A DNA stretch of 53,301 bases. Origin: a virus (Duplodnaviria; Caudoviricetes). The notes under the pieces were generated by a model that saw only the letters and a list, made by a program, of their open reading frames with translations, searched no databases and was not told the DNA's origin. Position numbers and translations under genes: made by a program. Shown here piece by piece: positions 1-53,301 of this stretch (positions are counted from its first letter, which is position 1; each line of letters starts with the position of its first letter). The DNA lies in the IMG/VR virus record IMGVR_UViG_3300032297_000671, positions 1-53,301 of that record. The stretch is one strand, 5' to 3'.

Positions 1-438
1 ATCTCCCGTTTGAATTTAGGAAGAATTGAAGCAGCTGAAAAAAACTTAACCGAGGCTAAGGATAAGCTCTCGAGAAAAGTTTACGCAGTTCAATTTGAAA
101 GCATGGAAGATATCACTGGATTTGTATCTTTCATTGAGAATGAAGCACAATGGAAGGAAAAGGAATCTTTGGGTATTATCGAGATCTCTAAGATCATGAA
201 TAATATAATCAAGGAGGGTATTAAAGATAATATCGTTTATCTTCAATCATTACCTCTTGAAGCTAGTCACTATTTTCTTTCAAAACAAAGTGGATCTGGA
301 TTGGCTGCTGCAGAAAGATTTATCAAGATGTTAAAGCCTTTCGAAAGAGCGCTAGAGTCTGCTAAAAAAGATGCTATGGAAATTCAGGCACTTGAGAAAG
401 AACTTGCTGCTGCACAACAAGGACTTGATCTTGCTTAA
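1..438 (+). CDS. hypothetical coiled-coil protein, probably 5'-truncated by the window edge
   Basis: The frame is open from position 1 (ATC TCC CGT TTG...) to TAA at 436-438. The product is helical/coiled-coil in composition and a terminator follows. Confidence 0.7.
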   Translation: MSRLNLGRIEAAEKNLTEAKDKLSRKVYAVQFESMEDITGFVSFIENEAQWKEKESLGIIEISKIMNNIIKEGIKDNIVYLQSLPLEASHYFLSKQSGSGLAAAERFIKMLKPFERALESAKKDAMEIQALEKELAAAQQGLDLA

Positions 439-461
439 TTAGCAGAAGATATAAATAACTT

Positions 462-486
462 AAAAGCACCTTAGGGTGCTTTTTTT
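462..486 (+). terminator. intrinsic terminator
   Basis: AAAAGCACC-TTAG-GGTGCTTTTTTT: a hairpin followed by a U-tract. Confidence 0.85.
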
Positions 487-506
487 GTGGTTAAAGTTTT
501 TTTATG

Positions 507-514
507 GATATATA
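507..514 (+). promoter_or_regulatory. putative late promoter GATATATA
   Basis: Recurrent intergenic motif, here 16 nt upstream of ATG 531. Confidence 0.7.
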
Positions 515-530
515 AAGAAATCTAAAAATT

Positions 531-821
531 ATGAATAACATGTTACAAAAGATTAAGGACAATTTCAACATTATCCTTTTATGTTTTCTGGTAATTCTTT
601 TTTTCAGACAATGTAGCGTAAATAGCAATGTTGCTAAAATTAAAAAAGAGAACCTTGAAATTTCTGCTAAACTTGATTCTATCAATACTCTTACTAAAGA
701 GGAAATGAGAAAAGAGATGAACCAGGTTATGTTCGAATTTCTAATTTATGAAGATGATTTTGATAAAAAGAAAATCTCTCTATCTGACATTAAAAACAAA
801 ATAGAAGGTGAAGACAAATAA
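531..821 (+). CDS. small membrane-anchored coiled-coil protein
   Basis: N-terminal hydrophobic helix IILLCFLVILFF followed by RQC and a coiled coil. Confidence 0.7.
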   Translation: MNNMLQKIKDNFNIILLCFLVILFFRQCSVNSNVAKIKKENLEISAKLDSINTLTKEEMRKEMNQVMFEFLIYEDDFDKKKISLSDIKNKIEGEDK

Positions 822-1593
822 AAAATCAAAGTTAGTAGGTGGTTTTATTATAGGAACCTTTGTATCACTGTACCTAATGGTATCTGTGATCTCTACTATT
901 CACGTGATAGACTTTTTCAAACTTTCTAATCCGACTTGGCTGGCAGTTTCCCTTGCTATAGCTTTTGAAGTTGGTGCAGCGGCTTCTCTTGCTTCTTTGA
1001 TAGCTATGCATAAAATGAATAAGACTCTAGTTTGGATTCTATTCTTTTTACTTACTGGAATGCAAGCAATGGGTAATACTTACTATGCTTATGTAAATCT
1101 CCACGATTTTACTGCATGGAGTGAATTATTTGGATTGATCGAGGAAGATCTTATATTTCAAAAAAGAGTACTCTCGATAGTTAGTGGTGCTATATTACCT
1201 ATTGTAGCACTTGGATTTATTAAATCCCTAGTTGACTATATAAAACCTGAAGATGGTGATTTAGACGATGTGGTGAATAATAACGGTCCGGAAGAAGTAG
1301 AAAAAGGAGAGGACGATAAAGCATCTAAATATCCTGAATTTGATAACAATATACTCGATCTCCAGGATTCTAATGTTAATAAAATATATGAGCCATTAGA
1401 AACCACCAAATTTAATTACGAGACAGAGAACATATCTGAAGAAAAAGAAGTTCCTGCTAAAAGTGATGTAAGAGAGATCAAGATAGATGATAACTCAATT
1501 TCATCGGAGTTTGAAAATGCAAATTCAAACAAATCTTCCCACCAGAGGGTTACACTGCCTTCAGCTGGAGACTCAAATCCTACTAGATTATAA
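808..1593 (+). CDS. multi-pass membrane protein (about 4 TM) with acidic C-terminal tail
   Basis: Four hydrophobic segments in the first ~140 aa; the GTG start overlaps the upstream gene. Confidence 0.7.
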   Translation: MKTNKKSKLVGGFIIGTFVSLYLMVSVISTIHVIDFFKLSNPTWLAVSLAIAFEVGAAASLASLIAMHKMNKTLVWILFFLLTGMQAMGNTYYAYVNLHDFTAWSELFGLIEEDLIFQKRVLSIVSGAILPIVALGFIKSLVDYIKPEDGDLDDVVNNNGPEEVEKGEDDKASKYPEFDNNILDLQDSNVNKIYEPLETTKFNYETENISEEKEVPAKSDVREIKIDDNSISSEFENANSNKSSHQRVTLPSAGDSNPTRL

Positions 1594-2267
1594 TGACAGC
1601 AAACATTGGTGATGATTTAGATATTTATGGTGGTGGAGCATCAAATGGTGCCACTGGTTCTAACGCATTTTTTGGGCTTGGTACTGCAAACCCAGGACTT
1701 AAGACAGGGCAGACTGGTCCATTTACCACCCAATATACTCTTATAGCTAATACTGAGGGATCTTTAAGAAGAGTGAACCTTACGTTCTCTAATTTTAATG
1801 ACCCACATGAAGTTAGATTATTCAATACATCACTTAATGTAGTTTACCAAGCAACAACAGACGATAAGCTTGAGCTGGTTGACTTCTTTCATCCTATACA
1901 ATCATTCTCAGGATACCAAAAACAGACTTTTGTTATTGCACCCGATACATCAGTAAACCTAGATCCAGGTGACTTTGACACTACGTACGGTGAGGTTAGC
2001 TTGGTTATGGCGAAAGCTGATTATTATGCTGATGCAACGGAAGACCAAAGGGTTCTTTATTGGCATTACAATAGCGTGGAGCGATACGTCATGAGTGATT
2101 TCATGGTCCTATCGGGTCAAGTTAAGCCTTATGCTTCTTGGAAGGGATGGGAGGTTTATCCTGACCCTAATAACCAAGCAGGATACACAGGTGCTGCTAC
2201 TGGAGGATTTATCTTTTCGAATCCGACTGAGTATTCTGTAAAATTAACAATATTGACAGCGAGCTAA
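1593..2267 (+). CDS. putative virion structural protein (paralog of next gene)
   Basis: Gly/Thr/Asn-rich, beta-type composition. The C-terminus GGFIFSNP..SVKL.IL is shared with 2267..2812. Confidence 0.6.
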   Translation: MTANIGDDLDIYGGGASNGATGSNAFFGLGTANPGLKTGQTGPFTTQYTLIANTEGSLRRVNLTFSNFNDPHEVRLFNTSLNVVYQATTDDKLELVDFFHPIQSFSGYQKQTFVIAPDTSVNLDPGDFDTTYGEVSLVMAKADYYADATEDQRVLYWHYNSVERYVMSDFMVLSGQVKPYASWKGWEVYPDPNNQAGYTGAATGGFIFSNPTEYSVKLTILTAS

Positions 2268-2812
2268 TGGCAACAAGACCTATAATTTGTCCACCAGTCC
2301 CTGCAAGCGGATTTATCTTCTTTAAGGATAAATTTGTCTTAGAGGAAGATTATAACATGACGACTTTTTTTGATTTTAAAAATATGATCGATGTCGTTTC
2401 TGCCTATTCTAGATTGAGAGTAACTCTAGATGCTGGAAAAAGTATAAAGATTAGTCAAACCGATCTTGCTGATGAATATGGATACGTCAAATGGATAGCA
2501 GTAAAGGTTAAATATCCTGCTCCCATAAATCCTATCCTATATGGATCTCAGGTTCCTATTATACCAGGAGTCCCTACACCAACTAACGGAACACCGCAAG
2601 TTCAAAAGTACATAACGTGGACATATCAAGGAAAGACATATAACATAGGACAATTAATGATACTTTCTGGTCCTAGGGTTGGGTCAACTGATGCTGATCA
2701 GACTGGATGGAATTTAAGTAAAGATACATTCCCGTACAATAATGGGGGTATAACTTTTACTAATCCACATACTGATTTTTCCGTAAAATTAGAGATATTG
2801 GTGGCTAGATAA
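2267..2812 (+). CDS. putative virion structural protein (paralog of previous gene)
   Basis: Shares the motifs W.Y, M.LSG, GW and GG..F.NP...SVKL.IL with 1593..2267; TAATG translational coupling. Confidence 0.6.
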   Translation: MATRPIICPPVPASGFIFFKDKFVLEEDYNMTTFFDFKNMIDVVSAYSRLRVTLDAGKSIKISQTDLADEYGYVKWIAVKVKYPAPINPILYGSQVPIIPGVPTPTNGTPQVQKYITWTYQGKTYNIGQLMILSGPRVGSTDADQTGWNLSKDTFPYNNGGITFTNPHTDFSVKLEILVAR

Positions 2813-2874
2813 GGTCTAATTTTTCTTATTATATGTTGAATATATAAGAAAGAAGGTTTCAATCTCGCTAAAGA

Positions 2875-2882
2875 GATATATA
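2875..2882 (+). promoter_or_regulatory. putative late promoter GATATATA
   Basis: Intergenic, 23 nt before ATG 2906. A variant AATATATA lies at 2839-2846. Confidence 0.7.
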
Positions 2883-2905
2883 GAAAGCAAAAAAACTAAA
2901 GTAAA

Positions 2906-5518
2906 ATGGATTTACTAAATCAATTGAAAACTCTAAGAGATAATACTAATTCTCCTGAAGTGAGAACACTGTGTGAATCTCACATAAAAAACATCCAAGA
3001 AGGAACTGTTACTTTGAATGAATCTGAAATTATTGAATCGGTTAACGAGGCAAATAATTCTGCTTCGAATGAAGTAAATCCAATGGAAATGCTAAGAAAG
3101 CAAGAACTTGAAAAATCTAAATCAATGGCTTCTAGACTTATGGAGTCTTGGGGTGGTTTAGGATCTTCTTTTTCTAAAACTTCTGGTTCTTACGTTGACG
3201 GAAAAACTGAGGAGAAAAAAGACTTAGCTTCTAATATTTCTGAGAGCCTATCTCAATTTGCTGATAATGATCCTGCAGCTAAAGCATTTGTTCAGTCACA
3301 AGGAGTTAATAACTTAGGAGTTTATGAATCTATACTTTCTATAAAAGGACAAGGAATATATGAGCATCCTAATGTTAAGGTTCTTTGTGAGAAATACACA
3401 CACCTTATTAAGTCTCAAAATTTACCAGAGTTTCTTGTAGCTGAATCGTTTGCTTCAGAAATACAAAACTTTACATGGGACAATAAAGTAAAATCCATTT
3501 ACGAAAAAATTTCAGAGAGCTTAAATTCTCTTAAACCTGAGATTGAGGTTTCTAAAGCTTTATATTCGATCGAAAGAAATGCTGGATCTGATTTCTATTC
3601 TCCTGTTACAGAGTCATTGAACAAATGGCTAGTTTCTGAGAATAAATCGGTTGCTTTGTTATCAAAAGAATTGTCTAGATGGTCTTTCAATCCAGCTGTA
3701 AGAAATCTTGTTAATAGTCTTTCATTAATGGAAAGCTCTAATGAAAAATTAAGCATTCCTGTTAATAGTGGAAATTCTTCAGTAAGTAGATTATTCTCTC
3801 CAGTTTTAGTTGGTAGCGGTAAAACAACATTTACTATCGGAAGTAACGTTTTTGAAGGTAATGCAGAAGGTATCAGAAAGTTATCTAACAAGGAGATTTC
3901 AGAATTACCTAAAAACTTTATGAGCTTATTGGAGTCTTTCTATTCTCCGATGGTTAAGGTTAACGAGAGCGGTATCTCATACTTTATTGGCGATAAAGCT
4001 TACAAATTGGTAGGGGAAAACGATTCAGTTAACATTTACTCAAAGGGTAATAAAATTAAATTCGCTGATAATACACAATTGGCAAAACAGATCGCTCTTG
4101 AGATTTCTGGAACTTTTGGTATTAACGAATCAAAAGCAATTTCTGATTTGATCAACATCTACGAAAATTTTGATCAAATCGTAGAATTGGACTTTGCAAA
4201 AAGATTAGATTCTAAGGTTTATGAGGGAGCATCAGTTAATCTTATTAAATGGGAGAATAAGCTCTATTTGAACAAGATCAATTCTGCAATGAATGAGAAT
4301 TCTTTGTACGTTGTAAACGGAACTCAGGCTTCTTCTATGATTAAGGAGTTTTTAAAGTATGACATATCAGAAGGTCTTACCGAGTTTTTAGACGGAGAAA
4401 ATAGAATCAAATCTATCATGATTAACGATAGAGCTCAGATTATTGAAAACATCACTATCGTGGAAAAAGAGATTCAGAAAATCGAAGCTACGATGTCTCA
4501 AAATCCTGTATTTACTAACTCTAAAGAATTACAAAGAGCTAAATCTCTCTTAGAGCAGGAGCTTAATACATTGAGACAAAAATGGTCTGCTGTTAACGAA
4601 GAAATTGAGAAAATCGATTCAGGAGTTTCAGAAGTTCAAAATGTTAACGAGGATGAAAAATTTAATGTTGGAGACTACATTAAAGTTAAAGAGTCTGGAA
4701 ACACAGGAAAAATTATTTCTGTAGATTCTACTTCAGGATCATACACTGTATTGATGGATAATGGCAAAACAGGCGATTATAGAGTAGATGAAATCGTTGA
4801 TATCGAAGAAGCTTTAGCTGATGCAGGTAAAGAGAACGACGAAAAAAGCAAACCACAGGAAGATGAGGAGGAAATAAAGGAGAATGAAATGGCTTCTGCT
4901 CCAACAAAAGCCACTGCCGGTTCTAAAGATATGACTCCTGCTGCTACTATGAAAGCAAATACAACTGCTGCTCCATCTTCGAAAGAGCAAGAAGTTACTA
5001 GCAAAAAAGATGTAGAAAATCTAGATCACGCTAACCTTGAAGAAGCACCTGAGGGTAAAGAAAAAGAAACTAAGTTCGAGGTTAAATTGAAAGATTCGTT
5101 AGTTGATAAGATTGGATACAATGTTAATGAATCAGATCTTGAAAAAACAAATCCTGAACTTGCTGAAGCACCAGGAGGAAAAAGCGATGCTGATTATAAA
5201 GTAGAGATTTCTATCCCTAAAGCTAATAACCCAGAAGCTAGTGATAAAGATCAAGATTTAGCTGATGCACCTGAATCTGGTGTATCTAAGGTAAAGGCTA
5301 ATACAGATCAGAATTTAGCTACCGCTCCAGGTGGAGAATCTGAAGCTGATTATAAAGTTGAAGTTACTATTCCTAAGGCAAATAAGCCAGAAGCTAATGA
5401 TGAAGATCAAAACTTAGCTGATGCACCTGCAGCTGGAACTGAAGCTCAGACTAACGTTGAGGTTAATTCTGAAATGGGATATAACATTGACGAGAGCGAA
5501 GAGTCAAAAAAAAACTAA
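2906..5518 (+). CDS. large putative head/core protein with coiled coil, KOW/SH3-like domain and acidic C-terminal repeats; probable -1 frameshift extension to 5691
   Basis: Many [LIV]xE(S) sites (LNES, VNEA, ISES, VNES, INES) and a KOW/SH3-like segment FNVGDYIKVKESGNTGKIISVD. The ORF ends in A AAA AAC TAA. Confidence 0.7.
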   Translation: MDLLNQLKTLRDNTNSPEVRTLCESHIKNIQEGTVTLNESEIIESVNEANNSASNEVNPMEMLRKQELEKSKSMASRLMESWGGLGSSFSKTSGSYVDGKTEEKKDLASNISESLSQFADNDPAAKAFVQSQGVNNLGVYESILSIKGQGIYEHPNVKVLCEKYTHLIKSQNLPEFLVAESFASEIQNFTWDNKVKSIYEKISESLNSLKPEIEVSKALYSIERNAGSDFYSPVTESLNKWLVSENKSVALLSKELSRWSFNPAVRNLVNSLSLMESSNEKLSIPVNSGNSSVSRLFSPVLVGSGKTTFTIGSNVFEGNAEGIRKLSNKEISELPKNFMSLLESFYSPMVKVNESGISYFIGDKAYKLVGENDSVNIYSKGNKIKFADNTQLAKQIALEISGTFGINESKAISDLINIYENFDQIVELDFAKRLDSKVYEGASVNLIKWENKLYLNKINSAMNENSLYVVNGTQASSMIKEFLKYDISEGLTEFLDGENRIKSIMINDRAQIIENITIVEKEIQKIEATMSQNPVFTNSKELQRAKSLLEQELNTLRQKWSAVNEEIEKIDSGVSEVQNVNEDEKFNVGDYIKVKESGNTGKIISVDSTSGSYTVLMDNGKTGDYRVDEIVDIEEALADAGKENDEKSKPQEDEEEIKENEMASAPTKATAGSKDMTPAATMKANTTAAPSSKEQEVTSKKDVENLDHANLEEAPEGKEKETKFEVKLKDSLVDKIGYNVNESDLEKTNPELAEAPGGKSDADYKVEISIPKANNPEASDKDQDLADAPESGVSKVKANTDQNLATAPGGESEADYKVEVTIPKANKPEANDEDQNLADAPAAGTEAQTNVEVNSEMGYNIDESEESKKN
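5159..5440 (+). repeat. intragenic direct repeat, 156-bp (52-aa) period, 2 copies
   Basis: LAEAPGGKSDADYKVEISIPKANNPEASDKDQDLADAP versus LATAPGGESEADYKVEVTIPKANKPEANDEDQNLADAP. Confidence 0.85.
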
Positions 5519-5691
5519 AAAAAATACTTAGTAGAGTTTGGTCGTTTGCACCATCAAGCTCTGATCAAAACGAAAGTCCAAAGCCTTTCGTTGATGATTT
5601 AAAAGATCGAATGAGCGTTGCACCTGATGGTAAAGAACCAGAGGACGCAACGCTCATTTCTTCTGATGAGGATTCTGAAGATCGTAAATAG
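5506..5691 (+). other. putative -1 frameshift/slippage site and 58-codon extension
   Basis: An A9 run gives the slippery heptamer A_AAA_AAC just before TAA. The -1 frame is open 5515-5691 (LKKILSRVWSFAPSSSDQNESPKPFVDDLKDRMSVAPDGKEPEDATLISSDEDSEDRK). Confidence 0.6.
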
Positions 5692-5699
5692 ACTAGACC

Positions 5700-5730
5700 G
5701 AAACTATCCTCGAGGTTTGGGGTAAGAATA
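5700..5730 (+). promoter_or_regulatory. putative ECF-like (middle) promoter GAAAC-N17-GTAAGAATA
   Basis: The same spacing recurs at 12853, 17339, 31886, 35992 and 38896. Confidence 0.7.
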
Positions 5731-5752
5731 CTAAGAAATATTTCTATAAACT

Positions 5753-6112
5753 ATGGCAAAAGAATATGTTAGAAATGCGGATTTAATGGCCGCTATCCTT
5801 GAATGTAAGGAAAAGGGCGAATTAACTCCGCGTACTATAAAGATGTTCACGCTTATGATAAACGGAATCTCTAAAAAAATGGCTTATAGAGATCCTGAAG
5901 ATAAGGAAGATTGCATGGCTTTTGCTATGGAGGACTTAGTAAAATATTGGAATAGATTTGATCCAACAAAATCTAATAACCCATTCTCGTACTATACACA
6001 AATTGCAAAGAATGGATTTGCGAAAGGATGGAAAAAAATACATCCACCAAAAGCACCAAAAACAATACCTTTTTCTTACATCACTGGTGAGGATAATTCG
6101 TACAACGTTTAA
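5753..6112 (+). CDS. gp55: T4 gp55-like sigma factor for late transcription
   Basis: YVRN..L and RFDPTKSNNPFSYYTQIAKNGF resemble the gp55 family signature (NFDP.KS.NPFAYFTQI); it sits next to head genes. Confidence 0.85.
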   Translation: MAKEYVRNADLMAAILECKEKGELTPRTIKMFTLMINGISKKMAYRDPEDKEDCMAFAMEDLVKYWNRFDPTKSNNPFSYYTQIAKNGFAKGWKKIHPPKAPKTIPFSYITGEDNSYNV

Positions 6113-6114
6113 GT

Positions 6115-6600
6115 ATGACAGATATCAAGAAAATAAAACCCAATGGGGATTATAAATCTGGACTCTATGTACCAAAAAACCCTGAAAAGTATATTGGTGA
6201 CGTCCATAATATAATTTGTAGATCCTCGTGGGAATTTAGATTCTGTAGATATTGTGATTCGAACGAGAGAATACTCAAATGGAGTTCAGAACCTTTAAAA
6301 ATTCCTTATTATAATCCGCTCGATAAGAAGGAGCATGTTTATAACGTTGATTTTTATATACAGGTTTTACAGGATGATGATAATAAGCAAGACTGGATAA
6401 TAGAGATAAAACCAGAATCACAATTTAAAAGACCCATCCTGGAAGGTAATGCTACTTTACAAAAGCTAAAATCATACAACCATAAAATGCAAGTCTGGAT
6501 TACTAACCAGGCAAAATTCAAATATGCTAAAGAATGGGCATCTGCGAGAGGATACAAATTTGGTGTGGTTGATGAAAATTTTCTATTTAAAAGCAAGTGA
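6115..6600 (+). CDS. gp4: head completion nuclease (T4 gp4-like, TnsA-type fold)
   Basis: Motifs PKNPEKYIGD, RSSWE, WSSE, IPY, H.Y.VDF, IEIKP and N.AK...A..W. Confidence 0.88.
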   Translation: MTDIKKIKPNGDYKSGLYVPKNPEKYIGDVHNIICRSSWEFRFCRYCDSNERILKWSSEPLKIPYYNPLDKKEHVYNVDFYIQVLQDDDNKQDWIIEIKPESQFKRPILEGNATLQKLKSYNHKMQVWITNQAKFKYAKEWASARGYKFGVVDENFLFKSK

Positions 6601-7199
6601 AAAACTTTGCTGAGCAAATAAAGGATTATCAGAACGGAGCTCAATCAATTAGTTCCCTGATACAGAAAACAAATTCTCTTTTTGAAGAAAAATATTTTTC
6701 ACCAAACGGAAAGGGTGAACCTTTAAGTGGTAATTATATACCAGGAAAAATATACACTGGAGAATATCTAACCAAGACAGATCTTTCCGATCGTATTAAA
6801 TTCATAGACAGAAGACCTGTATTTCTTTTTATTTCTGAGGAGAAAGTTAATGGTGAAAATATATTAAAAGGTCTTGATCTTAATATAGTTCCTAATGAAT
6901 ATAGAGCTAAAATTTTGGGATCCTATTTTGATAATTTTATAGGTAAGATTTCAGCGAATTTAAAAAATCCACCATCTTTACAGGAGCCTATATTGATAAA
7001 ATCGGTTTACCTTTCGTCCATCTTTGGTAATGATGGATATAAATTTGCTATGAATGGATTTAAAAAATCATATATGAAGTCTGTTAAAATCATATCTTAT
7101 GATGATTGGTCTAAAATACCTTTCTTAACAGATACACAAATACAAGGACTGACTGTTTCGGCGATATATAATCAATATAAGACGAAATTAAATGCTTGA
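6597..7199 (+). CDS. gp2: DNA end protector protein (T4 gp2-like)
   Basis: IPGKIY..Y, DRRP and GLDLNIVP...R resemble gp2 motifs (PG.MY.F.Y, D.FP, GLNLHYLP...R); adjacent to gp4. Confidence 0.6.
   Translation: MKNFAEQIKDYQNGAQSISSLIQKTNSLFEEKYFSPNGKGEPLSGNYIPGKIYTGEYLTKTDLSDRIKFIDRRPVFLFISEEKVNGENILKGLDLNIVPNEYRAKILGSYFDNFIGKISANLKNPPSLQEPILIKSVYLSSIFGNDGYKFAMNGFKKSYMKSVKIISYDDWSKIPFLTDTQIQGLTVSAIYNQYKTKLNA
7163..7170 (+). promoter_or_regulatory. putative late promoter for the portal genes
   Basis: GATATATA at the 3' end of the gp2-like gene, 63 nt before the portal ATG. Confidence 0.55.
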
Positions 7200-7233
7200 T
7201 TTGGTCTAAAGAAAGATATTGATGTATTAATAG

Positions 7234-8862
7234 ATGGCAGGATTCACAGATAACCCACAAGGAAATCCCATATTTCAAAGAATTAAGGATTCAGTAAAAT
7301 CCCTGAGTAATTTTGGATTAAGGTACGGTGATATGGTCATTAGGAACTCCCAGGCTATCGGTCAGACCGAAGCTGAGTTCATGAAGAAAGGTCCTATCGA
7401 AGATGATACAATGTTGTATTCACTAGGTAGACAAGATACAACAACAAAGCAATTTATTGGTTATTTTGATAAGGATTACGCAGGTAAGAGAGATTACCTT
7501 AGAAAGTTTTCACTAAATCCTGAAATCGAATATATTCTGGATACTGTTTGTGACGAGTCCATAACTTACGATTCCTATAATTTTTTTGCATACCCAGCTT
7601 TTCTTAATCTAACCAATATAAAAGAAAAGGTTATAAATAGAATTGACTCAAACTACAAGAAATTGTATGATATGTTTGGGTTTAGCGACGATAGCACTGC
7701 TTGGCAATATTTCAGGCAGCTTCTTGTTGACGGATTTATCGCATTTGAGATTATTTACGATGACAAGGGTAAAAATATCATAGGATTTAAAGAACTTGAT
7801 GCAACGACATTAATGCCATCTGTAGAAAAACAGAAGGATGGATCTTTTCTTAATGTTTGGTATCAATATCCTAAGGACATTAATAAGAAGAGAATGCTCT
7901 ATGATTCTCAGATAGTCTATATCTCATATGCTAAGGGAAATACAGTTTCCAGGGTTTCTTATGCTGAAAGATTGATTAGACCTTATAACATATTAAGAAT
8001 CATAGAGTATACCCGTGTTATATGGTCGGTAATGAACGCTTCATTCAGGATGAAGATGACAGTTCCTATCGGATCAAGATCACCTCAGAAGTCAATGCAA
8101 ACCTTAGGTGAATTGATGAGTATCTATAAAGAGGATATAAGATTTAATGACGATAGTGGAGAACTTACTGTAGACGGTAGACCGAAAATACAGTTCTACA
8201 AAAATTATCTTATGCCTTCAGGTGTAAATGGTACACCAACTATCGAGCCTTTAAACACTGCGGGTCCTAATCTTAATGATCCCGCTCCATTAGCATATTT
8301 CTTTGACAAATTAGCACAGGAATCAAAAATTCCTTTTTCTAGATTCCAAGGACCGGATGGAGGATCTATAGGTCAATATTCAAATTCTGCAGAAGGACTT
8401 GACAAGGAAGAAATCAGATTTGCAAAATTTGTAACGAGATTGAGATCTATATTTCAGGATATCCTTGTTAAGCCACTATGGATCCAGATGTGTAAGGATT
8501 TTCCGGAGCTTGAAAAGGATTATCTTTTTAAAAGTCAACTTGGATTAACTTTTGTTTCTGATAACCCATTTAGGGTAAATCAAGAAATAGAGACCATGAC
8601 AAAAAAGAAAGAGTCTATTGATAGTCTTTATGGGTTAACTGATGAAGATGGTAAGCCATTCTTTTCTTTAGCTTATCTTATAGAGAGCTATTTGGGTATG
8701 ACTGCTGATGATATTAAGGCTAATGAGGAGGCAAAGAAAAAAAGAAAAGAAGAATTAAAGAAGGAAGGTAAAAGTGAAGAAGCTGCTGCACCTGCTGAGG
8801 GATCTGCAGAACCTGCGGAACCTGCAGAAACACCCGAAACAGAAACACCTCCAGCTGAATAA
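7234..8862 (+). CDS. gp20: portal protein, paralog A (T4 gp20-like)
   Basis: PEIE..LD.VCDESI, FRQLLVDG, SYAERLIRPYNILRIIE...VIW, SKIPFSR and EEIRFAKFV.RLR..F are gp20 family motifs. Confidence 0.88.
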   Translation: MAGFTDNPQGNPIFQRIKDSVKSLSNFGLRYGDMVIRNSQAIGQTEAEFMKKGPIEDDTMLYSLGRQDTTTKQFIGYFDKDYAGKRDYLRKFSLNPEIEYILDTVCDESITYDSYNFFAYPAFLNLTNIKEKVINRIDSNYKKLYDMFGFSDDSTAWQYFRQLLVDGFIAFEIIYDDKGKNIIGFKELDATTLMPSVEKQKDGSFLNVWYQYPKDINKKRMLYDSQIVYISYAKGNTVSRVSYAERLIRPYNILRIIEYTRVIWSVMNASFRMKMTVPIGSRSPQKSMQTLGELMSIYKEDIRFNDDSGELTVDGRPKIQFYKNYLMPSGVNGTPTIEPLNTAGPNLNDPAPLAYFFDKLAQESKIPFSRFQGPDGGSIGQYSNSAEGLDKEEIRFAKFVTRLRSIFQDILVKPLWIQMCKDFPELEKDYLFKSQLGLTFVSDNPFRVNQEIETMTKKKESIDSLYGLTDEDGKPFFSLAYLIESYLGMTADDIKANEEAKKKRKEELKKEGKSEEAAAPAEGSAEPAEPAETPETETPPAE

Positions 8863-8873
8863 AATAAAACGAT

Positions 8874-10478
8874 ATGGCCGGATTTCTAGATAACGTAGCG
8901 GAAAGAACATTCTTAGGTAACCTGTACAAAAACCTATCCAGAATAGGTAAGTTTGGTATGGAGTACCAAGATATGGTTATTAAAAATTCACAGGCAATTG
9001 GTTCGACAGAATCTAATTTTTTTAATGAGCAAGGGAGCGGATTTACTGAGAATGATGCTTTTAGATGGACTCTTGGATATCAAGATACCCAAATTAGAAA
9101 ATACATTGCTTATTTTGATAAGGATTATGTAGGTAAGAGGGATTTTCTTCGAAAATTTTCCTTGAATGGTGAGATTGATTTTATTCTTGATACAATTACC
9201 GATGATTCTGTAAATTACGATGATAAGAATTTCTTTTCTTATCCATCACTAGCAAACATAGATCTTAAGAATAATGTTGTAGATAAGTTGGACGAAACGT
9301 ACAGGAATCTCTATATGCTTTTCGGTTTCCAGCAGAGTATTCTTGCCTGGCAATATTTTAGACAATTCCTGATAGACGGTTTTCTTGCATTTGAGATTGT
9401 ATATTCTACCGATGGTAAAAAAATTGTAGGTTTTAAAGAGCTCGATGCTACTTCACTTCAGCCAGCAACAGAAAAACAACCTAACGGTGAATTCCAGCAA
9501 ATTTGGATTCAATACCCGAATGATAATAAGATGACCAGAAGGTTAAAAGCTGAACAGATTATTTATATTTCTTATGCTAAGGGTAACACAGTCTCTAGAG
9601 TTAGCTATGTAGAAAGATTAATAAGATCATACAATATCCTACGTATAATGGAAAATACTAGGGTTATTTGGAATGTTATGAATGCCTCTTATCGTTTGAA
9701 ATTTGTCATCCCTGTTGGTAGTCAATCACAGCAGAAAGCAATGCAAACCCTTGGGCAGTTAATGTCTATCTACAAGGAGGAAATAGATCTGAATGATTTT
9801 TCCGGAGAATTAACAGTAAACGGTAGACCAAAGGTTCAATTTTATAAGAATTATTTGTTTCCTGAGAAAGATGGACAATCTCCAGATATTTCGACCCTGG
9901 ATCCTAATGGTCCGGATTTTAATGTGATGGAGAACGTTGTTTATTTCTATAATAAACTTAAACTAGATTCAAAAATACCTTATGCTAGATTTGCTTTTAG
10001 AGGGGGTACACCAGCAAATTATCAGATAGCCATAGATCAGCTTGAAAGGGATGAAATAAGATATGAGAAATTCTTAACTAGACTTAGATCAATCTTCCAA
10101 GAAATACTCGTTAAACCTCTTTATATTCAGATGTGTTTGGATTTTCCTGAATTATCAAAGGATAGATCATTTAAGGCTAATTTAGGTCTGGATTTTGTAA
10201 GAGAGAATTTGTTTGAAGAATTAATACAGCTTCAGAATTATACCAAGAGAAGCGATTTTATTACTGCTCTTGGAGGAATGAACCAGAAAATAGGAGAAGC
10301 TGAAACCCCTTACTTTGATAAAGAATTTCTAATAAAAAGATTCCTTGGTATTACTATGGATGAGTTTAGGAAGAATGAAAAGTATAAGGAAAACGAAGCT
10401 AAGGAAGCTAAAAAGGCTGAAAAAGAAGGTGGTGCTACTGAAGAAGGTGGCGGTGGTGGAGAAAGCTTTACTCTTTAA
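8874..10478 (+). CDS. gp20: portal protein, paralog B (T4 gp20-like)
   Basis: Colinear with paralog A throughout: YFDKDY.GKRD.LRKFSLN, FRQFLIDG, YISYAKGNTVSRVSY.ERLIR, SKIPYAR and DEIRYEKF..RLR. Confidence 0.88.
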   Translation: MAGFLDNVAERTFLGNLYKNLSRIGKFGMEYQDMVIKNSQAIGSTESNFFNEQGSGFTENDAFRWTLGYQDTQIRKYIAYFDKDYVGKRDFLRKFSLNGEIDFILDTITDDSVNYDDKNFFSYPSLANIDLKNNVVDKLDETYRNLYMLFGFQQSILAWQYFRQFLIDGFLAFEIVYSTDGKKIVGFKELDATSLQPATEKQPNGEFQQIWIQYPNDNKMTRRLKAEQIIYISYAKGNTVSRVSYVERLIRSYNILRIMENTRVIWNVMNASYRLKFVIPVGSQSQQKAMQTLGQLMSIYKEEIDLNDFSGELTVNGRPKVQFYKNYLFPEKDGQSPDISTLDPNGPDFNVMENVVYFYNKLKLDSKIPYARFAFRGGTPANYQIAIDQLERDEIRYEKFLTRLRSIFQEILVKPLYIQMCLDFPELSKDRSFKANLGLDFVRENLFEELIQLQNYTKRSDFITALGGMNQKIGEAETPYFDKEFLIKRFLGITMDEFRKNEKYKENEAKEAKKAEKEGGATEEGGGGGESFTL

Positions 10479-10490
10479 AACTAATATTCT

Positions 10491-11453
10491 TTGGATCTAG
10501 CCAATCTTATTTCAAAGAAAAGAATTCTCGTAGTAGGAGATTCTATACTCGACGAATACATTTACGGGAAAGTATACAGGATATCACCAGAAGCTCCAGT
10601 TCCTGTTGTGCTGAAATCTAATAGATCTTATTGTTTAGGTGGTGCCTCAAATGTAGCACAGAATATTATCTCTATGGGAGCTAGTTGTGATCTAATATCG
10701 ATTATAGGAAAAGATCATGCTGGTGATAAATTGTCATCCCTTTGTAAAGATATCGGAATAAATCTAATAGGATTAGATGACGGAAGATCAACTACTGTTA
10801 AATCTAGGGTTATTGGAAATGGCCATCAGATAGTAAGAATCGATGAGGAATCAACTTTTCCTATATCAGAGCATATTGAAAATTGTTTAATTGAGCTTGT
10901 GAATTCTGCTTCACATCTTGTAGATGGAGTTATCATACAGGATTACGGAAAGGGGTTGGTAACAAAAAGAGTTGTTGATCATATCAACTCGTTATTTTCT
11001 AAAAAATTAGTACCAGTTCTAGTCGATCCTAAGGATAATGATATTTCAAAATATTCGGGATCACACATAATAAAGCCAAATCTTTCTGAATTCAAGAATT
11101 TTTTAGGCGTAGATCAAAATATCAAGTTATCTGGGAATGATATAAAAAATAGAGCCATGGATCTAATGCTCAATAACAGCGTAGGATCGCTTTTAATAAC
11201 ACTTTCAGAAAAAGGTATGGTTTATGTTAAAGATGATCTTTTTGTTACCGACAGGGGTGTAAAAATCGATATAACTGATGTTTCTGGTGCGGGTGATACT
11301 GTTAGTGCAGTCTTTATGCTATTTTACCTTGCAGGAATGCCTATCAGTGATTGCTTAAGAGCCTCAAATCTAGCTGGATCACAAGTTTGTAAGATTTCCG
11401 GGGCAGTTCCAGTTAATCTAAATTTGCTTATAGCAGACTTTAATGCCGGATAA
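10491..11453 (+). CDS. rfaE: PfkB-family kinase, D-glycero-D-manno-heptose-7-phosphate kinase (RfaE/HldE domain I-like)
   Basis: Motifs VVGD.ILDEY..G...RISPEAPVPV, GGASNVA.N, DYGKG, VDPK, KPN..E and DVSGAGDT. Confidence 0.88.
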   Translation: MDLANLISKKRILVVGDSILDEYIYGKVYRISPEAPVPVVLKSNRSYCLGGASNVAQNIISMGASCDLISIIGKDHAGDKLSSLCKDIGINLIGLDDGRSTTVKSRVIGNGHQIVRIDEESTFPISEHIENCLIELVNSASHLVDGVIIQDYGKGLVTKRVVDHINSLFSKKLVPVLVDPKDNDISKYSGSHIIKPNLSEFKNFLGVDQNIKLSGNDIKNRAMDLMLNNSVGSLLITLSEKGMVYVKDDLFVTDRGVKIDITDVSGAGDTVSAVFMLFYLAGMPISDCLRASNLAGSQVCKISGAVPVNLNLLIADFNAG

Positions 11454-11501
11454 TTTTTTTATTAACGAAAATACTTTTTAATATTACGAAAAATAATAGA
11501 T

Positions 11502-12848
11502 ATGACGAAAGAACTTTGGGTATTAGCTGAAATTGAACTTCTGACTGGAAACGGCTCACAAAAGGAGAAGCAGAGAATGATTTCGGAGAATCTTAGCGAT
11601 GAGATGCTTTATATTTTGGATGTTTGTTTTAATCCATTTGTAACTACTAAATTACATAAACTTGAGATTGAGAAATCTAGAGGTATATTGCCTCCTTCTG
11701 AATTTCCTGGATTTTCTGTTTTTAAGTCTCTTGTGGAGGATTTAAAAAAAGCACCAGCTGCAAACGATGTTTTAAGACAGAGAGCAAATACTTTAATTAA
11801 CACCAGGATTTCATCCGACCCTAAGGAGGATTTAATTTTAAGGGATATTCTGATGAAGATCCTGACCAAGAGAATGAATATTGGGATTGGTGCAAAGCTA
11901 ATCAATAAAGCAGTTGGAAGAGAATTAATACCTGATCCTTCACTAATGTTAGCTTCAGATGACCAGAAAGAAGTTCCAAATTGGGGTAAAATATACTGTG
12001 AGGAAAAGTATGACGGTGTTCGTGTAATAGCGGTCGGGAATCGAGAAAATGGATTTCGTTTTTACACAAGAGCTTTTAATGAATTAGACAAAACTAAGCT
12101 TTCTAGAATAGAATTATCATTGTGTAATCTTTTGGATAAAGCAAATACTCCAGGTGAGGTATTTTTCGACGGGGAGCTTACTGACATAAATAGAAAATCA
12201 GTATCAGGTAAGGTAACCCAAATATTAAAAGGAACCGCATCAAACGACATTGATAAAGATTTCCTCTTCAATGTGTTTGATGTTGAAAAAGCTGAAGTGC
12301 TTAAAACAGGAAAGGGTACAACACCTTTTATAAAAAGGAGAGAGAAGTTAGAATTCTTGCTTGGGTTTCTCGAGTCTGGTTCTCCTGTAACTTTAGCACG
12401 TCAATGGGTAGTAGATTCTATTGAGGAAACTCAGAAAATATACGGATTGATAGTTTCGATGGGAGGAGAAGGGGTTATTTTAAAACCAGAAGACCATATC
12501 TATGAATGTAAAAGGAGTAAGAATTGGGTTAAGCTTAAACAAATTCAAGACTGTGATCTAGAAATTGTTGGCTGGTATCCAGGTGAAGGTAAAAGGGAAG
12601 GATTTATTGGTGGATTTATATGCACGGATCTTAGCAAAACCCTGAATGTTAAGGTTGGATCCGGATTTACAGATTCAGATCTACAATCGCTTAGCATCGA
12701 CCCGGATTCTTTGATAGGAAAGATCGCAGCAGTTCAATATAACGAGCCGATCACGGATAAACATGGTAATAGAAGCCTATTTCTTCCCCGATTTATCGAA
12801 TTGAGAAATGATAAGGATCTACCTGATGATATGTCTAAATCATTTTAA
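11502..12848 (+). CDS. lig: ATP-dependent DNA ligase
   Basis: Motif I EEKYDGVR, then FDGE, EGVILK, WVKLK and a C-terminal OB fold (KVGSGF, LFLPRF..LR.DK). Confidence 0.93.
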   Translation: MTKELWVLAEIELLTGNGSQKEKQRMISENLSDEMLYILDVCFNPFVTTKLHKLEIEKSRGILPPSEFPGFSVFKSLVEDLKKAPAANDVLRQRANTLINTRISSDPKEDLILRDILMKILTKRMNIGIGAKLINKAVGRELIPDPSLMLASDDQKEVPNWGKIYCEEKYDGVRVIAVGNRENGFRFYTRAFNELDKTKLSRIELSLCNLLDKANTPGEVFFDGELTDINRKSVSGKVTQILKGTASNDIDKDFLFNVFDVEKAEVLKTGKGTTPFIKRREKLEFLLGFLESGSPVTLARQWVVDSIEETQKIYGLIVSMGGEGVILKPEDHIYECKRSKNWVKLKQIQDCDLEIVGWYPGEGKREGFIGGFICTDLSKTLNVKVGSGFTDSDLQSLSIDPDSLIGKIAAVQYNEPITDKHGNRSLFLPRFIELRNDKDLPDDMSKSF

Positions 12849-12852
12849 ATGG

Positions 12853-12883
12853 GAAACTTCATGATTATTGTTCTCTAAAAAGA
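12853..12883 (+). promoter_or_regulatory. putative ECF-like promoter GAAAC-N17-CTAAAA
   Basis: Intergenic, upstream of the clamp loader, with the conserved 17-nt spacer. Confidence 0.55.
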
Positions 12884-12898
12884 TAAAGAGCATATATT

Positions 12899-13846
12899 AT
12901 GATTGATCAACTTCTAACTGAGAAGCTTCGCCCGAAAGAAATAAGGCACATGATTTTACCGAATAGAATTAGGGCTCTATTCGAAGATAAAGGACTAAAC
13001 CACAATGTACTTTTAGCTGGATCTCCTGGGTGTGGTAAAACCACATTAGCGAAGATCCTATCAAAAGGAATGCCCCACATATTTATAAACGTGTCTGATG
13101 AAAGTTCTGTAGAGACAATCCGTACTAAGATTAATGACTTCTGCTCAACTATTAGCATAATGGACGGTAAATCTTCTAAAAAGGTGGTCGTCCTGGATGA
13201 GTTCGATGGTGCATCGGATCAGTTTTATAAAGCACTCAGAGGAACTATTGAAAAATTTGCTGCAAATACAAGATTTGTAGCTACTTGTAACTGGCTTAAT
13301 AAAGTTCCGGAAGCAATTCAAAGTAGATTTGAGGTTATTAATTTCGATCCAGTAAATCAGGAAGAAGAGGATCAATTAAAAAACGAGTGGAAAGATCGGA
13401 TAAGATTGATACTAGGTAAACTTGGAATTTCCATAGACGATGAATCACTTAATGAATTTGAGAAGGAGTATTTCCCAGATTTGAGATCTTCTCTTAATAG
13501 AATACAATCATGGGTTATAGAGGGAACTAAAAGTATAGATGTTTCCAGAATAAAAGACTCTGCTTGGTCTTACGAAGAACTTTATAATCTGATTTTTGAT
13601 TCTAAGGATCCTGCTAAAAATTATCAAATTATAGTTGGTCAGTATTCATCCAAAGTAGATGATGTAATGGTAGCTATGGGAGAGGAATTTATTAATTGGG
13701 TTATCAAGAACAAATCAACATATGCTAAGATTATACCAGCGGTAGCTGTTTTGGTTGCTCAGCATCAGGCCCAGAGACAGGTTGTCATCGATCCGGTGGT
13801 AAGCTTGCTCTCCCTGATTTTCAGCATCCAGAAACTAATCGATTAG
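12899..13846 (+). CDS. gp44: clamp loader AAA+ subunit (T4 gp44/RFC-like)
   Basis: EKLRP, Walker A GSPGCGKTT, Walker B VVVLDEFD, SRF sensor and YFPDLR. Confidence 0.92.
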   Translation: MIDQLLTEKLRPKEIRHMILPNRIRALFEDKGLNHNVLLAGSPGCGKTTLAKILSKGMPHIFINVSDESSVETIRTKINDFCSTISIMDGKSSKKVVVLDEFDGASDQFYKALRGTIEKFAANTRFVATCNWLNKVPEAIQSRFEVINFDPVNQEEEDQLKNEWKDRIRLILGKLGISIDDESLNEFEKEYFPDLRSSLNRIQSWVIEGTKSIDVSRIKDSAWSYEELYNLIFDSKDPAKNYQIIVGQYSSKVDDVMVAMGEEFINWVIKNKSTYAKIIPAVAVLVAQHQAQRQVVIDPVVSLLSLIFSIQKLID

Positions 13847-13847
13847 C

Positions 13848-14192
13848 ATGAATAAGAATTTTATAGTTTTTTTGATTATAATAGCATTGTCCCAAGCTGG
13901 ATCGTGGATTCAGCAATTTGCTTTTATAAAATGGGACTGGTTTAAAAATAACATGATACTCTCTACTGTAATATTCGGTAGTTTGATATCTATTGGGTTC
14001 GTAATGGGAGCTAGAGTTGGATATGATATATGGGGAAATACTTGGAGTATTAGGTTAGTTCAGTTTTCAATTGGTATATTTGTTCTTACATTATGTTCTT
14101 GGTTATTTTTAGGTGAATCTATAGACTTGAAGAATGGAATATCACTTTCGCTTGCTTTTGCTATAGTTCTGTTACAGGTATTTTGGAAATGA
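13848..14192 (+). CDS. small 4-TM membrane protein (SMR/DMT-like size and topology)
   Basis: 114 aa with four hydrophobic helices and a WLFLGE motif before the last helix. Confidence 0.6.
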   Translation: MNKNFIVFLIIIALSQAGSWIQQFAFIKWDWFKNNMILSTVIFGSLISIGFVMGARVGYDIWGNTWSIRLVQFSIGIFVLTLCSWLFLGESIDLKNGISLSLAFAIVLLQVFWK

Positions 14193-14713
14193 TGAAAAGA
14201 ATAATTATAGTAGGTAAAGGTGGATCAGGTAAGGATCACCTTAGAAAAGAATTAGAAAAGTTAGGATTTAGATATTGTATCTCACATACAACACGTCCTC
14301 CTAGAGATGGTGAAATTAATGGTGTTGATTATCACTTTATATCTAGAGAATCAGCTGCATTTGAATTTGCTGCAAAGGGTAAATTCTACGAATATGTCAT
14401 ATTCAATGAATGGCTATACGGAACATCAGTTGAAGAATTCGAAAAAAGCAATCTCTTTATAATGACACCTTCGGGTCTTTCTAAAATGAAAGAATCAGAT
14501 AGAAAAGAATCGATTGTGATCTACCTTGATATAGATGAGAATGTGAGGAGGGATAGAATTTCTAAAAGAAATGATGCTGATAAAATAGAGAGAAGACTGG
14601 AGGCAGACAAGAATGATTTCTTGTCATTCACTGACTTTGATTATGTTATAACGGATCCTTTTTTCTCAGTAGGCGATCCGATTTTTGATTTAAATAGATA
14701 CACTCATGATTAA
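14189..14713 (+). CDS. gmk: guanylate kinase-like protein
   Basis: P-loop GKGGSGKD, SHTTRPPRDGEINGVDYHF and YGT. The ATGA overlap supports the start at 14189. Confidence 0.85.
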   Translation: MMKRIIIVGKGGSGKDHLRKELEKLGFRYCISHTTRPPRDGEINGVDYHFISRESAAFEFAAKGKFYEYVIFNEWLYGTSVEEFEKSNLFIMTPSGLSKMKESDRKESIVIYLDIDENVRRDRISKRNDADKIERRLEADKNDFLSFTDFDYVITDPFFSVGDPIFDLNRYTHD

Positions 14714-15839
14714 CGTTTTAATAGACGGAAACTATATTTTCCACAAAACTTTTGGTGTTTTTGGTGGATATGGATCTAAAGATCCTGGAGAGATCCTAAA
14801 AACTGCGGGAGAGCAGTCAATGTTTATAAGAAAAATAACTACAGATCTTTGCTCTGCTTTAAGGTCTCTTCCTATTGGAGGAAGATTAATTTTTACTGTT
14901 GATAGCAGAAGTTGGAGGAAGGATGTTGAAATTGAAGGTGGAGGATATAAATCAAATAGGGTTAAAGACGAGAATGTTGATTGGAGCGTATTTTTCGATT
15001 TATTGCAAGCTTACGGTGAGCATTTAGAAAACATGGGATTTGTGTTTTCTAAAGTTGATGGTGCAGAGGGTGATGATCTTCTTTATTTTTGGTCAGATTA
15101 TTTCAATACGAAGGGAGAGGATTGTATAATAATATCTGGTGATAAAGACATGTACCAGCTTGCTAGATGGAAGGGACCAAATTGGACTGTTGTTTGGAAT
15201 AGTAATTCTAAGAATAATATTCTTTCTGTTCCTCAATCTTGGGAATCTGATTGGTTGAACAAATCGGGGGAGGCAACTATTTTTAACATATCAGAATCGA
15301 TGGATCCTGACAAGGATAGATTTAAAGATTTCGTTAAAAAGATAGACGTCCAGGAAATAAATCCAAGGGATTTTGTTTTTGTTAAGATGTTGATAGGTGA
15401 TAAAGGAGATGCCGTTCCCGGTATTTGGGAAATGAAGGTCGGGGAAAAAACAAATAATTTAACTCCAAAAAAAGCTGAAAATATCCTTGCATCTCTACAA
15501 GAATCTAAATGGAAAGATTCAGAATTCAAAGATTTGATATCTGATTCTGAATTTTTAGATTGGATATCAGGAATGACCCTTAGAATAATGAAGGATGTTG
15601 ATAGCCAAGAAAACAGAGAGAAGGTTTCTTCCAATCTGCTGAGAAATTATAAGTTAATGTGGCTTGATAAGTATGTCATACCAAGGGAAGTTATAGAAAA
15701 GACTATATTGGAATTAAAAAGAGGAATATCTTTGCCTAGAAAATCTATAACACTTGATAGAGTAAAAATCCTTGACGGAACTAACTGGATTGTAACTCAG
15801 TCAGCACCTAAAAGCTTTGACCCATTTAACAACTTCTGA
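14706..15839 (+). CDS. rnh: 5'-3' exonuclease / T4 RNase H (FEN-like)
   Basis: Motifs LIDGN, D..SWRK, YK.NR, EGDD, ISGDKD..QL and GDKGD.VP. Confidence 0.88.
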   Translation: MINVLIDGNYIFHKTFGVFGGYGSKDPGEILKTAGEQSMFIRKITTDLCSALRSLPIGGRLIFTVDSRSWRKDVEIEGGGYKSNRVKDENVDWSVFFDLLQAYGEHLENMGFVFSKVDGAEGDDLLYFWSDYFNTKGEDCIIISGDKDMYQLARWKGPNWTVVWNSNSKNNILSVPQSWESDWLNKSGEATIFNISESMDPDKDRFKDFVKKIDVQEINPRDFVFVKMLIGDKGDAVPGIWEMKVGEKTNNLTPKKAENILASLQESKWKDSEFKDLISDSEFLDWISGMTLRIMKDVDSQENREKVSSNLLRNYKLMWLDKYVIPREVIEKTILELKRGISLPRKSITLDRVKILDGTNWIVTQSAPKSFDPFNNF

Positions 15840-16264
15840 TGGAATTATTTGATATAGTAAAATCGATATTTAAAAACGATAAAGAATGGAGCGTTGTAAG
15901 TCGTAACGACAAGGTTAAGAACTTCTTTATGATCAATAGGATTATGTCTATAGAATTTCCTATACAGGCTAATCAATTCAATCATACTAAGATATCTCCT
16001 AGGCCTGTTGTTGACTGGTGGCATGGAACTTTATCCAAGCATTATACAAGACCTCCTAAATGGATCTTTACTAAAACAAAAAAGAGTGAAGTCAAAGAAA
16101 GTAAAGTTTCTGATCCCCAAATAGACGATGATACTGAAAAATTTATTATGAACAAATTTGAGGTATCTAAAAGAGAATTAGCTGAATTGAAAAAATTCTA
16201 TCCTGAGAAATACAAGGAATGGGCTAGATCTATACAGGATCAATTGAAATCAATTTCTAAATGA
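15839..16264 (+). CDS. putative clamp loader small subunit (gp62-like)
   Basis: FFMINRIMS, ANQFN, KW and FIMNKFEVSKRE resemble the short gp62 of T4-like phages (PF.INR.LS, ANEMN, W.K, Y..S..KA). Confidence 0.45.
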   Translation: MELFDIVKSIFKNDKEWSVVSRNDKVKNFFMINRIMSIEFPIQANQFNHTKISPRPVVDWWHGTLSKHYTRPPKWIFTKTKKSEVKESKVSDPQIDDDTEKFIMNKFEVSKRELAELKKFYPEKYKEWARSIQDQLKSISK

Positions 16265-16267
16265 TCC

Positions 16268-16275
16268 GATATATA
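16268..16275 (+). promoter_or_regulatory. putative late promoter GATATATA
   Basis: Intergenic copy of the recurrent motif. Confidence 0.65.
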
Positions 16276-16288
16276 AAATAATTATCTG

Positions 16289-16837
16289 ATGTATATGAGA
16301 AAGGATTTTCAAAAATTAGTAGAAAAAGTGGTTCAGAGCTTAGATTGGGATACGATCTTTGAAGTCCATAAGGTTTTTCATTTTGGTGTTGGAGAAGGAA
16401 GCGAGGTAATACCTGGACTAAAGAGAAAAGTATTCAGCGACAATTTAACAAAGAATGACGTAAAGAATGAGTTAAAGTTCTTGCTTAGATTCGTTGTAAA
16501 TAATGATATACATAGATTTAGCTACGGGCAATGGATGATAATATGGTTTAATCAGGATTGGGAAATGCCTAACGAAGATGAAGAATTAGACGAGGAGTTC
16601 GAAGATGATATAGAAGAATTTATTCCTGAATCTAGACTTGAGGTATTTTATGCTCCCCAAAGGATTGCTTTAACCTTGAGAGCAGCACCTATAGTAATAT
16701 CCCCAGCCGAAGAAATAGAGAATGCAACTCTCAAACAAATGCTAGACAGTGCTTTATCTAAGGAGGACTACGAATTAGCAAGAAAAGTTCAAGATCTTAT
16801 AGATCACACAAAAACTGATATCAAAACGGATAAATAG
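16289..16837 (+). CDS. hypothetical protein with acidic linker and C-terminal UVR (UvrB/C) motif
   Basis: LKQMLDSALSKEDYELARKVQDLI matches the UVR pattern L...M..A...EDYE.A....D.I. Confidence 0.65.
   Translation: MYMRKDFQKLVEKVVQSLDWDTIFEVHKVFHFGVGEGSEVIPGLKRKVFSDNLTKNDVKNELKFLLRFVVNNDIHRFSYGQWMIIWFNQDWEMPNEDEELDEEFEDDIEEFIPESRLEVFYAPQRIALTLRAAPIVISPAEEIENATLKQMLDSALSKEDYELARKVQDLIDHTKTDIKTDK
16829..16836 (+). promoter_or_regulatory. putative late promoter variant GATAAATA
   Basis: 19 nt before TTG 16856, followed by an A-rich leader. Confidence 0.55.
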
Positions 16838-16855
16838 AGAAAATAAAAATCTATT

Positions 16856-17338
16856 TTGCGTCACATAAAATCTATAAATGAATTCTTCGACGTTGGTGTA
16901 TTTGGAGACACCTACGGATACGGTGGTGCAAATGGTGTTTTTAAAGTACAATATAAGCCTTATAAGGATCTTTCTGTTACTGTAGGTCCTGATCCTAATG
17001 TTGCAAGAACTATTCCAGGTGCAGAATTTCAGATCGGAGATACCGTTATCGGTTTACCTATAAACTCAAAAAAGAAAGTAGCTGGAATGATCGTGAAGGT
17101 CGATAAGGCTCCCGATGGTAAATCGTATAGATACTTTGCTCAGGTCTCTTCGAAAGGAAAGAAGAAGGAAGATGTGCTAGAGCTGGTTCCTAGTACAGTT
17201 GTTTTTGCCGATTCTGGAGACAAAGGACATAAGGAAATAATTTCTAAGTTTAAATTTAATAATCTCCCTTCCGAGGTATACAATTCACCTACTGTTTACA
17301 ATAACACCTCTCTTGGTATAGAGGCAATGGGTAGTTAA
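16856..17338 (+). CDS. putative internal head protein with SH3/KOW-like region
   Basis: N-terminus MRHIKSINEFF is capsid-targeting-like; the protein also has FQIGDTVIG...GMIVKV. Confidence 0.55.
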   Translation: MRHIKSINEFFDVGVFGDTYGYGGANGVFKVQYKPYKDLSVTVGPDPNVARTIPGAEFQIGDTVIGLPINSKKKVAGMIVKVDKAPDGKSYRYFAQVSSKGKKKEDVLELVPSTVVFADSGDKGHKEIISKFKFNNLPSEVYNSPTVYNNTSLGIEAMGS

Positions 17339-17369
17339 GAAACTTTAATCTTTTTTTACTGTAAAAGAA
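17339..17369 (+). promoter_or_regulatory. putative ECF-like promoter GAAAC-N17-GTAAAAG
   Basis: Intergenic, with the conserved spacing. Confidence 0.65.
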
Positions 17370-17372
17370 CTG

Positions 17373-18251
17373 ATGATCTTAAGTAAGAACACAGGTAATC
17401 TTGGTTGCGTAAATAAAAATTTTGGCAGGTCTATAACTTCCTGTTATGATTTCGTGCAGATGGTTTTGAATGAATCTATTGACGCTAATTCTAAATCAAT
17501 AAAATTGTCTTGTTTTGAGATTGGACAGGATTTTAATTTTCCTGACTTTTCTTCCATCGAGGAAGAAGATAAAGTGATGGATCTGATATGGGATCTTTCT
17601 AATTTAATTAGAACTAATTCACATAGGATATTTTTCTTTCTCCCTGGATATTATTTTTTGGGAAGTCAAATGCCAGATGTTGTTGAAAAAACTAGGGAAA
17701 CTGTTCTATCAATTTCTGTTTTTCTTGAAATGATAGGAGTTAGATCAACGTCGATTATATTAAGAGTTGGATCTGCTTATGGTGCTAGAAAAGCAACAAT
17801 GGAAAGATTTAACTCTGAGATTAATTCATTTTTACCTGGAGTTAAAAAATTAATCGCGGTTACGAACGACGAAAAACCTAGTCTTTTTTCGGTAACAGAT
17901 CTTTTGTCCGGTGTTTATTATCAAACCAAAATTCCTATATGTTTTAGATTCCTAGCTCATACCTTCAATAACGGTGGGCTTACATATAAGGAAGCACTAT
18001 TTCTTTCCTGCTCAACGTGGAAAGAAGGTGAAGTTCCAATTTTCATATATTCTGAATCTGACGAAATAGATGAGTTCGGGGCTTTTGTATCGCCAAAGAC
18101 AGCATTAAAGCTAAATCATAGAATCCCAACATTCGGCCTAGAGACAGACGTAATTATAGACTCTGAAAGATCTAAAGAAACCTGTATTAAGTATATGACT
18201 GAAAGAAGCTCATTGAGACCTATAGTCATCAACAAAATGTCTAAGAAATAA
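17373..18251 (+). CDS. uvsE: UV-damage endonuclease (UvsE/UvdE)-like protein, apparently lacking metal ligands
   Basis: VG.AYG.RK.TM.RF, NDEKPSLFSV.DL, IPI.F and TW....P...YSES are recognisable, but the expected His/Asp/Glu ligands are substituted. Confidence 0.7.
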   Translation: MILSKNTGNLGCVNKNFGRSITSCYDFVQMVLNESIDANSKSIKLSCFEIGQDFNFPDFSSIEEEDKVMDLIWDLSNLIRTNSHRIFFFLPGYYFLGSQMPDVVEKTRETVLSISVFLEMIGVRSTSIILRVGSAYGARKATMERFNSEINSFLPGVKKLIAVTNDEKPSLFSVTDLLSGVYYQTKIPICFRFLAHTFNNGGLTYKEALFLSCSTWKEGEVPIFIYSESDEIDEFGAFVSPKTALKLNHRIPTFGLETDVIIDSERSKETCIKYMTERSSLRPIVINKMSKK

Positions 18252-18275
18252 TTTTTTTATAGCGTTCTTTTTGGG

Positions 18276-18283
18276 TATTTTTG
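18276..18283 (+). promoter_or_regulatory. possible Bacteroidota-type housekeeping -7 element (TAnnTTTG)
   Basis: TATTTTTG in the intergenic region, 15 nt before ATG 18299. It is the only clear instance seen. Confidence 0.4.
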
Positions 18284-18298
18284 TAAAAAAAGAAAGAT

Positions 18299-19108
18299 AT
18301 GCCAGAATTAGCTGAGCTTAAGCTCACTGCAGATTATGTAAATAAACAATCGAGGGATCGTATATTTCATCTTGTAAAAAAACAGGAATATCATAAGGGA
18401 GAGGATATTTTCTCTTGTTTAGATTTTCCTTTTATCATAGAAGCAAGCAGTAGAGGAAAGGAATTAATGTTAACTATTTCAACTGCCCCTGAGTTTGCAA
18501 CTGAGGACAATATGCAGGTTAAGCATCTGATGATGACGATGGGAATGGGAGGATGTTTTAAATGGGTTCCTAAGAACGAAGAGCAAAAGCATGCACATAT
18601 CCATTTTATTTCAGATGATGGTTACCTTGCATTTGTTGATATTAGAAGATTTGGGAAATGGAAATGGGGACATTGGAACATTGATAGAGGACCTGATCCT
18701 ACGTTGGACTACACCGCTTTTGTCAATAACATAACGGAAAATTTGGATCATAGGGATTTTAGTAAGCCAATTTATGAAGTCCTTATGAATCAGAGATGGT
18801 TCAATGGAATAGGTAATTATTTACGTGCAGAAATACTTTATCGAATAGAAGGCGCAGACCCTTTCTCGAGTGCAAAGGATTATATTAATTCATATGGACC
18901 TGAATTATTTTCTTTGTGCCGTGACATTCCCATGCTAGTATATAAACTCGGAGGTGGTACATTAAGAGATTGGGAAAACCCATTCGGTGAAGTATCATCG
19001 ATCGGGTCTGTAATGAAATGCTATTACAATCCTACTATGAATAAGATGAAAGATAAAAACGGTCGTACTTTTTGGTATGACCCAAAATGGGAAAAATATG
19101 ATAAATAA
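18299..19108 (+). CDS. nei: Fpg/Nei-family DNA glycosylase/AP lyase, NEIL1-type with zincless finger
   Basis: N-terminal MPE, RGKEL, FVDIRRFG, H2TH motif NQRWFNGIGNYLRAEILYR and C-terminal DKNGRTFWY without zinc-finger cysteines. Confidence 0.92.
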   Translation: MPELAELKLTADYVNKQSRDRIFHLVKKQEYHKGEDIFSCLDFPFIIEASSRGKELMLTISTAPEFATEDNMQVKHLMMTMGMGGCFKWVPKNEEQKHAHIHFISDDGYLAFVDIRRFGKWKWGHWNIDRGPDPTLDYTAFVNNITENLDHRDFSKPIYEVLMNQRWFNGIGNYLRAEILYRIEGADPFSSAKDYINSYGPELFSLCRDIPMLVYKLGGGTLRDWENPFGEVSSIGSVMKCYYNPTMNKMKDKNGRTFWYDPKWEKYDK

Positions 19109-19808
19109 AGGTACACTTAAGAACTGTCTTTTCTTTGATGTTGAGACAGCAACAGGATTCAAAGATTTTTCTTCACTCAAAGAAAGCAACGAAAGACTTT
19201 CTAAGCTCTGGGAGAAAAGATGTGAATATTACAGGAAAGCATATCCAGAGTTATCAGACAAGTCTGTTGACGAGATATATCTTGAAAAAGCTTCATTGGA
19301 GCCTGAATTTTCTAGAATTGTTTGTGTTTCTTTTGGCACACTTGATAGCTCATCCAATCTAAGAATAGTTTCTTTCTGGGGCGATGATGAGATTCATATA
19401 CTCGAAAAAAGCTGTAAAGTATTTAGAAATGCATATGCTAAAGGTATGAAATTAGCTGGGCATAATATAAAGGGATTTGACGTTGCTTGTCTGGGCAAAA
19501 GAATAGTTTACACTGGTGTTGAAAATGGAACTGTTCCACCTAATCTTAATATATGGGATAAGAAGCCTTGGGATTTGCCATTTCTTGATTCATCCGAGAT
19601 ATTTTCTTTTGGTAACTGGGTACAACAAAAATATCTAAGCCTTGATCTTTTAGCATGCTCTTTAGGGGTAGAATCACCTAAAGAAAATCTTGATGGCTCG
19701 ATGGTCTCACATTTTTTCTGGGAATTGAAAGAATATGATTCAATTAAAGATTATTGCGAGCTTGATGTCAAAACCGTTTTTGAGGTCATGAATAAGGTGA
19801 GTATCTAG
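19098..19808 (+). CDS. DnaQ-like 3'-5' exonuclease (PolB-exo2-like)
   Basis: ExoI FFDVET, EFSRIVCVS, ExoII GHNIKGFD, KKPW and ExoIII YCELDV. Confidence 0.85.
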   Translation: MINKGTLKNCLFFDVETATGFKDFSSLKESNERLSKLWEKRCEYYRKAYPELSDKSVDEIYLEKASLEPEFSRIVCVSFGTLDSSSNLRIVSFWGDDEIHILEKSCKVFRNAYAKGMKLAGHNIKGFDVACLGKRIVYTGVENGTVPPNLNIWDKKPWDLPFLDSSEIFSFGNWVQQKYLSLDLLACSLGVESPKENLDGSMVSHFFWELKEYDSIKDYCELDVKTVFEVMNKVSI

Positions 19809-19836
19809 GTCTTAATCGGTTTTTTAAATTCTATCT

Positions 19837-19874
19837 AGGATTATTTGGATATATAAACCAAATAATCCTTTTTT
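19837..19874 (+). terminator. terminator-like hairpin enclosing a late promoter
   Basis: AGGATTATTTGG-ATATATAAA-CCAAATAATCCT-TTTTT. GATATATA at 19848-19855 spans the loop, and the hairpin abuts GTG 19875. Confidence 0.75.
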
Positions 19875-20666
19875 GTGAATACTGTTTTAGATTTTTCGTC
19901 ATATTTTCTTACTGAAGCAAAGATAGGCTCATTTTATAATGATGAGCTAAATCCTAAATTTTGGGATAAGTATACATCAAAAGACGGTAAGGTAAAATGG
20001 GTATTCGATCCTTTGGTTCGAAAGAAGCTTCTTAAAATAGCTGACGATTTCTATTCTAAGTTCGGGGATCTACTTGGAGATCTTCCTATATCTGATATCC
20101 AATTAACAGGATCTCTTGCTAACTACAATTATACGGATCAATCTGATTTGGATGTCCACGTTTTGGTTGATTTCAGCAAGATAAGTAACGATAAAAAAAC
20201 TTTAAAGGCTGCTATAGATGGTATCAGATTCATGTGGAATCTGAGACATGATGTTATAATAAGAGGCCATGATGTTGAGCTATATCTGCAGGATATCAAA
20301 GAACCTCACACAGCATCTGGATTATATTCACTTCAAGATAATAAATGGATCAGAGTTCCTAAATTCGATCCACCAGAAATTGATGAGCAAGATGTGAAGA
20401 AAAAATTCGAATCTATAGTTTCCGAAATCTCGAATTTAGAATCAAAGCTTGTACTTGTTCCAGAATTACCATCGGAAGCGAAAGATCTTTATAAGAGATT
20501 AAATAGGATCAAGGAAAAGGCTCAAAAAATGAGGAAAGAAGATCTAGGATCAAAGGGTGAATTCTCTGTTGGTAATCTCGTCTTTAAAAAGCTCAGAAAC
20601 GAGGGATATATAGCTAAACTGATAGATCTCATATCTAAGTCTTACTCAAGGATTTATTCAGAATAA
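19875..20666 (+). CDS. Pol-beta-superfamily nucleotidyltransferase
   Basis: DIQLTGSLANYNY...SDLDVHV carries the GS and DxD motifs, and DVELYLQD supplies the third acidic residue. The N-terminus MNTVLDFSSYFLTEA is CTS-like. Confidence 0.85.
   Translation: MNTVLDFSSYFLTEAKIGSFYNDELNPKFWDKYTSKDGKVKWVFDPLVRKKLLKIADDFYSKFGDLLGDLPISDIQLTGSLANYNYTDQSDLDVHVLVDFSKISNDKKTLKAAIDGIRFMWNLRHDVIIRGHDVELYLQDIKEPHTASGLYSLQDNKWIRVPKFDPPEIDEQDVKKKFESIVSEISNLESKLVLVPELPSEAKDLYKRLNRIKEKAQKMRKEDLGSKGEFSVGNLVFKKLRNEGYIAKLIDLISKSYSRIYSE
20605..20612 (+). promoter_or_regulatory. possible late promoter for 20680
   Basis: GATATATA 67 nt before ATG 20680, inside the 3' end of the upstream gene. Confidence 0.45.
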
Positions 20667-20679
20667 AAAATTTAAAAAG

Positions 20680-23316
20680 ATGATTCTAGTTTTTAGAAAA
20701 GGCGCTGTCTATAAGGCTACACCAGCCTCAGCAAAAAGAGATACAGTAAAGCCGGAGAATATTTTTCCATTAATGTCATTGCCTCTAAATGCTAAGGGTG
20801 TTGCAACAGATCTTAATGATTTTCAATGGTGGGCATATTCTGATAGATGGGATAAATGGTTAAAAGCTAATCCTAGAGAATGGACAGCTGAATCAATAGA
20901 TCCTGCTAAGTATGATTACAATACATTAAAGGAGGAGCTTGATAATAGAGTTAGACCTCTTACAAATTACATTTCTGATCAGGCATCTAGTCTAATCACT
21001 GGTGAAAAAGCAGTTAGCTTTACCGAGTATATGAAGATCCTCGAATCTAATGAAGAGGAAGCGTCTGGATCTAAAGATGCATTGAAAAAGTATATTAAAC
21101 TTGGATATGCAGTAGATTCCTTGAGAAAATCAGGAAAGCTAAAAACCACAATGGCGGTTTCTTCTCTCGAAGCAGGAAAACCTTATGCAGTGGTGGTTGA
21201 TTTCATGGACGAAACCCAAAAACCGATAGCTGAATCTAGGCAGGCTTTGAGAATGACTAAGATAAAGGAAACTCCGAAACTTGTTCTTGCAAAAGTTGAT
21301 TATAGTATCCCTACCGGAAAAATAGAGGATGAAGTTGATAGCTTTTTGGATAAGGTTATAGACGTTACAAAAAGCGTAGCAATTGCAGGAGTATCTTTAG
21401 CTGCTATCTACGGTGTTGTTCAAGTAGCCGGATCGATATGGGGTGGATGGCAACTATTCAAAACCGGAAATAAAATTTACAATTGGGCTACTAAAAAACC
21501 TGCTATAGAAGCTGCAGCAAAAAGCGGTGGTGGAGCATGGAATGCTATTAAGAATTTTGCAACAACTGCATGGAGTGGAAAAAATGCAGCATCTGTTGTT
21601 AATGCAGCAAGAACTACACTTCCTTCTGGAGCATTTGTTGAAGGCGGACTTGCCTATTCTGCTGAAGGTGTTCTCCTTAGAGGTGCAGCAGCAAACTCTG
21701 TTAAAGCAGCAGCAGGAAGACTAATTGCACAGAACGGTGGTGCAGCAGTTGCAGCAGCAGGAGCCGAAGCAGCAGGAGTATCTGGTATAGTTGCAGCAGA
21801 AGCATCTAACCCGATAGGATGGATAATAGCAGCGGCTTCGATCATAGGATCCGGTGTTAATCAGATATGGAACTGGATGAGTGATAAGCAAGCCCCAAGA
21901 TATTCTGATATCGATAGCTTTGCTTATGGAAGCTTCTCCCCTGGTGATATTCCTGTAGGAAAACCAATTACTGTTTGTTGGACTAGCGACGGTGGAGGTG
22001 GTGGATGGGGATTCGTTGCGGATCTTCTAACATTTTCTAAAGACGATACAAGAACTACAATGGAACTTGTTAAAATTGGAAGCTTTAAAGATAGATCTAT
22101 CTTCCTATTAACTCAGGTTAATTCTAAGGGTCTTCAGAAAATGATGAAGGATAACGATTTAATACTTCTTTCATTTGATAACGGTGATAAGTTCGAAAGA
22201 GGTACATTCGATAATGATGATCTTGAATTTGAAACTATCGCAATACAGGATATAACTAAGCTAACTATTGGAACTTCTTTTGTTGGATACAGCGGATGGG
22301 AAGATATGCAAAGTGCATATAACGAAGCACCCGATTCTGCATTTTATGTACCTGGTGGAGCTAGACAAGAATACCCATTCCACTATGAAAATGCGGAGGG
22401 TAAAAAAGTCAATGTAACAGGAACCCTTGTATCTAAGGATGAGCTTGAAAATATGGACATCGCTAGATTGGTTCCGATCCCGGGTGAGGGTGTTCTAGCC
22501 GAATCTAAATCTATTGTTTATGTAAATTCTTTAAATGAGAATAAATCAGTTCTTTCTTTTGACGAATTCTTTAGCGACAGAAAAGCAATTATGGAAGATG
22601 ATAAATCTGAGGATAATGAGACAGAGGATCAAGCTGAAATGAGTAATTGGTCTAGAGAATTCACCGAAAGAAAATCTTCATCCAACTATAGATCTTCATC
22701 TAGCTACGGACAAATTCCTATGGCTGTATACAAAGTTGATAATCTACAATATGTTGATCCGAATGAGAGTGGAAAAGCAGGAGACTTTTCTTACTATATA
22801 GTAGATCCGGATAGCTTGGATGCTCAACCTGGACAAGCTATTGGTGTTGAATCTGCATCTACTGAAGATGCTATCAACGATCCTAGATTTGGACTTGATA
22901 CTTACGTTAAACCTGAGGTTGAGCAACAGGAAGAGACACCTGAGGAGGAAGAAGTTATCATAGAGCCTGTAGAGGAAGAGCCGGGAGAAGTTATATCAAC
23001 ATCTAAGGGAGATGTTAATATCAGGAAAGGTAAAAATTCAGTAACTATAAAAGACAAGGAAGTTAGTGGAGGTGTTAATATACTTGATGAATTCGGTACA
23101 GATGAACTTAAGAAAGACCTTGCTATCAATAATTGGGATGGAGTTACTTCAGTTAAGCTAAGATACGATCGACTTGGCGAACCCCTTAATGTTATTATTA
23201 AAAATAGAGGAGCTTCTGCTGGAGATAAAAGAAGAGTTATCCGAAGAGGAGAGCTTGGATTTGATGATGCTGTAAAATTTGCAAAGGACGTTGAATCTGG
23301 AATAAAAACGATTTGA
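20680..23316 (+). CDS. large putative virion/ejection protein with Ala/Gly-rich hydrophobic helices
   Basis: Hydrophobic segments VAIAGVSLAAIYGVVQVAGSIWGGW and NPIGWIIAAASIIGSG, plus several [LI]xES sites. It lies directly upstream of the head genes. Confidence 0.6.
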   Translation: MILVFRKGAVYKATPASAKRDTVKPENIFPLMSLPLNAKGVATDLNDFQWWAYSDRWDKWLKANPREWTAESIDPAKYDYNTLKEELDNRVRPLTNYISDQASSLITGEKAVSFTEYMKILESNEEEASGSKDALKKYIKLGYAVDSLRKSGKLKTTMAVSSLEAGKPYAVVVDFMDETQKPIAESRQALRMTKIKETPKLVLAKVDYSIPTGKIEDEVDSFLDKVIDVTKSVAIAGVSLAAIYGVVQVAGSIWGGWQLFKTGNKIYNWATKKPAIEAAAKSGGGAWNAIKNFATTAWSGKNAASVVNAARTTLPSGAFVEGGLAYSAEGVLLRGAAANSVKAAAGRLIAQNGGAAVAAAGAEAAGVSGIVAAEASNPIGWIIAAASIIGSGVNQIWNWMSDKQAPRYSDIDSFAYGSFSPGDIPVGKPITVCWTSDGGGGGWGFVADLLTFSKDDTRTTMELVKIGSFKDRSIFLLTQVNSKGLQKMMKDNDLILLSFDNGDKFERGTFDNDDLEFETIAIQDITKLTIGTSFVGYSGWEDMQSAYNEAPDSAFYVPGGARQEYPFHYENAEGKKVNVTGTLVSKDELENMDIARLVPIPGEGVLAESKSIVYVNSLNENKSVLSFDEFFSDRKAIMEDDKSEDNETEDQAEMSNWSREFTERKSSSNYRSSSSYGQIPMAVYKVDNLQYVDPNESGKAGDFSYYIVDPDSLDAQPGQAIGVESASTEDAINDPRFGLDTYVKPEVEQQEETPEEEEVIIEPVEEEPGEVISTSKGDVNIRKGKNSVTIKDKEVSGGVNILDEFGTDELKKDLAINNWDGVTSVKLRYDRLGEPLNVIIKNRGASAGDKRRVIRRGELGFDDAVKFAKDVESGIKTI

Positions 23317-23350
23317 TAAAAAAACGTCAAATTTTCCGTAAAAGTAAAAA

Positions 23351-23358
23351 GATATATA
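23351..23358 (+). promoter_or_regulatory. putative late promoter GATATATA
   Basis: Intergenic, 25 nt before the protease ATG. Confidence 0.72.
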
Positions 23359-23383
23359 AACTTAAATAAACGATAGTCAACCA

Positions 23384-25396
23384 ATGGGAAATAATCCAAA
23401 TTCATTGAACGAGAATCTATTCTTTATATTAGAAAAGCAAAATGACAATCTTGCCGTTTCTAAAGTAGATTCCGATTCAGGTAAAGAATACATTCTTCAG
23501 GGAATAGCTGCTCAGTTTGGCAAGGAAAACAATAACAATAGAATCTATGAGGAAGGTGAATATCTTCCGCATCTTGACTATTTAAAGGACAAGATCAAAC
23601 AAAAAAGACTCCTAGGAGAATTGGATCACCCAGAAAAGTTTGATGTTTCTTTAAAAAATATTTCTCACGTTATCGACGATTTAGAATACGATAAAGACGG
23701 GAGAGTTCTTAAGATCAAGGTAAAATTGTTAGATACACCTGCTGGTCAGATAGCTAAAAAATTAGTTGATGCTGGAATTCCTTTAAGTATTAGTTCTAGA
23801 GCCGCTGGTCAAGTTGGACCAGATAAAAAGGTTCAAATCAAGAAGATTTTTACGTATGATTTAGTTGCTGATCCTGGTTTTCAAGATGCTCAGCTAGAGA
23901 GAGTTTATGAGTCTGCAGACTTTGTTACGTTCGTTGATCACCAAAAAAATTCAATAATAAACAGTCTTGAATGCGTAAATGAATCATTTGGATTAGAAAA
24001 TGAAAATTCATTGAAGATATATAAAGTTGAAAATAACGAGGAATTCGAAAAACTCTTTAAGTCAGAAGAAAAAAATAAATCCGCTACTATGGAGCAAAAA
24101 GAATATGTGACTGCTGATGAACTCAATAAATATTCTATCTTTTTAAAGAAGAAAATGGATGAGCTTGAGGCACAAATAAATGAAATGAAAAACGATGCTT
24201 CAGTATCTGAAGCTTCAACTGTTACAACTACTGACACTTCTGCTTTAGAAGAAAGGGTAGCTAAGCTTGAGAAATATTCAGAGTATCTTGCTGAAAATCT
24301 AGACGGTGCAATTAAATATGGTGAATATCTTGCTGAGAATCTAGACAACAGCATCACTTACTCTAAGTATCTTGCTGAAAATCTTGATAAGAACATCTCT
24401 TATGCTAAGTATCTAGCTGAGAATGTTGATAAGTCTATTTCATATTCAGAGTATGTTGCTGAGAATGTTGATAAGGCTATCGACTATTCTAAATATTTAG
24501 CTGAGAAAGTTGATGATGGTATTCAATACACAGAATATGTTGCTGAGAACCTTGATAAAAATATCGCTTATTCTGAGTATCTTGCAGAAAACCTAGATAA
24601 AGGTATCGCTTATTCTGAGTATCTTGCAGAAAACCTAGATAAAGGTATTGCTTATTCAGAATACATCGCAGAAAAATTAGATCAAGGAATTCACTTCACT
24701 GAATACCTTGCTGAAAACGTAAACAAGTCGGTATCTTATTCTGAATACATCGCAGAAAACTTAAATAAGGGTATCGCTTATTCAGACTATCTAGCTGAAA
24801 AGCTAAATGGTAACATCGCAGAAACTGAGTCTATCTCAGAGAGCGTAAAAAATGGTAAATCTGTTAACTTGAACGAAAGTGCAAGAGAAAATGCAGAAAT
24901 TATCGCTAACACAGAATTGGTAGAGTCTGGTTTTGCTGGAGATTATAATTCAATCTCAGGCAAAATTGACGCTCTAATTGAATCAGTCAAGACGCAAAAG
25001 ACTGAGGAGAATATAAACGAGGCAAGAACGAAAGTTCAGCCAACTGCTCAAACACAAAAAGCAGATGAGGCATTGAATGAAGGAATTGAATCTAATGTTA
25101 AGTCATCAGGTTACAAGTTTATCGATCAGATGCCAGAGGAATATGCTCAGGTTTGGGAATCCTTAAATGAAAACCATAAGCAATCTATTGTTGCTCAGGC
25201 TTCTTTCTACAATTTGGAAACTCAATATCAGATCAATAACTTCTGGTCTACTAGACAACTTGATACAAAAACAATTGGACTTCAAAAACTTCAAGAAAGC
25301 CAAGAAACACCAGAACCAACAAAAGAAAGCTTATCACCTGCATATTCTAACGACTATGTACAGTGGGTAGCTAAGTCTCTTGAAGGTAAGTTTTAA
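23384..25396 (+). CDS. gp21: prohead protease (T4 gp21-like) fused to scaffold/core domain
   Basis: N.NNRIY, LGELDHP, SHVI, LLDTPAG, ISSRAAG and YDLVADPGF..A, followed by a long coiled-coil/repeat C-terminal region. Confidence 0.9.
   Translation: MGNNPNSLNENLFFILEKQNDNLAVSKVDSDSGKEYILQGIAAQFGKENNNNRIYEEGEYLPHLDYLKDKIKQKRLLGELDHPEKFDVSLKNISHVIDDLEYDKDGRVLKIKVKLLDTPAGQIAKKLVDAGIPLSISSRAAGQVGPDKKVQIKKIFTYDLVADPGFQDAQLERVYESADFVTFVDHQKNSIINSLECVNESFGLENENSLKIYKVENNEEFEKLFKSEEKNKSATMEQKEYVTADELNKYSIFLKKKMDELEAQINEMKNDASVSEASTVTTTDTSALEERVAKLEKYSEYLAENLDGAIKYGEYLAENLDNSITYSKYLAENLDKNISYAKYLAENVDKSISYSEYVAENVDKAIDYSKYLAEKVDDGIQYTEYVAENLDKNIAYSEYLAENLDKGIAYSEYLAENLDKGIAYSEYIAEKLDQGIHFTEYLAENVNKSVSYSEYIAENLNKGIAYSDYLAEKLNGNIAETESISESVKNGKSVNLNESARENAEIIANTELVESGFAGDYNSISGKIDALIESVKTQKTEENINEARTKVQPTAQTQKADEALNEGIESNVKSSGYKFIDQMPEEYAQVWESLNENHKQSIVAQASFYNLETQYQINNFWSTRQLDTKTIGLQKLQESQETPEPTKESLSPAYSNDYVQWVAKSLEGKF
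24089..25396 (+). CDS. putative nested in-frame scaffold protein (435 aa, MEQKEYVT...)
   Basis: Internal GATATATA at 24016-24023 and an A-rich leader AAAAAAATAAATCCGCTACT precede an in-frame ATG at the protease/scaffold boundary. Confidence 0.5.
   Translation: MEQKEYVTADELNKYSIFLKKKMDELEAQINEMKNDASVSEASTVTTTDTSALEERVAKLEKYSEYLAENLDGAIKYGEYLAENLDNSITYSKYLAENLDKNISYAKYLAENVDKSISYSEYVAENVDKAIDYSKYLAEKVDDGIQYTEYVAENLDKNIAYSEYLAENLDKGIAYSEYLAENLDKGIAYSEYIAEKLDQGIHFTEYLAENVNKSVSYSEYIAENLNKGIAYSDYLAEKLNGNIAETESISESVKNGKSVNLNESARENAEIIANTELVESGFAGDYNSISGKIDALIESVKTQKTEENINEARTKVQPTAQTQKADEALNEGIESNVKSSGYKFIDQMPEEYAQVWESLNENHKQSIVAQASFYNLETQYQINNFWSTRQLDTKTIGLQKLQESQETPEPTKESLSPAYSNDYVQWVAKSLEGKF
24272..24817 (+). 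repeat. 13 tandem 42-bp (14-aa) repeats, consensus YSEYLAENLDKGIA
   Basis: Directly visible in both the protein and the DNA. Confidence 0.95.
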
Positions 25397-25419
25397 AAAA
25401 CAAAAAAAATAAAAAAACA

Positions 25420-27114
25420 ATGAAACTAATTAACGAAGCAGAAATCTTCGAAACCTGGTCTCCTATCATCGAGCAGAAGGCTGGAATCGCAGATACTGAA
25501 AAGAAACAGTGGCTTTCTAAATATTGTCACTACCACTCATTGAACGAATCAGCTGGTGCTTATTCTTCTTTGAACGTTGTTAACGGTATGGGTGCAGTTA
25601 CACCTCCTACCTTCCCAACTAACACCAACGCTAACGCTGGTTTTTATAACTCATCTTGGCAAGGATCTGGCGATAAATTCCCTTCACTTCTTCCATTGGC
25701 TATTCAGGTAGCTGCGAAGACTGTAGGTTTTGACATCGTTCCAGTTATCCCTATGTCAGGTCCTACTGGCGTATTGTCATACCTTGACTACGTTTACGCT
25801 GGTGGTAAAATCAGCCCAACTTCTGTTGGTGACACAGCTGCTGATGCTTTAGCTGCTGCTCCTGCAATGATCAAATTGCAAATCACTTCACTTGCTTCAG
25901 GATATCCTGCATCATTTGCGGTTGGTACTACTTACTACATCACTAACGCTTCTTCAGCTGGTGCATACATCACTACTAAATTCGTAGGTCTATCAAGAAT
26001 TGATGGTTACCCTATCTTTAGAGTAGAAGGTGTTACTGCTGGTGAGTCTATCGCAGCTGTTATCGACGGTGGTGCTACTAAAGTTGGTACTTCAATCAAC
26101 GGATCTCAAGCTGGTACTACTACTGCTTCTGCAGCATTAGTTAAAGCTTTAGAAGACCACATCCAAGGTTTCTCTGGTGCTGGTTTCCAAAACAGCGATA
26201 ACTGGCAAGGTCCATTCGTTGACGGTACTAAAACTTACAACCCAATGCTTAGAGCATACGGTGAGAGTAACTACTACCAGTCAATGGGTCTTTCGACTTT
26301 CACTAAGTTCGTTGAGGCTGACACTTTCCAAGTAGCTGCTTCTGTAACTACGGAGCAAATCCAAGACCTTAACAAACAATTCGGTATCGACGTTATCTCA
26401 ATGATCGAGAACGCATTGGTTAATGAGGTTTCACAAGCTATCAACAAGCACATCCTTTCTAGAGGATTCGCTCTTGGATGGTCTAACCACTACGACTTCT
26501 ACACTACAGAAGGACAAAACTTGAACCTTAACCTTGTAATTGGTGGTACTGCAGGTTCATACACTATCCCTTCATACGTAGGTAAAGATGACACTGGTTT
26601 AACTCTTGCTGGAACTGCTGGTCCTGCAACAGGAACTTACGAGAACTTGTCAACTCTTCAGAGAAGATTATTCTCAAGAATTCTTGCTGCTGCTAACGTA
26701 GTTGCTAACAGAGGTAGAAGAGGTCCTGCTAACTTCATCGTTACTAACGCTAACGTTGCAAGTGCATTGCAAGATATCTCTCAGTTCACTTTCGCTCCTT
26801 TCTCTAACACGTTGACTCAGAACAACGGTACATTATACCCTGTAGGTTCACTTGCTGGTATGACTGTTTACGTTGATCAGAACATGACGTTCTCTGATAC
26901 GAGAGTATTGGTAGGTAGAAAAGGTGGTGATGACGAACCAGGACTTAAGTTCATGCCTTACATGATGGCTGAGTCTATTCAGACAATCTCTGAAGGTACT
27001 ATGTCACCTAAGATCGCAGTTAAATCTCGTTACGCTTTAGTAGAAGCTGGTTTCCACCCAGAAACTATGTATTTCTGCTTCAACGTTAACTTGCCTGCTG
27101 GAGGTATCTCCTAA
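25420..27114 (+). CDS. gp23: major capsid protein (T4 gp23-like, HK97 fold)
   Basis: LPLA..VAAKTVGFDIVPV.PMSGPTG, EQIQDL....GID, RGRRGPANFIV, G.LAG.TVYVD, FMPY and P..AVKSRYAL. Codon usage is strongly biased, as expected for a highly expressed gene. Confidence 0.93.
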   Translation: MKLINEAEIFETWSPIIEQKAGIADTEKKQWLSKYCHYHSLNESAGAYSSLNVVNGMGAVTPPTFPTNTNANAGFYNSSWQGSGDKFPSLLPLAIQVAAKTVGFDIVPVIPMSGPTGVLSYLDYVYAGGKISPTSVGDTAADALAAAPAMIKLQITSLASGYPASFAVGTTYYITNASSAGAYITTKFVGLSRIDGYPIFRVEGVTAGESIAAVIDGGATKVGTSINGSQAGTTTASAALVKALEDHIQGFSGAGFQNSDNWQGPFVDGTKTYNPMLRAYGESNYYQSMGLSTFTKFVEADTFQVAASVTTEQIQDLNKQFGIDVISMIENALVNEVSQAINKHILSRGFALGWSNHYDFYTTEGQNLNLNLVIGGTAGSYTIPSYVGKDDTGLTLAGTAGPATGTYENLSTLQRRLFSRILAAANVVANRGRRGPANFIVTNANVASALQDISQFTFAPFSNTLTQNNGTLYPVGSLAGMTVYVDQNMTFSDTRVLVGRKGGDDEPGLKFMPYMMAESIQTISEGTMSPKIAVKSRYALVEAGFHPETMYFCFNVNLPAGGIS

Positions 27115-27137
27115 TCTTAGTTAACTAGGAATATATT

Positions 27138-27167
27138 AAACCCCAGGTTTCGGCCTGGGGTTTTTTT
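27138..27167 (+). terminator. intrinsic terminator after the capsid gene
   Basis: AAACCCCAGGT-TTCG-GCCTGGGGTTTTTTT, with a UUCG tetraloop. Confidence 0.93.
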
Positions 27168-27176
27168 GTTTGTATG

Positions 27177-27184
27177 GATATATA
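27177..27184 (+). promoter_or_regulatory. putative late promoter GATATATA
   Basis: Immediately after the terminator and 22 nt before ATG 27207. Confidence 0.72.
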
Positions 27185-27206
27185 GAATAAATCCATTTAC
27201 TGTGTA

Positions 27207-28316
27207 ATGAAGAGAATATTAAAACATCAGGAATTTTTAAAGAGAAGAGACCTTTATGAACCGATTGACGAGTCCATAATGATGGACCTAATGAACATAT
27301 CGTTAAATGAGGGATCTGTTTTAGATTCTCTTAAAAATTCATTAGATAAAACTATTTTCGGTAAACTTTCTAGACTTTCCATAATTGATAGAATAAGAAA
27401 GAGTAATCTTGAAATTCAGAAGGAGATCATAAACAAAGAATATGACGTAAAGGAGGATATTGCTGCTTTGGAAGTTAAAATGGATACCCTAAGAAAAAGA
27501 GGGGCCGATAAGAAAGATTTTTTGCAGATTGAACAGGAGATAGAAAGGAAAAAGAAAGAATTTTCTTCTTATATAAAAATGCAAAAAGCAAAGATGGATC
27601 AGGGTAGAAATCTCCTTGATAAAACCATCTCTAATAACGAAAGAAGAAGAGAGTATTATGAAGCTGGAGCAGCTGATGATAGATTCGAGATCGCAAAATT
27701 TGAATATGAATTAGCTAAGAATAAGACATCAGATAAAGATGAAGTTGATAAGCTAAAAGTTAAATTTGAGGAAGCTGCTAAAAAGGCAGAGGAGATGATT
27801 AAAAGCTCTATGGATTCTTCAAAGAAATCTTCAAAGAAATCTTTGAATGATAATGATCTCTCCGATCTCTCAGCTTTAAGAAAAACTATCGGCGAAAATG
27901 ATGCTGATACTATCATAGAGTTAAAACAAAAAACTGCTGATAGATCTGATGAATTAAAGAATAAGCTTAAAGATGGTCTTAAAGATTTGACTGATTTTAT
28001 CAAAAAAATGCACATTAAGAAAGTTCCTGTTTCTGATCGAGTTATAGAGAAAAAGCTAGATCCACTAGTTAAGCTTTCCAATGAGATCGATGCCTGTGAT
28101 AATCTATATAAGCTATATAGCAGAATGGGTAAAAGCAGATCTCAGATAGCAAAGAGCATCTCAACGACATCTGCTTTAAGTGATCTTTTCACTAAGATTA
28201 ATAGCGCTATCTTAGATGGTAAAGATGCAGGGTCTGGTTTAACTAGTATGCTTTTGGTTCTTGAGGCTGACCCAACCGCGGATAATATTCAGAAAGTAAT
28301 AAAAAAAATATCTTAA
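27207..28316 (+). CDS. coiled-coil putative internal head protein (paralog of next gene)
   Basis: N-terminus ILKHQEF...IDES...LNEG; Lys/Glu-rich helices. Confidence 0.6.
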   Translation: MKRILKHQEFLKRRDLYEPIDESIMMDLMNISLNEGSVLDSLKNSLDKTIFGKLSRLSIIDRIRKSNLEIQKEIINKEYDVKEDIAALEVKMDTLRKRGADKKDFLQIEQEIERKKKEFSSYIKMQKAKMDQGRNLLDKTISNNERRREYYEAGAADDRFEIAKFEYELAKNKTSDKDEVDKLKVKFEEAAKKAEEMIKSSMDSSKKSSKKSLNDNDLSDLSALRKTIGENDADTIIELKQKTADRSDELKNKLKDGLKDLTDFIKKMHIKKVPVSDRVIEKKLDPLVKLSNEIDACDNLYKLYSRMGKSRSQIAKSISTTSALSDLFTKINSAILDGKDAGSGLTSMLLVLEADPTADNIQKVIKKIS

Positions 28317-28317
28317 G

Positions 28318-29208
28318 ATGCTTTTGAAATTTAAAGAATGGGATAACTCAAACCCAGCAATAAACGAATCTGCTCCATTAGAAAAAATAATGAATTGGCT
28401 TAGCTCCAATTTTGGTGGAACAGTTTCTGAAATTGACGGATTACTTTCTAAGGTGTCTTCAATAGAAGCCCAATATGTAGAAGACTGGAATGATATCCAA
28501 ACCGATATAGATTCACTCGAGGTTAGAAAGGCACAAACAAAATCTGATGCTGCTGAGCTTAAAAAGCTAGAGAGGATGATCGATAGAAATCGTAAGTTAC
28601 TAACTGCTTTACAGAGAAAAAAGAAAGCAGATTTAGAAAAGATTGATGCCAAAGCTGAAAAAATAATCGGTGGCAAATCAAGACTGATTTCATATTGGAA
28701 TCTTAAGAAGGCAGAACTTGAATCAGATATAGCTGAAAAGTTATTTGGTTTATCTAAAGAACTTACAGACGAAAGCATTGCGGATGAACTTTATAATAAG
28801 TATAAGGATGCTGCTTTGGATGCTAAGAAAAAGGATGAAGCTTTTAGAGAAAAATTCGGAAAGCTTGATCTAGCCAAATCTTCTACCATAGAAAAAGAAA
28901 CAGAGTCTATATCTAAATCAAACTTTTCTTTAGACCCTATTCTAGCCATGAATGCTGTCCAGTTTACTAAATATGTTCAGGGGCTAGAAAAATCTCAGGT
29001 TAAGGATCTGATAAAGTTTATAACAAGAGAAAGAAACGAGAAGTATGCAACTCTTGATACAGAGAAAGATAGATTAAAAGACCAGGCTAAGAAAAAAGGT
29101 TTGAGTGATGAGTCTGTTTCTTCTAGCATAAGTGATCTCAGAGAAACCTTGATGGAGCAAATTAGGGATCTAAGAACTAAAATAACTATTGCAAGAAGAT
29201 ATGCGTAA
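28318..29208 (+). CDS. coiled-coil putative internal head protein
   Basis: N-terminus MLLKFKEW...INES; aligns with 27207 around DI..LEV and Y.......IA.....L.K. Confidence 0.6.
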   Translation: MLLKFKEWDNSNPAINESAPLEKIMNWLSSNFGGTVSEIDGLLSKVSSIEAQYVEDWNDIQTDIDSLEVRKAQTKSDAAELKKLERMIDRNRKLLTALQRKKKADLEKIDAKAEKIIGGKSRLISYWNLKKAELESDIAEKLFGLSKELTDESIADELYNKYKDAALDAKKKDEAFREKFGKLDLAKSSTIEKETESISKSNFSLDPILAMNAVQFTKYVQGLEKSQVKDLIKFITRERNEKYATLDTEKDRLKDQAKKKGLSDESVSSSISDLRETLMEQIRDLRTKITIARRYA

Positions 29209-29470
29209 GTACATTAAGCCCCTTAGTTCCGAACCACTACTAGAAGGAGTAAATGAGGATCTAGTAAAATCAAAAGCTGATGTTAACGCAAAGTTGGCAG
29301 AGATAGCTGCTGAGATAGCAGTTCAAAAAGAAGCTGAAACTACTTTAAATAAAATCGCTTCTATAAAAAAACAGGCTACTCTTTATTCACAACTACCAGC
29401 TTTATTAAATAAGCTCGCTTCTTCAATGGAGGCCAAAGAAAAATCTGGTGACACAACAACTATTTACTAA
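29201..29470 (+). CDS. small helical putative head protein
   Basis: The ATG at 29201 overlaps the end of the upstream gene; the protein begins MRKYIKPL...LLEGVNED. Confidence 0.6.
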   Translation: MRKYIKPLSSEPLLEGVNEDLVKSKADVNAKLAEIAAEIAVQKEAETTLNKIASIKKQATLYSQLPALLNKLASSMEAKEKSGDTTTIY

Positions 29471-29472
29471 AG

Positions 29473-31881
29473 ATGAATAATAATTATTTTAACCAAAATC
29501 CCATAGCTAGACAAATATCAATTAGTACATTAAGACTATTTGAGAATGAGAATGTTGATTCACTTATTCAAAAGATAAGTGATATTACATTGGATACCTT
29601 CAAGAAGGTTGTTTTTGATATAGCATCTACTAAGAATAGAAATCCTGATGTTTTAAGAGCTAAGATTGCTGATATATCGGGAACTACAACATTGAAGAAT
29701 CTTTCTGCAAAGATTAAGGATTATGCTCAAGATGCTGAACTTGTTGATCCTGCTTATGCTGAGGTTAAGAAAATGTACATTGATGGTTTAAATATGATAA
29801 CAGATGCTCTTAAAAGAGCTGTTGAGGTTGATCCTTCTTTGGAAGCTAAGATTATAGACAGATTTGTCAATTCGTCTGATAAACTTCAAAAAGTGGTTGA
29901 TTATATTGCTTCTGAGATGCAAAAATCAGGTAGGTTGAATGAATCATTGGTAATTGGATTTCAAGGCCGTATAGACAAGTTATTGAAGGTTCTTGTTAAT
30001 CTTATAACTGATTCTAAAGGAAAGGATGCAAAATCCGGATACGGTAGGGATTGGCACAGATTATTTCAAACCCTTGAGCAAAAGGCTTATGCTATCCAAC
30101 AATCTAAATCTTTAGCTGGTGAAAAGGATAGAAAAACATTAGCAGAGCTTGAAAAGAAAGTTGATACACTTTCACAGGAGTACTATCAATATAAGATTAA
30201 AGCTTCTGAGATGGCAATGAAGAAGATTAGCGACGACGATGAACTAATTACTAAATTTGGAGACGTTAATGACCTTTTTACTTCTGCTCTTGATCTTATA
30301 GCTAAGGCTAATACTCAGGAAGGAATAGTTGAAGTTAAAATTAGAGAGGATCTTGAGGAAAGAGAATCTAAGATGAATGATAAGGTTTTCCCAATTAAAA
30401 AAGGAGATAAGGACACTGACCCTAAATTCAAAGGATCTAATATAATCGCTTCTATACAGAAAGCCTTAATGAATGGATTTGTTCCTATTAAGAATATACT
30501 TACACCTAGAGGTGGAGTTGATGGTAAATATGGTACGGGAACAACCTCTGTAATCAAATCAATCCAAACAATATTTGGCAACAAGAACGTTGATGGAAAT
30601 TTGGATAAATCTTTGATTGATTCGATATTAAAACTTGATCAGATATCAAGTGAAGATAAGGAGGATATTAGAGAAAGCCTATCTAAACTCAGAAAATCCT
30701 ATTCTACTGTTAGCGAATCTGGTAAGGCATTAAATGCTTCTGATTTCTTTGCATTAATGGAAGCAATGAGCTATATAGATCCTCAAGAATTAGAAGGGGT
30801 TTTAAATAAATTCAATGACGAGCTTGAGAATGATCCGGAGGATAAAAAAATCTCTATGATTAGCGACGAGGTTCTAGCAGAGAAACTAGCTAAATTACTT
30901 AGAACTAAGGGATATAATAAAAATGCAGAAGCTGACGATTTTTTACGAGAGGATGGATCACTAAAAGGATCTTATCCAAGGGAATTTGTAGAATCGTGGG
31001 GAATTGCTATAGATAATGCTGACGATGCTGCTTATTTTGTAGAAGATAAAGACGATGATATTGAAGGTATCTACACTACTAAGAGATTGTCTTCGACTGT
31101 AAATAAACCAAGTAACTGGCCTAAATATTCGGAGATATCAGGAAATGATGATTCTGATATTAATGATTTCGGTAAATGGTACACGTCATATTGGAAAAAT
31201 TTTGCAGGGGTGAATTCGGATTCAAAGGCTTCATCAATAACTTCTCTGCTTCAAAAAAATTCCGATCTTAAGAAAGATGAGGATAAGGATATAGCAGCTT
31301 CTTATTATGATTCTCTTTCAGATCTTATAGCTAGTAAAAAAGCTGAGATCTCGTCAGGTTATCTAGATTTCAGAACTGCTGAAAGAATTAAGGAAATGAT
31401 TAGTTCTAATCTTGGAGACATCAGCGATATTGATGGTCTAAAGCCTTCTGAGATGAGATTCATTTATAATCTTATTGCAATTTTAGCAGGTACAATAACT
31501 TATGACAAGAAGGAAGAAAAATGGGTAGATAGTATTAGTTACGTCACTTCTTTCAACGATTCTAAGGATTTTTATGATTTACTTAAAAATATAGCTAAGA
31601 CAAAGGCATTCTTCGAGGTTGGAGCTGACGATGAGTTATTTGCTTATTTAAATATTCCTGAATCTGGACCAGCAGAATTGGTTGTTGCAAAAACAACTGG
31701 ACCTGAATTTACACAAAAAACTAATCAGGGATCTCCTTTGCAAATTAAAGCAATATCAATATTAGCTGATATGTCGGAAAAAGCTAAGAAGCATGCTAAG
31801 AGGGCATCTCTTTCCAATTCTAAGGAAGCAGCAGATTCTCAGTTCTCAGACATCTATGTAATTAAAAAACAAGAGGAATAA
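29473..31881 (+). CDS. large helical protein with peptidoglycan-binding-like domain
   Basis: IQKAL...GGVDGKYGTGTTSVIKSIQ...VDG resembles PG_binding_1 (LQ..L...DG.FG..T..AV..FQ...DG). LFE, LNES and VSES sites are present. Confidence 0.6.
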   Translation: MNNNYFNQNPIARQISISTLRLFENENVDSLIQKISDITLDTFKKVVFDIASTKNRNPDVLRAKIADISGTTTLKNLSAKIKDYAQDAELVDPAYAEVKKMYIDGLNMITDALKRAVEVDPSLEAKIIDRFVNSSDKLQKVVDYIASEMQKSGRLNESLVIGFQGRIDKLLKVLVNLITDSKGKDAKSGYGRDWHRLFQTLEQKAYAIQQSKSLAGEKDRKTLAELEKKVDTLSQEYYQYKIKASEMAMKKISDDDELITKFGDVNDLFTSALDLIAKANTQEGIVEVKIREDLEERESKMNDKVFPIKKGDKDTDPKFKGSNIIASIQKALMNGFVPIKNILTPRGGVDGKYGTGTTSVIKSIQTIFGNKNVDGNLDKSLIDSILKLDQISSEDKEDIRESLSKLRKSYSTVSESGKALNASDFFALMEAMSYIDPQELEGVLNKFNDELENDPEDKKISMISDEVLAEKLAKLLRTKGYNKNAEADDFLREDGSLKGSYPREFVESWGIAIDNADDAAYFVEDKDDDIEGIYTTKRLSSTVNKPSNWPKYSEISGNDDSDINDFGKWYTSYWKNFAGVNSDSKASSITSLLQKNSDLKKDEDKDIAASYYDSLSDLIASKKAEISSGYLDFRTAERIKEMISSNLGDISDIDGLKPSEMRFIYNLIAILAGTITYDKKEEKWVDSISYVTSFNDSKDFYDLLKNIAKTKAFFEVGADDELFAYLNIPESGPAELVVAKTTGPEFTQKTNQGSPLQIKAISILADMSEKAKKHAKRASLSNSKEAADSQFSDIYVIKKQEE

Positions 31882-31885
31882 TACC

Positions 31886-31915
31886 GAAACCTGATTAAAT
31901 GTTTTCAATAGAATC
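31886..31915 (+). promoter_or_regulatory. putative ECF-like promoter GAAAC-N17-ATAGAAT
   Basis: Intergenic, with the conserved spacing. Confidence 0.55.
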
Positions 31916-31920
31916 CATGG

Positions 31921-32844
31921 ATGAATAATTCTGGATTATATCTTTTGAGTTTTTGTAGTAAAGGAAGTCCATGGGATTTGGGAAGGGACCTTTCTGCTAA
32001 TTCTGAAATGATCAGATTGATCCTGTCTCCCTATTTTAATGAAATTTACATATACTCTCCTGAGGATATAAAAACAATGGGAGGGACAGATTTTTGTAAT
32101 CAACGTCCCGGCGAATTTCCTCTTAATCCTGGAATAAATGATCTAGGATGTGGTGACTTCAAACCATTCCTGATAGATCATACACTTAAGATGATTCCAG
32201 AGGGATCTATTTTAATATACCATGATTGTAATTTTTCTAAGTATCCACAATATTGGCAAACAGATTGGAAAAATCTATATGAGACTTGTTCAAGTTTACT
32301 TGAGATAAACAAGTCCGATATTTTTATGCCATTTGAAACCCCAATTAGGCCAACTAAAGGTATTCAGCCAAAAGTAAGAATGCACGGAAAGAGGCACACC
32401 ACACTTTCTATAATAAAAGATCCGATAGAGGCAGAGATAGTTTCTGAATGTTATGAGATCGCTTCTGGAAGAATGGTAATAAGGAATTCGAATTTCTCCA
32501 GAGACTTCTTTTCTGAGTACCTTCGGCTTTGTTCAATTCCAGAATTAATAGAAAAATATCCAAATCCAAATCCATATCCACAATTTACTCATCACTGTCC
32601 AGAACAACATATATTAAATTGTTTAATTTATAAGTATATTTTGGATGGAAAATTAGATCCCCTTTTTCCAAGATTTATGTTTCCTATGAGAAGACTGTTG
32701 ATTGATGACGATGTAAAATCTTTCGTAAATCACAAATTGACGAAATATCTTTCTGAAAAATCAATACAAATATTACAAAAAGAGGATTATGATAACGATT
32801 TTCGAGGGACAAAGGAATTCGGGGAAGACATTTTTAGCACATAA
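31921..32844 (+). CDS. putative glycosyltransferase-like (GT-A fold) protein
   Basis: FKPFLI..TL....EGSILIYHDC and H..EQ.IL resemble the KPY.I...L...GD.L.Y.D / HR.DQS.L pattern of GT-like proteins. Confidence 0.5.
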   Translation: MNNSGLYLLSFCSKGSPWDLGRDLSANSEMIRLILSPYFNEIYIYSPEDIKTMGGTDFCNQRPGEFPLNPGINDLGCGDFKPFLIDHTLKMIPEGSILIYHDCNFSKYPQYWQTDWKNLYETCSSLLEINKSDIFMPFETPIRPTKGIQPKVRMHGKRHTTLSIIKDPIEAEIVSECYEIASGRMVIRNSNFSRDFFSEYLRLCSIPELIEKYPNPNPYPQFTHHCPEQHILNCLIYKYILDGKLDPLFPRFMFPMRRLLIDDDVKSFVNHKLTKYLSEKSIQILQKEDYDNDFRGTKEFGEDIFST

Positions 32845-33331
32845 GTTTGCTTCAATCTCAGATTTACCTATATTTAAATTTGAATTTGTCGATTGGTTCA
32901 AAAATTTAGAATTAGTAGATTCCCAAGAATCTACCCATTTATTTGCATTAGGAAAAGAGTCTATGCTAATGCAATTGAATAGAGATGGTCTTTTACCTGA
33001 TTTCATTCTCGATAGAGGTATTTTAACAGTTATGACCTGGGGAATACTTTCAGGAAGAATAACTGAATCCAAGGCACATGAGCAACTTTCCATGATTTGT
33101 GAAGCAGGTCTTTTCGATAACATTAGGATATTCTATGTGGTTGGTGAAAATCCAGACCGGTCTAGTAGGAATAAGGATGTTTGGGACTTTAGAGAATCCG
33201 ATAATAGAGAATCTGAGATCATGGAAAATCTAAGAGATCATATTTCTAATAATCCATATAACGTGCAGGTTGAGTACATTTTTAATGAATTCAACGAAGA
33301 TTCTGTACGATCTCTACATAAATTTATATAA
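32789..33331 (+). CDS. P-loop nucleoside monophosphate kinase (thymidylate kinase-like)
   Basis: IFEGQRNSGKT P-loop and ILDRG motif. Confidence 0.7.
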   Translation: MITIFEGQRNSGKTFLAHKFASISDLPIFKFEFVDWFKNLELVDSQESTHLFALGKESMLMQLNRDGLLPDFILDRGILTVMTWGILSGRITESKAHEQLSMICEAGLFDNIRIFYVVGENPDRSSRNKDVWDFRESDNRESEIMENLRDHISNNPYNVQVEYIFNEFNEDSVRSLHKFI

Positions 33332-33332
33332 A

Positions 33333-34730
33333 ATGTGCGGTATACTAATAACTAAAGAAATCTCGGACAGAGTAATCGATTCGATTAAACATAGAGGAAT
33401 TGAAAAAACAATTGTTAGTAAGGGATTGTTTAATCTTTGTCATCACAGACTTCCTATCCAAACCTCAGATGGCGATGATTGGAACCAGCCAAAGGAGATA
33501 AGTCCTGGGATCTTCCTCTTGTTCAATGGAGAGATATTTAATTACGATAGAAATAGGTATTCATCAGACATCGAGTATCTCTGTAGTTTATTTTCTAACT
33601 ATCGTGGTGGAAACTTCGATTTATTTTGTGCTTTCTATCTTTCTCAGATACAAACATGGGATGGATTTTGGGCTATAGTTTTATATGATGCTAATCTTAA
33701 TGAGGCTATTGCTTTTACAGATCCTTTAGGAAAGAAGTCTTTGTATTTCAATAATATTGGTGAGATCTGTTCTGAGATAAAGGGAGTAGTTAGTGATAAT
33801 TCCCCGATTGATGAAATCTTTATGAGCTCAGTTAGAAAATGGGGATATAATACAGACGAGAGAACTCCATATACGGATGTCAAGAGAATTTTACCAAATG
33901 ACATCTACCATTTGAATCTAGATAACGTAGAAATTAGAAAGATCTATAAAGAATATTACAAGGGATTCGATTCCCCAATAACTGAATTAATAGGTGCTTC
34001 CTACGAGGATCACATGGAGTGGTTATGGAGCAAAATGTTTGAGTCAGTTAAGAATAGACTTGTATCAAAAAACTACCCAATTTCTTTGCTAATTTCTGGT
34101 GGACTTGATTCCTCTATCATAGCTTCTATATTAAAAGAAATTGGTGCTGACGTCAGGTGGTTTAGTATAGAGAATGGTGAAAGGGAATATGTTGAATTGC
34201 TTTCTGAGTACTTATCAACTAACGTAACATTCCTTGACTATTCGATGGAGGATGATAAGAATGACGAGATATACAAAAAATGGAACGAGTCCCCAATTGA
34301 TCTCGGATCAGCTATTCCTCAGTATTACTTATTTGAAGCTATTAAAAAATTCGGAGGATATCGTATAGTTTTAAGTGGTGATGGATCTGACGAACTCTTT
34401 GGAGGATACAGAAGGATCCACGAATACGATTCACAGAAATCTGATATCTTCGAGGAGCTTTCTTATTATCACTTGCCTAGACTTGATAAGATGTCAATGG
34501 CACATACTTTAGAATTGAGAAGCCCATTCCTTAATCTTGATCTTGTTAGATTTGCTCTACATTTACCTAAGGAATGGAGAACAGATAAAAAAATTCTAAA
34601 GGACACCTTTGCACCGATATTACCCGAGGAAATAGTCAATAGAAAAAAAGAAGCTCTAAAGAATCCTCAGATAAAAGAAGATAAAATAAAGTATCGATAT
34701 AAGGTAATTGACAGATTTATTAAGCAGTAG
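33333..34730 (+). CDS. asnB: asparagine synthetase (glutamine-hydrolysing)-like amidotransferase
   Basis: The true start is MCGI at 33333 (Ntn cysteine). Other motifs: HRG, HHRL.I, FNGEIFNY, SGGLDSS, LSGDGSDELFGGY and DKMSMAHTLELRSPFL. Confidence 0.88.
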   Translation: MCGILITKEISDRVIDSIKHRGIEKTIVSKGLFNLCHHRLPIQTSDGDDWNQPKEISPGIFLLFNGEIFNYDRNRYSSDIEYLCSLFSNYRGGNFDLFCAFYLSQIQTWDGFWAIVLYDANLNEAIAFTDPLGKKSLYFNNIGEICSEIKGVVSDNSPIDEIFMSSVRKWGYNTDERTPYTDVKRILPNDIYHLNLDNVEIRKIYKEYYKGFDSPITELIGASYEDHMEWLWSKMFESVKNRLVSKNYPISLLISGGLDSSIIASILKEIGADVRWFSIENGEREYVELLSEYLSTNVTFLDYSMEDDKNDEIYKKWNESPIDLGSAIPQYYLFEAIKKFGGYRIVLSGDGSDELFGGYRRIHEYDSQKSDIFEELSYYHLPRLDKMSMAHTLELRSPFLNLDLVRFALHLPKEWRTDKKILKDTFAPILPEEIVNRKKEALKNPQIKEDKIKYRYKVIDRFIKQ

Positions 34731-34749
34731 CAATTTACTTATTGGAAAG

Positions 34750-34757
34750 GATATATA
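34750..34757 (+). promoter_or_regulatory. putative late promoter GATATATA inside a 7-bp inverted repeat
   Basis: TGGAAAG-GATATATAGAAAAAAA-CTTTCCA (34743-34772), ending 3 nt before ATG 34776. Confidence 0.68.
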
Positions 34758-34775
34758 GAAAAAAACTTTCCATCA

Positions 34776-35480
34776 ATGAGTAGTTCAATTAAGAGCTTTA
34801 ACGAATTTAGAAATCAATCCTCAGCTAATGAAGCTGAAGGCTGGGAAAACTATATAGGTGATGTTTTTTCTTCCGCAGTAGGAGGATTCAGCGATGTGAT
34901 AAAAGGTAAGGTTACAAATTACCTTCTTGAATTTTTCGGCATCAACGAGCAATCTATATTTAGTAAATTAATCCAGAATTTCGTAGAGCAATTCCCTGTT
35001 TCAGATCTTTTCTCTATAATATTCAACGGAAAAGCAAATGCATCATATTTAGCTCCAAAGGCAGCCGATGCAACTATAGAGTTCCTACAAGAGAAAGGAC
35101 TTGATGGTATAGCAAAGGATTTAAAGATCGATCCAAATGGGTGGATTTATAGAACGATATCAGAAATGCTTTCGAATCAGACTAAGAGGGAAGATTTTAG
35201 AAAGGGATTAGAAGGATTCTATCTAGAAGCTTTCAATGGATTTGAAAGTCTTAATCAGGATGAATTTGCATCATCACTTTCCCCATCAGAAAGAAGTAAA
35301 ATGACTTCTTCATTAGAAGCATCTGCAAGAAGACAAGGTCAAACTATATCTGGTGGAAATCAAAGCAACTCTAACGAGCCTGGTATTCTGGATAGATTTT
35401 TAGGAACCGTTGCTAATTCTTCTCAGCAGGGTGCATCACAAGGAACAACAACCGGATCTATTCTGGGAAACATTAGATAA
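34776..35480 (+). CDS. putative internal head protein
   Basis: CTS-like N-terminus SIKSFNEF...ANEA and an upstream late promoter. Confidence 0.6.
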   Translation: MSSSIKSFNEFRNQSSANEAEGWENYIGDVFSSAVGGFSDVIKGKVTNYLLEFFGINEQSIFSKLIQNFVEQFPVSDLFSIIFNGKANASYLAPKAADATIEFLQEKGLDGIAKDLKIDPNGWIYRTISEMLSNQTKREDFRKGLEGFYLEAFNGFESLNQDEFASSLSPSERSKMTSSLEASARRQGQTISGGNQSNSNEPGILDRFLGTVANSSQQGASQGTTTGSILGNIR

Positions 35481-35491
35481 AAAACAAAATT

Positions 35492-35857
35492 ATGAATATT
35501 AACGACGTTTCAAAGAGAGATATACTAGATTTCGATCAGTTTAGAAAAATGGTTCATGACGACACGTACAAACCATTTGCTCCAGAAAATCAAGAGGATA
35601 GCTCAGATAAAACTGGATTGCATAAAATTAAGAGAGAACCTGCTTACGATTGGGTTGGCTACGCTGATGCTGTATTTAGTCCTGATAAAGCTGGAATTGA
35701 GGTTCCTGGATATAATGCTTCTGGAGACAGACAATATGTAAATGCTATAGGTGGACCTGGTATTAAACAAATAGGTGACGGAATTAGATCTATAATGGAT
35801 ACTAGTGAAAGTCACGTACAGGAATCACTTATCATTAAATATAAGGATTTTGAATAA
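35492..35857 (+). CDS. hypothetical protein (CTS-like motifs at both ends)
   Basis: ILDFDQF near the N-terminus and VQESLIIKYKDFE at the C-terminus. Confidence 0.6.
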   Translation: MNINDVSKRDILDFDQFRKMVHDDTYKPFAPENQEDSSDKTGLHKIKREPAYDWVGYADAVFSPDKAGIEVPGYNASGDRQYVNAIGGPGIKQIGDGIRSIMDTSESHVQESLIIKYKDFE

Positions 35858-35858
35858 T

Positions 35859-35993
35859 ATGGCAAAAGCTAGAAAAGAGGGTAAGCCAAAGAGAAATAGG
35901 ACAAACCTACTAAAGAATATAAAGAGGATGAGAAAGAATAACATCTTTCTATCTAGAATAAAAGAAGAAATGAAAAAGGAAGGACAAGTTTGA
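35859..35993 (+). CDS. small very basic protein (44 aa)
   Basis: The ATG lies just after the upstream TAA; sequence MAKARKEGKPKRNRTNLLKNIKRMRKNN... Confidence 0.55.
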   Translation: MAKARKEGKPKRNRTNLLKNIKRMRKNNIFLSRIKEEMKKEGQV

Positions 35994-36008
35994 AACTTGT
36001 CCTTTTTT
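35980..36008 (+). terminator. intrinsic terminator overlapping an ECF-like promoter
   Basis: AAGGACAAGT-TTGAA-ACTTGTCCTT-TTTT. Confidence 0.75.
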
Positions 36009-36022
36009 GTGCTGTAAGAATA
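35992..36022 (+). promoter_or_regulatory. putative ECF-like promoter GAAAC-N17-GTAAGAATA
   Basis: Both boxes and the spacer length are identical to the promoter at 5700. Confidence 0.72.
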
Positions 36023-36036
36023 GTAAACGCCTTAGT

Positions 36037-36705
36037 ATGAAGATAAGACTTGTCCACATTTTAACTGAGCCTGATACGGAGAGAGAATTAAAATCAATTG
36101 CTTCATTATCTCCCTTGGGTGATATGGGGATAGAGTATATTCAGCAGGTCAACCAAAGGTATGTTGGTGACGATTGGAAAATTATACCTGCAGCAACACA
36201 GAGTGAGTACACGAACCACGGTCCAGGTCATTATGGTGCTTTTAATTCTTTTAAGAAAGCAATGGTTGATAATTTTGATGAAGATCTTGACGCTCTTGTT
36301 TTATGTGAGTGTGATTGTATATTAACTGTCGAGCCGGATATCTTCTTAGATAAGCTTGTTGATGGGATTAATTTCTGTAACTCTAAAGAAATTTCTTATC
36401 TTTCTCTCGGATCTAGATTTGTTAATGGTCATTTACAATCTCCTATATTAGATTCATACTCAGATTTTCCAGACTATTATAAAACTAATAAGATAATTTT
36501 AGCTCATTGTGTAGTCTTACCATCTAGTTCTAGAGAATCAATACTCGGAGCTTTAGAAAATGTGCCATGGGATAGCCCTGATATATGGTTCAATGAAGCC
36601 TTATGGAGAATGGGTAAGAGTAATTTTGGTATAATAAGGGATAGGCTCGCTAGACAACACGAGGGGGTTTCACTTATAGATAACGTTTGGAAGGAATCTC
36701 AGTAG
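36037..36705 (+). CDS. putative GT25-like glycosyltransferase
   Basis: GHYGAFNSFKKA...LVLCECDC resembles GT25 (G..GC..SH...W....LILEDD) with substitutions. The start is placed at MKIRL, downstream of the promoter. Confidence 0.45.
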   Translation: MKIRLVHILTEPDTERELKSIASLSPLGDMGIEYIQQVNQRYVGDDWKIIPAATQSEYTNHGPGHYGAFNSFKKAMVDNFDEDLDALVLCECDCILTVEPDIFLDKLVDGINFCNSKEISYLSLGSRFVNGHLQSPILDSYSDFPDYYKTNKIILAHCVVLPSSSRESILGALENVPWDSPDIWFNEALWRMGKSNFGIIRDRLARQHEGVSLIDNVWKESQ

Positions 36706-37431
36706 CTATTCATTTTCAGTAGCACCTTGACTCATCTCTCTCATAAACAATTCTTTCGCTATCTTGGTTATGACTGAATTATTGTTGAAATCCTCCGATA
36801 TTTCCATTACTGTTACCCTAGGCTGAGTTTTATTATCAATTTTAAGGTAATCTATGACTTCGTGGATAATAAACTCGTACGACAAAGAAAAATAGCAATT
36901 TAGCATCGGAACCTGCTTCATAATTATGCTTTTCTCTCCGACATTCGTTTTACCAGATTGCCACCAATATGGTATTATTTCATCAGTTGCCATATTTCTT
37001 AATATCAATATACCATAATCATTACTTCTAGAGTATTCACTTGTTACTTCGAAGGTTCTTATCCTATTTTCGATATTTTTCCATAGATCCATTCCAAGAT
37101 CGGCATATTTATATAGTATATCTAGAGATGAATCCAGTATGGACAATGCCTCGTTCGATTCGTCTTCAGATAGATTACATTCTTTTATTATATCTAGCAA
37201 CTCTCTTGTCGATTGTGTTAGATATTTAGATGGGATAATATCTTTTTCCTCTAGAAGACATTTTACGTGGGATAGCTCTTTAATCATTGAAAATATTTTT
37301 TTAACCGGATAGTAAATATTTTCTTTCTCAATTTCTTTATTAACACTTTTTAAAAAGTCCAATAGGATATACTGCTTATGCTCCAGGTCTATTGGATGCT
37401 GTATAAACCATGTTTTCTTGAGATTTTTCAT
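36706..37431 (-). CDS. hypothetical protein (only credible minus-strand gene)
   Basis: It fills the gap between + strand genes. The likely start MKNLKKTWF has an A-rich leader and an AATATATA element (37456-37463, minus strand). Confidence 0.75.
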   Translation of the reverse strand: MKNLKKTWFIQHPIDLEHKQYILLDFLKSVNKEIEKENIYYPVKKIFSMIKELSHVKCLLEEKDIIPSKYLTQSTRELLDIIKECNLSEDESNEALSILDSSLDILYKYADLGMDLWKNIENRIRTFEVTSEYSRSNDYGILILRNMATDEIIPYWWQSGKTNVGEKSIIMKQVPMLNCYFSLSYEFIIHEVIDYLKIDNKTQPRVTVMEISEDFNNNSVITKIAKELFMREMSQGATENE

Positions 37432-37513
37432 GGTGTTGAATTTTTTTATATGTCTTATATATTGAACTAATATTTTTTCATTCGAGACTAAAAAAGAAGC
37501 TGATCTTAGTTTT

Positions 37514-37521
37514 GATATATA
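37514..37521 (+). promoter_or_regulatory. putative late promoter GATATATA (divergent from the minus-strand element)
   Basis: 26 nt before ATG 37548. Confidence 0.68.
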
Positions 37522-37547
37522 ATACATAAAAATAGTGTACAAGAAAA

Positions 37548-37985
37548 ATGCCAAGAATATCCGATTATTCTAGTTTCAATTCACAAAAATCAAAGAAGAT
37601 CTCTAGCGAGCATATATTTACTCAGAATTTAGATTTTCTTGACATAGAATTAGTAAATAGACCCCCTGAATTAGCAGACGTTGACTCTGCTGAATGTGAA
37701 ATAGAATATGAGGTTGGAATAGACAGAGTTAAATCAGGTATCGTTGATTTGGCTTTTTCTGTTTCTAATATAGAAATTGATCTTGGTGTAGATGACTACC
37801 CAAATGAACAGAAGGATTTCGAATTTGATATAGTCCCTGGTGAGAATATAGACCACACCTCGGTTTTTTGTAGAAAGATGGAAAGATTAATTCCTTGTGC
37901 ACCTTCTAAGATTAGGATCGATATGAAAAAATCGATGAATACTCAGGATTTTAAAATTGAAGTATTTTTTGGAGATGGCGAATAA
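37548..37985 (+). CDS. acidic hypothetical protein, putative head-internal
   Basis: CTS-like N-terminus RISDYSSF. Confidence 0.6.
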   Translation: MPRISDYSSFNSQKSKKISSEHIFTQNLDFLDIELVNRPPELADVDSAECEIEYEVGIDRVKSGIVDLAFSVSNIEIDLGVDDYPNEQKDFEFDIVPGENIDHTSVFCRKMERLIPCAPSKIRIDMKKSMNTQDFKIEVFFGDGE

Positions 37986-38889
37986 TAGGGCTTTAAATTT
38001 TTCTTCTTTTAATAAAATAAATGAATCTAGCACATTCTCTAAAAAAAATCTGGGTATTTTAGGACCCTTTGAGGATGGTGAAATGAAAATCAGGATAAAT
38101 CCTGATAATGGGTTTTCCGTTAAGGATTCAGTGGATAACATTACTCTATCCTTCGGAGATCATTCTATTGATATTCCTTCAAGATGCTGCAAGATTGATG
38201 ACGATAGAATTATTCTTAAAACCAAGATGAATTGGTTTGATGATAATGAGAATATGGAGAATTTATATTCTATGGTAGAGGATTACATTTCACAGAAAAA
38301 TGATTATTCTGTTTCAGATGACGATAAAATCATGGACGACGTTGCTATGCTATGTGATATACTTGGCATTGATGTTATAGATCCTAGTATTAGTAAAACC
38401 TCTAAGAATGATTACGAGTGCTCGATAGGAAATGATCGTGAGGTTGAAATATCTAAATCTGACTCTAATGATTTATTTAAAAATTTTAGAATGTATAAGA
38501 ATCAGGAGTCTATACATCCGGATCTTCATATAAAGAAAAAATCTGGTGATTTTTCTTGCAAATATCGAACAGATAAGGGGGTTTTCGATACATCACACGA
38601 TAATTTTAAAGATATACTTAGAAGTCCTATAGATGCTTATCTTATAAACGTTTGCTTAGAAAAAGATGACAACAAGGATAGTGAAAGGGTACTTGTTGAT
38701 CATTTAATGAAGATCCTTAAGTATCACGATTGGAAATTGCCAGAATCAGAAACATCCTCACCTGAAAAACACAAGAAGGAATCTGCTGAGATCAAAAAGA
38801 TAATGAATATTCTTTCTAATACTATCCCAGAAGAACACATTGAAGAGATGTATACTGATGCAAGACAGAGATTTCTGAAGACGCAGTAA
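37975..38889 (+). CDS. hypothetical protein, putative head-internal
   Basis: Start MANNRALNFSSFNKINES is CTS-like and includes an INE site. Confidence 0.6.
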   Translation: MANNRALNFSSFNKINESSTFSKKNLGILGPFEDGEMKIRINPDNGFSVKDSVDNITLSFGDHSIDIPSRCCKIDDDRIILKTKMNWFDDNENMENLYSMVEDYISQKNDYSVSDDDKIMDDVAMLCDILGIDVIDPSISKTSKNDYECSIGNDREVEISKSDSNDLFKNFRMYKNQESIHPDLHIKKKSGDFSCKYRTDKGVFDTSHDNFKDILRSPIDAYLINVCLEKDDNKDSERVLVDHLMKILKYHDWKLPESETSSPEKHKKESAEIKKIMNILSNTIPEEHIEEMYTDARQRFLKTQ

Positions 38890-38895
38890 TTTTTT

Positions 38896-38926
38896 GGAAC
38901 ATAAACCCATATTTTCAGTATAAATA
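38896..38926 (+). promoter_or_regulatory. putative ECF-like promoter GGAAC-N17-GTATAAATA
   Basis: Conserved spacing; overlapped by the inverted repeat CAGTATA/TATACTG. Confidence 0.5.
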
Positions 38927-38995
38927 AAAAATATACTGGATGTTATTCTCAATACCGCTCATATATGCTTTTTTTATCGCTTAAGTGTATGACTT

Positions 38996-39646
38996 ATGGA
39001 ATGGCTGAAAAAGATTTTTTCAAAGAAGAAAAAAATGGACTTTAAAGATAAAACACTGCCTGAGCTTCAGGAAGAACTCTCACAATTTGACTTTACTTGG
39101 ATTAAAGGCGATCAGATGGGAAATATTGAAAGATATGACGATGTCGTATCTGACGAAACCACAGGCATGACATTCGTTTGCTTTAAAAGTGGAGGAAGAA
39201 TTAACATAGAACTACTTAGTGAATATCTAGATCCATTCCCAGCTACTAAAGTAAACTATGGAAATGTTACAGAATCTGCTCCAATCCAAGCCCCTCAACT
39301 AGATCGAATCCATCAAGATTCCCCGCAGAAGTCTCAGCGATCAGGAAGCAATCAGGTTTCTTCTGTTGAGGTTGAGGATTCCCCGATATATACATTGCTT
39401 AAAAAACAGAAGACAAATTGGGTTAATGTAAACATAAGCCTGAAGTTGAATCTACCTTCTAAGAGTCTTTATGGTATCCTAATAAATTCTTTTGATGAAG
39501 CAGAAAGCGAAATTATAGACTATGTAACAGAGGGTATTGACATAGAAGATATTAGAAACGCTCTTGGAGATTCTATTTCTGCTTATTATGATAAGAAAAA
39601 GTCCTCCAGTGTAGTAAGTGAAAAAAACAATTCCGAAGATGAATAA
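38996..39646 (+). CDS. hypothetical protein
   Basis: 216-aa ORF with an amphipathic N-terminus MEWLKKIFSKKKK. An alternative start is MDFKDK. Confidence 0.7.
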   Translation: MEWLKKIFSKKKKMDFKDKTLPELQEELSQFDFTWIKGDQMGNIERYDDVVSDETTGMTFVCFKSGGRINIELLSEYLDPFPATKVNYGNVTESAPIQAPQLDRIHQDSPQKSQRSGSNQVSSVEVEDSPIYTLLKKQKTNWVNVNISLKLNLPSKSLYGILINSFDEAESEIIDYVTEGIDIEDIRNALGDSISAYYDKKKSSSVVSEKNNSEDE

Positions 39647-40214
39647 TAAAATTCTTTATGAAACCGATAAGATCAATTTGATCGAAAGAGATGGTGTTAT
39701 TGGGGTATTACCTCTTTTCATGAATGTCGTAATAATGCCCTTTGTATCAGATGAACAAGGTTTGCCATTATCAATCGGTGTACTTATGGAGCCAAATCCA
39801 TTTAGAGAAGGTGGTCAAAGCATGACTTTGATTACTGGGACTAGTGAAGATGAAGATCCAGATCTACTTTCTACTGCTAAAAGAGAACTTAAGGAAGAGA
39901 GCGGATTTGATGCTCAGGAGAATAACAGATGGTATTATTTAGGGTCTGTTACATCATCTAAATTCGTAGATCACGAGCAACCTTGCTTTGCTGTCGACGT
40001 AACTGGATTACAAAAAGGTGAGGCAGAGACTGACGGTACGGATAAAGAAAAAAATATGGAATTCAAATTCATCCCTGCTAATGATGTTGTAAAAGCAAAG
40101 GACATTTTCATTCCAGGGCTTTTCCTTAAATTATTTAAATATGTACTTGGTATCGAAATCCAAGGAACAGAGAAAGGAAAGGAACAAAATAAAGGTTACA
40201 ATTTTTCAATCTAA
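39639..40214 (+). CDS. NUDIX hydrolase
   Basis: Nudix box GTSEDEDPDLLSTAKRELKEESGF. Confidence 0.85.
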   Translation: MNNKILYETDKINLIERDGVIGVLPLFMNVVIMPFVSDEQGLPLSIGVLMEPNPFREGGQSMTLITGTSEDEDPDLLSTAKRELKEESGFDAQENNRWYYLGSVTSSKFVDHEQPCFAVDVTGLQKGEAETDGTDKEKNMEFKFIPANDVVKAKDIFIPGLFLKLFKYVLGIEIQGTEKGKEQNKGYNFSI

Positions 40215-40219
40215 ATAAG

Positions 40220-40543
40220 ATGAGTTTATCAAGAAGACAAAGAAGAGATATTGCCAAGCGTTTGGGATACCTAGGAAAATCATCAAGTTTGGATGATATG
40301 AGGGATCGTTTTAAAAGATCTAACGAGATGGGAAAACACTTCCATTTAATGCATCTAGAAAACGTAAAGAATTCTCAAATTGAAGCGGAGAGATCTAAGG
40401 AGCTAGAAAGAGAAGATGCACTAATATCTTCTTTACAAGCAAGTAATCCTGAATTTAGCAGTTCCGATTCTTTTAATTTCTTAAAAGTTGAAGATTCTCT
40501 ACCAGAATCATCGGATCAAATGGAAGAAAATCTGGATGGATAA
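40220..40543 (+). CDS. hypothetical protein (basic N-terminus, acidic C-terminus)
   Basis: Begins MSLSRRQRR and is coupled to its neighbours. Confidence 0.65.
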   Translation: MSLSRRQRRDIAKRLGYLGKSSSLDDMRDRFKRSNEMGKHFHLMHLENVKNSQIEAERSKELEREDALISSLQASNPEFSSSDSFNFLKVEDSLPESSDQMEENLDG

Positions 40544-40871
40544 AGAGATAAGCCAAGTAAGATTTATTTTAACTAAATGCTCTTTAAAAGAAGCTAAGAG
40601 GAAGTATTGTAGTGATACCTCTTTCTTTGTCGTTGACATCGGAAAAATAATAAGAGATCTTGGATATGACATCCAGGCTCTAACCAAAGAATCTGAATTT
40701 GTAATTAATTACGCCGTTCAGAAGAAAATAACGCAGGGAATATATAGTACAAGAAGTCAAGATATCCTAGTGGTGTATAAGAACATATCAAACAATTTCG
40801 TAGAAAATCTAGAGCATTTTCTAAATTATGAGATTGACGAGACTGTTACTTACACCATAGAGCTTGTCTAA
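40536..40871 (+). CDS. hypothetical protein
   Basis: The ATG at 40536 overlaps the end of the upstream gene. Confidence 0.6.
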   Translation: MDKEISQVRFILTKCSLKEAKRKYCSDTSFFVVDIGKIIRDLGYDIQALTKESEFVINYAVQKKITQGIYSTRSQDILVVYKNISNNFVENLEHFLNYEIDETVTYTIELV

Positions 40872-40888
40872 AAAAGTACTTGTATTAA

Positions 40889-42820
40889 ATGCCATCATCA
40901 TTTATCCCATCTGGACTCCCGACTCCTGGAACATCAGTTTCACAAATTCTAAGTAGCAGGAATAGGATAAGTTCGAATCTAATTTACGGATCTAACACTG
41001 CATTACTAAATCAATCATCTGCTGATCTAACCGGTAGGACCTCTAACCTTGGTAGCTCTAATCCTCTTAAAGGACCAACTGCTAGAACTCTATTTTATAA
41101 TGGTGGTTTCTATTCAGGAGAGGACGCTAAATATGGCCAATTCCTCTTCTATTCTTTTGGTAGTCAATCAAATGATTTTGTACAGGAATACTATAGATCC
41201 GAAAATGCGGCTTACAACTCTAGCGTATCTTCAGTAAATCCTATAAGTGGTGCTTCAAAAAATCCATCTGCTGGATCCTTGGTTAAGGAAACTGCTGCTG
41301 CTATCGAAAAAGCTGGGGCAAATCCTAGACAACAGCTGCCTGGATCTAATAGCGATGCACAATCTACTGGAGGATTTATTATAGGCGGTCTTTCAGCCCC
41401 TTATTTCTGGAAGGACTTCCTTTATTGCAAGTACTATGGATCGATTCCAAACAACTATATGATAACTCTTAGGAGATTTCCTGCTCCGATGAGGGACAAT
41501 CTAAGCTTACCTGACCAACTTGTACAAACCACCCTTTATAAGCAGCAGGGTGCAGGTAGACCTGTCGCACAAGCTGTTACCTGGTGGGGAGGAGGAACCG
41601 GAAACACCTTAAATGATGTTATTGGTTTTACTACAGGGTTAAAATGGACTCCAAGAACCCAAGAAGAACTTAAGGAGCAAGAAGGATTTGACCAAGGATT
41701 CTTCAAATCTGTATTAGGAAGAGCTTTTGCTGGCGCTGGCTCTCAAGCTGGTGCCGCTGATATAATATCTAAGCTTGGGGATGGTGCTAATATTGCTCTA
41801 TCTGCTACACAGGGTGCTAATGATGAAGTGACAATACCTAAGATAAATTACGCACTTAGAGATAAAATGACCCAACCAGGAGGTCCTTTATCTGATTTTA
41901 TATTTAATTCAGTTGATACTGTTGATGGTGTTCAGGTAAGAGAAAGAGGTTTGACGTTTAACCAAAATGCTGAAATCTCGATAAATTTCCATTATGAGCT
42001 AACTTCAGTAGGTGAGGTTAACACTAAAGCAGCTATGTTTGATATCATCGGAAATCTGCTTGCTATTGGTACCAACTATGGTCAGTTTTTAACGCCGGAG
42101 ATAAGATACAATAATAAATTCCCGGTAATTGGATTTCCTGGAGGTGATCCTGGATTACTTTCTTTTTATAGTGATCCTATAGCATGGACAAAAACCGCTA
42201 TAAAATATTTGGCTGATCCTGATGCAACAACAATGAATAATCCTGATGCTCAAAGATTCAAAGAATCTGCTGATCAAGTTGATCAAAGTGTTGCACAATT
42301 ACAAAGTGTAATCAAGCAGATGGCCTCTACAGATCTTAAATCCCTAGCTGCTGAGATTGACAAAGATTCAGCTATAGGAAATATAATAGCATTTTCATTA
42401 GCTGATGATTTCATATCGGAGATAAAGGTTCCTCTTGGTCTTCAAACAGGTGCACCTACAGGAGAATGGCATCTTGTTGTTGGTAACCCGATGAACCCTA
42501 TAGCTATGATAGGAAACCTAGTATGTACTGGATTGACTATAGAATTTGGAGAAGTATTAGGTCCGGATGATTTCCCTACTGAGATTAATGCAACATTTAC
42601 ATTAAAACACGGTAGGGATAGGGAAAGAGGAGAAATTGAGAGTATGTTCAATCGAGGTGATGGAAGATTATATCAAAGTTCTGTTCCGACATATGCTAAT
42701 GGACAGTCTATTTACAATCAAGGAACTGTTAACGGCGATATAATAACTACAAATCCTACTGATCCAACTAATGTAAATCCTAGAGAAAATTTATCTTTTA
42801 ATAGAACACAGCAACAATAA
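40889..42820 (+). CDS. putative baseplate/tail-tube initiator protein
   Basis: The C-terminal GNL.C....IEF....GPDDFPTEI...FTLKHG resembles tube-initiator folds; it is the first gene of the baseplate cluster. Confidence 0.45.
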   Translation: MPSSFIPSGLPTPGTSVSQILSSRNRISSNLIYGSNTALLNQSSADLTGRTSNLGSSNPLKGPTARTLFYNGGFYSGEDAKYGQFLFYSFGSQSNDFVQEYYRSENAAYNSSVSSVNPISGASKNPSAGSLVKETAAAIEKAGANPRQQLPGSNSDAQSTGGFIIGGLSAPYFWKDFLYCKYYGSIPNNYMITLRRFPAPMRDNLSLPDQLVQTTLYKQQGAGRPVAQAVTWWGGGTGNTLNDVIGFTTGLKWTPRTQEELKEQEGFDQGFFKSVLGRAFAGAGSQAGAADIISKLGDGANIALSATQGANDEVTIPKINYALRDKMTQPGGPLSDFIFNSVDTVDGVQVRERGLTFNQNAEISINFHYELTSVGEVNTKAAMFDIIGNLLAIGTNYGQFLTPEIRYNNKFPVIGFPGGDPGLLSFYSDPIAWTKTAIKYLADPDATTMNNPDAQRFKESADQVDQSVAQLQSVIKQMASTDLKSLAAEIDKDSAIGNIIAFSLADDFISEIKVPLGLQTGAPTGEWHLVVGNPMNPIAMIGNLVCTGLTIEFGEVLGPDDFPTEINATFTLKHGRDRERGEIESMFNRGDGRLYQSSVPTYANGQSIYNQGTVNGDIITTNPTDPTNVNPRENLSFNRTQQQ

Positions 42821-42833
42821 TTAAAACAGGGTT

Positions 42834-43400
42834 ATGCTTAATATAGACACGTTATCTAAAAATAAGGATATTTTCAATCCAAATTCTGTTGACCAGGAAA
42901 ATAACTATGGTATATGGGATCTCACTAGATCCAGTATGACTTTTAAAAACATAGATCTTTCATACAAGAGATATATGGTGGTCACACAGGATTTCCAGAT
43001 GAGACCAGATCAACTTGCATTTCAGGCATATTCTTCTGAGGAGTATGTTGGATCTTTAATGAAAATAAACGGAATATCAAATCCCTTTGCTTTGGAGGAG
43101 GGTGATGTTGTCGTTGCACCAACTAAGGAGAGCATAGATGCTTCGTTTAATGCTAGGGAAGCAACAATTAAAAGTAACGAGGGTGGAAATAATCCAAACC
43201 AGAAATTTAGGGATTCCCAAGAGCAGAAGAAATTTAAGATGTCTGATTCTAGGCAGAAGTTTCTTGAGCAAAGAAATAGAGCTAAAAATGCTCCGAGTCA
43301 AGTTTTACCTCCTAATGTGATGCAGGAGGGAGAACGTCAAACAGTTAGAACAAATAGTGTTATTGGATTAGCTCCAGATGTAAGTAACAGAAATTCTTAA
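42834..43400 (+). CDS. baseplate wedge protein, gp53/LysM-like
   Basis: RPDQLAFQAYS......LMKINGISNPFALEEGDVVVAP pattern. Confidence 0.7.
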   Translation: MLNIDTLSKNKDIFNPNSVDQENNYGIWDLTRSSMTFKNIDLSYKRYMVVTQDFQMRPDQLAFQAYSSEEYVGSLMKINGISNPFALEEGDVVVAPTKESIDASFNAREATIKSNEGGNNPNQKFRDSQEQKKFKMSDSRQKFLEQRNRAKNAPSQVLPPNVMQEGERQTVRTNSVIGLAPDVSNRNS

Positions 43401-43404
43401 TTAT

Positions 43405-44913
43405 ATGGCATCTCCAGAGATCATAATAAATAACATAGCTAGAACATCGATTAAATTGGATGAGCTTGTTGTTCCGAATAGGACAGGAAATACTGATCCT
43501 AATAGTACGTCAGATGCTTTAGCACAGGACACCGACGATAAATCGTTTGGAGCTTATAGACCAGTTGTTTTTATTAATGGATATTACGTAGAAAAATTCC
43601 TAGACTACTTTGAAATGGATATGAATGGATTTCTACCTGTTCTAAGATTTCAATTTAGAATGGGTGATCCTCTTTTCATATCTGTGAATTATCCTAAGGA
43701 TGGTGATATAGTTTCTCTTTATATAAGATCCTGGATTGATGTTTATAAACCAATCAGAATGGATTTTAATATACTATCGGTTAGATCTACACAATCAAGT
43801 GGACCTGAAGGTGAAGCTATGGTATTCAATATACTGGCTGAGACTAGGATACCTGGATTATATAGTGAAGTATCTAAAGCTTTTCCTAACAAAACCTCTT
43901 ACGACACACTTTTTGACGTCTCTCAGGATCTGGATCTTGGTTTTTCTGCTAATGAGACTGATATGGACGATCTCATGACGTGGATCTGTCCAAATCTATC
44001 TTACTATGATTTCATTAAGGAGGTAGTTAGTAGATCTTATAAGGACGACAGAAGTTTCTTTAGAGTATGGGTTGATCCATATTATAATCTGACGTTTGTT
44101 AATTTAGAAAATCAGCTTTCCGCTACCGATTATATACAGAATGTAAAAGTCATCAGGGGTCTTGGTACACGTAGTGCAGACGATACAGCATTTGTTGGTA
44201 CCGATCTCCCTTTACAGGAAATGCCTTTAGCTCTAACCAACCAGAAGGGATCGGGGGATTTGTCAACCTTTATCCAGAATTATACCCTCGTTTCTTCTGC
44301 AGGTAATATCACAAACTACAGAGGTTACGTACAGGAAGTTCAATTCTATGATGAGGGATTAGTAACAGATAACCCAATTGAAAAGTATATACATTATACG
44401 ATAGAGTCAGTAACTGCAGAAAATGTTGGAACTAATGAGATCCTACAAAAAGGTAGAGCCGTTGAGAATGAATATAAAATAGAGGTTAGAAAAAATTGGT
44501 ACGGTGTACTAAACAACTTCGAATCAGGGGGTGTCCATGAAAATTTTATACAGGCTTTAATACAGAATGAATTTAACTCTGACGATCTCTCCAAATTCAC
44601 ATTAAGAGTTGAAACAGCTGGTTATTTTGGGGGAATATACAAGGGACAAGCAATACCTGTTGCTATTTATGTAAATAGTCAGGGTAAAAGAAAAGAGAAT
44701 GTCGGTGCTAATGACGACCAGAGAGCTCAAGAAAGCATAAATCCTGTAATGGATATGTTCCTATCTGGTATATACATTCTCACAGGGGTAACTATTAAAT
44801 ATGATCCGTTGGGTGGTATAACACAAGTGCTTAATTTAAGCAAAAGAGAATGGACCCTCAATAGTGCAGGAGAATTCCCTAAGTTTTTCCCTGTTAATTT
44901 TAACGTCAGATAA
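43405..44913 (+). CDS. putative baseplate hub protein (gp27-like)
   Basis: Position between the LysM-like and spike genes, ~500-aa size, and a C-terminal LSGIYILTGV.......TQVLNL.KR typical of hub proteins. Confidence 0.55.
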   Translation: MASPEIIINNIARTSIKLDELVVPNRTGNTDPNSTSDALAQDTDDKSFGAYRPVVFINGYYVEKFLDYFEMDMNGFLPVLRFQFRMGDPLFISVNYPKDGDIVSLYIRSWIDVYKPIRMDFNILSVRSTQSSGPEGEAMVFNILAETRIPGLYSEVSKAFPNKTSYDTLFDVSQDLDLGFSANETDMDDLMTWICPNLSYYDFIKEVVSRSYKDDRSFFRVWVDPYYNLTFVNLENQLSATDYIQNVKVIRGLGTRSADDTAFVGTDLPLQEMPLALTNQKGSGDLSTFIQNYTLVSSAGNITNYRGYVQEVQFYDEGLVTDNPIEKYIHYTIESVTAENVGTNEILQKGRAVENEYKIEVRKNWYGVLNNFESGGVHENFIQALIQNEFNSDDLSKFTLRVETAGYFGGIYKGQAIPVAIYVNSQGKRKENVGANDDQRAQESINPVMDMFLSGIYILTGVTIKYDPLGGITQVLNLSKREWTLNSAGEFPKFFPVNFNVR

Positions 44914-44920
44914 ATATATA
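44909..44920 (+). promoter_or_regulatory. putative late promoter (overlapping GATAAATA/AATATATA)
   Basis: Upstream of ATG 44937. Confidence 0.55.
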
Positions 44921-44936
44921 AATATTTTTTAGACCG

Positions 44937-47258
44937 ATGGGTATTAAAGCTACAGATAAGAATAGGAATTTATTCCTGAAGGGTTTCAGATTATCCCAGT
45001 CTGGGATGAATGAGGATCCTACTTACCTCGGCTTTAAGGTTATATTTGATTTCGGAAACCTTCCTGTTAATCCTGATACTGGACTTCCCCCGAGTCCTCT
45101 TTTAAGAAGAGCCAATTACACTCTTGATAATGGTGCATCCATGATGACAAATAATCCATTTGGTCAACCACAATATGATTTGAGAGAAGGAGATGTAACT
45201 TTCTATTCAGCATATAATTTTTTAAAACAAAGGGAGGCTAATTTCGGTAGAAACAACACGGAGAAAAGAGCAAACGCTATTTTACAATTCCAAAAACTTC
45301 TACAAGAAATTAATACAAATTCTCCTTGGTTTTTTCAGTCCATAGAAGGACTTGATGAATTGGGAAAGATTTCTAGGGGTGGCTTCCAGAATTCTTCAGA
45401 ACTTGACACGTTCGATCCACAGAGAACCATCGATAAAACACTTACCTTCAATTGTTTGGAATCGATAAATCTTAGAATGAATGCTCTAGCTGATCTATAC
45501 CATCAGGCAGTTTTTGATGCTGATAATATGAGATGGTTGGTTCCAAGAAACTTAAGAAAATTCACTATGTGGATTTTCGTGACTGAGATTAGAAATTTCT
45601 TTAAAACAAGCCGTCTTGCAGCATCAAGCACTGCTCTTGCAGCTTTAGATGATCTTTCATCAACACTAACTAATAATAGAAACCCTGGTTCTAGTATAGT
45701 TACTAACACGGAAACCGGAAATTATTCGGTTGATGGATTTAATCTTGGTGGAAGCTACGGAGCAGATTCTAATAGTGGAAACGGAAGTTCCTTTACTAGC
45801 TTTGTCAGCAACGTATTTGATTCCTCAGGATTGCAAAACGAAGCACAAGCATTTAGAAACCAACAGGATCAAACTGGTATAAAACCAGTATTGATATACG
45901 AGTGCAGCCAATGTGAATTTGATTTTAGTGATAGTAGTTCAATAAAGAGCTCTATTGACAATGGATCAGGTAATGCTGACCCCGAAACTCAGTCTTTTAA
46001 AATCTATGTTGGTAAGGTTAGAACTAAGAACCAGTATCCAAATATTAGACAAGACGGTAAACCATTAATACTTGCTGATGGTTGGGATCAAGATAGATCA
46101 AGTGTTCAGAATCTTGATAGCGTCCTTGATATTGAAAGTGTACTTGGTGCAGGATCACAACTCCTTACTAACTTTGTTTCTTCTGCTGTTAGTGATCTTG
46201 TTAACGAGGGTATAAATCAATTCGTGAATCCATTGTTATCTGGAGTAAATCAGAGTCTTCTTGGAAACATATACAGTTTCAATCCGGTTCAATTAGGAAG
46301 AATGACAAACGAGAGAGGTAACTTCGGGTTTAATAACGCAGAAAACTTTCTCAATGGAGCAGCAGAAACCGGTATAGATAACATATTTAAAGGAAATCTA
46401 CCAACCCCGCAGAAAACTGGTCAAGGTGGTCCACCAGAAAGGGTTTATCCAGTGATACAAACTGATCCTGATGTTTATAAGAATGTTCCAGGATCTGATC
46501 TTGGTGTTCCCGGAAGGGTTTACCCAGCTCCATCCGGTGATGCCTACACAAATGTTCCAGGATCTGATCTAGGAGTTCCTAATAGAGTTTATTCAAACCC
46601 TTCGGGTGATGCATATTCTGATGTACCTGGTGCTGATCTTGGTGTACCTGACAGGGTTTATCCTGCTCCGGGTGGTGACGCTTATGCGGGTGTTCCTGGT
46701 GCGGATCTCGGTGTACCTGATAGGGCTTATCCTGCCCCAGGAGGCGATGTTTATGATAATGTTCCAGGATCTGATCTTGGTGTACCTGACAGGGTCTATC
46801 CCGTACCGGGAGGTGATGTATATGCTAATGTACCTGGATCAGATCTCGGAGTACCTGATCGAAACTACACACCAAATTTAAATGATGATGTCTATTCTGG
46901 TGTACCTGGACAAGATCTTGGTGTTCCTAACAGATCATATAGAACTATAGATGATGATGTTTATACTGATCAAATAATACCTGAAAAATTAGGTAGGGAG
47001 GATGTTTACAAAGATACATCACTAGTTTCATCAAATGGAGAGCTTAGATCTCCTGAAAATACTTTTACACAGCCTCCAGGAAGTGTATACGATCCGATCC
47101 AAAATCAACAACAAAGAGGAATACTAGGAAAGGTTTATCCACAAACCTCCGGAGATTTTATCATTGATGCACCAATAAATTTAGGCAACGCAAAACCGGC
47201 TGATAAATATAACATAAGTCTTGGAGATTTTAATCCTGAAGACTATCCAGAACAATAA
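44937..47258 (+). CDS. tail/baseplate structural protein (tube-like N-terminal domain) with C-terminal Pro/Gly repeats
   Basis: Baseplate context and 23-aa repeats. The tube-fold assignment is tentative. Confidence 0.5.
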   Translation: MGIKATDKNRNLFLKGFRLSQSGMNEDPTYLGFKVIFDFGNLPVNPDTGLPPSPLLRRANYTLDNGASMMTNNPFGQPQYDLREGDVTFYSAYNFLKQREANFGRNNTEKRANAILQFQKLLQEINTNSPWFFQSIEGLDELGKISRGGFQNSSELDTFDPQRTIDKTLTFNCLESINLRMNALADLYHQAVFDADNMRWLVPRNLRKFTMWIFVTEIRNFFKTSRLAASSTALAALDDLSSTLTNNRNPGSSIVTNTETGNYSVDGFNLGGSYGADSNSGNGSSFTSFVSNVFDSSGLQNEAQAFRNQQDQTGIKPVLIYECSQCEFDFSDSSSIKSSIDNGSGNADPETQSFKIYVGKVRTKNQYPNIRQDGKPLILADGWDQDRSSVQNLDSVLDIESVLGAGSQLLTNFVSSAVSDLVNEGINQFVNPLLSGVNQSLLGNIYSFNPVQLGRMTNERGNFGFNNAENFLNGAAETGIDNIFKGNLPTPQKTGQGGPPERVYPVIQTDPDVYKNVPGSDLGVPGRVYPAPSGDAYTNVPGSDLGVPNRVYSNPSGDAYSDVPGADLGVPDRVYPAPGGDAYAGVPGADLGVPDRAYPAPGGDVYDNVPGSDLGVPDRVYPVPGGDVYANVPGSDLGVPDRNYTPNLNDDVYSGVPGQDLGVPNRSYRTIDDDVYTDQIIPEKLGREDVYKDTSLVSSNGELRSPENTFTQPPGSVYDPIQNQQQRGILGKVYPQTSGDFIIDAPINLGNAKPADKYNISLGDFNPEDYPEQ
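46470..46964 (+). repeat. about 7 tandem ~69-bp (23-aa) repeats, consensus D(V/A)YxxVPGxDLGVPDRVYPAPGG
   Basis: Directly visible in both the protein and the DNA. Confidence 0.95.
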
Positions 47259-47263
47259 ACATT

Positions 47264-47932
47264 ATGTCATCACCAAGATTATACCTCGGAGAAATTGTAG
47301 ATATTAATGATCCTCTAAAACAAGGAAGGGCTAAGGTAAGGGTATTTGGTCTATTTGATACTATTGAACCTGAACACATTCCATGGGCTGATCAAATTAG
47401 CGGATTGTCTTTTGGTAAAAATGGTAGTGGTGGAATAACCGTACCTAGATTGGGAGCTGTTGTAGCTGTTGAATTTGATGGACAGAATTACTATAAAATG
47501 TCATACCACTATGAGAAAGAAAGTGCTCCTGATCTAATCGAGGAAATCACTGATTCTTATGAGGGAGCTCACTCATTAATATATGATGGTGATGCAGATC
47601 CGGGTCCTTTAAAATTATTTTATACTAAAAAGAAGGGATTTGTTTTTTCTCTAGGAGATGCCAAAGTACAACTCGATACACAGGATGGAGGACAACTAAG
47701 AGTTGTTATAGAAATGGGTGAGGATCAGATTAGAATGGAAAATAACAAGGTTATTATAAATTCTAACAACATAGAGCTTGGAGAAGCAGCAATAGAATCT
47801 GTAATAAAGGGGAATACATTCCAGACGTATTTTAATACACACACACATATAGGTAATTTAGGTGCTCCTACGAGTCCTCCTGTAATACCATCGGATCCAA
47901 CCCATTTGTCTAACGTATCAAAAACTAGGTAA
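47264..47932 (+). CDS. gp5: baseplate central spike (gp5/gpV/VgrG-like OB fold), no lysozyme domain
   Basis: YLGEIVDINDPLKQGRAKVRVFG, IPWA, VP.LG..V.VEF and a C-terminal HTH (His-x-His) metal-binding tip motif. GATAAATA lies upstream at 47202-47209. Confidence 0.82.
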   Translation: MSSPRLYLGEIVDINDPLKQGRAKVRVFGLFDTIEPEHIPWADQISGLSFGKNGSGGITVPRLGAVVAVEFDGQNYYKMSYHYEKESAPDLIEEITDSYEGAHSLIYDGDADPGPLKLFYTKKKGFVFSLGDAKVQLDTQDGGQLRVVIEMGEDQIRMENNKVIINSNNIELGEAAIESVIKGNTFQTYFNTHTHIGNLGAPTSPPVIPSDPTHLSNVSKTR

Positions 47933-47934
47933 GC

Positions 47935-50667
47935 ATGGCATCAATATTACCTGATAAAATATTATCGGATGCCCAGATTTCTAAGTTTGTCGACCGTGTT
48001 AATACGGGATCAAAAGAAATTATTAGCGACTCCAAATTCGAAATACCTGATCCAGCACTCCCTGGTATTGGTATGCTTATAAAACTACTCATAAGATCAT
48101 TCGAAAAAAGTATAGCATCATCTTTAGCCCCGATACTTATCGGTAAGAAAACACTCGAGGAGGGTGTAAGCGCTCTGGATGATTTTTTTGAGACTGTAAA
48201 AAAGATATTTACAAATCCTATACAGTTTGTTATTGATGAGGGAATAAATAGTGTTTTAAGAGAATTCCCATTTCCTATAGCTTTTAAAATTGGTTCTGTT
48301 GGTGGTGATGTTAATAAGCTTAAAGAACTAGTTGACAAGGCGGGGGATCCCAGATTGGGAGGTGAATTCCAATCTAGCTCTTTGACCTTTTATAATTACG
48401 ATTTGGTTTTTTCAGCCAGCGAGCCTCCTAAATCTGGAGAGATCACAACAGTTTCAGATTCTCTTTCTTCTATAAAGGAAGTTACAGTTAGCTACACTAC
48501 TAAAACGAATGAGCAAAACAAATCCCTAACAAATCTTAAAATCCAGGATAGAATTACTATATCTGATGGGAATGATTCTGCTGTATTCGTGATTACAGAA
48601 TTGTCTGATGGTATTGGTGAGAGAAAACTAATTTTAACAAAAGAATTTGATCAAAATGAATCACAAAAGGATATCTTCGTTCCTGGATTTTCTGGGATTG
48701 GTAACAGCTCATCCTTTTTATTAAGAGATTTTATAACTGAGGACGGGTCCATATTAATACCCTTATCTGTTTTAGGTATCAATTTACCCTTAATTTCATC
48801 ACTTAATCTCAGTCTAGGGAACTTTAATGTACTTCCTGATGATTCACCGACCAAAAAATATTTGGCTCAGCTAGGACAAGATTCTGGCCTTGATTTCAAC
48901 CAGGTTTTTTCTGGTATGATAACTGGAAAATTCCCAGCGGTTGATTTTTCTAAATTACAGAATGATCCTTCGGATGCCAAGGAGAAAGCTAAGGAGGATA
49001 TGATATCCTTTGCTAGACTCATGCAAATATCTATAGAAAATCCTTTTTTCCTTATAAAGATTGTTGGTAATTATTTTAGGCTTTTGCTTTTACCTATAAA
49101 CGTGCTTGTTGGTGTATTAAAAGGACTCGCTGAAAAAATAACTAGCCCGATAAAATTAATTAAAGCAATTATACAGGGAATAACAAATCCAATAAAACTG
49201 ATATGTGATCTTGTTTCTGAAGCATTCCTACAGTTTCTTGATCCTTACATTAGACCTGTAATAGAACCGATAATGCCTTATCAGGAAGCACTTGTCGATC
49301 CTAATGATAAAAACAGAGGAATAAAGCCGTTGTTTTCTGATTTGATTTGTGGTAAATTCAAAAAGGGACTTGCATCGTACGAACCTAACCAGGATTTTTT
49401 CAAAGAGCAGTCCAGATTGATAAGCTCTTCGTCCAGTGGTAAAAATACAGTTGATCTGCCATACTATATAATTACCGATGGTGCGATACCTGATGTTGGC
49501 CAAATATCTGTTGATAACGAGGATCTATCCCAGATTAGATCTATAAAAATATCGAATCTTACAAACACCGTTGAAAATTCTACCGGTGTGATAGCTGCAT
49601 CTCCTGTAAATTCAACAATATCACTTTCAGTTAATGAGTCATATTACACATACCGAATAAATTATAAATCCTTAATACAGAAAGAGAACACATCATATTT
49701 TGAACTCCTAGTTTCACCTACTGTAACTCTGGTACAGTCAAACAACGACTTGGTTAAATCGGGCAGTAATTCAGATGCTCTTAAAGCAGTTTTAACTGCA
49801 GATAACCCTAACAAGACACTTCTTTATATAATTGAAAAATATCTTCCAGTTAAGCTTGTCTCTGTCTGGGAATCTTTGAAGGGTATTATAGCAATCACTG
49901 CTTCTCTTGCCGCTGAAATACCTTCGCTTGTTCCTAGTGTCATAAAAAGCGTTTTGAGTGGAAATTCAAACGATAGCGAGATTGCCGAATCTGGTGCTAA
50001 TATTTCCGATGTATCGTTAGGTACAGAAAATTTACTTAGAATAATGTTTGAAGGTCAGAAGTCACTGTTGTATCTAGCTTCAAAGCCACCAGAATTATCT
50101 CCAATAACAAGTGAACAGCTGACTAGTTATAGAAACGAGGTAGCCGATATAATACAAAATAGTTCGACAAGCACCGAAGATGGTATAGAGACTCCATTCT
50201 TTGATATGTATGATATAAGCACATCCCAAGGAATTAACAACTATATCTCAAGAGATAATCTCTCCAATATAAGTGGTGGAATCACAGCGGATTCTACCCT
50301 TATTTTCAATCCGATTGATATTGTAGGTCCTTTGCTGGATAAAGAGGATTTCTACTACGGTCAATTGTCATTGAGAGACCTTGGTAAATCTGTAAAGGTT
50401 CTTTCTGTGATATCTGATTCATTAACTACATATTATTTTGATCAGATTGGTTCACCGAATGTGAGAGATAATAATATATCTGGAGTATACATAACTGAAA
50501 ATGGGCAGAGGGTCAATATATTTTCGGGTGATCTCGTAGAAGGAGTAGAGAGATTTAAGGTCAGTAAGGAATCCCTATCTGATATAAGGGAACCTAGAGA
50601 ATTCCGTGTATTTATAAATAGAGAGATTAATCTAATCTACAGATACCTTCTTCCTTCAGTAAAGTAG
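47935..50667 (+). CDS. large hypothetical structural protein with internal duplication
   Basis: Follows the spike gene. Amphipathic TNPI-containing helices and a beta-rich P..G.I......LS.I..(V/I).(V/I)S..T domain each occur twice. Confidence 0.6.
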   Translation: MASILPDKILSDAQISKFVDRVNTGSKEIISDSKFEIPDPALPGIGMLIKLLIRSFEKSIASSLAPILIGKKTLEEGVSALDDFFETVKKIFTNPIQFVIDEGINSVLREFPFPIAFKIGSVGGDVNKLKELVDKAGDPRLGGEFQSSSLTFYNYDLVFSASEPPKSGEITTVSDSLSSIKEVTVSYTTKTNEQNKSLTNLKIQDRITISDGNDSAVFVITELSDGIGERKLILTKEFDQNESQKDIFVPGFSGIGNSSSFLLRDFITEDGSILIPLSVLGINLPLISSLNLSLGNFNVLPDDSPTKKYLAQLGQDSGLDFNQVFSGMITGKFPAVDFSKLQNDPSDAKEKAKEDMISFARLMQISIENPFFLIKIVGNYFRLLLLPINVLVGVLKGLAEKITSPIKLIKAIIQGITNPIKLICDLVSEAFLQFLDPYIRPVIEPIMPYQEALVDPNDKNRGIKPLFSDLICGKFKKGLASYEPNQDFFKEQSRLISSSSSGKNTVDLPYYIITDGAIPDVGQISVDNEDLSQIRSIKISNLTNTVENSTGVIAASPVNSTISLSVNESYYTYRINYKSLIQKENTSYFELLVSPTVTLVQSNNDLVKSGSNSDALKAVLTADNPNKTLLYIIEKYLPVKLVSVWESLKGIIAITASLAAEIPSLVPSVIKSVLSGNSNDSEIAESGANISDVSLGTENLLRIMFEGQKSLLYLASKPPELSPITSEQLTSYRNEVADIIQNSSTSTEDGIETPFFDMYDISTSQGINNYISRDNLSNISGGITADSTLIFNPIDIVGPLLDKEDFYYGQLSLRDLGKSVKVLSVISDSLTTYYFDQIGSPNVRDNNISGVYITENGQRVNIFSGDLVEGVERFKVSKESLSDIREPREFRVFINREINLIYRYLLPSVK

Positions 50668-50689
50668 AATCAAGAAAGAAATTTCTTTC

Positions 50690-50697
50690 GATATATA
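50690..50697 (+). promoter_or_regulatory. putative late promoter GATATATA preceded by a 16-bp perfect palindrome
   Basis: GAAAGAAATTTCTTTC (50674-50689) directly abuts GATATATA. Confidence 0.62.
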
Positions 50698-50728
50698 CTA
50701 CAATTAACTTTTTTTAAACCAAAAATAA

Positions 50729-51895
50729 ATGAACAAGTCAGAAATTCCTACAGTAGGGTATGAAAACTTTGATTGGGATATTCCCAGTAAACTAACAGCG
50801 AACAAAAAAATTAAAACAATCGACGGATCTAAAGTTTTCTGTCACGAGCCTTATGCTGAGGAGCTTTATAGGCTAATGGCAGAATCTATCGAGAGTCTTA
50901 ATACTTCTAAAGATTTAAAAACAGGAATGGCTTACAATTGTAAGATCATTACACTTAATGATGATCATGCAATTGCTCAGACTGATTCTGGACAATCTGT
51001 TTATGTAGATCTTAACAAAGAAAGAAAGGATGCTAAGAGGCTAAATATCTCTGGTATCGAATTTAGAATTGGTGGTGAAATCCAGGCAATTGTAAGAAGC
51101 GTAATGGGAACATATTACGGATCTGTTGTTGAAGGATACATCGCAAACACTAAAGCAGAATTCTTTGAGCAAATCAAGAAAGAATCTTTAGCTTATGAGG
51201 CTAGAGTTGAGTCTATAAACAAGGGAGGATATTTGGTAGATGTTCAGGGGGTTAAATGCTTTTTACCTGGTTCTCTTGCTGCTGCCAATAAGATTACTGA
51301 TTTTGAATCATATATCGGTAAAAAATTCTATGTCATGATAGATGGATATGTTCAGCACAAGGATATATTCGTTGTTTCATACAAAAAATATCTTTCTAAG
51401 ATCATGGATCAGAAGATCCAAGAATTGGATCTAACGAAGAAATATACCGGCCACGTTACAGGTACTTCAAACTTCGGAGTATTCGTAGAATGGGAAGACA
51501 TCTACACTGGGCTTATTCACAAAACAGAGTTCGAAAATCAACAAATTACTGGATTTACAGCTGGTGATGAAATCGAATTCTACATCAAGGAAGTTAAGGA
51601 AGACAATAGATTAACTCTTACCCTTGGTGAACCAATCGAGAAAACTGTAAAAATCTATGATCTTAAAAAAGATGTAGATGAAGGTAATGCTCCTATTTTA
51701 AGAGCTACAGTCAAGCATAAGAGAAAAAATGGTGCATTGATCGAACTTCATGAGATTGGCCTGATGGCTATGATCCCACAAGGAAGATTGACACAAGCAC
51801 ATAAAAATCTTAAAACAGGTGATGTTATAGACGTTAAGGTCTATGAGGTTGATCCTGTGATGGGAAAAATTTTCGCACAACCTGAGAATGAATAA
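50729..51895 (+). CDS. rpsA: ribosomal protein S1-like protein (about four S1 domains)
   Basis: NKGGYLVDVQGVKCFLPGS (S1 domain 2-like), G.VTG...FGVFVE.....GLIH.TE and LKTGDVIDVKVYEVD. Confidence 0.8.
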   Translation: MNKSEIPTVGYENFDWDIPSKLTANKKIKTIDGSKVFCHEPYAEELYRLMAESIESLNTSKDLKTGMAYNCKIITLNDDHAIAQTDSGQSVYVDLNKERKDAKRLNISGIEFRIGGEIQAIVRSVMGTYYGSVVEGYIANTKAEFFEQIKKESLAYEARVESINKGGYLVDVQGVKCFLPGSLAAANKITDFESYIGKKFYVMIDGYVQHKDIFVVSYKKYLSKIMDQKIQELDLTKKYTGHVTGTSNFGVFVEWEDIYTGLIHKTEFENQQITGFTAGDEIEFYIKEVKEDNRLTLTLGEPIEKTVKIYDLKKDVDEGNAPILRATVKHKRKNGALIELHEIGLMAMIPQGRLTQAHKNLKTGDVIDVKVYEVDPVMGKIFAQPENE

Positions 51896-53282
51896 TAGCT
51901 TTTTTAATAAATCCAACGCTCTTGCCTCTTCCGTAATCGGATTTGAGTTCGAATTCTTTTCTGATATGACGAGAGGCAGGATCGTGGATTCTCTTTCTAA
52001 GCTATTAAACAAAAAGATTGTTCTGAGTAATAAATATCACTCAGATGTACCTGTATCTGCAAATACATTTAAACTTGAACCTGATTATTCAGGGGGAAGT
52101 AAAATGAATGAGCTTATTACTGGACCTATGCCTTATGTCGAGGCAATTCCAATTCTTATTAAAGTTTTAAGATGGATCGATGCAAACGGATGGACCACTG
52201 ACGAATGTGCTTTCCAATTCTCGATTAGCTTTGATAAAATGAATAGGGATATAAACAGGATGGAAGAATTGGATAGACTAAAATTCGTTCTTGGTATAGA
52301 TGAGGGATTAATCTACTCTAAATTTGGGAATAGAACAAATTCTGTTTATGCTAAATCTATAAAAAGGGTAGTTCCTAGAAATAGATTCGCAATGATAGAA
52401 AATCTAACTACGATAGATCCTAAATTATTTAGAATTCCTGATGAAAAATACTTTGGTGCTAATTTTACCAAAGTACCTGATGGGTATATCGAAATTAGGT
52501 ATTTAGGTGGTAGGGACTACCAGAAGAAAATATCTTCGATAAGGGAGGTTATAGATTATGTTGTTCTTTTACTCCATGACATTCTTACCGGAAAAAAACC
52601 TTATGACAAGAAGGATCTCGAAAAATTGAAAGAGATGATGAAGGATTATTCTAAAGTCGTTAGAAGCTTCTCTGACCCTGATTCTTTCTTTTTAAATTTT
52701 CCTGATTTCCATCTTCTTGTAGATCTTAAGGGGTATGAGGAAAATATTAAAACTTACTTCCCAATGATAAGAGAGAAGATATTCGATCTTATTGTGGAAG
52801 GTAATGTTAGATCTGGATTTTTTAATTATGATACCACTACAGGTAGATTCCAATTGAAAGATGCTAAATGTAAGCACTCTATATTCTTAAAGGATCTTGA
52901 CCTTATTGACTGTAAAATAAGAAACGCTAAGGTTATTAACTGTAAACTTTATGGATGTGAGGTAAAGAATTCTGAACTTCATGAATGTCAAATAGAGAAT
53001 GGTAATAAGATCTTTTCTGGAAAGATTAAGGATACATCAGCTTCCTACGGTAATCTAATAGAGGGATGTTATATAGATTGTCCTCGCCATATGATAGATT
53101 GTGAAGTCAAAGGTGGCGTAATAAGAAAAGCTGATTTGGGTGGAAACGCTGAAGTTAGCGAAGAGACTGAAAAAGTTAAAGACTTTAATGAAATAAGACA
53201 ATCTAGATTTATAACAGATTCTAGACTAAAAGACTTGAATAATCCGATGAGAAGGATTATTTTCAAAAATCAGAATTACTAA
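51888..53282 (+). CDS. putative amidoligase (COOH-NH2 ligase, Amidoligase_2-like) with C-terminal beta-helix-like repeats
   Basis: IGFEFEF, LEPDYS, ELITGP, KY..ANF and IEIRYLGG; the C-terminus has short repeats (IDCKI, INCKL, HECQI, EGCYI, IDCEV). Confidence 0.68.
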   Translation: MNNSFFNKSNALASSVIGFEFEFFSDMTRGRIVDSLSKLLNKKIVLSNKYHSDVPVSANTFKLEPDYSGGSKMNELITGPMPYVEAIPILIKVLRWIDANGWTTDECAFQFSISFDKMNRDINRMEELDRLKFVLGIDEGLIYSKFGNRTNSVYAKSIKRVVPRNRFAMIENLTTIDPKLFRIPDEKYFGANFTKVPDGYIEIRYLGGRDYQKKISSIREVIDYVVLLLHDILTGKKPYDKKDLEKLKEMMKDYSKVVRSFSDPDSFFLNFPDFHLLVDLKGYEENIKTYFPMIREKIFDLIVEGNVRSGFFNYDTTTGRFQLKDAKCKHSIFLKDLDLIDCKIRNAKVINCKLYGCEVKNSELHECQIENGNKIFSGKIKDTSASYGNLIEGCYIDCPRHMIDCEVKGGVIRKADLGGNAEVSEETEKVKDFNEIRQSRFITDSRLKDLNNPMRRIIFKNQNY

Positions 53283-53283
53283 T

Positions 53284-53301
53284 ATGACTCTAGAAGAATT
53301 A
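53284..53301 (+). CDS. start of next gene, truncated by the window edge
   Basis: ATG just after the upstream TAA (MTLEEL...). Confidence 0.4.

Follow-up and report, generated by a model that had tools for sequence, protein, structure and literature searches.

Does the gene that stands immediately before the major capsid gene of this phage yield one protein or two? The gene (23384..25396, + strand) lies in a window of 53,301 nucleotides, the whole stretch of DNA analysed here, which stems from an uncultured freshwater phage. In its single frame of 670 aa (computed mass, 75.8 kDa), a T4 gp21-type (S77) protease is followed by 14-residue repeats, thirteen in number, and by a helical domain at the C-terminus. 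The protease part is recognized in Pfam by Peptidase_S77 (PF03420; residues 29-145, 33.8 bits for a cut-off of 27) and by the S80 family (residues 41-170, 25.5 bits for a cut-off of 23.4), and the ORF matches phrog_207, head maturation protease, with an E-value of 7.4e-40. In the BLASTP alignment with T4 gp21 (E 3e-08), GELDHPE stands opposite GELNHPP and SISSR opposite GVSSR. His82 (23627) and Ser137 (23792), both unchanged in 49 sequences, are thereby paired with His85 and Ser140 of T4 gp21, which we take to be its catalytic residues. This alignment and a match to 5JBL (E 0.022) place the protease domain at about residues 1-177 (23384..23914, + strand).

The surroundings of the gene are compact. 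From its stop codon to the ATG of the major capsid protein (25420..27114, + strand; Gp23 family, PF07068, E 7e-41) extends an A-rich spacer of 23 nt (25397..25419), in agreement with the earlier note, which had seen no separate gene between protease and capsid. This spacer carries no promoter box in the window, nor do the corresponding spacers of 14-35 nt in 48/48 relatives. The capsid protein harbors an invariant L41-N-E-S run, a candidate propeptide cut site. Downstream, a hairpin of 11 pairs (6 G-C) followed by a T-run (27138..27163) is, in the interval 23200-27300 of the + strand, the sole terminator-like one detected. Expressed sequences of relatives were also found: two freshwater metatranscriptome runs alone contained 16-17% of the words sampled. 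They consist of assembled contigs from relatives, for the most part less than 95% alike, and one contig covers 24879-25557, from the scaffold part into the capsid gene. Such matches, being assembled contigs, give no readable start, strand or level, and the parts that they leave uncovered are uninformative. Past the capsid gene, two lysine/glutamate-rich ORFs (27207..28316 and 28318..29208) could be core or scaffold proteins too.

A second product had been proposed to arise from a late promoter within the gene, at the 8-mer GATATATA. In the window, this word is present in 13 copies, every one on the + strand, against 4.56 expected over both strands, and none of 100 shuffles reaches 13. Nine of the copies are located in spacers, 21-39 nt ahead of the start codons of head, tail and other genes, and in the spacer promoters of relatives the 8-mer alone is conserved (two spacer classes, of 43 and 41 distinct sequences). 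Lacking a -35 element and consisting of one AT-rich 8-bp word shortly before late genes, the box corresponds to a T4-type late promoter, although its letters differ from those of the T4-type word TATAAATA. The full-length gene has such a box at 23351..23358 (+ strand), 33 nt before its ATG, and the protease ATG is preceded by a box at 19-36 nt in 48/48 relatives. The genome also encodes a T4 gp55-like late sigma factor (5753..6112, + strand; phrog_234 "late sigma transcription factor", E 1.3e-14; Sigma70_r2 at 23.1 bits, slightly below the cut-off of 24), and it is likely this sigma factor that reads the 8-mer box.

The internal copy (24016..24023, + strand) spans the codons Lys211 (AAG), Ile212 (ATA), Tyr213 (TAT) and Lys214 (AAA) and thus lies, as claimed beforehand, past the protease domain as delimited by both Pfam matches. 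Its conservation was assessed in 49 distinct full-length homologues of 62-79% identity, forming 27 clusters at 90% nucleotide identity. Left out of the counts were L043 and L053, where the contig ends inside the gene, L061 and L076, which lack the junction region, and 15 loci with a gene identical to that of another locus. GATATATA is kept at this site in 49/49 and is the sole invariant run of at least 8 nt in the ~2-kb gene. Codon 211 is AAG in 40 sequences, ATG in 7, AGG in 1 and CGG in 1, and never AAA; the residue changes from Lys to Met or Arg and the G stays. Similarly, codon 214 is AAA in 38, AAG in 5, AAT in 4, AGT in 1 and AGA in 1, so that Lys may be replaced by Asn, Ser or Arg and the first letter is always A. 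Ile212 is encoded by ATA in 49/49, though ATA represents 20% of the Ile codons in these genes, and Tyr213 by TAT in 49/49.

The earlier note had warned that one 8-mer can occur by chance in AT-rich DNA. Within this genome alone the warning stands: four in-ORF copies are found for 3.3 +/- 1.5 expected under synonymous codon shuffling, a count equal to chance. Ile-Tyr is moreover conserved in the protein even among distant relatives, which would suit a word that appears by accident in AT-rich coding DNA and persists for the sake of the protein. Across the 49 homologues the warning fails, since G-ATA-TAT-A is invariant and its flanking G and A outlast the replacements of Lys211 and Lys214. Outside codons 205-241, a single one of the 210 invariant degenerate residues is written with one codon in all 49 sequences, whereas Ile212 and Tyr213 both are. 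The chance-word reading, contradicted by the box invariance and by a local dip in synonymous variation in the same homologues, retains next to no credibility. On this comparison of sequences, the 24016 copy is under selection as DNA.

The dip itself is confined. The synonymous pair difference amounts to ~0.45 gene-wide and is flat outside one zone, and a scan of synonymous variation in the 49 homologues places this lone zone of suppressed change at codons 205-241 (23996..24106, + strand). All of the 25 lowest 8-codon windows (of 578) are inside it, down to 0.066 at 24014-24037, as are 4 of the 5 codon-invariant columns (of 220). The zone begins just ahead of the box, comprises the A-rich tract that had been noticed behind it (24065-24088) and ends just beyond an ATG at 24089. 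It is predicted to hold the promoter, leader and start region of a nested gene; the stretch 24024-24060 is constrained too, which was counted against the nested-scaffold reading.

A different cause of the dip would be an overlapping feature, either an antisense gene or a structured RNA. A 139-aa ORF on the minus strand (23938..24357) indeed covers the site in the window, but its frame ranges from 53 to 146 aa among the 49 sequences, none of the alternative frames stays open throughout the zone in every sequence (25/49 and 33/49), and the constrained zone measures 110 nt, not 420. As for RNA, a search of 23300-25500 against Rfam returned no family match (best E 0.9) and the fold is no better than shuffles. 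Both forms of this explanation are considered extremely improbable.

The other in-ORF copies of the word help to interpret the zone. All three are conserved, the box at 7163 in 45/46, that at 20605 in 44/44 and that at 39385 in 11/11 relatives. For ORF 6597..7199, no relatives were confirmed in the related-locus search, and the adjoining portal gene was used as query in its place. Box 39385, deep in its ORF, had been picked as a negative control and, proving conserved, became a further positive. At box 20605, written as GGA-TAT-ATA, constraint is limited to the 8-mer, so that the extra constraint over 24016-24106 points to a leader and a start site. A bold reading of these copies would be that placing the 8-bp late promoter in codons (Ile-Tyr or Tyr-Ile) is routine in this lineage, that the word is eliminated everywhere else and that all remaining copies are functional.

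The ATG at 24089 is codon 236 and, as had been stated, in frame. It opens a nested 3'-coterminal ORF (24089..25396, + strand) that shares the stop at 25396 with the full-length ORF and would encode a putative free scaffold of 435 aa, 49.2 kDa and pI 4.43. The earlier note had made its proposal depend on the conservation of this Met as well as of the box, and the ATG is likewise kept in 49/49. Codon 237 is GAG in 48/49, and synonymous constraint persists through the ATG region, as in codons 230-232 (AAA, AAT, AAA). In 42/49 sequences no ATG of any frame intervenes between the box and ATG 24089, and in 7/49 an out-of-frame ATG occurs 8-20 nt past the box start. The A content around ATG 24089 is 0.56, compared to 0.47 for true starts and 0.34 for ATGs inside genes, and the local fold is no stronger than that of shuffles (z -0.04). 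A weight matrix for start sites, derived from 38 genes that begin with ATG and of little discriminating power, ranks it 36th among 289 internal in-frame ATGs. We infer that translation may initiate here and give the 435-aa product.

The same residue, Met236, is kept in 51/51 sequences of a second clade and in 5/5 huge-phage genomes. In the second clade, the box is mostly GATATATG or GATATACG, and 48/51 sequences have no exact internal box. The Met is no less constant in these sequences with a degenerate box, and its conservation alone is therefore no proof of initiation. A Met retained in both clades and in the huge phages, sequences without the exact box included, would also be expected if the full-length mRNA were the scaffold's only source, through a translation start inside it, as in lambda C/Nu3 and the archaeal virus HFTV1, the 8-mer being kept for another DNA-level reason. 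The phage nested scaffolds described so far are, according to one study, under translational control (bioRxiv 10.64898/2026.09.13.751334). Nevertheless, the internal 8-mer is identical, on the same strand, to the box that nine genes carry 21-39 nt upstream, each of the four in-ORF copies is conserved, and the boxless capsid gene of this clade needs an upstream promoter. We know of no other role for the 8-mer word, and control by translation alone appears very unlikely.

The capsid gene deserves attention in this respect, since the lack of a box in front of it fits an internal promoter that also feeds the capsid mRNA. In the second clade, the capsid spacer contains ATATATA in 42/48 sequences. 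When internal and capsid-proximal boxes are scored there, 40 sequences present the capsid-proximal one only, 2 both and 6 neither, and 3 are unscorable; no clean complementarity of the two boxes was found within this clade. The internal box could thus be a real promoter serving the capsid gene alone, with the scaffold present only in the fusion and released by self-cleavage as in P2 gpO, and with a structural Met236. This would accommodate the boxless capsid gene of 48/48 relatives, the invariance of Met236 where the box is degenerate, the middling start-site profile of 24089 and the presence of some [LIV]xE motifs in both linker and scaffold. It leaves aside, however, that a transcript from ~24030 has an open frame of 1.3 kb whose first ATG is the in-frame 24089 in most homologues, and that synonymous constraint runs on through the ATG region, whereas at box 20605 it ends with the 8-mer. 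We consider a promoter for the capsid gene alone unlikely.

The C-terminal part of the ORF may be a scaffold, as suggested by its position before the capsid gene, its composition and its cleavage motifs. The thirteen tandem repeats (24284..24829, + strand; period 42 nt, 12 strict plus a 13th) have the consensus YLAENLDKxIxYSE, and every one bears an [LIV]-A-E motif. The [LIV]xE motifs number 26, against 11.0 +/- 2.9 in 1000 shuffles (maximum 21). The structure model of the full-length protein is poor (mean pLDDT 46.4), and its long helices, predicted at 283-390 and 401-487, are of low confidence (pLDDT <50). When the last 160 residues were folded with 60 sequences (pLDDT 62.9), a small conserved helical domain at residues 578-622 (25115..25249, + strand) reached a pLDDT of 83-86; its P, W, S, Q, F, W, T and R are invariant in both clades. 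Foldseek returned no PDB fold match for this domain at an E-value of 0.001 or better, and a wide VIA-align comparison gave a best Z of 3.4, within noise for helical models. The domain is a candidate capsid-binding end. Searches of Pfam and PHROGs for scaffold families returned repeat-driven or sub-threshold matches alone for the nested part, and the BLASTP match to T4 gp22 (E 1.8) does not place it in the gp22 family. A segment of T4 gp22 (EWLAEN..VDKGIK) stands opposite a repeat unit in a non-significant local match.

It is thus quite probable that the gene 23384..25396 yields two proteins with a common C-terminus, the scaffold-only one arising from the internal promoter. Starting from box 23351, a full-length mRNA would direct the synthesis of a 76-kDa fusion between the gp21-type serine protease and an acidic, helical, repeat-built scaffold. 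At box 24016, in the codons of the linker, a gp55-type late RNA polymerase holoenzyme would start a second mRNA near 24030, and the first ATG of this mRNA (24089) would give the 49-kDa scaffold alone. Both mRNAs would extend through the capsid gene, which is probably co-transcribed from the two promoters, to the terminator at 27138. As both would reach the capsid gene, we propose that the internal promoter raises scaffold and capsid together relative to protease. The fusion would then enter the procapsid by means of its scaffold part; after assembly, the protease would cut the repeats at [LIV]-x-Glu and trim the capsid protein between Glu and Ser of the Leu41-Asn-Glu-Ser site.

This layout is most likely that of T4, gene 21, promoter and gene 22, fused in frame into a herpes-like nested scaffold. 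The T4 genes 21-22-23 have the protease family in common with the present locus, His and Ser being aligned, as well as the gene order, with a scaffold-to-capsid spacer of 18 nt in T4 and 23 nt here, and both phages combine an 8-bp AT-rich late box with a gp55-type sigma. The earlier note had opposed to the nested arrangement the separate genes 21 and 22 of T4. They are separate indeed, but TATAAATA overlaps the gene 21 stop codon in T4, 28 nt before gene 22. With a late box exactly at the 21/22 junction of T4, the promoter is what one would expect of a T4-type layout, and the difference resides in the in-frame fusion: T4 has a stop codon at this junction, whereas here there is none and promoter and leader are written in codons. 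T4 also possesses an additional box within gene 22, 135 nt upstream of gene 23, whereas the capsid gene of this clade has no box nearby, and gp22 has no detectable homology to the scaffold part. Concerning gene 17, the T4 record annotates "internal transcription and in-frame translation". For T4, protease : scaffold : capsid copies of ~100 : 576 : 960 are reported.

Herpesviruses provide a parallel that includes a promoter. In HSV-1 (UL26/UL26.5) and in Ostreid herpesvirus 1, one ORF likewise encodes a maturation protease in its N-terminal part and a scaffold in its C-terminal part. Within that ORF, a separate promoter drives a shorter scaffold gene, in frame and 3'-coterminal, and the OsHV-1 scaffold transcript is ~10-fold more abundant (PMC11565193). 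The T4-type protease is itself reported to have the herpesvirus protease fold and catalytic residues (PMC5694885). Several differences should be kept in mind. The herpesvirus genes rely on Pol II and a TATA box in another host, whereas bacterial RNA polymerase and a phage late sigma would act here; expression is deduced here from sequence; the scaffold is here a 14-residue repeat array; and the capsid gene would be co-transcribed downstream. With these differences, the herpes-like nested-scaffold reading of the earlier note is supported by the conservation of box and start in the homologues.

In phage lambda (C/Nu3) and in the archaeal virus HFTV1 (gp17/gp17.5), the scaffold is likewise nested in frame, within the 3' portion of the protease gene, and is made in excess of the protease. 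The ratio is set there at translation of one mRNA (bioRxiv 10.64898/2026.09.13.751334), whereas here a conserved promoter box lies ahead of the internal start. Similarity between the lambda and HFTV1 proteases, and of either to that of HSV-1, is reported there to be only weak; Figure S27 of the same source, which lists nested protease/scaffold cases, may name more phage examples (bioRxiv 10.64898/2026.09.13.751334). P2 gpO, as described in the same study, is one polypeptide with an N-terminal protease and a C-terminal scaffold domain (bioRxiv 10.64898/2026.09.13.751334). It is made as the full-length form only and its parts are freed by self-cleavage, whereas an internal promoter box and ATG are conserved here. 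A limited literature search found no description of the present arrangement in phages with a gp21-type protease.

One might go further and suppose that a fusion of an assemblin-fold protease with the scaffold, promoter and start lying in its linker, was the ancestral layout of the head module of tailed phages and herpesviruses, that T4 genes 21 and 22 arose by a split at this same promoter, and that UL26/UL26.5 is homologous rather than convergent; we regard this scenario as rather doubtful. At the level of layout, T4 21-promoter-22 minus the gene 21 stop codon equals the herpesvirus UL26/UL26.5 layout, which links two textbook arrangements. The locus therefore bears on the evolution of the head module in this virus realm and on the setting of the protease : scaffold : capsid ratio, and it supplies a definite scaffold candidate for huge phages that can be put to the test. 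With one invariant 8-mer in 2 kb and 49 sequences, it also represents a clean case of a putative promoter maintained inside codons, and this invariant-8-mer signature may be used for annotating internal promoters in the genomes of uncultured phages.

The earlier note had proposed a nested scaffold gene with its own late promoter inside the prohead protease gene, the promoter box being the 8-mer GATATATA at 24016-24023 (+) and the nested gene 24089..25396 (+). The window is a complete contig of 53.3 kb with a G+C content of 35%, and its + strand holds nearly all genes. ORF 23384..25396 (+) encodes a fusion of a protease with a putative scaffold, 670 residues in all, that matches phrog_207 (E 7.4e-40) and the Pfam families S77, over residues 29-145 (33.8 bits, cut-off 27), and S80 (25.5 bits, cut-off 23.4). 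Its N-terminal part matches a T4 gp21-type prohead protease, and BLASTP (E 3e-08) aligned His85 and Ser140, the catalytic residues of T4 gp21, to His82 and Ser137, which do not vary among relatives. Downstream of a linker lie thirteen 14-residue repeats (YLAENLDKxIxYSE, 42-nt period), followed by a C-terminal part with a conserved small helical domain (residues 578-622). The ATG of the capsid gene (Gp23 family) lies 23 nt past the stop codon of the fusion, and downstream of the capsid gene is a terminator-like hairpin (27138-27163, +), the sole one on this strand within 23200-27300. Immediately 3' of the capsid gene, the Lys/Glu/Asp-rich ORFs 27207..28316 and 28318..29208, with their own box at 27177, matched no family, bar a weak, sub-threshold hit of the latter (E 0.003) to the T7 capsid assembly protein, and may be additional core or scaffold proteins. 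Elsewhere in the window, two tandem portal-protein paralogues (7234..8862 and 8874..10478), each hitting phrog_213 with E about 1e-56, share 53% identity across 505 residues; two portal genes are unusual in one phage.

The window contains 13 copies of GATATATA, all on the + strand, for a chance expectation of 4.56 +/- 2.21 on both strands, and 13 was reached by none of 100 shuffles. Nine copies are located in spacers with a start codon 21-39 nt downstream, and the four others are in ORFs (7163, 20605, 24016 and 39385, all +). Synonymous codon shuffling of 50 ORFs predicted 3.3 +/- 1.5 such in-ORF copies in sense and 1.9 in antisense, against 4 and 0 observed, the minus strand being devoid of the word. 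The caution that one 8-mer may arise by chance was thus well placed, the copy at 24016 being indistinguishable from chance on the window genome alone. A gp55-like late sigma is encoded by ORF 5753..6112 (phrog_234, E 1.3e-14), conservation in the spacer promoters of relatives is confined to the 8-mer, and this fits a T4-type late promoter consisting of one box.

A scan of IMG/VR yielded 72 loci (best-segment identity 61-84%), and the whole gene was present in 66 sources (65 loci and the window), representing 51 distinct nucleotide sequences. Two were cut by contig ends and left out; the remaining 49 share 62-79% identity with the window protein, and clustering them at nucleotide identities of 95%, 90% and 85% gives 34, 27 and 19 groups, respectively. 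In the codon alignment, G-ATA-TAT-A is kept in 49/49 and is the sole stretch of at least 8 invariant nucleotides in the gene, although ATA represents 20% of Ile, AAG 36% of Lys and TAT 65% of Tyr codons in these genes. The codon preceding Ile212 is AAG (40), ATG (7), AGG (1) or CGG (1) and never AAA, in contrast to Lys codons 223, 230 and 232, which are AAA in 39, 49 and 42 of the 49 sequences. Similarly, the codon following Tyr213 (AAA 38, AAG 5, AAT 4, AGT 1, AGA 1) begins with A throughout, Ser and Arg being written there by A-starting codons. In 220 columns the residue is invariant and could be written by more than one codon; just five of these columns use a single codon throughout, four of which (Ile212, Tyr213, Lys230 and Glu240) fall within codons 205-241. 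Gene-wide, 0.45 of same-residue pairs differ in codon, and this fraction stays at 0.38-0.56 in 15-codon windows except at codons 201-245; the lowest 25 of 578 8-codon windows all lie inside codons 205-241 (nt 23996-24106), with a minimum of 0.066 at 24014-24037. The ATG at 24089 is also kept in 49/49, followed by GAG in 48, and is the first ATG past the box in any frame in 42, whereas in the remaining seven an ATG in another frame occurs 8-20 nt from the box start. The observation made at 24016 is thereby confirmed at the nucleotide level for both the box and the Met, and the box, the ATG and the synonymous dip together give strong comparative support to a putative nested scaffold gene with a predicted internal promoter. 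An overlapping antisense gene, which might also constrain codons, is unlikely, its frame varying from 53 to 146 aa among the 49 sequences; no Rfam family was matched, and folding of the predicted leader is not stronger than that of shuffled sequences (z -0.04).

In the loci of 48 relatives (5.5-8 kb), the 8-mer is found only at syntenic places, namely before the 878-aa gene, before the protease ATG (19-36 nt upstream, 48/48), inside the protease-scaffold gene (+620 to +650, 48/48) and after the capsid gene; it was never found on their minus strand, nor in the scaffold-to-capsid spacer (14-35 nt). The box at 20605-20612, written as GGA-TAT-ATA in the 3'-terminal part of the gene that precedes it, 75 nt before the 878-aa gene, is kept in 44/44 distinct sequences, with normal variation (0.3-0.8) in the codons on either side. 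Since synonymous constraint is there limited to the 8-mer, a promoter alone would constrain just the 8-mer, and the 110-nt zone at 24016 must therefore hold more than a box. The additional part would comprise the leader and the start region of the putative nested gene. Constraint also extends over 24024-24060, a stretch that this reading would not account for. The box at 7163-7170, likewise embedded in the 3'-terminal part of an upstream gene (Ala-Ile-Tyr-Asn), 71 nt before the portal gene, is kept in 45/46 distinct upstream regions, 66-73 nt ahead of the portal ATG. The box at 39385-39392, deep inside ORF 38996..39646 (Pro-Ile-Tyr-Thr), had been picked as a presumed chance copy and proved to be conserved in 11/11 relatives as CCG-ATA-TAT-A(CA, GC or GT) at 53-63% protein identity. 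It has no in-frame Met downstream, the next gene starting about 230 nt on, at 39618, and is probably another codon-written promoter. Each of the four in-ORF copies is conserved, and the approximately five expected by chance in sense and antisense together are missing, which suggests purging of the word everywhere except where it would act as a promoter.

The predicted nested product has 435 residues, 49.2 kDa and a pI of 4.43, and matched no known scaffold by sequence or by fold. It contains 26 [LIV]-x-Glu motifs, compared to 11.0 +/- 2.9 after shuffling (maximum 21, 1000 shuffles); T4-type proteases are described to cleave after Glu in motifs of this kind (PMC5694885). In the capsid protein, Leu41-Asn-Glu-Ser is invariant. 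Motifs similar to this candidate propeptide site, [LI]-N-E-[SG] or L-T-E-A, occur in the first 12-41 residues of ORFs 2906, 17373, 19875, 25420, 27207, 28318 and 37957, whose N-termini may be protease-trimmed capsid-targeting leaders. In two freshwater metatranscriptome runs, contigs of relatives cover the 3' part of the scaffold and the capsid gene, one of them spanning their junction (24879-25557); such contigs show neither starts nor levels.

The nearest public genomes are 'uncultured phage' assemblies of 460-735 kb (LR756500-LR756504 and LR745206), Lak phages being more distant. The five huge-phage genes examined all encode a protease, repeats and a C-terminal part in one fusion, with the capsid gene next downstream. 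Prevotella phage Lak-A1 encodes a 584-aa protease ORF (3414..5168, code 15) in which a long acidic linker joins the protease domain to a C-terminal domain bearing a similar F-W motif, without the 14-residue repeats and not adjoined by the capsid gene; a protease with a C-terminal extension is therefore old in the supergroup. In a second clade (51 distinct homologues of LR756502 type), the Met of the putative nested start is invariant (51/51), and the box site mostly reads AGG ATA TAT GAA, giving GATATATG, with TAC instead of TAT in 8 sequences, partial synonymous constraint and an exact ATATATA at the junction in 3/51. There, ATATATA is found in the capsid spacer (37-88 nt) in 42/48 and upstream of the protease in 50/51. 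The putative internal and capsid-proximal boxes are complementary between clades, and this complementarity is not clean within the second clade.

In T4 (NC_000866), genes 21 (protease), 22 (scaffold) and 23 (capsid) are separated by 30 and 18 nt. One late box, TATAAATA, overlies the gene 21 stop codon, 28 nt before gene 22, and a further one sits within gene 22, with gene 23 starting 135 nt downstream. For gene 17, the T4 record carries the annotation 'internal transcription and in-frame translation'. The internal box of the window is therefore the positional equivalent of the promoter before gene 22, with the difference that the protease frame continues into the putative scaffold. A T4 gp22 segment, EWLAEN..VDKGIK (gene 7118..7924), resembles the repeat unit EYLAENLDKGIA, the local BLASTP match with 24089..25393 being non-significant (E 1.8-2.5); this may hint at an array grown from a gp22-like motif, or may be due to chance.

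Nested protease/scaffold genes are described in HSV-1, in other herpesviruses and in OsHV-1, whose scaffold transcript is reported to be about 10-fold more abundant (PMC11565193), as well as in lambda and, by ribosome profiling, in the archaeal virus HFTV1 (bioRxiv 10.64898/2026.09.13.751334). No account of a gp21-type protease gene with an internal promoter or a nested scaffold turned up in our literature search, of limited coverage. The comparative evidence supports a T4 head-gene module with genes 21 and 22 fused, a fusion that would yield a herpesvirus-type nested scaffold gene, with a predicted promoter and a putative product.
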